A stretch of 64,000 nt of DNA from assembly GCA_004431415.1 (NCBI GenBank), contig QPMI01000457.1, positions 310,001 to 374,000 of the forward strand. Direction: 5' to 3'. Source of the stretch: Cyanophora paradoxa CCMP329 (taxonomy: Eukaryota; Plantae; Glaucophyta). The notes beneath the pieces were generated by a model. The model saw only the letters and a program-made list of their open reading frames with translations. It was not told the DNA's origin and did not search any database. The position numbers and the translations under genes were made by a program. This document shows, piece by piece, positions 1 through 64,000 of this stretch (positions within the stretch are counted from its first letter, which is position 1; the number at the start of each line of letters is the position of its first letter).

Positions 1-439
1 CGTATACCTATACCCCTGCCGGCCGACACACGTACCCGTGCCTAGCTCAGCTGAGTCAGCGCCAGCTCCGCGCGCGGGGATCCGATATCGATATCGATGA
101 TCGATGATGCGCATCCGGATCCGCCTGGCCATGGCGGCCCTTCCGGAAGGGGGGGGCGCGCTGCGGCTGCGCCGGCGCGTACGCGTCTCGCCGCGGGCGC
201 GGCCAGCCGGCGCCGGCGGCGGGCACTCAATAAGTGAGCGATGTACATCTTCACGCACAATTCGATACCGTGCGATCATGGGCACGTTCAAAACGATCGA
301 TGAAAGCCTGTATTTCTCGATAAACTGCCTAGAGCGAAACCCTACCGCGAGCTAACAGATAACGTACAGCGAGCAGTGGATGGGAAAAGAGGGGCGCAGG
401 GGAGAGGAAGGGGGGGAAATGCGGGGAGGATGTGGGGGG

Positions 440-3400
440 TCATTCCTTGGAGCAGAGGATGGCGGCGCCGCGGAGGATCCACTTCTGGGGGGCGTCGATG
501 GTGGGCATGTCGACGGGGAAGACGAGGTTGTTGTCCGTGCGCGTCGGGAGCTTGTAGCACGGCAGCTCGCACGTCGCGGGGGCGTTCGAGCCCGGCGCGC
601 CCCCGGCCGCCGCCTTCTCCGACGCCACGACGGCCGTCACGAAGAGCACCGGCAGCGCGTAGAAGAGCAGCTGCGCGCGGCGCGGCGCCGTCAGATTTGG
701 AGGGTCGGGGGAGGCGGAGGCGGTGAGGGCAGGGAGGGCGGGGCGGACCTTGGGCGGGGCGTCGACGAGGGCGGCGAGCTTGCGGTCCCAGGCGGCGCCC
801 TCGAGGAAGAGGCCGTGGATGTAGACGCCCTCCGCCGGCGCCTCCCGCACGTCGTCCCGCTCCAGCTTCGTCACCTCCGTCGAGAAGACGACGTCGTCCA
901 GCGCCCAGCCGCTGTGCTTCCGCGTCACCTCCTGCTTGACGGCGGTGAGGAAGCCCTGGGGGTTGAAGAAGCCGGTGAGCCAGTAGCAGTTCGGCCGCCC
1001 GACGTTGACCCAGCTCGTGAGCTGCTCGGTCCGCTGGAGGAGCGCGGCGAACCAGGCGCCGACGGTGGGCGAGGGCCAGGAGAGGCGCGCCCAGGCCGCC
1101 GGGACGCGGGCGTCGTACAGCGCGTTGAGCGCGTCCTGCAGCTCGGCGCTCATGACGATGGTGCCGGCGATGGCGAGCTTGAGCTCGAGGAGCGTGCGGC
1201 GCGCGGCGGCGATGACGGCCTGCAGGCGCTCGACCTCCTGCCCCACGAAGATGGAGAGGGGCTTGGTGGCGCCCTGCCTCGCGAGCCGCTCCTTCGTGGC
1301 GTCCCGGTTGAAGTCGGGCGGCATGCGCGCCAGCAGGTCGTCCGCGATCTTGAGGACGGCCTCCTCGCGCGTCACCCCGCCGGCCCCGCCCCCGCCCTTG
1401 GGCTGCGTCTCCAGCGCCGTGGCGAGCGCCGCCTTGGCCTCCTTGGTGCGGAAGGTGAGGTCGGCGTTGGCGTGGAGGCCGAAGATCTCGGGGTTGTCGA
1501 CGATCGGCAGGGAGTCGATCTCGGAGCGGAACTTGGTGATCTCGGAGCCCTGGGGGACGCGGTAGCCCGTGTAGAAGAGGAAGTCGGGCTCGAAGACGCG
1601 GGGCGCGAGGTACGTGTCGGCGTACGTGTTGAAGAGGCGCCGGTCCATGTCGTCCGTGATGCGCCCGCCGTACTGGATCTCGGCCACCATGTACCGCACC
1701 GTGACCCACGAGATGCCGGCCCCTATCGCCTGCCCGCCGGCGCCGAACCCGAAGCCGCGCTTGCCCGTGGCGGCCGCCGAGCTCTCGAGGCCCGTGAGGT
1801 GGTTCTGCAGGAACTTGACGCACGCCTCGAGGTCCGACTGGTTGAACTCGTAGGGGACGTTCCAGCCGAGGGGGCCGAACTTGCGGCGCTCCTGGACGCA
1901 CGAGTGGAGGAAGCAGAGGGTGTAGAGGAGGGAGCGCCACTCGGGGCGCGAGACGGCGTCCAGCATGTCCTGGTTGATCCACTGGTACGAGCGCTTGAGG
2001 CCGGCGCGCACGCCCTGCGGCGCCTCGTTGGTGATCTTGATGGCCATCTGGAGGAGGCCGATGGGGAAGCGCGGGTGCGGCTCGCTGGTGATCCAAAGGC
2101 GGAACTCGGCGTCGACCTCCTCGGCCTTGACGAGGGTCGCCTCGACCTCGAGGAGGAACTTGAGGCCGAGGTGGCAGTTCTGGAGGAGGACCCAGTTGCC
2201 CTGGGCCATGCCGTTCGCGATGAGCTTGCGGGCCTGGACCTCCTGCCCCTGGCCCATCGAGATGCTCGTGATGACCTTCTTCTTCTTCCGCGCCAGCTCC
2301 GTGATGTCCTTCGTCGGGTCCGAGCCGGCCGACAGCAGGCACACGAGGGGCACGCGCGGCGAGCTTTCCGCCCACGTCGCGTCCAGGTTCAGCGGCTGGC
2401 CCTCCACGAACTTGCGGCCCAGCACGGCCTCGATGTACTCCTGCGCGGCGAGCATCGTCCGGTCCTCGCGGATCGCCCGCACGATGCAGAGGCGGTAGAA
2501 GCGCCCGACGGCCCCCAGCGCCTCCAGCCGCTCCTGGTACTCGGGGACGGGGAGGCCCTCGGGGGCCTCCGCGTCGTACCAGGGCCGCCACGTCTGCTCC
2601 GCGCGGCACACCGAGTCGGCGAGGTCGGCGAGCGGCCCGCTGACGGCGCTGGCGCCGAGCGCGATGGTGTTGAGCCAGGCCTGGTCGGGGAGCCACGCGA
2701 AGGGCTTCTTGCGCGCGTCCTTGATGTCGAGCGAGGCGCCGGCCTTCAAAAAGGCGGAGAACTCCATGGGGGTGACGGTCCCCGCGGCGAGCTGGATCTT
2801 GAGGGCGATGAGGAGGGAGAAGAGGAGCTTGTGGCTCTCGAAGAGGCCCCGCGAGATGAAGGCGAAGGTCTGGTACGTGAGCACGTCCACGATGTTGTGC
2901 ACGCGCCGCGTCGTGACGGCGGCCTTGTCGGCGGTGGCGATGGAGTGGTCGAAGAGCTTGAGGAACTGGGCGAGGGAGGTCTGGTACATCACGTTGATCA
3001 GGCTCGTCTCCGTGATCACGAAGTAGAGCACGGCGCCCCGGTTCGCCACCCCGCGGTACTCCTCCCGCGCCTGCGCGCCGGCGGGAGGCGAGTCAGAGGG
3101 GGCGGGACGGGGCGGCGGAGAGAGGCGGGGGCGGGGGCGGGGGCGCACGATGTCGATCTTTTTCTCGGTCTCGACGGAGTTCTGGAGCTTCTCGTTGACC
3201 TCCTGCGCCGTGTGCTTCGTGTTGTTGAGGACCTCGATGAGGGAGACGTCGTCGAGGAGGTTGCCCTGCGAGGAGGAGAGCCGCAGGAGCAGGTCGTCCT
3301 CCAGCTCCTTGATCTTCTTCGTGTTCGCCTGCACCTCCTCCAGCAGCTGCTGCCGCTGCTCCTCCAGTTCCTGCCGCTCCTTCTGCACCACGCGCCCCAG

Positions 3401-6400
3401 CAGCTGGTCCTCCAGGCCCTTCATCGTCACCGTGAAGTCGACGACGGTGACCTTGGCGGAGAGCTCGGGGGAGAAGTGCGGGTTGGCGAGCTTGGTGGTC
3501 ATGAAGAGGGAGAAGCCCTCCATGAAGTCGACCTCCTTGTCCGCCAGCACGATGATCGAGCCGCCCTTGCCCGCCTTCTGCACCGACTTCTCCAGCACCG
3601 GGTCCAGCAGCTGCGGGGGCGGAGCGCGGTCAGGCAATGGCACGGGGAACTCGGGGAGGGGAAGCGGCGGACGGGATCGATCTCCTCCTCGATGTTCTCG
3701 ATGAGGATGGGGCGCCCGTTGGAGAGGCAGTCCTCGAGGTGCTGCCGGAAGTTCTTGTCCGTCAGCTGCGTCACCTTGAGGCCGTTCTTCTCCTCCCGGT
3801 TCTTGATCCACTGCACGCCCTGGCCCTGGGGGTCGATGAGCACCGGGTACCGCGACGAGACGGTCACCATGATGCCGTTCTGCGCGGGCGCGAGCGAGAG
3901 TCAGCGCTTCCATCGAAGGGAATCGAACGAGGCGGGGCGCGCCTGGATGGAGAGCTCGTCGGTGGGGAGGCCCTGGAGGAACCACTCGCCCTTCTGGGTG
4001 TCGGAGGCCATGAACTTGGTGACCTGGAGGCCCTCGGTGACGGGGATGTTGCGGTACATGCAGTTCCCGTAGAAGTGCTTGTGGAGGAGCAGCTCGCGGA
4101 ACTCCTGGTTGAAGGGCCCGCAGTAGCTCACGAAGCTGCACGCCAGCGCCACGTCGCCCACGAGGCGCCGGATCACGTCCGCGAACTCCTTGCTCTGCTG
4201 CGTCCACCGGACCTTCTCCCCGGCGAGGCCCCCGATGAGCTCGTTGGCGACCTCCATGCGCCGCGCCGTCAGCTCCTTCTTCTCCTGCAGCAGCTGCTTC
4301 TCGTGCATGGCGTGCTCGAACTCGCGCTGCCGCTCGTCGAGGTCCGACTGCACGACGGCGAGCTCGCCCTCGGCCGACGCGACCTGCTGCAGCGCGTGCC
4401 GCAGCTTGGACTCCTTGGCCATGAGCGCCTCGAGCTTCGGGCCGACGTCCTTGCGGCAGGCGGTGTAGACGCCCATGGCGCGGATCCAGGCGCAGAGGCC
4501 GGCGATGGCCCCCGCCGCCTTCTTGGCGCCCTCGTAGGTGAAGTCCTCCATGGCGAGGTACGGCTGCAGCAGCTCGATCTGCTCGTCCGTGATCGTGTCC
4601 TTCGGGTAGTCGATGAGGGACTCCATGAACTTGGGCTCGCCCATCACCTTGAGCGACACGTCGTACGAGTCGCCCAGGAGCTTGCGCCCCTTGTACTCGT
4701 TGTAGCGCACGGTCGCCATCGGCTTCCAGAGGAGCACGAGGACGCCGTCGAAGATGCGGCGGATGAGCTCGGGCGGATTGCGCAGCTGCTTGAGCAGCAC
4801 GATGTCCTTCTGCGAGATCTGGTTGAGCGCCGCCTTGGCCTCCTCCAGCGCCGGCTTCGCGGCCGCCAGCTCCCGCTCCGCCTCCTCCTTCTCCACCGTC
4901 ACGACGGCCGCCTGCGCGTCGCACGACTGCTTCTTGCCGAGCACCTCCGTCTTCTTCTTCTCGGCGACCATCGTCTTCTGCTGGATGTCGGTGAGCAGCG
5001 CCGACGAGCGCTTCTGCGCGTCCACGAGCTCGATCTCCTGCGCCTGCAGCTCGATCTTCATGCGGGCAACGTCCTCGCCGGCCTGCAGCAGCTTCTGGAG
5101 GCCCACGCTGACGTTGTTCGCCAGGCGCGAGACCTCGCCGAACTTCTGCCCGTAGACCGTCCGGTACGAGGTGAGGAAGGAGAGATACGTCTTGGGCGTC
5201 ACGTAGACGTGCCGCCGGAACTTCTGGAAGTACTCCTGCGTGACCGTCGTGACGGTGGCGTGCACGTGGCCCATGTGGAGCACGAGCTGCTGCTTGACCG
5301 AGGCCGGGCACTCCATCTTGAACTCGCCGATGTACTTGCTGGCGACGTCCTTGAGGGCCTCCTCGGGCCACGGCATGAACCAGTCGACGGTGCAGGAGTT
5401 GATGAGGCCCGGGAACTTGCGCGCCCGCACGCGGAACTTCTCGCCGACGGGCGAGAAGCAGAGGACGACGTGGAGGTTGTCGCGGACGCGGTCGATGAAG
5501 AGCTTGTAGAGGTTGTCGTACGTGTCGATGAAGTCCTTGAAGAAGCCCTGCTTCTGCTGCGCCTTGACGACCGTGCGGAGGTCGTTCACGATCATGTCGA
5601 TCTCGTCCTTCTGGAAGAGGTTCGGGACCTCGCCCGTCGAGAGCAGGTTGTTGATGTACTCGAGGAATCCCTCGTCCTTGACCTCCGCGTCCGTGAAGAT
5701 GAAGGTCATGCCCTTGCCCTGCAGGCCCGTGAACTTGTAGAGCGTCCGCATGTCGTCCAGCAGGTTCATCACGCTGTACTGCTTCGTGAGCGTGATCTGG
5801 AAGGTGTGGTAGCCGGCGATGTACGAGGCGAGGCGCGTGAGCGACTGCTTGCCGGAGCCGCCGACGCCGACGAGGAGCGCGGAGCCGCGGTCCATGCGGA
5901 TGATGCGGGAGATGCGGACGAGGTGGCGGATGGCGTCGAGGAAGAGGACGAGGTCGAGCTTGCGGACGCGGGACTCCTCGTTGAAGGACTTCATGTAGGC
6001 GTCGAGCCGCGCCCGCAGCACCTTGACGTCGTCGATCGGCTCGTAGACCTTGGGCGCCGAGATCAGCTCGCCCGTCTCCGGGTCGTCGTACGCATCTGCA
6101 CGGGAATGAGGCGGCGGCCGCGGAGCGGGGCTTCCAGCTTATTGAGAGCGAACGCACCGCGCATGAAGTCGACCCAGAAGACCTCCTTGGTGAGGGAGCC
6201 GGCGAGGGTCTTGCCGTAGCGCTCCTCGGCGACGGAGAGGATCGCCTTCTCGAACCACTTCTTGTCCTCCGCGTCGACGAAGCGGTCGGAGAAGACGCGG
6301 TCGCACTCGTGCTTCCACAGGCTCAGCAGCGTCGCGTCCGTCGCCACGATCGAGCGCGGCGGCTGCGGGGCGGGGCGGTTAGCCGACAGTCGACAGCGGA

Positions 6401-9400
6401 GAGCGCACAGCGAGGGATGGGAAGAACGGACGTAGAGGATGCCCTGGAAGATGCGGGAGAGGTCGCGCATGTTGAAGAGGTAGTGGAACTTGGCCGGCGT
6501 CGGGAGCATCTTCGCCGCCACGCGCTCCCACAGCGTGATCGTCGCCTCCGTCAGCGTCGCGACCATCTGCGCGCGGGGCGTGAGCTAGATTGCTCTCGAG
6601 CGGTCCAGGAGAGAGAGCGGATCCGGACCTTCAGGAAGTCCTCGTCGGCGGACTTGGAGGAGAAGCGGCCGCGCAGGATGGAGCCGAACATGGTGTCGAT
6701 GGAGCCCTTGGAGGGGAGCGTCATGTTGTAGATCGCGAAGTGGCGCTTCAGGCGGTTCGGGATGTCGTTCTTGCCGGCGCCCGGCTGGTTCATGGCCGCC
6801 ACGAACGAGAGGTCGACGATGTGCTTCCACTCGCCCGGCTTCTCGAGGTTGTAGAAGCCGTCCGCCTCGATCAGCTGCCGCACGATCTCGTTGGTCACCT
6901 GGTCGCCCCACTCGTTGATGTCCGGCATGCTGATGTCGTCCATGAAGACGATCAGGTTCTTGCCGCCCGCCGGCCCGAAGTTGCGGCCCTGGCGCTTCTC
7001 GACCATCCCCTCGATCGCCCGCTGGTAGAGCAGCGGCGTCGTCGCCGACGAGAAGTTGACCTTCTTCGTCAGCGTCGTCTCCGGGTTGGCCTTCAGCAGG
7101 TACTGCTGTATGACGGCCGTCTTGGCCGTGCCCGTGCCGCCGACGAAGAGAACGCCGTGGTGCTGCCGCCCCACCAGGTGCACCAGGTGCTCGTACCGCG
7201 TCGAGTCCATCGTCGGCACGAACAGCCTGCGCGCGCGAGCGTCGGCGGATCGGCCCTCTGCGAAGAGCGGTGCGATCGCAAACGGCCGCGCACGTGGAGA
7301 ACTGCGGGTCGCCGCCCTCCGGGTACTTCCAGGTGGGGATCCGCTTCGTCCAGGACTCCCACTTGAAGTTGTCGTTGTCGACGACGTACTCGAAGATCGT
7401 CTCGCACTCCTTCACCTCCGGCATGTTCTTCGAGCCCTGCCGCAGGAACTCTGCGGGCGACGTCAGCGCGCTGCCGAGACGGAGGGCGAGGGAGTCCGCT
7501 CCGCCGCGCACGGTCGAACTTGAAGCGGTCGCGGATCTCGAGGACGCCGCCGAGGGACCAGGAGAGGGCGTAGAGGAAGACCTTCTCGAGGTGCGCCTCG
7601 CCGTAGAACTCGTCCAGCGTCGGGCCCGTCAGGCGGTCCGTCGGCGGCGGCTCGCTCAGCAGCGGGTCCAGCATCTTGCAGATCGTCGAGACGACGTTGC
7701 CCTGCTGGTTGGAGATCACGACGCGAGTCTCCTTGCGCAGGAACTCGAGCGTCGCGTCGATCCACTTGTCGAAGAGCGCCTGCAGCACCGGCTGCTCCCG
7801 CACGTTGCGCGTCGCGAGCCACGAGGCGACGGGCGGCCGCCAGCCGAGCTCCGAGTCCGAGATGTAGATGATGCCGGCGCGCGAGACCGTGGCCGGCGAC
7901 GCCTTCGCGAGGTTCTCCACCTCGAAGATGAGCTTCATGTTCGGGCCCATCGGGATGCGGTCGCCGTTGGCGAGCGTCAGGAGCTTGTTGTCGTCCAGCA
8001 CCGTGTTCAGGTTCTCGATCCAGACGGCGTCGACGGGGCCGTCCAGGGTGATCCAGGTGTGGTGGTTCTTGGTCTTGCAGGCCTTGCGCCACAGCGCGGC
8101 GAAGATGCCGTCCGTCCAGTCGTTGGTCACGACGTCGAGGCGGCCGAACATCTGCGGCGCCGTGATCGCCTTCGGGTTCATGCGCAGCTCCTTGTGGACC
8201 GTGCCCGTCTCCGTGAGGCCCTTCATCAGGATCTCGATGCAGCGGGTCTTGCCCGAGCCCGACGGCCCCACGACCATCAGGCCGTGCCGCACACGCGACA
8301 TCTCGTACAGCTGCACGATCTTGTTCACCCTGGCGCGAGACCCGTGATCAGGCGGGCCGGAGGGGCCGGGGCGGAGATCAGAGCAGAAGCGGGTACCAGT
8401 CGGGGTGGGGCTGGAGGGAGGCCTCGGCGATCTGGTTGCCCACGGCCTTCTCGACGTCCAGGTAGCGCGCTGCGCGGGGGAAGGCGCGTCGGATCGCGCC
8501 CCGGTTGCTTCAGGGGGCGGAGGCGGGGGCTGGCGGACCCTTGTCGACGGTGATGCCGGGGAAGAGGTCGTTGATGAGGGACATGAAGAGGGGCACGTCC
8601 TCCGCCACGAACTTGGAGAGGTTCATGTCGCGGAGCGTGCGCATGAGCAGCACGATCTCGGGCTTCTCCGTGTCCGCCCGCTTCACGTCGCCGGCGGTGC
8701 GGAGCACGGCGAGGATGTTGCGGAGGCCGAAGTCGTAGTGGGCCTGCTTGGAGAGCTGCTGCTCGCAGAGGCGGTAGAGCACGTTGAACTTCTTCGCGAG
8801 ACTCGTGTTCTCCAGGAAGCCGCACGCCGCGAGCTTGACCTTCATGATGATCTGCCGGTCGGGCACCATCATCGCCACGCCGCGGAAGAGCGTCTTCAGG
8901 TTCTCAGGAAGCTCCTGGCGCCCGGCGTAGCCCGGGTTCATCGTGATGAACGAGGCGGTGCGCGAGTCGAGGCGGATCAGCTGCCCGTCGGTGAAGACAA
9001 GGCTGTCCCGGTGCTCCCGCGCCGCCGTCAGCACGCACTGGATCTGCTGCGCCACCACCGACAGCACCTGCGCGACCGCGTCAGCGCAGGAGCGAGCGGG
9101 GCGCGGGGCGAGCGGGCGGGCGGGCGCGCCTCGAGGTCGATGCGGTTGAACTCGTCGAAGCAGCCCCAGGCGCCGGACTGGGCGAGGCCCTTGAAGATCT
9201 TGGCCATCGCGCGGTAGTCCATCTGGTCCGAGCAGTTCGTCACGACGACGAACTTGCCCAGCGTCCGCCCCAGGTCCTTCACGGTCTCCGTCTTGCCCGT
9301 CCCCGCGGGGCCGGCGGGGGCGCCCCCCAGGTACATGCCGATGGCCTGGGAGAGCGAGATGTAGCAGCGGTCCGTGAGGGGCGTGATGACGAGCCGCTCC

Positions 9401-12400
9401 TTGCAGCCGAGGTACTCGTAGCAGTACTCGAAGTCCACGTCGGCGATCGAGATGATGCTGTAGGGGGATGGATTAGCTGCAGGTCTGCAGAGCCAAAGCA
9501 CGAGGCCCTCCTCACCAGTTATCCTTGTCCTCCTTCCAGTACAGGCGGCAGCACTTCTGCCACTCGAAGTCCTGCGTGTCGCGGACCTTCTTGCGCACCA
9601 GCGCCTCGAACGTGTCCTTCTGGTGGACCTGCGGGGAGACGGGAGGGGTCAGGGGGGCGGGCGTTTCGTCTCGGGCGCGGGGCGCCGGAGCCGGCTCGGC
9701 TCGCCTGGATGGTGATGAGGGTCTCGATCTTGGTGCGGTCCATGCGGGTGAGCTCCCGCGTGGTCGACTGCGTCAGGTCAGCCAGGACCTGCTGGAACTT
9801 CTTGTTCGTGTTCGCCATGATCTGCTTGTCCGCCTTGCTCCGCTGCAGCGCCTCCTCCGCGTCCGCCGTCCATGCGAGCTGGATGCCGAGAAGCGTAACC
9901 TGGGCCGGGTACCGCTCGATGAACTCGTCGAGGGGCATGGCCTGGCAGTCGGCGGCGGCGTTGCGGACGATGTCCTTGAGCGTCCGCTGCATCTCCTTCT
10001 CGAGCTTGTTGAGCCAGTCCTCGATGTTGCCGGCGGCGATGACGGGCGTGGAGAGGGGCACCGACTCGCCCTCGGCCGAGTGCATGACGGTGATCTTGTT
10101 CTTGTCGAGGCGGTCGAAGGTGACGGAGGCGATCGAGTCGAAGAGGAGCTGGAGGTGCGGCTGGACGGCAGTCGGGTCCGAGCCCTGCGAGAGGATCTCG
10201 AGCAGGTTCGCGTCGGCGACGAAGTAGAAGCGGGGGAAGAGGTTGCGCTTCGCCTCGAGGTAGCCGGAGAGGGACTTCTGGCAGAGCTCGAGCTGCTCGG
10301 TGAGGTGCGGGAGGAGGGAGCGGAGCATGTCGTTGTGGTAGCACATCTGGATGACGTTGCGGATCTCGAAGGCCTTGTTCATGATCTTCATGTAGTTCTT
10401 GTCGATCTGGATGAAGCGCTTGGCCTCCTGCGGCATCTGCTTGGCGATGTCGCCCGACGCGAAGACGGCCTCCATGTTGATCCACAGGTTCTGCACGGTC
10501 ATCCAGCTCTCGATGATCTCGCTGATCGTCGAGAGCTTCTTGTCCCACGACTCGGCCTCATCCCGGAACGGCGCCACGTAGCTGAGGGGCGTCAGGGACG
10601 CAGGCGGACCCGAGGCCCGGGCGGGAACGGGGTCGGCGCACCGGTTGGAGAGCATGGCGCCGAGGGACATCTGCGAGTCCTCGAGCTTCTCGATGAGCTC
10701 GCTCGTCTCCTGGCTCTTGAGCAGCACGGGGCCCTGGGCGGAAGAGAGTCAGCAGCTCATCGATTCCGAGGCGGGCCAAGGGCACGCGGCGGGGCCCGGG
10801 GGGGGAGGGGCTAGGCGGGGGGGGGGGGGAATGGGAAGGGGGGGCGTAGGGGGAAAGGGGGGGGGAAAGGGGTTGGGGAGGACGGGGGGGGGGGAAGGGG
10901 GGGGGAAAGGGGTGGGGGAAGGGTTGGGGAGGACGGGGGGCTGGGGGGGTGGGGGGGGGGGGGGGGGGGGGGGGCTGGCGGGGCGCACCCGGTTCTTGAA
11001 GTTGGCGAAGGTGAGGACCTGGTCGGCCCAGTCGTCGGCGATCGCCTTGAGCTTGCTCTCGATCTGCGTCTCCTTGACGGCGCCGTTCGCGATGTCCTCG
11101 ATCTCCTCCTTGAAGTGCAGCAGGTTGAGGTCCATGATGTGCGAGAGGCGGAGCGTGTCGCCGGCCATCGCGAAGTGCTTCCCCGTGATCTGCATGATCG
11201 AGTTCCAGTGCCGGGGCCGCATCGCCTTGTTGGAGAGGAGCTGGAGGAGGGGCATCAGGTCGAGGAAGTCGTCGATGATCTGCTTGAGCTCCTTGTAGGC
11301 GTCCCAGTCGCGCAGGCCCTTGGGCATCTTCTTGCAGCGCGTCTGGAAGTCGGCGACCTGGGCGGACATCGCCTCGATGTTGAGGACGACGTCGGCCCAG
11401 AGGATGTCCGCGTAGCCGCCGATGACCGTCGTGACCTCCACGTAGAGCGAGTAGAGGCGGTCCAGCAGCGCCAGCTCCTTCTTCGTCTTCACCAGCTCCG
11501 GGTACTCGGTGACGGGCAGCCCGAAGAGCTCCTCCCCGATCGTGAAGGTCTCCCACTTGCGCTCCATCGCCTCGTACATGCGCTGGAACTTGCGCAGCCG
11601 CTCCGACGCGTCCCGCGGCTCGAGCCCCGGGAGCATCGGCCCGTGCGCCTCGTAGTCCAGGCGGAAGAGCCGCACATCGTTCTTGAACTTCTTGACGGCG
11701 AGGATGAGGTCGCGCTTGAAGCCGCCCTGCAGCTGGTTGAGGTTGTCCTGCACGTCGTTCGCCACCTTCTTGAGCTTCTTCCACGAGAGGCGGATCTCGG
11801 CGACGGCGTCCTGCTCGTCCTTCGGGATCTTCGCCTCGTAGCGCTTGAGCAGCTGGTACTTGTCCTCGACGGGGCCGAACCAGCCGTCCGCCTCCGCCTC
11901 GCGCACGCGGACCTCCTTGAGGACGCCCATGACGATGCGCACGTCCTCGATGTCCTTGATGGGCCGCTTCAGCCGCACGCCCGTCTCGTTGATCGTCGCC
12001 GTGATGGCGTCCAGCTCCTCGCGGGCCTGCGCGTGCAGGTTCCGCGTGTACTGCGACCGCCAGGCCATCGCCTCCCGCCGCAGCGCCTCCTTGAGCGACT
12101 TGGTCTCGAGCGAGAGGGCCCCGAGGTTGTGGACGGGCGTGATGTGCCCGATCTCGTGGTCCAGCTTCTCGTACTTGATGAGCTCCTGCTCGAAGTCCTC
12201 CAAGGACGGGTTCCCCGCCATGAACTTGCCGTACACCGTCTGCATGTCCTCCTTCCAGAGGTAGTCGTAGACGCGGAAGGTCTCCAGGTACGCGTTCACC
12301 TGGTTCTTGATGCCCTCCACGCTCCCCGTGAGCAGCAGGATGACCTTGACGATCTCCTTGTCGCTGGCGATCTCGCTGTAGAAGGACTCGAGCTGGCCGG

Positions 12401-15400
12401 CCTGCGGCGCCATCGTCGGGTCGTCGCGGTGCTGGCCCCAGAGGTAGACGCGGCGGGCGGCGCGGAGGATGGCGACGGCGGTGCGGTTGATGGTGTGCTG
12501 GATGTCGTCGAGGGGCGGGTTCATGGAGACGTTCGGGATCGTCAGCTCGATGTCGACGTCGAAGAAGGGCCGCTCGACGTAGAGGAAGCCGGTGGAGGCG
12601 CGCGAGCCGAGGCGCCGCTTCAGCAGGTTCAGCGAGTTGCGGATGGCGCCGATCACCGACGAGTACATCAGCTTCGAGTAGTGCCGCTGCAGCTTCTTCG
12701 CCTCGCTCGAGACGACGACGCTCTTCTCGTAGTCGCCGTCGATCGGGAACGAGAGGATCGACGCCACGAGGTCCTTCACCGCCGTCTCCACCGCCCAGTT
12801 CTTCTGGTCCATCAGCTGCGCTCGGAAACGGGGCGCGTCAGCCGCGCCCCCCCTCTGCCCGGCAGCGTCCGCACGGGCGACGCACCACGGCCGTGGCCTC
12901 GATGTGCTTGAGCTGGGTCGAGTAGAAGGAGTCGACGGTGAAGGACTGGAAGGCGGGGAGGTCGACGAGGAGGGCCTTGGAGACCGCCCGCAGGTTCCCC
13001 TCCACCCGGTTCTCGATGATGTCCGCGATCTTCGAGACGAGCTCCTCGAACTTCTGCAGCGCCGAGTGGACCCGCTGCAGGTACCCGTCGATGTTCATCG
13101 ACGTCCACGCGAGCTGCGGCGCCGCGCGTCAGCGCGGGTGTGCGGGACGGCATGGATCGAAGCGGCGCGCACGGAGGTCATGCCGGGCTTGATCTTGGCC
13201 TCGAGGTCCTCCATGTGCGGCTGCAGGGCGGCCCGCACCACGAAGGGGATCTTGGAGACGATCCGGTCGTGCTCCCGCAGCAGGAACGTGAGCGAGTTGT
13301 AGTAGTACTGCGCGCCGCGGCGCGTCAAAAGGGCGCAGGGGCGGGCCGGGGGGCGGGGGCCGGGGGGCCACGCGCCTTGAACTTCTCCTCCTGCTGGAGG
13401 ATCATGCGGGCGGCCTCGGGAACCTCGACGTTCATGCGCATGAGTGCCCGCGCCTCCTGCACGAGCTGCAGGATCTCCCGGTCGAAGTTGACGAACAGCT
13501 GCCCGTTCTCCGGGTGCCGGATGATGAGCGTCGCCTGCAGGCCGGCCCGCGCCGCCTCGATCGAGTGGCACCACGCCTGACGGGTTGTTTGAGCCACGTT
13601 GAAGAAGCGCAATCATAAAGAAGCAAGTGCAGCTACCCGGTGCCACAGCGTCTCGAACTCGATGAGCGCGCGCGCCACGCGGTTGTACGTGCGGATGATC
13701 TTCTTCGACTCCTTCGTCGACATGATGCTCTTGTTCGTCTGGAACTTCTTCATCGGCTCCTCGATGCGCCGCAGCAGCTGCCGCGACCACGCGATGTTCC
13801 CAGCCACCGGCGGCGCGTTGCGGGGCATCGGCGGGTGGAACTTCTGCTTCTCGTAAATCTGCGAGCCCGTCAGTGAGGGGCGGGGGTCGGGGGGCGGGGC
13901 GTCTGGGCGGGCGGGGTGGCGCGCGCCTTCTGGACGGTCTCGAGGTCGAGGCCGTAGTTGTGGAAGATGACCATGTACTTGCCCTCGAGGTCGGACTTGA
14001 GGGAGTCGCGGTGGAGGATGGCCTGGAACTTGCGGAGGAGGGCGAGGGCCGACTCGGTGGAGGCGATGTTCTCGAAGGAGGCGTTGATGAAGCCCTGGAT
14101 GGCCGCCTCGAGCTCGTGGACGCCCAGGTTGAACTCCAACATGTCCCGGTCGAACTGGTTCCGCGTGAAGTCCAGCAGGTCGTACGGCTTCGCCTTGAAG
14201 TCGTCCGCCATCTTGAAGAAGCCCTTCGTCAGCGTCTCCATCCCCTCGATGTTGTGCGACGCCAGCGACTGGAACTGCATGACCGTCGTGAAGAGGTCCG
14301 TCAGCTTGTAGACACGCTTGCAGAAGAGCTCGAGCCGCCCGAATATCTGCGCCTCGCTGAAGTCGAACTGGCGGCCCTTAGGCGCAAGCAGCAGCTTCTC
14401 CTTGACGCCCCGGTACGTGTCCTGGTACGCCTCGTTCAGGCGCAGGCAGGCCTCCAGCCGCTCCAGCAGCTCCGGGATCTTCTGCTCCCACAGCTTCCCC
14501 TTCGCCGTGATGTGCTGCTTGCAGTTCGTGATCATCTGCCGCAGCCGCCGCCCGTCAGCGGCAGGCCCCGCAGATGAGAGGGAAGGGTGGGGTGGGGGTG
14601 GAGGTGGGGTGGGGGTGGATGTGTGGTTGGGAGTTGGCGTTTGGGGCTTGGGGTTGGGGTTGGGGGGTGTTTTTTGGGGGGGGGGGGGGGGGGGGAAGTG
14701 GAGGGGGCGGGCGCGCCTGGTTGCTGATCTTCACGAGGAGGGTCGTCATGCGCTCCGACGTGTTGTAGTACCGCGAGATCGTGTGCATCATCTTCAGGTC
14801 TGTGCGCGCGCGTGGCGGGCAGCCGTCGGGCCGGCGCGCGGCGCGGGGGCAGGCGCGCAGACGCGCGGGGCGGGGCGCACTGTTCATGAGGCCGGGGAGG
14901 GTCTCCATGATGGAGTGCGGGTTGCCGTTGTAGAGCGGCTCGGTGTACTTCTCCAGCGTCGAGAGGTACTTCACGTTGTCCTTCGCCTCGTTCGCCGCGT
15001 CCGTGATCGCGTTGTCCAGGCTCCGCCACACCCGCAGCTGGCCCGAGCGCGCCGCCGTGAGCACGCCCACCACCCCCTGCGAGCGGCGCCATGCGTCAGC
15101 TGCGGCTGCGCGGGGGGCGCGGGCCGGCCCCGCCCCGCCCCGCCCCGCGCTCGCCTTGCACTCCTTGGTCTTGAGCTGCTCGGTGATGGAGTTGAACTTG
15201 CCCATGCGGCTGTGCCAGTACTCGAGCTCCGAGTTGGGGCCGGAGTCCTCCATCTCGCGGCGGCCCCGCTCCGGCTCGTGCAGGACGCGGTCCACCTGGT
15301 CGCACCAGATCGAGATGATCGCTGCGCGCCGCCCCCCGCGGAGCTCAGCTCCGCTCCGGCGCCCTCCGGCCTAGCTAAGCGCGCGGGCGGCGCGGCGGGG

Positions 15401-16376
15401 GCGCACATTCGTAGTGGGAGACGATCTCGGGGTCCGAGGCGGCGCGGTTGTACGCGGCGGCCTTGGGCTCGATCTCGTAGCGCCGGTCGGGCCGCGCCAG
15501 CTCCACGCCGCTCCGCAGGCTGTTCGCCGCCTCCGTGAGGGACTCCGCGAACTTGCCCACGCTAGACAGGTACTCCCGCTTCGATTCCGCGCTCGCCTTG
15601 CCCCAGTCCTCCATCCTGTGGCAAGAGCTCAGGCCGCGGGGCGGGGCGGGGCGGGGCGGGGCGGGGCGGGGCGGGCAGCGGCGGCGGCGGCCGCACTTGT
15701 GGAGAATGGGGTAGAGCAGCTCATTCATGAGCATCTGCAGGTTCTCGAGCGGGTTGCCCACGATCTCGTTGAAGATGATGTCCGTGTCGACGCTGGCGAC
15801 GCCCACGGGCTTCCCGGGCGTCGCCCGGAGCACGTATACGCCGCGTCCCACCACGCTGGCATCCTCGCCTGTCGACATGTAGAATGCGTTCGGCACTGCC
15901 GACAGGTCGATCTCCGCCCCGGCGGCAACCTTGTCGAGCACATCCTGCGGCGGCTGGTAGAAGAACCTGGCGAGCGCAGGGCGTGAGCAAGCGCCGCGCA
16001 AACGCTGAGCCTGGAGGCTAGCTCACAGCAGCTTGTTCACGCCGTTCGCAGCCAGGAAGAAGTCGTTGATCGTCGCCAGCGCCTTATCCTGCATGATATA
16101 ATCCTCGACGGTGGCCTCATTTTCGATGTCGAGGAACTCCCTTAACCGCAAGACGAGATACCTGTGCCTGCGAGGCGAGAGCCGGGCGTACGTCAGTGGG
16201 GGTGCATCGTGCACGGCCAGCGAGGTGGGTTCAAGCGGGCGGAGGATGGGAAGCTGGCTACATCGCACGACTATCGCCTCGAGCGCCGGGATAGCGTAGC
16301 TATCGCTGCAGGACCTTAAAGCTATCCGGGCGGGGCAGACGCGCCTGGTGTCGAATTTCCGAGCCCCGTCCGCCAT
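440..16376 (-). CDS. Axonemal outer-arm dynein heavy chain (DNAH5/DNAH8, Chlamydomonas gamma/ODA2 type), 29 exons
   Basis: Spliced translation gives the DHC_N1 tail ([20 protein letters not shown]; [26 protein letters not shown]; [13 protein letters not shown]), DHC_N2 ([14 protein letters not shown]), AAA1 [14 protein letters not shown] and [13 protein letters not shown]2 [11 protein letters not shown]3 [11 protein letters not shown]4 [10 protein letters not shown], the stalk, and C-terminal [10 protein letters not shown]. 28 introns traced by hand keep the frame. ATG at 16376, TGA at 440. Subfamily call rests on remembered tail motifs. Confidence 0.95.
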
Positions 16377-16641
16377 GTTCGGCGGCGGAGGCTGCTAGTT
16401 CACCTCCTATCTATCAAACTGTACACATAGCCGCCCTGCTGGTTGCGCTGGCGCTTTGCAGGTTGCTGGCAAGGGGGGTATAGCGCACGAGGCCGCATTG
16501 GGAACGACAGCAAACTTCAGCGAGCGGGGCCTGCACTTGGCATGAACGACAGCCAGACGCTAGCACCGCCTGTGGGCAGTCGGTCGCGCCTGCGGGTGCG
16601 CTTCCGAGCTGGCCGCGGACTTCGGCCCGATCTGACTAGAC
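16377..16641. promoter_or_regulatory. Putative bidirectional promoter shared by two ciliary genes
   Basis: Only 265 bp separate the divergent start codons of the dynein heavy chain and CFAP100. Confidence 0.55.
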
Positions 16642-18187
16642 ATGCAGGACGACGGCGAGGCTTCGGTGCGAGAGCTCTCTCGGCCTCAGTCCCAGCACAG
16701 TCACAGAAGCGCCCGCAATGCCGCGGCCGGGGACGTCGATAACTTTTCACAGAGTGCGTATACGCTTAGCTACTCAGTTCGCCGCGGCGGTCTGCAACGC
16801 TCATGCTTCGATCCTCGCCGGTGCAGGCCCCAGCACACCCCCTGGCGAGGAGCGGTCGCGCGGAGCTTCCGATGAACCAGCTAAGAACCCTTTCAAGATG
16901 CCGACGGACGAGCAGATCTTCGCCCTGCGCGATGACGAGAAGCGTAGGAAGAAGGAGGAGCGCGAGAAGCTGAAGGTGCGGCACAGCTAGCCCTGCGAAC
17001 CTTCCAGCACGAGCTCTGAGCGAACCCTGCCCCGCAGAACCAGCACGTCTGGGAGAAAGGGACGTGGGCAACAAAGGGCAGCACCGCGCGCGTACAAGCA
17101 GAACGCGAGGACGCCGGCGCCATCGACGAGGACACCGCCGCGAAGGCCAAATCCAAAGCGAGCCTTGTCGCCGCAGCGACCAAGGCCCTCGGCAACGGTG
17201 CGGCCGCTCGCGCCCCCTTTCTTTCGCGCTTTCTTTCCTTTCTGGCCGCTGCGCGGCGTGGCGGGGGCGAGACCCGCTGCAGCTTCCGGCCGCGGCTTAC
17301 TTCCCGGCGCAGACCGGCGGAAAGAGAAGGAGAACATGGCCGAGTTCATAGCGAAGAAGCGAGAGATGTTCCTCGTGCAGGTCCGCCCGCCGCGCGTGGC
17401 CTCGGCGTCCGGTGCCCTCGGTCCGACGGTGCCGGCCGCCAGATGTCGCTGGACACGAAGCGGGCGGAGATCCGGAAGCTGGAGGAGCGGGCGCTGCAGG
17501 TCGGCCGCGGGCCCGGGCCGGCGGACCGCGCGAGGGCCGGCGTGGGATCTGACGGCGGCGGGCGGGGCGGCGCAGCGGGAGGAGGCGCTGAAGCGCTCGG
17601 AGCAGATGCTGGAGGAGGACGCGCAGCGCTTCGACGCCTTCCTCAAGGAGAACGACATGAAGGCCGTCGAGGCCATCAAGAAGTGCGGGCCCCTCCGCGG
17701 GGGCGCGGGCCGCGCCGGGGAAGGGCGGGGCCGAGCGCGCGGGCGGGGCGCAGGGCGGAGTCGGAGACGAAGGCGAAGGCGGACAAGGTGCAAGAGATCA
17801 AGAAGCTGAACGCGCAAATCGCGGCGATCAAGAGCGAGATGAGCAAGTACGACGAGCAGCTGGAGGACTGCCGCAAGTACAAGGAGTTCCTCGACAAGCT
17901 GACGCCCCCGGAGTGGACCAAGGAGCAGATGGAGCTCAAGCAGAAGCGCCGCGCCGAGCGCGCCGCCCGCCGCCTCGCCGAGGCCCAGGAGGCCGAGGCG
18001 GCGCGCGCCGCCGAGGCCGCGAGGGCCGCCGCCGCCGCCGCCCCGGGGCCCTCCGGCAAGCCCGGCGGCCACGGCCCTCCTCCGCCGCCGGCGGTCCGAA
18101 GCCCCGTGCGCCCCCGCCCTCCCACCCCTCCCCAAACGAGGCGCTTACGCTTCCGGTAGCGGCGGGACAGCGGCGGCGGCAGCAGCA

Positions 18188-18241
<54 letters not shown>

Positions 18242-19192
18242 AAGCCACCGACGCCGCAGGGCGGGCGGCCGACGAGCAGCGACGCGGCGGAGGGCGGGGC
18301 GCCGGCGGGGGCGGGGGCGGGCGGGGCGGGGGAGGAGGAGTCGGACGAGGAGCTCCCGATGCACTTCGAGCTGCCGGGGCAGCTGCTCGACATCTTCACG
18401 GCCCTCGAGGAGAGCAACCTCTTCCTCATCCAGAACTCCCAGGAGACCGAGGAGTCCCTCGAGGAGCTCAAGGCCAAGTACCGCGACACCAAGTCCCGCA
18501 TGTGCGCCGCCCCCGCCGCCCCTCCAGGATTGGCGACCCTCCCCCTGACGCCGGCGGGGGACAGGGACTCGGAGACGGCGACGCTGCAAAAGCAGATCGA
18601 CCAGCTGAAGACGGCGATCCGGACGGAGGAGGAGAAGGCGGCGCAGCTGCAGGAGAAGGCGCGCGCGTCGACCGTGCAGGGCGCCGGCAGCCGCGAGCAG
18701 GAGCGGCTGCTGGGCGACCTGAACAGCAAGATCAACGAGGTGTACGTCAAGTGCGGCTTCGACAACGACGGCCAGATGCAGCTCTCCGCCCTGCAGGCGC
18801 GGCGGCCCCTCTCCTCTCCCTGCCACCCGTCTCCCCGACGTGGCTGACGCCGGGGCCGGCGGGCGCAGATGCTCACGAACATCGAGCAGCGGCTGGAGGA
18901 GTACCTCTCGCAGATCTCGGAGATGCCGCGGGAGATCGTGGAGCAGGCGGAGAAGCAGAAGGAGAAGGAGCGGCGGCAGCGCGTGCGCGAGGAGAAGCTC
19001 GAGCAGCAGAAGAAGCAGCAGGAGGACCGCATCGCGCGCGCCCTCGAGCGCTCCAAGGCCCCCGCCCTCAAGAAGACCGGCAAGCCCGTCATGTTCCGCT
19101 CCGCCCCCGTCGAGCGGAGGCGCCGCGACCGCGAGGCCGAGGGCAAGAAGAAGGATGACGAGGAGGACGACTACATGGAGTTCTTCCAGTAG
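16642..19192 (+). CDS. CFAP100: Cilia- and flagella-associated protein 100 (FAP100/MIA1, CCDC37/38 family), multi-exon
   Basis: Spliced peptides NPFKMPTDEQIFALRD, ENMAEFIAKKREMFLVQ-MSLDTKRAEIRKLE, EEDAQRFDAFLKEND, QLLDIFTALEESNLFLIQNSQETEE and PVMFRSAP...DYMEFFQ-stop. Start inferred at ATG 16642 through an intron near 16754-16825. I could not resolve a 1-nt frame discrepancy in the low-complexity 18100-18330 segment. Confidence 0.88.
18189..18239. repeat. (GGC)n trinucleotide microsatellite inside the CFAP100 low-complexity linker
   Basis: About 16 uninterrupted GGC units are visible directly. Confidence 0.9.
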
Positions 19193-19333
19193 GCGCGCCC
19201 GGGGGCCCGCGGCCGGCGCGGTGTACAGTGCGCTAGCGAATGCAGGATGGAACGAGCGATCGCGACACGGGAAGGGTGCGGAGGGGTACAGGAAGGGGAT
19301 GAGGAGGGGTAGAGGGGAGTCCGAAGGACGGGC

Positions 19334-21799
19334 CTAGAGGTACTCGCAGAAGAGGGTCATGGACTTCTCGAAGGCGGCGGCGGCGAGGGTCTGGCTGAAG
19401 TCCGTGTACACCTGCCGGCCGGCCCGGTTTAGGGGGGCGCCCTGGGCGAGAAAGAGGGCCTGGGGACACCTGGCGGGGAAAGTTGCGGGCGAGTCGGACG
19501 GTCCGCTTCCGGTCGATCGGGTGCAGGCAGCGGATGTGGTCAACGATGCTCTGCACGATGCGGTCCACGAAGGCGTCAGGGGTCTCACAGCGAGGGGCGG
19601 GGCGGGGTGGGGCGGGGCGGGCCTGGAGGCGGTCGGAGAGGCGGAAGCGGCGGCCCATGCGGTCGCCCGTCGGCAGCATGATCCGGACCTCGCAGACGTC
19701 GGGGTCCCCACGGGGCGGCTCCGCTGCGCCCGGCGCTCAGGCTCGGCCAGGCCGCCGATATCGATCGGGCGCGCGCGCACGGGGGATGTTGTGCCGGAGG
19801 CGCTGGAGAGAGGCCTGGTACGCGTCCTCCTCCTCCTCGTCCCGCCTCCGCGCCTCCTCCGCCTCCGCCTCCGCCCGCGCCGCCGCCTCCTGCTCCTCCG
19901 CCCTGCGCCCCCCGCGCCTCGGGCCGCCCGCCCCACCGCCGCCCGCCCGCGCCGAAAGACTGGCGCACCTGCGCCGCTCCGCCGCCTGCGCCGCCTCCGC
20001 CTTTCGCCTGTCCTCCTCCAGCGACCTGACCCGCCGCCGCCGCCGGCGCGGTCGGCCGGGCCGCAAGGAGCCCCAAAGGAGGGCGGGGGGCAGGACCTCG
20101 CGAAGGCCTCGTCCTGCTCGCGGCGCATGAGCTCGGCCTCGGTGATGGGGGCCTCGGCGACGAGGAACGAGCGCGTCTCGTGCAGCTCGATCAGCCGCGT
20201 CGCCAGGGACTCCCCCGAGAGGCCTGCGCGGCGCTGAGCAGGGCGGAGGTCGGCCCTGGAGGGGAAGGGCACGCCCTCGGCGTGGACGAGGTCGACTATG
20301 GAGGCGAGGGAGCCCGTGTGGGCGATCGCGTACAGCTGCGGCCGCGCCATCGCCTCCCTGGCGGCGGAGGAGGCGGGCGAAGGATCAGGCGGAGGATGGG
20401 GCGAAGGATGAGCGGCCGGGGAGGCGGCGCACGTGAGCCAGGCGGCGCGGCGGCCGAAGCGGCGGAGCGTCTGGTCCCCGCAGTGCTTGAAGAAGAACGT
20501 GAAGCTCTCCGCCAGGGTCTGCGCGCCCGTTCGCTCTCACCGAGTTCCAGTGGGGGAAGGGGAAGCCGGGCGGGGCGGGGCGGGGCGGGCCTGGACGACC
20601 GCCGGGTGGCTTAGGGCCTCCCTGCAGAAGCGCTCGTGCTGCGCGCCGGCGTCGGCGTCGGCGTCGGCTTTGCGGGGCGGAGGCGGGGGCGGACCTCGGG
20701 CTCTCCCTCGCGGTGGAGGTAGAGGACGAGGAGGCGGCCCTTGGAGCGCGCGTCGGCGACCGCCGCCTCGTACCCCCCCGCGAAGGCCGCGGGGCGGAGG
20801 GCCACGTCGGGGTAGAAGATCTCGAAGATGGTCTCCAGGGGGGCCTCCTCGACGTCGATCAGGCAGAGCTTGGCGATCTCGTCCTTGCTCGGCAGCGCCG
20901 CGCCGGGCCCCGCCGAGGACGAGGCGGCCGCGACCGGCGGCGGCGCGGCCGGCCGGCCGAACCGCGGCGGGCTGTCGTCCCCGCCGTAACGCATCTCGTC
21001 GTCCGAATCGCCGACCAGCCGCTGCGTGCCCTCCGCGCGAGCCGCCGCCTCCTCCGCGCCGGCCTCCCCGTCCGCCCGGGCGCCGCCTCGGCTCCGGATC
21101 CATCTCCATGCGCTCCTCCACGCGGTGGGAGATCGGAGGCGGGTGCCAGCCCATTCCCCGCGCCGCCGGCCCGGCCGGCCCCGCGCCGCGGCCGCCGCCC
21201 GCGCCGCCCAGCGGCTCCCGTCCTCGCCGCGCATCTCCGCCTCGCGCTCCTCGTGGCTACGCTCTGGCGCGGTGTTCGGGTCTAGATCATCGACGATGCT
21301 TGCAGCCTCGGGGGGCGGAGCGACCTCCTCGTCGCCCGCCGGCTTTCCCAGAATCGTAATCTTTCGCCGGGACGAGGGCAGCGCGTCTGCCAAGCGCGCA
21401 TCGGGAGCTGTCTTGGGCTTGATCCCAATGAGCTTCGGCTCCTGGATCTGCGTGCGCCTGCAGAAGTGGGCGAACGTCAGCGTTATGCAATGAGCGCACG
21501 CGTGCCCCGAGCGCGTCAGGCGCAACGCTGTTCCTAGATTGCCCCCGCGCAATTGCTTATGCCCGCGAGCAGCGTATGCGCGATGGCAGCGCTGTGCGAG
21601 GAGGGGTCGGCGCTCATACGTCGCCTGACCGCGGGTGGTCGGCCGTTCATCTAAGAGTCCCGGCGGCAGCCACACAGCTAGGTGCACGTTCAAGCGATGC
21701 CACTCACTCTTGGATGGCTTTGATCAGGTCCGCGACCGTGGCATCGGAGCCGAGCGACAGCGTGAACGCGCTCGACCGCCAGCCGCACTCGATCTCCAT
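19334..21799 (-). CDS. FAF1/FAF2-like p97 cofactor: N-terminal ubiquitin-like domain, UAS, coiled coil, UBX
   Basis: Exon 1 MEIECGWRSSAFTLSLGSDATVADLIKAIQE splices to RTQIQEPKLIGIKPK...KITILGK (UBL-like). UAS-like FAGGYEAAVADARSKGRLLVLYLH...ERFCREALSH; ELMRREQDEAFA; UBX-like IMLPTGDRMGRRFRLSDRLQ...RLARNFPR...TLAAAAFEKSMTLFCEYL-stop. Confidence 0.78.
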
Positions 21800-22092
21800 T
21801 TCTTCACGGCCGGGCTCCGGAAACCTTGCTGTGCGGCCTGTGCCGCTTCTTTCTCAAGTTGCGTACCCCCCTTCTCTTGGAGGCTGTGGAGCTTCGCTGA
21901 AGTCGACCCCCCTCTGCTGAAGCCGCTGAGAGCAGCAAGGAGTAGCTTTCGCAGCCGGCGTTTTCCCTTTCGAACCGAGATCTGAGTGCCTGAACTCGGT
22001 CAAACCGAACTCGCAACCGCTTGCCCCTCCCGGCCGATCGGGAGGTGCTCAGTATGTTCGCGATCCTCAGAAGAGCACGATGAGTCGGTGAT

Positions 22093-25000
22093 ATGGAGCC
22101 CGACGACGCTTCTTCGGCCCGCACTACCGACGCGCCTCTCGGCTCGGGGGGCGATCTCCGCCTCACGTTGTCTGGAACAACGGCTAGGTTTGAAGGTGAA
22201 CCCGCGTGTGCCGGCATCCGTCGAGGAGCAGCTAACACAGGCTCAGGTGGCGCGGGTCGGGGCTTGAATGGGCTGACGAGCCCCTCGCAAGGGCTTTCGC
22301 CCTCGTCGAGGTGCGCGCAACCGCCAATCGCGAAATGCAGTAGAGCGTGCCGACGAGCGCCTGTGCAGGGTGCGTATCGCCAGCAACGAGTCGGCTCGCA
22401 TTGCGGACGATGGCGGCACCTTCTCCGTGTCGTCAGCGGCGAGCAGCTTCGGGGACCTAGAGGCAAACCGCAGCTGGGGACAGGGCTCGGCCGGCGGCCC
22501 GCACGAGGAGGCGTCGCCGGTGGGCGACGGGGCCGGCGAGGCGGCGTGCGGCCCCATCTCAGCAGTGCTGAACAAGCGGCGCAAGTCGACCCCGCGCGTG
22601 ACCTTCGCGGAGCCAGAGCCGCCGGAGCCGCCGGAGCGGCCCGAGGGGGATGGGCCGGGCGCGCCGGCCAAGCCGCGGCGGCCCTCCACGCCGGGCCCCA
22701 GCGGTCGCGCGCACGCCCTGGCCAAGGGCGGCGTCCGCTTCGGCGGCGAGGCGGCGGCGGGGCGGGCGGCGAGGAGGGCGGCGCGCCGGGACCGCCCAAG
22801 GTGCCGAAGCGGCCGGTGACGCCCGGCCCGGGCTCGTACGCCAAGGCCCTGGCCAAGGGCATCGTGCGCTTCTCGGAGGAGGGCGGGGCGCAGGGCGAGG
22901 CGGGCGAGGCCGGGGCCGAGGCGGAGGGCGCCGAGGGCGGGGAGGAGGCCCGCGCGCCGGGGGTCCCCAAGCTCCGCCGCCCCGCCACGCCGGGGCCCTC
23001 CGCCGCGGCCGCCCGCGAGCGCCGCCGCTCGCTGCCCCAGTCCCCGCTGGCGCAGCCGCAGCCGCCGCCCGACGCGCCGGCGGAGCTGCCGGCGCCGGCG
23101 GCGCGGGCGGGGCCCGACGCGGCGCTGGACGGACGGGTGCGCCTCTCGCTGCCCGAGTCCCTGAACAAGCCCATCAGCGTCGAGGTGCGCCCCGCCGCCC
23201 CCGCTCCGCCCCGCGCCGCCCCGCCGCGCCGCTGAGCGGCGGCGCCGGCGAGCGAGCAGGACCTGGCGAGGCGGGTGACGGACCTCTCGCAGGGCGGCTC
23301 GGGGAAGAGCGTGCGGATCCAGCTGGACCGGGGCGACGACTCGGAGGGGAGCAGCGAGGGGAGCCCCGCGGCGGGCGCCGCGCCCTCAACGTCGACGAGG
23401 ACGGCGTGGAGGCGGCCTCCCTGGGGCGCCGCGCCCCGACGCCCCGCCCGCCCCGAAGCCCCGCCGCCACGCCCCGCCTCGGGCGATGGCGGGGGCGGGG
23501 CGGGGGCGGGGGCGGGGCGAGCCACTTCTCATCCCCCGAGTCCGGGCCCGTGGAGGCGCCGCGGCAGCAGGGGCGGCGCCTGCAGGTCCGCTCATCCATC
23601 GAGCTCAGCACGCCGCCGCCCGGCTGGTCCGCCGACGTCCCGGCCCCGCCCTCGCGGCCCCCGACGGCCGCCCTCGGCCGCCGCTCCCCGGCGGCGCCCT
23701 GGTCGGCGATGGACCTGTCGGGCCCCCGCGGGGAGGCCACCGTGAGCGACGACGACGAAGACGACGAGGACGACGACGGGGGCGACAGCGACGACAACGA
23801 TGAGGACGGGGGGCCGCGGGGGCGCGCGACGGCGTGGGGCGAGTCGCACGCGGCGCTCGCCGCCCGCCGGCGCTCCCTCCCGCACGTCCTCCCGCCCTCG
23901 CCCCGGCCCGGGGCGCCTTCCCGGGCTCGAGATCGAGGTCGGAATGGCCACCGCGCGGGCCGCGGCGCCGGCGGCGGCACCGGCGGGGGAGCAGCGGGAG
24001 GGCCGCCGACGGCGCGGCAGCGGGCGCTGAGCCTGCCGCGCTCGCACTCGATGCAGGCGCCGGTCTCGCCGTCGTTCGAGCCGTGGGAGGACGGGGAGCC
24101 CTGGGGCGCCGAGGGCTGGCGCGACGACCCCCGGCGCTCCTTCTCGCGCCCGAACACGGCGCGCGGGGCGGCCGCGCGGCGGCCCTCCGCCTCGGGGGCC
24201 GCCCTCCCCTCCGTCGTCGGCCCCGAGGAGCTCCCCGCCCTCGTCTCCCGCCTCAACGCCCTCATGGAGGCCTTCGAGGTCCCGTACCCCCCTCGCTCGT
24301 TTCCCGCCCCCCCCCACTCTCCCTCGCTCACGCACGCCGCAGTCCCCGGGGGACGCCCTCGCCCCCCCCTCCCTCGGTTCCCGCCGGCCCTCCCACGAGC
24401 CTCCCCCCGCGCCGACGGAGCGGCTGCAGGAGCCGCGGCCCCCGTCGGCCGCGCTGGGGGCGCCCCGCCCGGGCCACCGCCGCCACCTCTCCTCGGGGTC
24501 GACGGGCTTCGCCGGCGACCCCGACCTCTCCCCCGGGGCGCCGCCCCCCTCTTCCCCTCCCCGCACCTACCTCCGGCCGCACACCCTCGTCCCCTCGCCC
24601 TCTGCCGGGGCCCGCTCGCCCTCGCCCTCGCCGACGCCCCCGCCGCTCCCCAGCGGCCGCCCCCGCTTCAACTCGGACGAGGGGGCGTCCCCTTCCTCCG
24701 CCGGGCCCGACCGGAGACGCCCGCGCCGCCTCCTCCCGGTCCTCCCGCCCGCCCGCCGCCGCCCCGCCGCCCGCCCGCCTCGGCGGACGCCGATCTGACC
24801 GCCGCCCCCGCAGACCCCCAACCGCGGCACTCACCGCCCGCTCCGAGCGGCAGACGGCCGTTGCCGCGGCGGCGGCAGCAGCAGCGGCGGCGGCGCCGGG
24901 GCGGGGGCGCGGCGGCAGACGCTGCCGGCGCTGGGCGAGTCGAACCGGGAGAAGCTGTCGGAGCTCGTGACGCGCCTCTCCGAGATCCAGCAGGGGCAGG

Positions 25001-25868
25001 CCACCCCGAGGCGTGGGGCGGTGCCGCCGGGGGCGCCCCGGCCGGCGGCGGGGACGAGCCCGGCGCCTCGCCGCCCCGGCCGACGCGCCCGGCGCCGCGC
25101 TCGCCGGGGCGAACGCGGGGGCGGCGGGGCGGGGCTGGAGGTGCGGGACGTGGAGGAGGAGGACCTGCGGGAGCTCGGCATCTACGAGGACACCGCCGCC
25201 GGCTCCGCCAGCTCCGGCGAGGAGGGCTCCCGGCCCCGGCCCCCGCCCCGGCCCAGCAGCAGCGCCCGCCCAGCAGCAGCGCCCGCGGCCCGCCCCGCCC
25301 CCCTCCCCGGTCGCCGGCCAGCGCCGCCGCTCCTCCTTCGCCTCCATGGGCAGCGACGTGCGCTCGCCCCGCCCGCCCCGCCCCGCCCCGCCTCGCCCAA
25401 CTCCCTTCTCAGGTGCACGACGCGCTGCGGCGGATCTCGGACCTCGTTGCTGCCCGGCGGCCGCCGCCGCCTCCGAGCGCCCGGCGGCGCCGGCGCCGGC
25501 CGCCCCGGCCGAGCTGGCCGACGCGGCGCTCGCCGCCGCTCTGGCGGCCGCCGCGCCTCGGCCTCGGCGGCCGGCGAGCGGGGCCCCTCCCGGCCTCGGC
25601 CTCCCTCCTCCGCTCCGCCATCTTCCGCTCGGCGCCGGGCGGCACCTCCTCCTCCGCCGCCGCCTCCTTCGCGGGGCCGGCCTCGGCGGCCTCGCTGGCC
25701 CCCGACGCGACGCCGCTGGGGCGGCTTCTGCAGCAGGCGGGGGCGGCGGGGGCGCAGCCCGGGGGCCTGGCGCCGCACGACCGCGAGCGCAAGCTCCCCG
25801 CGAGCCGCTCCTTCAACGACGGCACCAGCGCCAGCCGGCGCCCCCGCCTCGGCGTCGAGGAGATGTAG
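22093..25868 (+). CDS. Hypothetical large low-complexity (Pro/Ala/Ser/Arg-rich) protein, multi-exon
   Basis: GC3-rich exons joined by typical introns (e.g. GAG|GTGCGC at 23185 to CAG at 23259). Repeated peptide LVSRLNALMEAFE / LVTRLSEIQQG. Ends RPRLGVEEM-TAG. Some frameshifts in G/C runs. Confidence 0.5.
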
Positions 25869-25970
25869 CCTGAGGCCGGCAGCCTGCAGGCCCCAGCGCC
25901 GCCCCGGCACCGATGCCCCCCGCCCGGACTCCGGGACCCCTGCCCCAAGGCCTCCCCCCCACGCCCCTCC

Positions 25971-26005
25971 CAGTTTATCGCAGTTTATCGCAGTTATCCG
26001 AGTTT
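25971..26005. repeat. Short tandem repeat (CAGTTTATCG) x~3
   Basis: cagtttatcg cagtttatcg cagttatccg agttt. Confidence 0.7.
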
Positions 26006-27181
26006 AGGGTTATTTCAGATCGAGCGCAATTTTCAGCACGGGGAAAATACCGCGGAGCTCGAGCGCATGCGCAGCCTTTAAGTGCCCCCGGGTACGGTTC
26101 GGCCCCGGGCCGGCCGCGGGTCTTCGAATATACAGGTTTACAGCGGCCCGCTCATGATCATGATCAGCCACGTGCGTGTGCATGCATATGTGCGCCGCAA
26201 CGCGCGCGTGTGTAATTCAATTCCCCATTATTCCCGCAACTTGGCAATAGTAGGCGGTGCGCGCGGCGCCGACCGTCGGACGCGGCGCCGTCGGCACCGC
26301 GCCGCCGCCGGTCCGGCGCGCGCCGCGCGCGGCGGCGCCGGCGAGCGCTCGCCGCTCGGATCGGAGGGCCGACGGAGGCTCAGCGGCTGGCGCAGCGGCG
26401 GCTGCGGGCCTGCGCCGCGTGCGCATGCGGGGATGATATCATTGATATGATACTAGTATCGCGATTGCGATATATGCATGCGCAGGCTCAAGCAGCGCAG
26501 CAGGCCCCAGGCCCACAGGGCGAACGGCGGCCCCAGCTGCAGCCTGCAGCGCCCAGCGCGCGCCGCGCGCGCCGCGGCGCGCGCGGCGCCGGCGCCGCGC
26601 CGCCCCAGCTGTGATGAGCCGGCACCTAGCCTAGTACTAGTAGACTGAGATGACTGTAGATCTAGATCTAGAATCTAGATCTCTCCGAGGCGCTAGGCTC
26701 GGACTCCCTCGGAGCTCGCGGATGACGCGGGACGGCGGGATATTTGGACGGCGGGTGCGAGCGTGACGTGCGTGACGCTCTGCTCGCCGAACCGACGATG
26801 GGTTCGCGCGCCCTTTTTAACCAGCCATTCTGTATGGAAGCCTTTTTCTTTCAACGGCCGGAATCCCATACCCGGCGGTTTTTCAACAGATCGCGATCGA
26901 TCGGTGAAGCGGCCCGTCTTCGCGCGTATGCAGATCTTCAGGATCGATATCGGCGATCCGTATAGCGCGTATGCATGTTGAAGTTTGCGGCGTACGCATA
27001 GCGATATCGATAGCAGCTGCTGCTGCATGCGGCGGAAAGCAAGCAAAGCACCCAGCAGCACAACCGCGCCAAGTTTTGAGAGCGCACGAGCGAGCGCTTG
27101 CGCGAGACAGAAGCGCGACCAGCACGAGAGACCCTTGAGCTGAGAACTAGCTGCATTCCCGGGCGAGCGGCTGCAGGGAAG

Positions 27182-29276
27182 ATGTCGCCTTCGTCAGGAG
27201 AGGTGGCGGGAGCAGGCTTCGGCCTGCACGCCGTCAAGCTGCCGAGAGCAGAGGTGGTGGCGACAACCGCCGAGAACCCAGTCCCCGTGGCGCCGTTCCT
27301 GGCGCCCCTCCCTACAGCGTCCACGTCCGCGAGCGTATCCAGGCCAGCTTCCCTCACGGGCCTCACCGCATCCGACTTGTGCGCCATCCCCGCAAGCCAC
27401 GTGAAGGCCGCGGACCAGCTGGACCTGCGGGTCCGCTCACAGGTGAGGCTTTCGGGGACGGGCGAGCGCTCGCATTTCTGACGGGACCCCTTGCAGGACG
27501 GAGGAGAGCTGCTTTTTAGGATACGGCGGACAACGCCGCTTCGAAAGCTCGTGCAGGCCTTTGCCGAGAAGCAGGGGACCGAGGCGGGCTTTTTGCAGCT
27601 CTCCTTCGAAGGATACGCCCTTCAGCACGACGATACAGCCGAGCGGGTGAGCGCCTCCCGCCCGCCGACGCTGGCCGCTTGACCGCTTGGCGCTTGACCG
27701 GACCGCTCACGTCGCTTTCCCGACCCCGCAGCTGGGCCTGCAGGACGGAGACGCGCTTTGCGGGCGCGTCGTGGAGCCCGTCTCGCGCCTCGCGTGGCTC
27801 GCCGCCGCCTCCTCCGACCCCGACTTCCTCTGCCACGTCGGTGCGTGCCCGGATCAAATTCCCTCCTCCCCCGCCCTTCTCATCGCGACGCGCCGGCGCA
27901 GCGAACGCCTTCCGATCCCTCTCCTGCAACGCCGGCAGCCGCGCCCGCCTCGTCGAGGAGGGCGCCCTGGGGCCCCTCGTCCGCCTCGCGCGGTCCCCCG
28001 CCCTCCCCGCCCGCCGAGCCGCCCTCTGCGCCCTCGCCCAGCTCGCCTCCAACGGTGCCCCTTTCCCTTCCATCCCTCCCGCCCGACAGTCCGGCCGGCC
28101 CGCTGACGCCGCGCGCGCTCGCAGAGGAGTCGAAGACGAAGCTGGTGGCGGGGGGCGTGCTGCCGCCCCTCGTTGAGGCGGCGTCCCACGAGGACCCCGA
28201 GCTCCAGCGCTGGGCCTCTTGGGCCCTCGTCCGCCTCTCCGTCCACGGTCCGCCCGCCCGCCCGCCCCGCCCGCCTCTCCGTCCCTCGATCCCGCGCCTC
28301 ACGCGGCGCCGCAGCGGACAACCGTGTGCAGATCGCCGAGGCGGGGGCGCTGGCGCCCCTCGTGGCCCTCTGCGCCTCGCCGGACGGGCAGGTCCTCCGC
28401 TGCGTCGCGGCCGCCCTCGTGAACCTCGCGGCGAGCGCCCCGAACCGGGCGCGCATGGCCCTCGAGGCGGCGCTGCCGGCCCTGGTCGGCCTGGCGCGCT
28501 CGGAGGACGCCCAGGTCCGCTTCTACGCCGCCTCCCTCTTCGGCAACCTCGCCGTCTGCGGTCCGCCCCCCTTCTCCTCTTGCTTCGAATCCGACCGGAC
28601 GCCGCCTCACGCCCGCCGTGCAGAGGAGAAGCGGGCGGCGCTGGCGGCGGGCGGAGCCCTCGGCGCGCTGCTCGCGCTGGCGCGGTCGGACGCGGACGCG
28701 GGGGTGCAGTCCAAGGCGGCGGCGGCGCTCTTCACGCTGCTCTCGCGGGACGAGAACCGGGCGCGGGTGGTCGCGGAGGGCGGCCTGCCGGTCTTCGTCG
28801 GCCTGGCCGCCTCGACCGCCTCGCCCGAGGTCCGCCAGTGCGCCGCCGCCGCCCTCGCCAACCTCGCCCTACACGGTCCGCCCCGCCCCGCCCCGCCACG
28901 CCCCTGCCTTTCTCCCTCCGCCCCCTGGCCAACGCTCCGGGCGGCAGACGCGGACAAGGGCCGGTTCATGGCGGCGGGGGCGCTCGAGGCGCTCGCGGCG
29001 TGCGCGCGGCACAGCGACCCGCAGGTCCAGCGCTGCGCCGCCGCCGCCGCCGTCAACCTCGCCTCCATCCGTGCGCCCCGCCCCGCCGGCCGCCCGCCCT
29101 TCCCCCGACCCTTCTGACCTCTCTGACCGCCTGCAGCGGCGCTGCGGGGCGAGGTGATCGCGCACGGCGGCGTGCACCTGCTGACGGCCCTCTCCCGCTC
29201 GGCGGACCCCGCAGTCCGCCACCTCGCCTCCTCCGCCCTCAACGACCTCGCCTGCTTCCCGGGCGTCGCCTTGTGA
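27182..29276 (+). CDS. SUMO-like domain plus armadillo-repeat protein, multi-exon
   Basis: Spliced QLDLRVRSQ|DGGELLFRIRRTTPLRKLVQAFAEKQG...LSFEGYALQHDDTAER|LGLQDGDAL matches the SUMO fold pattern. It is followed by about 7-8 ARM repeats (NRVQIAEAGALAPLVALC...AAALVNLA; NRARVVAEGGLPVFVGLA...AAAALANLA). Confidence 0.8.
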
Positions 29277-30257
29277 TGCGATCCCTTCCGTGACGGGCCC
29301 CTCCGGGATCCCGCAAGCGCTTCCTATTCTTCGCTCGTTGATTCTGTATAGGTTGAACAGTGTAGAGCTTCCAGTTAGCGCGGGGTAGGTTTCGGTACCC
29401 TTGTTGTCTCCGGTGCTTTCCCCCGGCGTAAGATCCTCCGTGAAATAGGGGGCAGCCGAAGGAGGATAGCGCCCGAGGCCTGCGACAGAGTCTTGTACAG
29501 TTCGTAGAATATAGAGAGACTATGACAGTCGGGCGCAGTCCCCCACTTTTTCGCTGTTCGGCAAAGCTTAGCAGAGAAAGACAAGCCAGATTATGCAGAT
29601 AAATAATTGTCAGGTGCCGTGTTGAGAGACGTTACTTGTACAGCCGTCGCGTACGACGTACGGTTAACAGTTTCGAATTCGGTTTTGACCCTTGCAGTGT
29701 CTATATATACTTATGTATACATCTCGAGCTCTATGCTGACATTATTTCAGCTTCCTTCGAATTCTTTGCTCAAATTCGCGTTCATTCGTCCCTCCTCGAT
29801 CCCTACAGCATTGTTAGTACAGTAATCTTGAAGCTTCGCTGGTTTTGCTATTGTCACAGGTACCGTCCGTAGCGTTGAGACTTAAGCTTATGCGTGTCGG
29901 CCTCTGGCGCCGGCCGGCCTCTCTCCTCCCCGGCCCGGCGGCCTGTTGTACGTTGCAATTGTAACTAGTAACTGATATCGATACGTATGCAGTACTTGCG
30001 GCCCCCGGCGGCTCGATGCCCTTCGAATGCGTTACGGCCGCCGCGGCCCCAGACTCTGAGATTTGAGGCGCCGTTAGCTTCGGCAGCTTTTCAAGTTTGT
30101 GATTCGTTTTCCACACTGACAGAATTCGAAGATGTAAGCGTGCATTTGAAATTGATCAGTGCTCATGACAGAACCCTCGTCGATAAGAGTGCACTACAGC
30201 AGTTGAATCGCGATCGGTACTCATGATCTTAACTTCGATCCAGGCCAGGTTCGGCGG

Positions 30258-33200
30258 TCAGGCGCGGGAGAGGCAGGCGTCGCGGAGCTGGCGGGCCTCG
30301 GGGGTGAGGGCGGCGAGGGCGGCCTGCAGGTCGCCCCCCGAGAGGGGCCGCCCCGCCCGCCACACGTCCGCGTCCTTGGCCGCCCCGGAGGCCTGCTCCC
30401 GCAGGAAGAGCACGTCGAAGCCCTTCTTGTACCAGAGCCGCGCGCACCCGTCCCCCGTCTTCTCCGCCGCCACCGCCAGCACCCGCGGCACCCTGCCCGC
30501 CCCCGGACTCGACCCCGCGCGGCTCGGAGGGCGGGGAGGGGGGTACGCACAGCTGGCGGAGCACGCGGTCCGCCGTGCAGAGGCGAACGAAGCGCTCCGC
30601 CGAGCGCTCCACGAGGACCAGGCTCTGCAGGGGGTACGCGCAAGCGTCAGAGAGGCGCGGGGCGGGGCGGGGGCGGGGGCGGGGCGGGGCGCGCGGTGAG
30701 GTGCGGGGCGGCGCGGAGGGAGAAGGAGAGGTCGAGGGCGTCCGAGGCGCCCGGGCCGTCGAGGGCGAGCTCCTCGAGGCCGCCCAGGCGGGCCCGCTGG
30801 AGGCCGGCCAGGAAGGCCCGCCACGCCCCGGAGCCCCGCCACGGCTCCACCCGCACCGCCGCCCCCCGCTGCCCCGCCACCCGCTCGAAGAAGAGCTCCC
30901 AGCACGGCGCCTGCGTCATGTGGTGCAGCGCCTCTGCGGCACGCGAGGGCCGGTCAAGAGTGGGGGGAGATGGGGGTACGGGCTCCGCACCGACGGGGAG
31001 GTCCCGGAAGGGGTACATGACGGGGGAGGGGGCCCCCGGGGAGAGGGAGGAGGCGGGCCTGCGGGCGGGGGCGGCGCTCAGGGCGGGGCGGGGCGGCTCG
31101 GGGGCGTGAGGAACGGCCTCGCGCACCGGGGCGGGGGCGGGGGCAGGGAGCGGAGGCACGCCGAGGCCACCGCGCGATGATAGTGCGCGTCTGACGGGCG
31201 GCGCGACGAGTTAGAAGGAGCGGTGAGGAGCGGGGCGGAGGGTCGAGGCGCACCGCGGCGGGCCCACTCGGCGGCGAGCGGGGAGCCGGCGGGGGCGAGG
31301 GCGGCGTCGGTCAGGTGGTGGCACGCCTCGCCGTGCTCGCACGCCGCGCAGCGCTCCGGGCAGCGCGTCAGGTGCCGCGCCCGGATGGCCGCCACGAGGA
31401 GGCGGTCGCGGAGGAAGAGGCGGCCCTCGGGCCCCGGCTCGGCCACGAGCCAGGGGAGCAGCAGGCCCCGCAGCTCCATCCACTCCCGCTCCACGGGCCG
31501 CTTCAGCAGCTCCCGCAGCGCCGCCCGGGCGAGGGCCTCCGGGATGCCCACGGGCTGGGCGGCGGCGAGGAGGGCGAGGGCGGCCTGCGCGGAGGCCTGC
31601 GCCCCGCCTGCGAGGAACTCGAGGCGCTCGGCGAGCCAGGCGGCGGCGACGGCGGGGTCCGCCGGCAGCGGCGACGGCCGCCCCGCCCGCTGCGGGGCGA
31701 CGAGCGCGCTGCAGCGGAGGCGCTCCTCGCGCCGCACGGCCTCCACGAAGGGCGAGGCGGCGCCCCGCGGGCTCGGCCCTTGCCGGGCGCGGCGGCGCTC
31801 TCCCCGAAGGCCCGCAGCTGCTCGGGGCCCTGAAAGAAGTTTGGGACAGAGCGGAGGGCGAGGGGCGGGAGGGCGACGGGCGAGGCGGCGCGGTGGGAGG
31901 CGGCGGCGGCGGCCGGGGGCGGCCCCGGGAAGAGGGCGTCGTGGAGGGGCGTGCCCGGGATGCAGGAGAGCACGAGGCGGAAGGCGCCCGGGGCGGCCCG
32001 CGCTGCCTCCAGGACCTCGGCCAGGGGCCCGGGGAGCAGCGCCCCGTCGACGACGAAGGCCGGGGCCGCGGCGCCGGCGGCGGCGAGGGCGGCGGGGAGG
32101 CCGGCGCGCAGCCGCGCCGCGTACTCGCGGTGGCCCTCCGAGGGGAGGTCCGGCAGGACGGGGTGGAAGAGGGCGCGGGCCACGGCGGGGCCGTCGGGCG
32201 GGAGGCTCGTGGCGCGCAGGAAGGCGGCGGAGACGGGCCGGCGGTGCTCCCCGCGCCCCCGCGCCCGCAGGAGCTCGGCGACGGCGGCGCCGAGGACCTG
32301 GCTCTTGCCGCTCCCCGAGGGGCCGACGAGGGCCCACACCGGCGGCTCCCGCGCCCCGCTCGAGAGCAGGAGCGCCACCTGTGGGGCGAGTCAGGGGCGG
32401 GGCGGGGCGCGCGGCGGGGCCCAGGAAAGAAAGAAAGGGGCGGACGATCTCGCGGAGGGCGGCGGAGGCGGGGTCGTCGTCGCTGCCGTCCCCGACCCGC
32501 TGCGAGGCGCGCTCCGCAAAGGCCTCCGCCTCCCGCGCCCAGCGCGCCCCGCGCCCCTCCTCCGGCGTCTCGGCGGCCGGCCCCGCCGCCGGCGCGTCGG
32601 CGGCGGCCTCGGGGAGGGCGAAGTGGGCGGCGGCGGCGGCGCGCAGGTGCCGGAAGAGCGCCTCGCTAAAGTCGGCCAGGGCGCCGGCGCCGATCTCGGC
32701 CGACTCGACCACCAGCGAGGGCGCGCTCGACGGCAGCGGCGGCCGCGCCGTGCTCGCCGCCGAGCAGGGGTCCGGCGGAGCAGCCGCCGCCGAGCTCGAG
32801 GGGTCCGAGGGCCGCCGGAAGGAGCCGGGCCTGGAGGCGGGCCCCGTGGCGGGGGCGCGGTAGGCGTAGCGGAAGAGGGCGGCGCCGCAGGAGGCGGCGC
32901 GGGCGCGCAGGGCGGCGATGCCGGCGGGGAGGGGCGCGGCGGCGGCCTCCTCGTGGGGCCCCTCCAGGTCGCGAACGAAGGCGGCGGCGGCGGGGCCCGC
33001 GCAGGCGGCGGCGCCGTACTCGAGCTCGAGGGCCGCGAGGGAGAGGCCGCGGGGCAGGTTGAGGAGGAAGCCGTAGCGGGCGAGGTCCGGCGCCGCCACG
33101 TCGCCGGCGCACGGGAGGTACTCGCCCAGGGGCGCCCCGTAGCGCGAGCCGACGACGGCGACGAAAAAGGGGCGGCACCGGTCGATCTCCTCCAGCGCGG

Positions 33201-34048
33201 GGAGCGCCTCGCCCCGCCGCGAGGAGCCGGCGCCCGGCTGCGGCGGCTGCGGCCCCGCCGCCCGTCAGCCCAAGCCCGAGCTCGGGCTCGGCATCAAAGG
33301 GACGCAAGGCAGAGCAGAGGCGCGCGCACGGAGGGGACGGAGGCCTCGAAGTGGAGGTGGTGGGGCCGCCCCCACTCGTTCAGGCGGGGCACGACGTCCC
33401 CCAGGACCGCCTCCCGCTCCGCACGCTGCGCCCCGCCCCACCGCCCCCGCCCCGTCGGCGCCTTGCGCCCGCGGCTGCGCCGCGCGGGCGCTCGCGCACC
33501 GCGTCTTCCGTGCTCGACACGAAGATGCGCGCCTGGCGCCAGCGGCCGGCGGGGCCCTGCGCCGCCGCCTCGCGCTCCTCCTCGGCCCTTTCCTCCGCCG
33601 CCCGCGCCGCCCGCGCCGCCGCCCCTTCGAGCGTCTCCTGCGACTTGAGCACCGCCTGCGTGCGGGGGACGCGCCGGTCGGCTGGGGCGGAGTGGGGCGC
33701 GAGGGGCGCGGCGCGCACGCTCGCGGGCAGCAGCGCCGAGGGGTGGTCTGTCAGGTGGACGAATCGGAAGTCGCGGGACGTGGACTCCGTCCCCTGCGGC
33801 GATGAGCTCCCGCGCCCCGTTCGCGCGCTTGGCGTCGCTGGGTGCGCAGCGGGGCTGACGCTCCTCCGCCGCGGATCCATGGCACGAATCCAGCTCCCGA
33901 GCTTCGGGCCGCCGTGCTCCGCCTCTACTGCGCCTCCATTCGCTATCGACTCGTCGGGCGCGTTACTCGCGCGCCGCCCCCGGTTGAGATCGGGGGCTGA
34001 TCGCCTTCGGGGCCCGGGCTTCGTGTGGGCCGAAGAGCCGGCTCCCAT
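30258..34048 (-). CDS. DUF4062-like domain plus STAND/NACHT-like P-loop NTPase (TEP1/NPHP3/NWD-like), multi-exon
   Basis: MGAGSS start; RIFVSST...RER; ALEEIDRCRPFFVAVVGSRYG (DUF4062 pattern); Walker [13 protein letters not shown]; Walker B-like AFVVDG; FRLVLSC; degenerate LRR-like C-terminus (LEELALDG, PHLTSLVL). Several probable frameshifts. Confidence 0.68.
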
Positions 34049-34885
34049 TTCGAATCAGGCAATCAGGCAGGTATGCTGAAGCCGATATTCAAGCTTCCGA
34101 TGTGTCGAATGCTTAGCTAAGCGCGAGCTCTGCCACGACGTCTATTTGAGCTCGGGAAGCGACGTCGCGTTGGTTGCGGCAGGACCGGGGACTCGGCGGG
34201 GAGGGCTGTCGGAAACTTGTCGATGCTTCGGACGAGCTCGGACGCGCTCGCAGGTCAACGTTCGCCGCTAGCTGGCGCCGGAACGGCCAATGACGCGTCA
34301 ACCTCGCAACCTTCTTCAAGCGGCTTCCTGGCACGCCGCACTGTGAGACTGTGGCTACCGTACCGGATCAGCGGACTCTTGCTGATGAATCTCAAGCTTG
34401 CGCCATGCTGGCGGGATGTGCGAACGGCCGAATTTTCCGGTAACCCCGAAAGAAAAGAAGACTTGTAAGAAGTCATCTGCGCACGCTTGATCGGAAGCTT
34501 GATCGGACTTCAACGAGCTTGCTCTAGATCAGAGAGAGCTGCGCATCGACTTCCCGGGCGCTCCTGCTCGACATCGAGGATTTGATCTTGGCCTTGCGGC
34601 TCCATCGTCCTTCTACGGGCGAGGATGCTCAACAGATTGTATGTAAGTCTCGTTTTTCTGCTATCGCAACCCTTACTCTCTGCAGCCGCCTCGGGGGGCG
34701 ATGGCGAGGCGATGTCGAGGCTCTGCACCGCGAGAGCCTGCAGTATCAGGAGCTCTACCTGAGCGCTGTCTCTGGAAAGCAGATGCGAATTGCTGCCGTC
34801 CAGACCGACGAGTGCGCTTACCCCGCTCACCCGGTTCCCTCCTCTGACTTCGACGCGTACGCGTCACGTCTGCACGCGCAGGCCT

Positions 34886-37701
34886 ATGGAGGCTAGCGAT
34901 AGAGTTCCGACCCGCCTCTCTCGCCTGGCGGCCGCGGTCTTCCGGCGCATCGATATCCCCTTCGCGGGCCAGCTCCTGCACCTGAGTGGAAAGAAGCGGA
35001 GCCGCGCGGTTTTCGAGGGATCGGACAACGACAGCAGCGAGGACGAAGACTTGACGTCGATTCCGAAGCTCCGCGCCCAAATCGTCCGCGAGAAAGAGAA
35101 GTTATCTGCGAAGACGGCCCTCGGCGAGGTGCGCTACGCTTATCCGGAGGTCCAGCTCCCGTCCGCTGTGCGGTGCACGCTGCGCCGGCGTCAGACAGCT
35201 CCGACCCATGTCCGTCCGGATCCCTGACGCGTGCCGCGGTTCACATGCGCAGCGCATCGCAGATCGTGGCTGTACAGACGGAACGCGTCGTCGCCTCTTC
35301 GCCGCTGGCGAAGCCCGAGCTGCTCGAGAGGATCAAGCTGCTCAAGGAGCTCCTTTCCTTTATGGACGCGCGGAAGGCAACGGCGCTGCGCGCGCGCTGC
35401 GCGCGCGTTTCCGTGGCTGTCCGGAAGGGGAAGGAGAAGGACCTGGCGCCCGCCCTTCCCTCCTCCACGTCTTCAAGTTGATCGTGCAGGTTCGCGCGAG
35501 GCTGATCCAGTCCCCCGTTCCCCCTTCCCCCCTTCACCTCTCTCAAGCGCTCGCGATCGTATCTAACGCGGGGGGCCGGGGCGCAGCGGGGTGAGGAGGA
35601 CGGGCACTTGCTCGAGGCGCATCGGCTGCTTTGCACTGCGATGCGTGTCTCCCGCCGCTGGCGCCGCCTCGCCTAACACCACAGCCTCTGGTCCACATTC
35701 CACCTACGGCGCGCCAGCCCGCCCTCCCGCCCTCCCGCCCGCGGCCTCCCACCGTCGTCCGTCCCCCGGCTGACCGCCCCGCGCAGCGTGCACGCGCTGC
35801 AGCTGCCGTGGGCCTCCCACGCGCTGGCGACGCTGCGCCGATTTCGTTCCCTCTCCCACCTCCACCTGGACGTCATCGTGGGGGGGTACCGCCTACATCA
35901 CCCACGATGACGCTGACTTCGATGTTGAGGAGGAGGAGAGGCGCTGCCTTTCGCTCCTTGAGAACGCCGAGGAAGGGGTAGCGGGCCCGCCGCCCCTCCA
36001 CCGCGTCCGCGCGCTCCACCTCCGCATCTTCGAGGCTCGCCGGCGCCGCCCGGCGCAGCCCCCAAGCGCGCCCCCCGCTGAGACCTCGGGTGCCGCTCAG
36101 ACGCAGCGGACCCTCGTGGACAAGGATAGCGCAGGGAGGCTGGCACCCGTCCCCGCACACCTCTCCTGGCTGCCCTCCTGTACCTCCGACGCTATCGAAG
36201 CCCTCGACACGCGCATTTGCAACTTCAGCACGCACATGCACACGCATGTTGAGACGGGTGCGATCTCCCTGGCCCGGACCATGGGCGGCTGCCGGCTCGC
36301 CCCATTGAGCGCCCCCCAGTGCGCCTCCTTCGTCTGCCGGAGCGCTTCCCCAACCTGTTGAACATCGCGCTATCCGGTGAGATCGGTTTCCCCTCTTCTG
36401 AGCTCGGCCTCTTCAGCTGTCCCTCCAACCGCCTCCTACGGTGCCTTTCTCCTTCCCCCCTCTTTCTCTATCTCTCTCTCTCTTTCTCTTCCCCCTCCTT
36501 TCATCTCCTCCCCCTTCCCCCCATCCTCGCCCTCCCCCCACCGCACCCCCTCTCTTCCCCCCCCTTCCCCAACCCCCCTCCCTCCCCAACCTCCCCCCCC
36601 CCCCCCTTCTTCTGCCCCTCTGCCAGCGGCGGCTGCCTAATCGCCCGCCAGGCTTGACTTCCCCGCGCACTTCGGGGGCCCCGACAACCCTCCGGCCAAC
36701 CTTCAGCTGCAGCGAGAGGTCCGCCAGCGCGCTCCCTCCCTCGCCCGGCGCTTCCTTGCTGACCCCGAGCGTCCCGCGCCTCCGTGCCTGTCTGCAGTTC
36801 CCGGAGCTGTGCTTTCTTCGACGAGCCGTGGCTGAAACCGCGGATGGCCTGGCACAGCTGGCGGACGCTTTCGCGCGCCCCGAGGGGGCCCCCGAGGAAC
36901 CTTCGGCGGAGCTCATCAAACTGGAGGCGCTGGACGTCGACTTCGGGGAGGAGGGGCAGCCGGGCGGCCCCAGCGGCGCGCGGGAGCTGATGCGCGCCTG
37001 CCTGGGGCGCGCCGAGCCGCGCGCCCTCGTGCTCAGCGCCTGCGCCGGCCTCCGAGGCTCGGCCGAGCCCTCGGCCCCTGCGTCCGGTGCGGCCCGCCCC
37101 ACGATCGCGAGGCACGTCCCTCCGGATCCGCGCCTCCCCGACCGCCCCGCGCCGCAGGAGCCTCGTGCTCGACTCCGCGGCGCTCGTGCGCCTGCGCCCC
37201 GAGGGCCCCCCGTGGCTCGCCAGTGAGCGCCGCCCCGCCGCTGCATCCTCCTTAAGCTTGCAATCACCGACCCGAGCGCCCAGGCGGGCCGCCCTCGGCC
37301 ATGAAACTCGCGCTCGAGTTCGACCCCAGCGTACAGTGCGCTCTTTGCCCCGGCGGGGGCGCGCCCCGTTTCCGTCCCCCGCACCTACTGACCCTTCCGG
37401 CCCCTCCAGGTACACCCCCGCCGCCGTCGCGCGGCTCGGCGAGGCCGCGATGGCCCTCCCCTCCTTGCGCCGGCTCGTCCTCCGCGGCGCCGGCGCCGAG
37501 CTATAGCTAGCGCTCCTCGGCGGAGCGCCCCGCCTCGCGGCCGTGCGTACCGGGCTCGGCCTGGGCCCCGTGGAGATCGTCGAGAAGGGCCCGAGGGCGA
37601 ACGCCCGAGCGGCGGATCCGGCCGCCGCGGGCCTCTGGCTCGCCTCGTCCTTCCTCGTACGCGTCGCGCAGCAGCAGGCGCCGGCGCCTGCGCCCGGGTA
37701 G
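34886..37701 (+). pseudogene. Disrupted F-box/LRR-like gene
   Basis: F-box-like ALP(S)LHVFKLIVQ...LLCTAMRVSRRWRRLA*HHSLWSTFHL with an in-frame TAA at 35674-35676. In-frame TAG at 37504-37506 within LPSLRRLVLRGAGAEL*LALLGGAPRL. Frameshifts near 35460 and in the G7 run at 35880. Confidence 0.55.
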
Positions 37702-37915
37702 CCGCACAGCATTTATATGTAGCAATATCCGATCCGACTACGCAGCATCATTAATATTATGCTAGTATGTAAAGCGCGTATCGATTTCCAATTTGCGACG
37801 CTGCGTTCGCAGCCTGGGGGGTACAGCCTTGGCAGTGTCCAAGATAGCCTCGACGTCGACCTCCTCTGCGACGTCCCAGGCTCCTAGCCAGCTCCAAGCC
37901 TAGCCAGCCGACGCC

Positions 37916-38925
37916 ATGAACGGGTCAACCCCCATGCGCTCACCGCTTCGCGCGGGCGAGGACCTTTTCAACAAGAGCACCGGCGCAAACTCACCCACGG
38001 GCCGGGCTGGTACCGCGTCTCAGGCCGCGACGACCATGATTGCAGCTAGCGACCTTCTCCAGTGCGCCCCGCGCGCGTCGAATCTCCAGACCATCGCGCT
38101 GAAACCGACTCTCCGACTCCAGGGACGTGAACCAGGACCTCGTTGGCCACGTCGCGGCTCGCAGGCAAGTCCTTTGAGCCGCGCATTCGCGCCCCCGCAC
38201 CAGCGCTATGCCGTGCGGGTCTCGATGGGTGTCGCTGCGCACCTACTCACCAGACACGCGCCCCCGCAGGCAAAGGGACGCGAAGATCGAAATGCTCCTT
38301 CAGACAGTCGCGGACCTTCAGCGCCAGGTTGGCGGCCTGCAGGCGAAAGTTGACAGCATGCACACAGGCAAGGCTCCGCGCCGCGCCCTTCAGTCGCCGG
38401 CCCGCCGCCGCGAATAACCTCAATTAGGCGGCTCCGGTGTCGAGAAGTCGCTCGCGCAGGAGATTGCGGCCCGTGAGGTGTGCCCCCGCGCTCGCGGCGC
38501 TCCGCAGCTCTCGCCGTGTCTGAGCGGCTCCGCAGAATCTCGAGAAGAACACCCAGAAGTGAGATTCGATCCTAGATGTGATCGGCCGGCGCCTGCGGGC
38601 GCGATGCGGAGCGCTGACGCGCGGCGCCCGCCCGGCAGGGGTCTCGACACGCTGCGCCGCGCTCTGCTGCAGGACCTCGCGGAGGTGCCGCCGCCGCTGC
38701 CGCCGCCGCTCGTTGCGCGGTGCGGGCCTCACACGCCGTCGCAGGCGATTGCCAAGGAGAAGGCGGAGCGCGAGCAGGCAGACACCGACCTCGGCGCCCT
38801 CATCGAGCGCCACATCGCCAAGGTGCGGCTCCTTCCCCCCCCTTTCTCCCCGTACCCCCGCCAACCCTCTCCCCCCCCCGCAGTTCCGGGAGAGCCTCGA
38901 GGTGGCTGAAAGCCCGCTGGCCTGA
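37916..38925 (+). CDS. Small hypothetical coiled-coil protein, multi-exon
   Basis: Exons such as DAKIEMLLQTVADLQRQVGGLQAKVDSMHT and AIAKEKAEREQADTDLGALIERHIAK|FRESLEVAESPLA-stop, separated by typical introns. Confidence 0.45.
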
Positions 38926-39283
38926 GGGCGGATCGGCGCCTGACGCCCCCGCCAGTTGGGGGACGTGCCCATGACCCCCATGAGGCAGTGATGATCCAGC
39001 AGCGCATCCCCCGAGGCCACCTCGTCCGCTACGCCGGTCTCGCCACTGAGTCCACCCGTACCCCTTTTTCCGCCCGCCCCGAGCTCCCGTAGATCTGTAC
39101 CCCCTCCGCTTTTTCGTTGGCAGCGCGCATCCCTTCGTATCCAGTTTTTCTTTTGGATTCGGTTGCGCCGGTCGTCTAGCGCCCTCGGCGGCCGGTGCCG
39201 GCAGAGAGCCCCCTAGCGTGTAGTCATTCGGACGCGTGTTTGCGGCTCGACCCCCGTGTATTCAACTATTCGCTCAGCTTCGC

Positions 39284-40922
39284 CTAGTCGTCGCCGGGCT
39301 GAGCGGCTGCAGCGCGGGCCTGGGCCTGGGACTGGAGGGCGTCGAGGGCGGAGAAGAGTGCCTGGAAGTCGCCGGGCAGGGGCGCCGCGTACTCGGCCTC
39401 CAGGCCCGTCCCCGGGTGCCGCACCGCCACGCGCGACGCGTGCAGCGCCTGCCGCCCGATGAGCGCGGGGCACAGCACGCCTGCCGGCGGGGTACGGTCA
39501 AGGGGGCGAGCTGGTGGAAGGAGAAGAAGCTTCGGGCCGGCACCGTACTGGGAGTCCCCGAGGAGGGGCAGGCCGGCGTGGGCGGCGTGGATGCGGATCT
39601 GGTGCGTCCGGCCCGTGAGCGGCTCGCACCGCAGCAGCGCCGCGCCCCGCCACCGCCGCCGCCTCCGCTCCCACGCCGCGTCCAGCTCGTGCTCCTGGGG
39701 GCGGCGTGAGGCGTGAGGGGGAGGAGGGCAAGGGGAGGGCGCGGGGGGCGGCCGCGGGGGGCGGGCGGGCCTCGGGGGGGGCGTCCTCGGCGTCGAACTC
39801 GGCGTCGGGCCAGGAGCGCAGAACCTCGAAGTCCGTCGCCCCGAACTTACCCTCCGGGTGCACGCACCGCCGGAACTGTTCGGATTCGATGGCGGGGCCG
39901 GGGGGCGCGGGCGGGGGCCGGGGCCGGCTCGCCTTGGAGCCCTCGAGGCGCTCGATGGCGGCCTCCACGCGGAAGGGGTACGCGGAGGGGCGCCCGGCGA
40001 CGACGGCGAGGTACTCCTTGCGCGGCGTCCGCTTGATGAACTGCTTGTGCAGGTCCCGCACCGCCTCGTAGTCCTTCGCGAAGACTGCCCGGCCCCGAGA
40101 GGGTGAGGCGGCGCGCGCGGCGCGGAGCGGCGCGGGGCGCGGCGCTGAGGTAATGCGGGCCGGCGCTGCGCGCACTGGCAACTCCGGAGGTGCCCTGCGC
40201 GGAGCTCGGGTTAGATCGTGATCAGGAGTGGAGGAGCGGGGCCGGGGGCGCGGGGATCCGGAGCAAGGGCACCTGGTCGAGCCTGTGCACGACGCGCGGC
40301 TCGGTGCCCAGCCTGTGCACCACGCGGTTCACCAGCGTTCCGCTAATCCACCGGTTGCGCGGCTGGAAGGCCAGGCCCGCCGGCTGCCGAACGCGTCGAT
40401 GCTGAGCGCGGGCCGGCTGGCGGGCCGCGGGCGGGCGGGGGCGCGCCTTGCAGACGACGAGAAGGCGATCGTCCTCGTGCAGCACGTCCAACGGGCCCGG
40501 GTCCGCCTCGAGCGGCTGCCGAGGGCTCGGCCCGGGGGCGTCGCAGTTGCGCGGGGCGTGCGCTGGCCATGGCCCTAGTGCGATCGCTGGCAGACGGACC
40601 TTCTTGCCCTTCTCTGGAGGCCACATCGCTGCCCAGAGAGCTTTCTGAGCCTCACTCGGTTCCTCTCGTCTGGCCCCGCTGCGCGGCGCGCCCTCGGCGG
40701 CAGCGCTCGCTGTCTACGGCGCTCCACTTAGCGCGGGCACCCTCGGGGCTAGAGCAGGCGCACCGCTACAGCGCCACATCGCTCGAGCTTGTGCTTCCGC
40801 AGGGTAGCGCGTGCCCGGAGCCGCGCCGCGCATCCCACGAAAGCTGGCGGCGGAGCGGTCGCGCGCAACCGGCGCGTTATCACCCGGCCGGCGGAGACGC
40901 CGCAGCTTAAGCTGAAAAACAT
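39284..40922 (-). CDS. RluA/RluD-family RNA pseudouridine synthase with organellar targeting extension
   Basis: DVLHEDDRLLVVCK|PAGL, VVHRLDQ (catalytic Asp), KEYLAVVAG, TGRTHQIRIH and RQALHASRVAVRHP. Exon 1 reads MFFSLSCGVSAGRVITRRLRA (basic, Ser/Ala-rich). Confidence 0.88.
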
Positions 40923-41329
40923 CCCGCTGGACCCCGCACGCCTGTGCACGGCTGCCCGCGCTCCAAATTTAGTGTAGCCCCCCAAAAGCAGCTGCCAGCT
41001 GCCAGCAGCCCAACGGGTGGTCCTAGACTAGCGCCGCAGCCGAACGTGAGTTTTATAGCGGAAACATTCGCCCGTGTGCGTGGCGCTGGCTCGAGTTCGT
41101 CGGCTCTCGGCGTCGGCGGGGGACATGGCTCCCCGTGCTTTGCAGCCACGTCAATGCGCAAGCTCAGCAAATGCATCCAGCGAGCCCGTCCGATCGACGC
41201 CAGAGCCTTTTGGCACGTCGGACTGCTGCCAGAGCCTCCGCAAGGCTCCGGCTGGACACTCCAGGAGCTGCAGCCCAGGCGGCGCTCCAAGCAGCTCGTC
41301 GCGAACATGCAGAAGCCTCCTCTCGCAGT

Positions 41330-42042
41330 CTCGCCTACATCTCCTCGCGCTTGTGTTCATCTTGGCCTTGTCCACCGTCGACGCCTTCAAAGTGACAGTG
41401 CGCTCCCCTTTGGTTATCTAGTTATGCTACAAGAGTCCTTAGGGCTGGCAAGCCTGTCGCCGCTAGCCCCCGACTGCGGGCGCCCGGCAAGTTCGCGTCT
41501 CATGGTCAGCTAGCTAAAGCACCACGCAGACGGGGACGCCGTACACCGATCCTGACTGCACGACAAAAGGGCCGAGCTTCATCGAGTGAGCAGGCGGCCC
41601 CGTCGCTTCTTCACCACGCCCGCTAACCCCGAAGCAGGCGTGTCTCGGAGGAGCAGCCGCAGGGCATTGTGCGCCGCCGCCAGCGCCTCGGGTCGCGCTG
41701 ATCCTGATTTTTTACTTCTTTCGAACGCAGTGCATGACGTACGACAACTCGAAGACGTCGGAAAAGCGGACCTGCGTCGATGGTCCGCTCTGCAGCGATC
41801 GCAGCCGCCCCCGCCCAGGGCGCCTGACGTCGCCTGCAGGGAAGCTCATGCTTCAGACGTACCTTTCGAGCGACTGCACGGGCATCCAAAGGAGCACGTC
41901 GGAGACGGTGCAGTGTGCGGGCTCCGCCGCCTTCGGCATCTACACCAAGACCGTCTGCAGCGCCGCCGCCCGCACCGCCTCGCCCCTCGCCGGCACCATC
42001 CTCCTTTTCCTCGCCTTCGCCGCCCTTGGCCTCGTCCTCTAG
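41330..42042 (+). CDS. Small Cys-rich secreted, probably GPI-anchored surface protein (start codon not located)
   Basis: Signal peptide-like LHLLALVFILALSTVDAF; Cys-rich exons (YTDPDCTT, CMTYDNS, YLSSDCTG, KTVC); C-terminal SAAARTASPLAGTILLFLAFAALGLVL-stop with no cytosolic tail. Confidence 0.6.
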
Positions 42043-42376
42043 TCCTTCTCGCACGCCCCCGCCTACCCTCCCCTCTCCCGCTTCGAATGCCCCCACCCGG
42101 CGACCCCTCGTCTGCAGAGCCAGCCCTCCTCGGCTCATCCCCGCCTCGTCCTACGATGTGCCGATCGATAATTCATTACTAATCAGGAAGAACGTGTCTA
42201 CATTGCGGCGGCACTGCAGCACTGACGGACATCAACGGCGAGGACACAGCTGTTCAGATCGCGCGCAGCGATGAGAGCCCTCGAGATCGGGATCGGAAAG
42301 CGCATGCGCAGCGCTCAGCCGCGCTCGTCTGCGGAGCCGAGGGCGGCCTCGCTTCACGCGACGGGGCGCGCGCGCC

Positions 42377-42595
42377 TCACTGCTGACCTTCGTCAGAGAG
42401 CTCCTCCGCCGGCGGCGGCGCCTCCTCTTCCTCGCGGCGGCGGGCGAGGCCGAGGTTGTCGCTCGCTACCTGCAGCCGCTCCTCCGCGGGAAGCGGGCGG
42501 TCCGAGCCCCCCGTGCGCTCCGCGAGGTCCCGCTCGAACTGCGCGTCCCGCTCGCTCCGCCGCGCCTGCTCCGCCAGGATGTCCTTCCCGCTCAT
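42377..42595 (-). CDS. Small acidic hypothetical protein (72 aa)
   Basis: MSGKDILAEQARRSERDAQFERDL...EGQQ-stop with GC3-rich codons, directly after an acceptor-like CAG. Confidence 0.35.
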   Translation of the reverse strand: MSGKDILAEQARRSERDAQFERDLAERTGGSDRPLPAEERLQVASDNLGLARRREEEEAPPPAEELSDEGQQ

Positions 42596-42981
42596 CCTGG
42601 GGCAGGAAAACTCTAAGCAGACGATCTGAACGCGAGAGCGCGAGCGGAAATGAGAAATGGGGCCGCACTCGTTCACATTCGAAGCGCGGCCAGCGTCCTC
42701 GCCGCCGGTCTGCGTCCATGTGGCGTCAAAGAAATACGCTCAAATGAGGCGCAGCGAAGTCGATCGCGAGCGACAGCGACGCGCAGCGCTAGCTGAGAAC
42801 AGGGAGGCGGCGCCGGCGCGCGGCGCACGGTGTTGGCCGCGTTCTTGACCTTCTGGCCTGCGCGCACTTTAGTGAGGCGACGCCGCGCGCCCCCCCGCCC
42901 GCCCTGCGGACCTTGGCGCGGCATTTTCACTGAAGGACTGTACCCAGGAGCCGCGACAAGTCCTCTACCCCCCCAACGAGC

Positions 42982-44041
42982 ATGCACGCCTTCGCGGCCG
43001 CCTGCGTACCGCCTGCGTTCGAGGCGCCAGCCGCGCCGATAGCGACAGCGGCTGTATCTTCGCGCTCCTGCGAGCCGGCGGCCGGGCGGCGTGTGCGGCG
43101 GGTCGCGGCTGCGGCGTCGGCGGCGGGCCCAGATTCTCGAAGAGCGGCATACTCGCCGTCATGCGAGCCCGTTCGCGCGCCGGAGACTCCGCCGGCCATT
43201 TCTGCGTGGCGCTGCGGCGGTTCGCGTGCGGCGGAGCGGTCGCTGACGGCCTGCGGCTGGCTCGCCGGCAGCAGCTTCTTCGAGCGCTTCTACGCAGCTG
43301 GCCTCCGCTTGGCCGCTGGATCCGGAGCTGAGCGGCCGCAGCAGGCGATGCGCATGACGTCGCGGCAGCCGCCTCAAGATCACCCGCCGACCGAGCGGCC
43401 CCAGCGCCATTCTGGCAGCGCGGCGAAAGCCGCGGCGCCGCAGCGGCGCGTCTACAGGCCCCCGCCGCCGCCCGTGTCGGACTTTTTCCCGTCGGACCTT
43501 CTCGCGGGGGACCTCCTCGCGCTCGCGGCGGCCTCCTTCGCGCTGCACGCGCTGGAGCCGTCGCTGCTCCCGCCCGGCGAGGCGGCGCGGCTACTGCTGC
43601 AGCGCGCCTCGGAGCGGGACCTGCTCTTCTGGCCGGAGAGCGCGTGGGACGTCTTCTTCCCCTTCCTCCCCTGCTGGCTCGTCTCGGCGCGGCTGCACGG
43701 CTCCGCCACGCCCGGCGCCGTCAGCGACGTGCAGTCGGCCGCCGCCGCCTCCTTCCACACGTGGCTCGTCGCCGCGCCCGCCGCCCTCCTCCTCCGCCTC
43801 GTCGTCCTCCACGCGTACACGGGGCCCCTGACCCCGGCCTACGCCACCGCCTTCTTCGCCGTCACGCTCAGCTTCGCGGTGCGGCCCGCCCCCTCTGGCA
43901 AGAGCCGCCGAGCTCGAGCCCCGCCCCGGGCCCGCCGCGCCGCTCATGCCCCGCCCGGTACCCCGGGCCCGCTGCTCTGCGCAGGTCGCGTGGAGGGTGG
44001 CGTACACCGTGATACACCTCTCCCGCGGCCAGCAGTCGTGA
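42982..44041 (+). CDS. DUF3054-like membrane protein with plastid transit peptide, 2 exons
   Basis: AGDLLALAA, PFLPCWLVSA, TWLVAAPAALLLR and, after an intron ending 43984, VAWR match the DUF3054 pattern. The N-terminal extension begins MHAFAAA and is Ala/Ser/Arg-rich. Confidence 0.65.
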
Positions 44042-45867
44042 CGCGGCCGCGCGCGGCTGCGGCTGCGGCATCGATCGGTGTCGCGATCGGCGTGCCCGAC
44101 CGCGTGTGTATAGGCAGCAATAGCTTGCTGCAGGTATGCGCAGAGACAGTACTATTCCCCGGCATTCTTTATCATAGTAGATGTGTAGCATTGTGTACTA
44201 TAGTTCATCCTTTCACTCAATATGTCCCATCTGCAGTCTCGGAGAGATCTTTGCACGCAGCTCCTCCCCACCCTGATCGTGACAGTACTAGTGTCAGCCT
44301 GGCAGATTTTTCATTCACTGAGTCACGAAGTCTCATGATCAGAGTCTTCGGAAAAATAGCACACGTACGCAGCTCATGATCAGCTGCAGGCGGCTCCATG
44401 ATTAGGGCCCCGGGAATAGATTATAATATTAGAGTCCCGCAGCAGATTTAGAGCCTCGTAGTCCGGGATCCCGCGCGCGCTTTAGCTTCGGCGCCTTGAG
44501 CGGCGAGCTCCGGATCCGGCCCAGCGGTTTTAATTAACGTTTCTTGAACTCGCGTCTAGATATCGATCTAGATCCGCATCGATATCCTCGCGCGCGCAGC
44601 TCGAGCTCTTCGAATTCCGAGTTGATATGCCGCAGTGCATGATCATGATATCAACTTGGCAAAGCATGCACATTTCTCATGCCGAGTCGATGCAGCTGCC
44701 GACTTCCCTTGAGCTTCGAATTCGCGCGCCACCGGTACCGTACCGCGGGCCGCAGTACTAAGTACCGGATCTAGATCTAGAGGTCCCGGGCCGGAACTCG
44801 AACTTGGAACTCGGAACCCTAGGCCTCAGTGCCTAGCCTACCGGTAGGCCTCTCAGCCTTAGCCAGCCTACCGGTAGGCCTCTCCGAGGCTCAGGCTAGC
44901 GCTAGATCGGTCAGCGACGGTACCGGTCACCGTGGCACTGCGGCACTCGAGCTCGGCGGCCTCGGCTTCGAGCTCCCTCGGCGCCCGGCGGCCCAAATCT
45001 CTGCCAGTGCCCGAGTTTTCGCCACAGGGCCAGGAAATCCTCCTAGCGCGCGGCTAACTCGTAGCGAAAGGCCCTGAGGCTTACGCTTGCCTCCGAGGCT
45101 AGAGCTCGAGCTCGAGCTCTCGAGCTCGCCGGGCTCGGCGCCGCCGCGTCGGCCGGGCCCAGCCCTCGACTCTCCGTGCCCGTCGGCCGACAGTCGATCC
45201 GGAGTCCGGTCGGAGTCCGGAGTCCGGACTCCGGAGTCCGGACCCCCCTCGAAGCCTGCCGGCGCCAGGCTGGCAAGTGCTTCTGCAGCCTCGCGAAGGC
45301 CGCGCGCACCGCGGCGGCCGATCATCGGATATATATCGATCGCCGCGGCGCGAGGCCGCGCCGCGGGTCGACGCCGTGACGCGTACGACTTGATCGCGAC
45401 TCGCCGCGGACGCATTCATGCGTCATGATCAGGGCATCTGACGCCGGAAGTTGACCGTCGGACGGAGTCCGGATCCCCGTCACCGGCGTCACCGCCGTCA
45501 CGGCGTCACTGATCATGACGTCGACTCAGCTTCAGCCTTCAGCCTTCAGGCTTTTTCCGAAGTCGAAGCCTTGAAGCTTTTAAGTGGCGGCGTACGCGCA
45601 GTGTCGTCGCGCACCGTATACGTAGTACCGCGGCGTACGTATACGTCATGGCGGCGTGATGGTGCTGTGGGCCTGTGGCACATCCACTGCGCATGCGCCT
45701 GGCGGCCGCGCCAACTGCAGCGAGCGCATCGACATCGGCGCGAAGCGCGGTCCTGGAGCCTCGGAGCGGAGCCTCGGAGGGAGCACACGCGAGCCGACGA
45801 CGTCGCTTTTATTCGCACGTACGCGTGCACCACGTACGCGTCGCTTGAGCTAGTAGCCTACAGCTTC

Positions 45868-48800
45868 ATGCTGGGAGACGCGACGCCGCTGCTGGGTGAG
45901 CCCGCCGGAAGCAGGGCGATCGCAAGGCGCAATCTTCTCTGGGTGCGCGGCTGGGTCGCCGCGCTCGCGGGCGGCGTCGTCATCCTCCTGCTCCTCGCTG
46001 CGGCGTGCGAGCCTTGCAGGAAGGGCATTTCAGCAGCGCGTAGGGAGCAGCGCGCACACAACATCGATCGCGAGATCGATGGAAACCGAATTTCTCGAGC
46101 TCCAGTTGCAGCTGTGGATGCTGGCCTAGGTACGTATACGTATACTGGTGCATCGCAGCTCTAGATCTTCATGCATATATATATAATCATTGAATTATAA
46201 ATGATCTGACGGCGCCGGCCCGTACGCGTCGTCCCCCAGCGAATCCTCGGCCCCGCTTCCAGCTTGGCTTTATCTCGATGGCGGCCAGAAACGCGCGCCG
46301 CAAAACGATGGAGCCTCTCATGCAAGCGCATTCTCCCCCGCCGGGCCAGCACTCATGGGAGGTGCGTATACGTACGCGCGGCCCTGCGCATGCGCGCGTC
46401 CCCGGCCCGAGGGGGATCCGGCGCCGGCGGCCTAGGCCTTATCACGACCCGGCCGCGGCGCGCCCGTGCACGTATACGTACGCGTGCTTGGACCTGCACT
46501 GCACCTGACGCTTTCTTTCCGCACGGCGGCGGCAGCTGTTTTCGCCCAAGCAGCTTCCGAAGAGCTGGTTCGTCTTATAAATTAATGCGCTTTTAACTGC
46601 TGCCGGCCGTTGCGCCTCGATCGTACTATTAATTATATTAAATATTGTAGTTTGCATGATGACGTCGACTGATCACAAATCCAATGTAAGGGATTGGCGG
46701 ACTGCCGGAGGCCCCAACGTGAACCGTGCGCCGTCCGGATCCAGCCGCGCACACAACACTGTGACAAATTAAATATATAGCACTTTATAGCTAGCTCAGC
46801 CCTTTCGATCAATCTTCGAAACTCTAATCTATCGATTGTGATTCGAAATCGCAGTTCTTTCTCAGAACAACCAGCAGCATTGGGACGTTGTCTCGGTGCA
46901 CGCGACCCCTGATAATGAAATTGAAAACTCACAGAGAACTAAACTCTCTAGATCTTTAGTTCAATTGCAAATCTAACAGCATGCGCAGGGTTGCGGCGCC
47001 TGCTGGGCGTTCTCTTCTGTCCAGGTCGCCCCTACTCCCCGCCCCTCCCCCCCCCCCCCCCCTCCCCCCGCCGGCGGCGCCCCCCCCCCCCCCGCCCCCC
47101 CGCCCCCCCCCTCCCCCCCGGGCCCCCGCCTGGCCCCCTAGCCTCCCTTTCCTCCTGTCTCTCTTCCTCTCTCAATTCGCGCGTCCTTCAGGCACTCAGC
47201 GACCGCATTTCGATCGCACGCAACGGATCTTTCCCATCCATCACCCTCGTAATCCGGGCCCTCCGCCAATATTTTGCCATTAATGGCGACGTCGACCTCC
47301 GCATGCCTGCACCTGCTGATTACAGTGACGTACCCAGGCCCAGCAAGTGCTCCTAAATTGCCAAGATTGCGGCGACTGTGAAGTGCGTCTCGCTGGGCGG
47401 ATTATAATTACGGCGTCTCTTCTAGATCTAGATCTGTCAACATACGTCTGTTAATATTAATGCGCGTGCAGGACGGAGGCGACGCGCACTGCGTCATGGG
47501 CTATGTGCAAAAGGTGCGCTGGGGGCTTTACTTTCCTGCAGCTGCTAGCGCCGCGTGCTTCGAATTCGACATTCTTATTGCGTGCTTCGCCAGTACGGGC
47601 TTCCGGATCACACGTGCCAGCCATACCTCTGCCGGACAGGCAAGGAGTGCACGCCGAACGGAAAGGCGCGCTGCCTCCAGTTCCCGCACTAGTACTGCGC
47701 ACTGGCACCCAAATTCAAATTTCCGAGTTCCGAGCTCACATGCATGTGGCCGTTATACGTATACGCGCATGCGCATGCGCAGGTTGGACACGATAACTGC
47801 CTCCCCGAATGCGAGTGTTTCAACCCCGCGCCCGTTGGGGACACCCGCTAGTGCGCGCGCGGCCCTGTATACATGCAAGGCTTAAGCTTCCGCCTTTCAA
47901 CGTTAATTATAACTTCCGGGCCGTTCCGTCTGATCATGACCCGCGGGTGGTCGCTTTTGCAGCGCCATTACCATCTTCAGGAAGTGGTATTTAATTTTTG
48001 AAGTGCCATCAATCCTATATAGCTAACATAGGCTGTGAATTCGCGCATGTGCAGGTACGTCAAGTATCACGGTTCAATCCCTCCAAACGACGTGCATGCA
48101 ATGAAGGCGCGCTATGATAACGCCCACATATATTTCGAAGCTTGGAATTATGGTCGCGCTGATTGCGAGAGGGGTGCGCAGGCGGAGATTTACGCGCACG
48201 GCCCGATCGTCTGCGTGCGCGAGCCGCGCGGCAGTCGAATTTTAAATTGATTCTTCCAAGAGCGCTTCAAGATCAAGGTCCTTCTCCGAGGCTCGTTTTT
48301 AATGGCCCTTCTGCTCGCAGGCTTTTTATGCTTCCGACTTGTTCCAGTACTCGTGAGCGGACCGGATCCGGATTTGCAAATTGCATGCTGGCCGATCACG
48401 AATGGCTGCGCGCAGGTACGCGGGGGGCGTGTACTCGGAGCCAGGCGACTACGACCCCCCCCAGTTCAACCGTGCGCGCTGAAGCTTAAGCCTGATTACG
48501 ACTTGGCTTTGCGGGCCTAGGCCTGACGCCTAGCCCTCCGGGTCCGGGCGCGTGCTCCGCACCGCGCAGACCAGGTCGCCGTGTCGGGCTGGGGCGTGGA
48601 CGAGCGCGGGCGCGAGCACTGGATCGTGCGGAATAGCTGGGGTGCGTGGCCCCCGCGCCGCATCCTCAAGGCCTCCGCCCTCATCCCCCCCCTCCCCCCC
48701 CTCGCCCTCCCCTCCCCTCTCCCCCCTCCCCTCCTCCCCCTCCCCCCTCCTTCCGCCCTCCCCCCCCCCCCCGCCATTGCGACCGCGATTTTTTGTTTAT

Positions 48801-49170
48801 AATCACGCGGAGACAGGGACGTTCTGGGGCGAAGAGGGCTGGTTCCGCATCCAGATGGGCGGCGATAACCTGGGAATCGAGAAGTACTGCACGGTGCGCG
48901 TCGGCATATGTTCACCCGCGGCCGACCGATTAATATTATAATTAATTCGAATTCCGAGGCCACGCAAGTGGCCATATGCATGCATATGACCCCGGCGCGC
49001 GCTGGCGTACTCTGACCGGTCGCTCAGTACGGCACGATCGATATGGAGCGCAGCGGGCCGGTGCCCCCGACGCCCCTCTCCCACTACTGTACGAATCCCG
49101 GCGCCCCCTCTAGATACCGCGCGCCTTTGAGTTTGACTGCTCGCTGCAGACACGCCCCCTGGTTTTAGGA
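45868..49170 (+). CDS. Cathepsin Z/X-like papain-family (C1A) cysteine protease, many small exons
   Basis: Spliced LPKSW|DWR, QQH...[12 protein letters not shown] (catalytic Cys), [29 protein letters not shown]...QFNH|QVAVSGWG (catalytic His codon split by an intron), WIVRNSWG|[11 protein letters not shown] and NLGIEKYCT. The 5' exons and 3' end are provisional. Confidence 0.85.
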
Positions 49171-49416
49171 CCCCGCCCGACGGAAGCGATAAGCATTGAT
49201 ATTGACTTCGAATTCATGCTCAATTGCAATACACACTGCATCGTACTGGGGCGATATCAATGTCGCTCAGTCACTTTGTGAACTTGTATATATGTCCCGT
49301 AGGTTAACTTGTATATACGCCGTAGGTCAAGTAGAAGACTTGGCAAAACTTGCAATTGAAATTGACTTAGTAGAAAACGTGCAATGAGGCAGAGGGTGGA
49401 CCTCTTTTGAGGGGAT

Positions 49417-51187
49417 TCAACGCCGGACGCAGAGGTTAACAACAGAGGGAACCGGCGCCGCCCAGCTGATCCCCGCCTTCTCGATGGCGCGGTCGTAGAG
49501 CGCAATCGAGCTGCCCGCGGGAGCCTGCGGTGAGAGGGGCGCGAGAGGCGGCGAGGGCGAAGCGGGGCGCATGCGCACTTGTACTCGCCGCAGACGTCCC
49601 TCTCCCAGTACGGGTTGACGTTCCAGGCGTAGCCGCAGTCCGTGCACGAGGCGGACTGCCCGAAGCGCGTCGCCGAGTCGAGGTTGCCGGAGAGCAGGCA
49701 CTCGGCCCCGCTCGGCCTCATCGGGTCGCGGGCGAGGGCGAAGAAGCGGAGGCCGCGGCCGTCCGCCTCGGCGGCGCAGGCGCAGCGGGAGAGTTCGGGC
49801 GTGGCCGGCGCGAAGCCCTCGACACGCAGCATCGTGCCGGTGCCGGAGTTGGCGGTGTAGCAGCCGCGGTAGGTCGAGCTCGAGGTCGAGTTGGAAGGGG
49901 GCGGGCAGTCGAGGTACACGGGCTCCGGTCCGATGGGGGAGGGCGGGCTGTCGGCCGTCTGAAGAGAGGGGGAGGGGCGGGGTGGCCCGAGTGAGCTTGG
50001 CAGCGCTTAGGGAGGTAGCGGGGGGCGCGGGTGCGGGGCGGGGGCCGGGGGCACGGCTGGGGCGGGGGCTACGACGCGTACGGGGGCACGGCGAGGGCCC
50101 GGGGGGGGGGGGGGGAGGGGGGGGCGGGGGAGGGGGGGGGACGGGATAGGGAGGGGCGGAGAGGGAGGGGGAGGAGGAGGGCCGGAGGGAGAGGGAGGTG
50201 TGTGTGTGTACATCTGTGTGTGTGTGGGGGGGGGGGGAGGCGGAGGGGAAGGGGAGGGGCGAGGGGGGTGGGTGGGAAGGGGGCGGAAGGGAAGGGGAGG
50301 GGGCGAGGAGGAGGAGAGGCCGAGGGGGAGGGGGGGGGCGGGGGGGCGGGGGGGGGGGGGGCGGGGGGGGGGCCGGAGCGAGGAGGGCTGCGCACCAAGA
50401 ATCCCATCATGAGGTAGACGGCTTTCAAGCCTGGGGGCAGGGGCGGTCAGGGGGGCCTCTGCGACGACATCGGTGGCTCACTGCCGCCCTTGGGGAATGC
50501 CAAGTACGTGCGGACGCTGAAGACGGCGTTCTTCTTGGCGAGAACGGTGCCCCCGAACCGGACGTTCAATCTAACGTGCGACGTCGGTCGGAGGGGGGCA
50601 AGAGAAGCGGGATGTACAAGAGACGTCTCACGCGTCTTTGTGAGTAGACGGGGCGACCTTGAGCGTTTCCCCGACCTTGACGAACGCCCCGCTGCTGTCC
50701 GCCATGCGCGCCTCGATGACGACGTCCGCCTCGACAGGGCCCATAATGGTGAAGGAGGGCCCCATGGGATAGAGGTCGCTGACCCCGTTCAGCGTGAAGT
50801 TCCATTCGATGTAAGCACCATCGAAAATCGTCGCTGCGCGGCCATGCCGCCGTGGGAAGCGGCCGCGGGGATCAGCAAATTAAAGGATCAACGGAGCAGC
50901 AAGGACCACTCACTTCCGCCGGTGATGACGAGCCCGCCATCGGCGATTGTGAAAGAATATGCCGGGTCAGAGCTCACGGGGCTTAGGGGAGCAACGGTGT
51001 AGAACGGCGTGGATGTGTGCTCCGGGTTGAAGCCTGTGAAGCCGCCGTAGCTGCGGAAATCGAAAAGCGTCGAAGTCGAGGCGCAGTTCGCGCCGAGGAT
51101 GCCGATCTGGAAGGCCGCCGCCAGGAGCAGAGTAGGGAGCACGCCCTTTAGGCTTAGGCTCGGCCCGACGCTGGACTGCATACGCAT
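49417..51187 (-). CDS. Secreted Cys-rich protein with Pro-rich linker and WSC-like C-terminal domain
   Basis: Signal peptide-like GVLPTLLLAAAFQIGILGANCA. C-terminal YRGCY...CACAAEADGRGLRFFAL...ECLLS...SASCTDCG...CG...SIALY follows the WSC cysteine pattern. Confidence 0.55.
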
Positions 51188-52247
51188 CACCGTTAACGAT
51201 CGTGCTGGTCCTTTCGATCGCAATGCGCATGCGGATATCGATCAGCTGCAGTATACGTAGGATCGCGGTGGCGCACGCGTGAACGAACCGTATTCAACTT
51301 AAGGCCTGCTCTACAGCTGCAGGACGCCGTTTCGGACGCACAGCCTGCCAGATTTGGACCTCACGGGGCGGGGGAATGGATCTGTGCAGGATGCGGACGG
51401 TCAGTTGCGGGTGTACGCGCCGGCCTCTTGTCTTATCGTTCGAAGCCTCCAGAATAGAAGACATGCGTCCGACTTACCTAGGCCTGCAGATCTGATCGAT
51501 GCTTGACGGTACCACGCCGTATAGCGTACCCCGTAGCTCGGCGCGAGCCGTGCCTTGTCACAGCTGCAGCGTGCTCTGCTGCGCCGTGCACGTGCACGTG
51601 TACGTATATATAGCGCACAGCTGCAGCTGCGTATACGTATACGCGTACGTATACTATACATGATCATGATCATATGCGCATGCGCACTCGCGCATGCAAA
51701 AATGCGCGCTCATGCTTCAGTCAAATATTATAATTACGTCTTAATAAAGATCTAGAGCCCTACAGCTACACATCAGCTGCAGACGCGAGCCGCTGAGCTG
51801 CAGACCGTCGGACCCGATCGCGAGCCGCTGCAGCCTGGCACGGAACACGGCCTTAGAGGAAACCATGCCGTCAACTGAACTTCGGAAGTGAGCGAGCAAA
51901 AATTCCTCCAAGTAGTATATAAAGAGCCCAAAGAGCCCTACATGTACACATTGATATCAAACCGATCCGAGCACGGATCGGGAAAAGCGAGCCTGCACCT
52001 GGTTGCTAAGTTAACTTAATAAAAAGCAAGACTCTGAGAAGAAACGCGCATCGCGCTACGGATTCAAGAAGAGCCGATGCTAGGCATATATACCAAGAAT
52101 ATCGTACATGCGCTCTAAGCTTTTAAGGCCGCCATGTAGCACGTCGACGTCGATCCCGGAGAAGAGGGGAGTTCGACGCCATGGGAACACGAGCCAAGAC
52201 GAGAAAGGAGGGGGCGCAGGGCCGGCTGAAAAGCCGGGTCATGGTCA

Positions 52248-53888
52248 TCACGAGCAGGGGGCGGGGCCGGCGGCGGCGGCGGCGGCGGCGGCGCGGAGGG
52301 CGTTCAGCTCGGCGGCCATGTGCTCGACCTGTCGCTGTAGCTCCTCGTTCAGGTCGTGCGCCTGCGGGGGGCGGGGGCGGGGGCGGAGGTGGGCAGTGAG
52401 AAGAGGCAACGCGGGGGAGGGGCGGGGCGCACGATCTCGAGGCGCTCGTGCAGGCGGAGGAGCCGCTCCTGCGGGCGGGCGGGCGGGCGGGCGTCAGGCG
52501 GCAGGCGACAGGGGCGCGGGCCGGGGGAAGCTTAAGGCGGCGGGGCTCGCCTCGTTGGCCTTGGCGACGCGGACGAGGTCCCGCGCCTCGCACCGCGCCG
52601 CGTCCCGCTCCCCCAGCGCCCCTGTACTAAGATTAGATCCAGCTGGGAAGGCTTGAAGGCTGGGGAGCGGGCGGGGGCGGACGCTGGAGGCCGGAGACGG
52701 CCTCGGCGAGGCGGTGCCGGAGCGAGTCCTCGGAGGCCAGCAGCTCGGCCTGGGGTGGGGTGAGGCTAGGGCGGGGCGGGGCGGGGCGGGGCGGGGCGCG
52801 CCTCGCGGACGGAGAGGCGGCGCTCCGCGATCTCGGTCTCCTTGGCGGGCTCCGGGGCCGCCGGGAAGCGCCGCACGGTCGGCGGGGCGTGCGCCCCGCC
52901 GCCGCCGCCGGCCGCCGCGGGGCGACTCGTCGCACGCGTGCGCCGGCGGGCACGCGGCCGGCGGTTGCTGCAGCTGCTGCGGCTGCAGCAGTTGCTGCTG
53001 CTGGGAGTGGCGGGCCGCGCCTCGGGGGGGTGAAAGCGGCGGCGGTGTCGGCGTCGAGGGAGGCGGCGCGGCCGCGCGGGGCAGCGGGCGGGCACCTCGC
53101 CCTCGCCCTCGTCCCCCAGACCGCCCCGGCGCCCTCCTCCTCCTCCTCTTCGGAGGAGGTCCAGCCGCCGCGGGGCGGGGCCGAGGCGCAGGCGACGGGG
53201 TCCGGGAGGGATTCGAGGGAGCGCGGGGGAAGAGGCCCGAGCGCGGGGCCGGCGGCGCCAGGCGGCCGGGCCATTGCCACGCCGCCGCGGCCGCCGGGGC
53301 CGCCTCCTCGTCCGAGGCCGCCTCCAGCGCGCAGCCATAGGAGGCCGAGGAGCGCGGCGTGGCGGGCGCGCTGCCGCCGGGCGTGCGCAGGCCGGGGCGC
53401 CGCCGCTCCTCGCCCGGGCTCACCGAGCTGTACCGCCGCTGGGAGCCGCTCTCGTGTATGAGGCGAATGACGCGCGGGGCGAAGAGCGAGGGCCGCCGCG
53501 GCAGGGAGGGGTCCCTCCTCAGCGGCGCCGGCTCTCGGAACGGGTTGGGGGCCTCCTTCCGAGCCTCGGTCGGCTCCGAGCTATTCAGGGGAGAGCATCG
53601 AAGGGGGCGGTCGCCGCTCGACGCCCGCCTCCTCGCCGCCCGATCGCGGGGCGACTCGCACGGCCCCGTGCGCGCCAGCTGCACGTGCGCCCCCGGAACG
53701 CCGCGGGGCGCTTCCGTATCTGCTCCCGGATTAACGTAAGCCGTGCGCCCTCGTCCCGCGCGAAGTAACGCACCGATCAGAGACGGGGGGCCCGAGCCCG
53801 AGCGAGCCAGCGGCGATCCGATGCTGGCCGATCCGGTACCTAGCGGCGGGGCGGCTGCGTCTTCCAGCAGTTCGGATAGAATCTGCAT
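52248..53888 (-). CDS. Hypothetical low-complexity protein with C-terminal coiled coil
   Basis: Spliced coiled-coil exons TEIAERRLSVRE|AELLASEDSLRHRL and AHDLNEELQRQVEHMAAELNAL...CS-stop. Confidence 0.45.
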
Positions 53889-54677
53889 GACCCGTTAAGC
53901 AGAGCGCATCGTAGCGAGCGGCGATCGGCTCCTTATCATATTTGTAGTCTCGGCGTTGCAATCGGTACACAGCGGCGCGTGCGCGCATCGAGACATTCGC
54001 CTCGCACCTGCATCGGGTTTGGACTGTCTGCTGCGGCCCAGTTGCACACGCCAGGCGCCAGCGTCGACAGTCAATTGCAAGGATCGAAAGACGACCTGGC
54101 TCAGCAAGTGGGGGTACGATGACGCGTGGTAAGTCTGGAGCTCGCTCGAGACCCCATGCGCGGTAGTACTGCGCAGCTGCGCATGCGCAGCGCTAAGTGG
54201 GCTCATCCGCGCGCGTAGGGCGCGCATGCGCATATGCTTCGAATCGAATTCGCAAATTCTGCGCATGCAACCGGCGCAGGTGGCCATGGGAGGCATGCGG
54301 CAGCCGGCGCGCGATAAAAATGCATGTGATCGATTGCAACAATTTGCAATAGCCGAGGCCGCTTAGTTACAGATGAAAGTGTTACTCCGGAAGACGGAGG
54401 CTAATAAGACAAACGCGGGCGAATACTTGGCTGAAGGAACCGCGAGACTTTGAAAAAGACGGCAAATACGGAAGCTTAAGTCTGCAAATGCTAGACACGA
54501 AGACTAGAAGATAAAAGCCCTGCGATCTCCTGTACACCACAGCACCGCCGACCTGAGCCCTGAACACTACTGGAGAGCACCGCCATTGGGCGGAAAACGG
54601 GAAAGGGGGAGGATCGGGAGCGCAAAAAAGGGAGAGAAAGCGAAACAAATGCGGGGCGAGGGGCCGCCGGGTCATGA

Positions 54678-57313
54678 TCACCAGGAGAAGAGGCCGAGAG
54701 GCCAGGGCTTGGGCGGGGCGGCCTTGGCGGGCGGGGCGGCGGCCCCGGGCGGCCGTGCGGGGCGCGAGCGCTCCTCCTCCGCCTTCGCCACCGCATCGCG
54801 CATGATCGCCTCGGAGTAATCCTGCGCCGTACCCGCCGAGTCAGAGGGGGGGGGGAGATGCGCGTCGGGGCCGGACGAACGTTCATGCGGCGCCGGAGCT
54901 GACCGTTCTCCGTGAGGAGGTGAACGAGCACGTGGCGGTACGCGTCCTGCGGGAGAGGGGGGTACGTCAGGAAGGAGCCGGAGGGTGGGGGTAGAGGGCG
55001 CGGACCTTGGCGAGGGACGTGGAAGCGGCCTGGCCGTGGGGCCGGGCGCCGGCGCCGGCGGCGCGGCGGGGCGTGTCGGCGGCGGCGGCGGCGGCGGCGG
55101 CGGCCGCGACGACGTTCTTGAGGCCGCAAGGGCACGAGGAGGGCGCGAGGGCCGCGTCCTGGGCCCGCTGCAGGCCCGAGGGCGTGCGGGGCAGGTAGAA
55201 GGGCGAGCAGGGCGGCGGCCGCGGGCTCACGGGGTCCTCGCTGGCGGCCCGCAGGAGCGGGTGCCAGGCGGCGGGGAGGAGCTCGGCGGCGCGCTGGAGG
55301 GCGGCGTCCACGGCGGCGTTGGAGAGGCGGACGAGGCCGAGCGGGTCGCAGGCGGCGCCGTGCAGCGGGTTCAGCACGCGGAGCGATGTCCGGTAGAACT
55401 CGTCGTGCAGCTCCAGCGCCCGCCGAGAGAGCTCCAGCACCTCCGCAGCGAACTCGTCCGCCCCGGCGCCGCCGTTCGTTGGCGGGGCGGCCGCCTCCGC
55501 TGCCGCCGGCCTCTCGGCCTCGGCCGTCCGCTTGGGGAGCGCGAGGGAGGGCACGTGCGGCGGCGGGGGCGGCGAGGCGCGCGCCGCCGGCGGAGGGCCG
55601 CGGGCGCCGGCGGGCGGCGGACCCGGCCTCGCCCTCGTCTTCTGAGGAGGAGGAGGCGGAGGAGGCGGAGGAGAGGGCGGAGAGGGCCGGCGACGGCGGC
55701 GCGCACAGCGCGGCGGCGGCCGGCGCCCCTGTGCGGGCGGCGGGGCCGGGCCGCGGCTCGGGGCGGGGCCGGCCTTGGGCGAGTCGACGCGGACGGTGGG
55801 GAGGGAGCCTTCGGAGGCGGCGGGGGGCCGGGCCGGCGTCGCGGGGGTCCAGGGCGTGCGGGGCCGCTCGAGGGGGCACCCCCGGCGACTGGTGGCCCCG
55901 CGCCGGCGTGCACTCCTCCGCCCCCGCCCGCCGCGCCGGCGTCCCCGGCGGCTCCGCCGTGCCGGCGGGGGCGGGCGGGGCGGGGAGGGCGAGGGCCGCC
56001 CGGGGTGCACATGGAGCCGGCGGCGACCTCCGAGAGCTCGTCCAGCAGCGAGCGCGGCCGCTGCGCCGCCCCCGGCGTCCCCTTCTCGGGCGACCGCGCC
56101 GGCGCCGGGCCCGCGGCGCTGGCCGGCGTGCCGGCGGGCGCCGGGCGGGGCCGGCGTGGTCGAGAACTCGTCCCCCAGGGAGGGCCGCCGCCCCGCCGAG
56201 TGCAGCTTGCTCCTGCCCGGGGCGTCGGCCGGGCCGGGGTCGCGGGGGCGGGCGGGCGGGGCGGGGCGGGGGCGGACGCGGCGAGGAGGGAGCGCTGCCG
56301 GTCGATCGTCTCCCGCAGAGAGTCGATGAGCGCCTGCGCGCCGCTTAGCGAAGCCGAGCGGCCGAGCGGGCGGGGCGTGGGGCGCGCGCCTTGTTGTCGG
56401 ACTGGTTGCGCCGGAGCCGCTGGTTGTCCGCCGCCAGCAGGTCCTTCTCGGCCCGCAGCCGCTCCGCCTCCTCCTCCCGCTCCGCCAGCCGCGCCTCCAG
56501 CGCCGCCGCCCGCCGCGCCTGCTCCTCCGCCCCGCGCCCCGGCGTCGTCGCCGCCGCCGCCTCCCCGTCCCGCCTGCGCTCCAGCTGCTCCTCCAGCGCC
56601 CGCGCGCTCCGCTCCGCGCGCTGCGCCTCGTCCTTGGCGCGCTTGAGGAGGCCCCGGAGCTTCTCGCACTGCGCCCGCGCCTCCTCCGCCTCGCGCTCGC
56701 GCTCGTGCAGGTCCGCCTGCACGGCCCGCAGCTCCCGCTTCGTCGCCTCCAGCTCCCGCTTCGGGTCCAGGTCCGCCACGCTCGAGGGGCGCGAGGGCGG
56801 GCCCCGCGGCGTGTGCTGCGCCGAGCGCGGCGTCGTCGCGTTCGACGACCCGTCGTCCCCCGTCGTCAGCAGCTCGTCGATGAACGACGCCGACTTCCGA
56901 ACTTCCGCCTTCCGCTTCTGCAGCGAGGTCCGTAGCTCCTCTGCCCGGGGCACCCCGCGTCGGCGCGGGAACACTGGAACAGCCGCTGGCGGGGCGGGCG
57001 CGGACCCGTCTCGTGCTGCTGGGCCTTGAGCTGCGAATGCGCTTCGTCGAGCTCTCTCCGCGTCTCTATGAGCTGTCCGGCACCGTCAGCCGGGCCAGCG
57101 GCGCCGGGATCGGCGCCCCCGAAGGCTGCGGAGGTGTCGGTCACGCACCTCATGCTGAAGGGTGCGCATCCTCTCCAACTCTTCGCGCAGCTCCCTGTTC
57201 TCGTTTGCGAGCTGCAGGCCGAGTGCTGCGGCGGCATTCAGCGAGGGCCAGGCGGCGGCGGTTGCGCTCAGAGGCGTACTCGCTGCATGCCGTAGCCTCT
57301 CGGGTGACTCCAT
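54678..57313 (-). CDS. Hypothetical coiled-coil protein, multi-exon
   Basis: LQLANENRELREELERM, KRELEATKRELRAVQADLHERE, DAYRHVLVHLLTENGQLRRRMN|DYSEAIMRDAV...WPLGLFSW-stop. Confidence 0.55.
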
Positions 57314-57438
57314 GAGCTCTTGTGCGTCCGGCGACGGCCCCGTCATTGGGCCAACCGCGGGACGAACGCAAGGATTGGAACCGATGCGCCGATTTGCCCT
57401 CCGCGTACCCCCTCACAACGACTCGTTGGGCGGCAGCA
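57314..57438. promoter_or_regulatory. Very compact divergent promoter with two CCAAT (ATTGG) boxes
   Basis: 125 bp between the inferred divergent ATGs; ATTGG at ~57345 and ~57374. Confidence 0.4.
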
Positions 57439-60400
57439 ATGGAGCGTCCGGCGGGCTCGCCGGTTCCGCAGACGGACCCGGAAGCTCTCGGGCGGACGTT
57501 TGCGAGGCTGCTGGAGACCAACCCCGACGCCCCGTGCTTCGCCAACCTAGAGATCGGCGACAAAGAGGCTCGTGTGCTAGCCTTAAAGCTCCAGTCGTAT
57601 ACTGGGATAAAGAAACTCGACCTGACAGACAATGAGCTCGGTTCGTGGGCCCCCGCCGCCTGCGGAGGCAGAAATTGATCGGGCCTCGCGCTTTCCACTT
57701 TCGCTGCCACCACAGGCGACGACGGGGTCTCTGCTCTCTGCGACACCCTGGAATCACTTCCTTTTCTGCAGGAGATTCTGCTTGGAGAGAACCTGATCAG
57801 CGACGACGGCGCGGCGAGCATCGCCCGACTCATTACCAGCTGCCCAGCCCTGCGGAAGCTGGACCTCAGCAACAACTGCATCCGGGATCGCGGAGCGGCG
57901 GCTCTAGCTCGTTCGTTGAGACGGGCACCGGAGCTAAAGGAACTGGACCTCTCATGCAATGTCATCGGCCGGAACGTACGCGTGGCGGCACGCGGCGCGT
58001 CGCGGGCGCGGGGGCTCACGCCCGGTCGCGCAGGGCGCCGCGGCTCTGTTCCGGGAGTACCTGGCCCTGCGAAGACCTCGCATCTTTATCGACCAGAACC
58101 CTTTGGTCCGCCCGCCCGAGCAGCCGCCTGCGCGCCCGGGGCCGAGCGCCGCACGCAGGTCGAGCAGGTCTTCGCGGCGTTCCCGGAGGGCGGAACGTTC
58201 GACTGGAACGCGCCGCCGGGGCTCGCGCAGCGGAGGCTGCGGGCGGGCCCACGGCAGGCGACGCTCAACATCGGGCTGCCGGCCTCCGAGGGGCAGGTGA
58301 TCCAGACGTACGTGGAGGAGCCGTCGTTCCTGGACGTCTCCGTGGAGGCCTCGCCCCGCAGCGTCCGCTCCTCCCCGCGGCGCGTCTCGTTCCCACGAGA
58401 GCCCGGCTCGCCCGGCGGCGGCGGCGGCGGGGGGGGAGGCGGGGCGGAGTGGCGGCCGGTGGGGGCGGGGACGGCGGGGGCCGGGGCGGGGCGGGCGGGC
58501 GGCTTCACGCAGAAGCGGTACAAGTTCTTCACGGAGCTGGCGCTGGTGGCGCAGGCCCTCTCGGCCTCCTTCGACGACTTCGTCCGCTCGCCCAGCGTCG
58601 CCGCCGCGCAGCCGGCCCTCGCCGTCCGCCCCGCGCCGCCCCGCCCCTCCCCGCCCCGCCCCGCCCCCGGGGGCTGACCTGGCGGGGCCGCAGGAGGTGC
58701 AGCTGGACGTCTCGCAGCTGCAGCCGGTGGTCAAGACGGTCGTGATGCTGGCCAAGGCCTCGCGGGACCACTCCCGCAAGCAGGAGGCGCAGCACAAGAC
58801 CGAGCTCGAGATGGTCGGCTACGTCTGGCAGCAGAAGCTCGCCCGCATCCGCGAGAAGAAGGTACCTTGCCCCGGCCCGGGCCCCGGCGGCCGCGGCGGG
58901 GCGGCGGGCACGGGCCTCCGGCTGACCGCTCTGCAGGGGGCGCGGGTGCGGCACATGGCGGAGCGGCTGGAGGAGCTCATGGCGGCGCACGGGCGGCAGC
59001 TGCGCGAGGCGCGGGCGGAGGCGGAGCGGGCGCGGGGCGAGGCGGAGAGCGCGCGGACGGAGGGCCAGCGGACGATCGTGGCGAAGGAGGCGCAGCTGCA
59101 GCGGGCGGACGCGGAGCTGGCGCAGCTGACGCGCGAGATCTCGATGACCGACGAGATCCACGCCGAGGCGAGCCGCCGCGGGCCGGCCCCCGGCCTCCGG
59201 GCGCGGCTGAGGGCGGCGCGCAGGTGCACCGGGTGCTGGACGAGCTGCGCGGGGAGCTGGAGAAGTCGCAGGAGCGCAACGCGGAGCTGGAGAAGCAGAG
59301 CGCGTCGGCGGCCGTCGAGCTGGAGATCGAGCGCGCCTCCGTCGCCCGCCTCGAGGCCGAGATCGAGCGGCTGCGGCAGATCGAGCACCCCTACGTCCAG
59401 CACCTCGAGCACCTGGTCCGCGCGCCCGCGCCCCGCGGTCCCCTCGCCCCGCCCCGCACCGCCCCGCTGACGGCGCTCCGCCGCGGCAGCGGGACGACGC
59501 GGCGCACCGGGTGGCGTCGGCTGAGTCGGAGCGCTCGGGGTGGAAGAAGAGCGAGGCGTACCTGGAGCAGCAGCGGGACGCGCTACAGCGGGAGAAGGAG
59601 GCGCTGCAGGCGGAGCTCGCGGAGGCGGCGCGGCGCGCCGAGGCGGGGGAGCACGAGCGGGGCGACCTGCGGCGGGAGCTGAACGAGCTGCGGGCGCTCA
59701 ACGAGAGCCGCGAGGAGTTCCTCCGCCTCGAGATGGTCTCCCACGGACAGAAGGTCCTGGAGCTCCGCGGCGAGCGGGACGCGGCGCGCGCCGAGCGGGA
59801 CGCGGCGCTCGACCGCGCCGAGGCGGGCGAGGCGCGGGGCGAGCGGCTCGCCTCGGAGAACGAGCTGCTGCGGGGGCGCGTGGAGTCGCTCGAGGGCGAG
59901 CGGAACGGGCTGGCGACCGAGCAGGCGCTGCTGGTGGAGAAGCTGCGGGCGCTCGACGCGGCGCGGGCGGAGGCGGAGGCGCAGCTCGGGATGGCGCTGG
60001 GCGAGCTGGAGGCGCTGCGGCGGGTGCAGGAGGAGTACGGGCGCGTCGTGTCGGAGAAGGAGCGGCTCATCGAGGAGAACGGCAACCTCCACAACGACCT
60101 CAACACCGTAGCCACGCAGGTCGGCCCTAGGCGGCCCCGGCTCGCCCGGGCCTGAGCCACTAACGCCGGCGGGCGCAGCTGGACGAGATCTCGGAGCGCT
60201 TCCGGCTGATGGAGGCGACGACGAAGGACCTGGAGGAGGAGCTGGCGGCGCGGGACGTCCGCACCCGCGAGGCCGTCGCCGCCAGCGAGGCCCTCGAGGC
60301 GCGCCTCGTCGAGAGCGAGCGCAAGAACGGGGAGCTGGAGGAGGCCGTCCGCCTCCTCGACACGGAGATCGAGGAGCTGCGCAAGCAGACGCAGCGGACG

Positions 60401-61944
60401 ATCGCCGAGGCGGAGAAGCGCGTCGCGGAGTGCATGTCGACGACGTCGCGGGCCTTCCTGGACACGCAGAACGGGCTGAAGGAGCTGGAGAAGATGCACG
60501 GGGTCGGCAAGGGCCTCGAGGGCGGCGCCTCGGACCGCCTCGTCGACGTCTACCGCCGCAAGGCCGCCGAGGCCGACCGCATCGGCATCGAGCTCGAGCG
60601 CGTGCGCCCCTCCCCGTCTACCCCCCCTCCCCCTCCCCCCCTCCCCGCCCCCGCTGAGCGGGGCGGGCGGGCGCAGCTGAAGGCGGACGTGGACGCACGG
60701 GACCGGGAGCTGCGGGAGATGCGGCGGGACTACGAGCACGCCTCGGCCAAGGCGCGCGAGGCCGACCAGCGCGAGGCGGCCCTCACGGCGCGCCTCGAGG
60801 CGGCCAAGGCGGAGCGGGACGGGCTCGCCTCGGAGCGGGAGCGCCTCACGCGGGAGCTCTCCCGCCTCGAGGAGCGCGCCGCCAACGCCGACGAGGAGCG
60901 CCGCGCCACGGAGGAGCGCGCCAAGGCCGCCGAGGAGCGCGGGCGCAAGGCCCGCGAGGAGCAGGAGCGCGAGGTGGCGCGCGAGCGGCGGGAGGGCGAC
61001 GAGCGGCGGCGGGCGGAGGTCGAGGCGGAGCGGAAGAAGGCAGAGGCGGAGGTGGAGCGGGAGCGGCGGCAGCGGGACGAGCTGCAGAAGCGGATCGACG
61101 AGATGCGGGACGGGGCGACGCGGAGCGCGGAGCTGCAGGAGCGCCTCAAGCAGAAGGAGGCGCAGCTGGACGCGCTCACGAAGCGGACGGGGGAGCTGGA
61201 CGGCGAGCTGCGGCGGCTGCGCGCCGAGCGCGCCGAGCTCGACAAGTACTCCGCCGTCAAGGAGCTCCGCGACCGCGTGCGCGCCCCGCCCCGCCCCGCC
61301 CCGGCCCGCCCCGCTCGGCTCAGGCGGGGGGGCCCGGCCCGGTCTGCAGGGGATCAAGCAGCTGGAGGGGAAGGAGACGCCTGCGACAAAGGTGGCCTTC
61401 CGCGCGGGGCTCCTCCCCGGCAAGCAGCACGCCCAGAAGCCCGTCACCATCCGCGTGCGTTTGCGCTTCAATTTGTATTTCGCGGCCCCGGCGCCTCGCT
61501 CTTCGTCCCGCCGACGCCTCCCGCAGGTGCAGCAGGGGCGGCTCACGTGGACGGACCCGAAGGGGAACGCCAACTCGGCCCCCCTCGAGAAGATCTTCTA
61601 CGTCGCCAAGGGCAAGGCCTCCGAGATCCTCGAGAAGTACGGCGTGCGTGCCCGTACCCCCCTTTTTCCCCCTCCCCCCCCAAAAAAAATACGAATTTGA
61701 ACGTTTACCCTCCCCGAAACAGACGACGGTGGACTCGAACCAGTGCTTCAGCGTGTACATCGACCGGCCGGAGCGGTCGGACCTGCCGGTGCGGACGCTG
61801 GACCTGTGCTGCCGGACGACCTCGGAGCGGGACGCGTGGTACACGGCCCTCACGGCGCTCGTCGTCCAGCGCTACCTCGACCAGCTGCCCCTCGAGGCGC
61901 CCCCGGCCCTAGGCCTCGCCGCCGGCGCCGGCGCCGGCTCCTAG
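57439..61944 (+). CDS. RI-like LRR plus long coiled coil plus C-terminal PH-domain protein
   Basis: LRRs IKKLDLTDNELG, LRKLDLSNNCIRDRGAAALA and LKELDLSCNVIG; several hundred aa of E/R/A-rich heptads; PH-like LTWTDPK...IFYVAKG...CFSVY...RTLDLCCRTTSERDAWYTALTAL. Confidence 0.75.
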
Positions 61945-62441
61945 CCCCGCCCGGCCCCGCCCGACCCGGACCATGGCCAGGATCCGGGGCTGTACGTACG
62001 TGTAGCTAGCAAGCAGAGCGCGAGGGGGTCTCGTCGACGTCGGCGTCGGACCCCCCGACCCGTAGGACTCGGATTTGTTGTAGCTCGGGGGGCGGGTACG
62101 CCCCCAGAACCGTAAAATAAACCATCGATTACTAAGTTACTAGCTCAAGCTTAAGGGGCTAGCGCTCGGGCTGTCCGCCATTAGACCGCCAATTGCAAAC
62201 TCCAGCCCAAACTTGGCAAACTTGGCGGCTAGTCGAGCCGCCGGGCCGGCTGGCGGCCAGCTTGAGGGCAGCCTCTTGCGCATGCTGCGCATGCTATAGC
62301 TAAGTTGCCATATGCATGGCCAGAAGTCCTAGCTATATATAGCTATATATAGGCTTCCGGATCCGCGATTTCGCGGGGTTTCGCGCCCGGGGGGCGGCGG
62401 GGGCCCGGCAGCGGCGGCGGGGGGCCGGGCCCCGGGTGGTA

Positions 62442-62713
62442 CCGTAATGAGAATATTAAGGTCTGTACTTTATTATGTCATCCCCAAATTACGTCGCCTC
62501 TGACGTGCGATAACGACATAATTCGGGACCGTCATGGTAGGGCGCCGGCACGCTCAGTGGTACCCAATCAAATTTACCGTCCATATACAGCCTAATACAG
62601 GCCTGAAAATTTCATGCCGACATAATTTGGCCATGGGGGCGTCATATTTCGCATGCGCATAGAGAAAACTCGGGTTTTACAACGACATAATTATATAAAA
62701 TATAATATTACGG
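62442..62713. mobile_element. Candidate Tc1/mariner (pogo/Tc2-like) MITE
   Basis: Ends CCGTAAT and ATTACGG are inverted repeats, each flanked by TA. Internal CGACATAATT occurs three times, with an inverted ATTATGTC near the left end. AT-rich, no ORF. Confidence 0.45.
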
Positions 62714-63608
62714 TATGCATATGTTGCGACTTCTTGTCATTCCGTTATATGAATGACTATTCTTAAAAACAAGTGCCTTCTTTTAGGTTCTTTATATTGC
62801 TGTTAACGTTGCGTTACGAATCCGAAAAAGCGAACTTCAAGTAGGGGTACCGGTGCGGCTTTAAGCCGGCTTGTTGCGTGCGGCTTGACGGCCAAGCCAA
62901 GCCAATTGCAAGCCGGCCGGCCGCGGCAGTGGCCGGCCGGCCATGATAATGATCATATGCATGAATGCATTTTTACAAATGCCGGCCGGCTCATTAGCAA
63001 ATGCATTTTGCAAGCGCGCTCAAGCTTGGCCCGCCTTGAGGCAAGCTTAAGCTTCAAAGGCTTAAGCCTAACTGTGAGGGGGGGCGGGTACTTTATTATA
63101 CCTACGTATACGGTACCCTTCAGATTCAGGCTTCAGCTTCGAATTCCGGATTCCGCATGCGGCTCCGACGGCTCGTTGGCGGCTCCAAGCCCTGCAGCTG
63201 AAGCGTTAGCCGCCGTTAGGGTGTGCTCAATGAATGGACAATTGTCGCTTGTTTAAACTTTGAAATTGCATCTTTTTTTGCGTCTGAGCCGCGGGGTCGC
63301 GGGGCGCCCGCGCCGGCCCCGCGGCCGCGGGCGCCGGCCGCGGGCCGCCGCGGCCCGCCGGCCGGCGCCCCGGCCGCGGGGGCCGCGCGGCCGCGGCCAT
63401 GGCCAAGCCGGGCCAACGCGCTAGTTCTAAACCTACAGTATGAGGCATATTTTATTTCCTGTACTAAATTAACTAGTTCTACAGTACGTATGCGGCATAT
63501 AATAGTATATGATCATGATATATATATGCCGCTATATACCAGGGTACTATAAATTCTATAATATGTCTATACTGTTAGTACTCTACTACTACAGTAGTAC
63601 TAATCTAT

Positions 63609-63754
63609 CTTCTGATCGTGTCCCTTCTCGTGATCCCTCTTGATTCTGTATATATTTTGTGCTAGTTTACTGTATCTTTGATTTGTGATTGCTTTGTTGT
63701 CTTTAATATCACTACCTACGGGGGGTTCGCCCCACCGTAGTCTCTCAAAAAAAA
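63609..63754 (+). mobile_element. Short retroposed insertion (5'-truncated LINE 3' end or SINE)
   Basis: 13-bp direct repeat AGTACTAATCTAT at 63596-63608 and 63755-63767, an A-tail at 63747-63755, and a stem-loop just upstream of the tail. Confidence 0.7.
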
Positions 63755-64000
63755 AGTACTAATCTATACGATTCTATAGTCCCGTAATTATTATAAACGT
63801 TAACGGTAAACGTTATAAGTTAACTAATAACTTATAAATACCGTTAACGCCGTGACGAACTTCGCCGCCGCCGCGTTGAACTTTCGGAAGTTCGGGCCGG
63901 GAAACCGTTGAATCGAACGGGAACTTGAACAATGTAACGGCCGCACGGGAACTTATGTCGTGACGCCGACGTCACGCCGTCACGTCGCCGTAACGGCGAG

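Follow-up and report, generated by a model that had tools for sequence, protein, structure and literature searches.

Palindrome-rich spacers of a Cyanophora paradoxa locus as a pile of small insertions of two exact forms, probably transposon excision footprints

The palindromic texture of the non-coding DNA in a 64-kb stretch of the Cyanophora paradoxa genome (64,000 nucleotides; hereafter the window) is a pile of small insertions made under two exact rules, by which a three-base unit u becomes either u-rc(u)-u or u-C-rc(u)-G-u. Both rules are seen directly in the sequence, together with a palindrome excess, a nesting of the words and their near absence from divergent promoters and from a conserved dynein gene. 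The two words, here also called scars, are probably excision footprints of cut-and-paste transposons that have a 3-bp target duplication and hairpinned flanks and are followed by rejoining at microhomologies that P nucleotides provide; the element itself, of a type resembling EnSpm or Plavaka, would have contributed the fixed C and G as its terminal bases.

All counts come from this one window, and the borders of its regions were chosen by eye from gene anatomy after the palindrome profile had been seen, so that the densities given are somewhat inflated. The window has a GC content of 69% and short GT-AG introns that can be read directly off the sequence, matching the C. paradoxa genome (haploid, 99.94 Mb, GC 67.6%, mean intron 86 bp; PMC6704402, in part). 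Protein searches returned no named glaucophyte, their best matches being MMETSP transcripts at 64-65%. Three genes frame the analysis:

440-16380: axonemal dynein heavy chain gene
43332-44618, plus strand: upstream gene with a DUF3054-like domain (Pfam PF11255, 24.1 bits, slightly below the cut-off of 25)
45868-49110, plus strand: downstream gene with a hydrophobic N-terminal anchor and cathepsin-like exons (motifs read by eye)

The downstream gene, which from its motifs we take to be of the cathepsin family, gave no Pfam match in the frames tested. Contigs guessed to be RNA, from runs that span parts of the window only, omit 43878-43983 within the upstream gene and run to 44618, so that the start of the scar-dense tract, 44400-45660, may be the 3' UTR of the DUF3054-like gene. 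RNA-guessed contigs with loose ends at 45868-49110 suggest paralogs of the downstream gene elsewhere.

An earlier reading of the same DNA (the original prediction) held that its non-coding part is rich in palindromes, and the excess is borne out against a shuffle null. The tract contains 114 six-base palindromes against 45 expected from block dinucleotide shuffles. The 500-bp bins at 44001, 44501 and 45001 have 34, 50 and 42 palindromes of at least 6 bp, compared to 9.8, 12.0 and 17.4 in dinucleotide shuffles (z 8.4, 11.6 and 6.7). As had been proposed, the texture recurs elsewhere in the window (1-500 bp; 26.0-27.0, 29.5-30.0, 51.0-52.0, 54.0-54.5 and 62-64 kb), with 46.0-48.5 kb as a further place, and it is largely missing from divergent promoters: five divergent or 5' spacers have 68 six-base palindromes against 56 expected. 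The dynein gene has 372 against 345. A palindrome level that 20 of the window's 128 bins of 500 bp attain is attained by 0 of 1,509 such bins in a control of 80 metagenomic dynein loci from other eukaryotes, among which there is no close relative. The longest palindrome in the window is a perfect, GC-only one of 30 bp at 26560-26589.

The excess is generic in sequence. The top 11 over-represented 4-mers are all palindromes, and all 16 palindromic 4-mers lie within the top 24 of 256. Each of the 64 palindromic 6-mers is present and 60 exceed their order-1 Markov expectation, a comparison with the outcome that the original prediction had looked for, here within the window. The rate of 6-bp palindromes is alike for all four centre dinucleotides (0.19-0.25). 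Selection for symmetric methylation, protein-binding sites or RNA structure in 3' flanks would agree with the bias of the scars to 3' flanks, with the RNA-guessed contig extending to 44618 and with the finding that some CpG methylation in C. paradoxa builds up near the ends of expressed genes (PMC12344493, in part). Still, the presence of every palindromic hexamer and the like behaviour of the four centres leave the earlier proposal of selected methylation or binding sites unsupported, the unit is a three-part insertion and no site, and the words also occur within a MITE copy whose sisters are without them. Selection is thus a very improbable source of the texture.

Behind the palindromes stand two exact words, for which statistics were taken over 11,188 bp of spacers and scarred introns. 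With u as any three bases, class I is u-rc(u)-u and class II is u-C-rc(u)-G-u. Palindromes with an arm of exactly 3 and zero loop number 502 against 164 (3.1-fold), those with arms of 1 and 2 stand at 1.0- and 1.2-fold, and arm 3 with loops of 2-8 is at chance level (0.9- to 1.2-fold), the excess thus being confined to loops of 0-1; a few longer palindromes with loops of 4-7 are enriched. Hexamer centres come in pairs at a distance of 3 bp. There are 142 chains with two centres, 10 with three, 7 with four and 1 with five (5.6, 0.2, 0 and 0 expected), as +6 steps would produce, and this spectrum, with two-centre exceeding three-centre chains 14 to 1, identifies the 9-mer u-rc(u)-u as the unit. 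Class I words are found 187 times against 9.2 expected, and a unit of 3 dominates the range from k=2 to 10 (116 vs 55 at k=2; 9 vs 1.6 at k=4; 3, 1, 2 and 0 words at k=5 to 8). In use are 28 of the 32 triplet classes, two of the four absent ones having been removed by the dinucleotide-repeat filter, and no spacer-to-spacer homology appeared in a self-BLAST of the window with dust on; the earlier view that neither one satellite nor one TE family is responsible therefore stands. Plain 3-bp tandem duplications (u-u) show no enrichment (72 vs 79).

Class II words with the C/G pair occur 37 times against 0.8 expected. The remaining 15 letter pairs at the same junctions give 16 occurrences in all, 13 of them one letter off C/G. 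The base preceding u is C in only 17 of 74 class II flanks, so the C and G do not derive from the target. A site preference exists, weak and symmetric: 115 of 284 flanks have C ahead of u (p 2e-5). Words that clearly mix class I and class II are scarce (12 vs 1.8), with other mixed letters equally common, and this scarcity points to two separate systems. The 2-base analogue of u-C-rc(u)-G-u has no clear enrichment in the window (4 vs 1.1). Class II makes up 4 of 54 words in genes and 27 of 148 in spacers, a lower share in genes that is not significant (p 0.077). Together the two classes reach about 20 words per kb, or about 220 exact scars. The 80 metagenomic loci (776 kb) contain class I words in mild excess (474 vs 289, no more than 1.55 per kb) and, for the class II form, 50 C/G against 42 G/C words; the class I excess there, like that of the dynein gene (19 vs 9.8), probably comes from codon structure. 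The region of the downstream gene has 36 class I and 3 class II words, of which those read by eye are intronic. This region is AT-richer and scarred, in contrast to the dynein gene.

Recursive undoing of both words takes 41 events in the tract, compared to 1.9 ± 1.1 in shuffles, and removes 21.6% of its bases. Over the regions analysed, six-base palindromes fall with this undoing from 759 (330 expected) to 377 (254 expected); about 70% of the excess is gone and about 30% is left, the residue consisting only partly of one-mismatch words (180 vs 121). Five divergent spacers with a total of 2,605 bp give 3 collapse steps. The places concerned, none with a strand assigned, are these:

44400-45660: scar-dense spacer with 27 class I and 13 class II words, many overlapping or nested; exact words cover 370 of 1261 bases
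44555-44572: class I word (44559-44567) within an older class I word; two collapse steps
44836-44879: 14-bp palindrome in two copies 30 bp apart; the two rules do not undo it
44928-44954: series of three words, two of class II that overlap and one of class I, preceded by a class I word at 44919
45101-45127: 20-mer with the adjoining sequence, a single triplet with three class I events; three collapse steps
45212-45243: array with a 7-bp period, containing a 22-mer; the two exact rules do not undo it
25870-27050: second scarred spacer, 25 events vs 2.7
51180-52130: third scarred spacer, 24 events vs 1.0
61950-64000: fourth scarred spacer, in which two MITEs and the end of a retroelement are nested
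62442-62715: TA-flanked multi-copy MITE with short inverted ends, in a scarred spacer; depth up to about 100 times single-copy

Three of the five palindromes quoted in the original prediction are perfect (the 20-mer at 45101, the 22-mer at 45222 and the 14-mer at 44836 and 44866); the 18-mer at 44555 and an 11-mer at 44734 are present in imperfect form, the 18-mer because one class I word nests in another. The array at 45212-45243 may be due to repeated mixed events, with one zero-loop end and one C-loop end (+7 bp), or to a 7-bp version of u-rc(u)-u, and the pair at 44836-44879 would represent a long P-nucleotide footprint, tandem-duplicated later. Another region, 34640-37700, with a gene lacking Pfam matches, is scarred too (20 events vs 2.6).

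The MITE at 62442-62715 allows the words to be compared with sister copies. Its only class I words are three, at 62541, 62628 and 62651. At 62628, sister contigs six letters shorter account for a depth of 1881 of 8068 in run X2 and 932 of 4113 in run X11; at 62541 they account for 203 of 644 in X11, and in X2 gapped rows are 0 of 902, in each case among the matches listed. Past 62654, 5 and 3 contigs have loose ends that pick up six letters further on, with 16 of 19 letters alike. Part of the depth of the MITE family is unexplained at each of the three sites. Sister copies without exactly six bases thus exist at all three class I sites and have the bare u there, so that the class I event is an all-or-none insertion; parsimony argues for gain in this copy and not for loss in the sisters, the sites tested being class I only. 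The differences among sister copies are for the most part C>T and G>A at CpG, the pattern that methylated repeats should show.

The MITEs and the retroelement end that are stuck in the window sit in the same spacers as the scars. The second of these MITE-like elements, also TA-flanked (63434-63575), has what we take to be Tc1-like ends; its left part is at about 55-fold depth, and one bin is without a contig. A poly-A retroelement 3' end at 63609-63753, which has a terminal hairpin and a target duplication of 12-13 bp, reaches up to about 2000-fold depth and is scar-free.

In the proposed mechanism, an element would insert at u, which is thereby duplicated, and on excision its transposase would, by analogy with systems discussed below, seal each flank as a hairpin. 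A host nuclease of the Artemis/Pso2 kind would open both hairpins a few bases beyond the tip. Since the flanks end in the same triplet, their palindromic overhangs would be complementary and microhomology joining would converge on u-rc(u)-u (+6 bp); by our own derivation, openings 2 or 3 bases from the tip would give the identical 9-mer. For class II, a second family or a second cleavage mode may nick one base inside the element, whose terminal C would then stay in each hairpin loop; along one strand these bases would read first C and later G, and the product would be u-C-rc(u)-G-u (+8 bp). Scars would be tolerated past gene 3' ends and in some introns and purged from shared promoters, hence pile up and nest, and the haploid cell, often without a repair template, may resort to end joining. 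Consistent with this scheme, the target duplication is kept on both sides of the palindromic insert in both classes, at the counts given above, and the unit length matches a 3-bp target duplication, a 5-bp duplication minus one base per side being identical in appearance for class I. Putative C...G ends combined with 3-bp duplications suggest, as candidate family, the EnSpm/PlavakaB branch within the CMCT clade. The scars themselves most likely record mutation and are without function.

Forward simulation of the footprint process at 0.15 events per substitution step yields 488 palindromes of arm 3 and chains of 277/134/6, compared to the observed 502 and 300/142/10, and rates of 0.15-0.3 bracket the observed spectrum; the observed 80:20 class mix was supplied by hand, so that class II fits by construction. 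Rival processes were each simulated at one rate. Two-centre chains, observed 142 times, then number 41 for a single 3-base addition, 92 for iterated fold-back, 17 for geometric copying and 6 for snap-back, and iterated copying exceeds the observed longer chains (59 vs 18). These results bear on the mechanism originally favoured. Its general claim, a mutational process that puts local reverse-complement copies into unconstrained DNA, holds; the specific processes named (iterative fold-back, Pol-theta-like snap-back, ab initio synthesis) do not fit the loop and arm spectrum, the two-centre dominance, the fixed C/G that the flanks do not supply, or the simulations. In a wider form, replication or Pol-theta template switching, as fold-back or as a four-point switch returning before its start, would account for the sequence-generic symmetry and for the few enriched longer palindromes with loops of 4-7. 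Four-point events that return before the departure point do exist, appear as insertions and generate local perfect inverted repeats in one step; those described are rare and variable in length and geometry, with no fixed unit or constant letters (PMC7954356, in part). In the window the arm-3 excess is absent at loops of at least 2, the unit is fixed at 3 with two-centre chains dominant, and template switching cannot give a constant C/G; we consider it quite improbable. Snap-back or Pol-theta templated insertions, with loops of at least 3 and variable length, were rejected on the arm-3 ratio at loops 2-8 together with the simulation.

The footprint reading has its own difficulties. About 220 exact scars imply heavy transposon traffic, and it counts against footprints that TIR searches of the 64-kb window found no intact C...G element with a 3-bp duplication (only low-complexity or chance-like pairs) and that Pfam on 93 window frames found no transposase domain. 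The words are also more uniform than the heterogeneous footprints of Ac/Ds, and the 22-mer and 14-mer resist collapse. A missing element would be natural if the breaks were element-free, with a host or domesticated nuclease making cuts staggered by 3 nt, followed by fill-in, hairpin formation and rejoining, at sites where no transposon ever was; class I and its fixed length would follow as well. Such breaks require fill-in before hairpin sealing, yet u-u duplications are not in excess, and they leave unaccounted for where class II gets its C and G, which are fixed and strand-symmetric. We regard this route as unlikely overall; element-free nuclease and template switching are the alternatives that remain for class I.

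As excision footprints, the words have clear mechanistic relatives. Hairpinned flanks were demonstrated in vitro for hAT, Transib, RAG and Muta1 (MULE), and their opening by host enzymes such as Artemis was proposed (PMC5499845, in part). P nucleotides and microhomology mark the Ac/Ds (hAT) footprints known in plants, S. cerevisiae and C. albicans (PMC5873905 and PMC2921059, each in part). Ac/Ds footprints involve an 8-bp target duplication, palindromes centred on the complement of the element-adjacent flank base and heterogeneous products (PMC5873905), studied one locus at a time, whereas the window words are uniform and have a 3-bp unit, with either no loop at all or a loop of fixed C/G that the flank did not template. 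A hAT origin was rejected, both on the few words at k=5 to 8, the range of hAT target duplications, and on class II flanks without the C/G that hAT geometry needs: the words work like hAT/RAG-type footprints but fail the hAT test in duplication length and loop base.

RAG hairpins have zero-loop geometry, and the target duplication of Transib is 5 bp. With Transib/RAG, Muta1 and the P nucleotides of V(D)J coding joints the words share host-opened flank hairpins, class I being what perfect hairpins predict; the target duplications of Transib/RAG and Muta1 are longer, and excision of Muta1 is over 90% precise when the donor is flanked by target duplications (PMC5499845, in part). EnSpm, with CAC..GTG ends and a 3-bp duplication, and PlavakaB, with CATCA..TGATG ends and a 2-3-bp duplication, have catalytic motifs in common with Transib/RAG1 (PMC12730594, in part). 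The window words resemble EnSpm/CACTA and PlavakaB in the 3-bp unit; a C start and a G end would be shared too, class II suggesting these two bases only out of the CAC..GTG or CATCA..TGATG termini. No transposase family, and hence no DDE transposase with C(2)C and H(3-4)H motifs, turned up in the 93 window frames. Footprints of the window's form were not found in the literature for this branch. Tgm9 is of CACTA type. Its footprints were 4 and 0 bp, neither +6 nor +8 (PMC4015899, in part). Excision of DNA transposons near grass genes likewise leaves gene-proximal scars that shape non-coding DNA, although there as varied deletions, fillers and point mutations (PMC5023962, in part) and not as one exact word over a fifth of a spacer.

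Single excision footprints are textbook knowledge, and cut-and-paste transposons normally leave no countable trace once gone. The chemistry is established; we have met neither the scale nor the uniformity nor the C/G loop class in print. A literature search outside the subscription journals gave no report of a palindrome texture or a mutation-accumulation study in Cyanophora, of a genome-scale footprint word or of spacers in which footprints are a major constituent. The text of Price 2019 makes no mention of palindromes. A supplement of PMC12344493 does not mention EnSpm, CMC or transposase, and a palindrome survey is confined to arms of at least 10 bp and makes no mention of Cyanophora (PMC13155455, in part). 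What the window adds is the 3-base, any-triplet form, the coexistence of two classes and the sister-copy test.

We advance as a tentative proposal, a serious possibility that we stop short of favouring, that transposon excision, rather than point mutation or transposon remnants, is a principal author of this glaucophyte's non-coding DNA, through two hairpin-forming systems with 3-bp targets, one of which nicks a base inside its own C...G ends, the spacers being nested records of the traffic. If true, there would be roughly one scar per 3-7 substitutions. The nick one base inside C...G ends is a geometry that we have not found described. An exact scar at this density would make the spacers a log of past excisions, in which one could read how long the duplication of so far unidentified elements is, which bases end them, how their hairpins are built and which targets they prefer, and would offer a measure of lifetime transposition against substitution. 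The scars also show that palindromes resembling restriction sites in 3' flanks may arise by mutation and do not have to be regulatory. The footprint reading predicts an uncharacterised, highly active CMCT-type system in glaucophytes; under the tentative proposal, should there be no mobile family genome-wide, a domesticated RAG/EnSpm-like nuclease would be the suggested writer.

The sequence of the tract is supported by short-read contigs. Contigs of the DNA runs X1 and X14, at 43000-45240 and 45214-47029, have 0 differing letters and 0 gaps relative to the assembly and no mutual differences in the tract. They break only at the 22-mer, where the two contigs share just 27 letters and which no single contig spans. 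The runs may be from the same strain as, or the source of, the assembly, and run X21 yielded no indication of a second strain. An artefact of assembly or amplification, or else slippage of microsatellites at chance palindromes, could appeal to the stop at the 22-mer and to this shared origin; against it stand the letter-identity of two runs, a slippage simulation with only 10 two-centre chains and a pattern that tracks gene anatomy, making it extremely improbable. Selection and artefact are both unlikely.

At 53002-53224, one-base insertions within G/C runs appear in all three runs covering the place; they are probably long-read errors of the reference and may break the frame of the gene there. 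Long G-rich or C-rich intronic runs of G-quadruplex-like character lie at 10790-10980, 14570-14710, 47030-47130, 48680-48780 and 50090-50380, and short-read pieces are cut or skipped at the last three.
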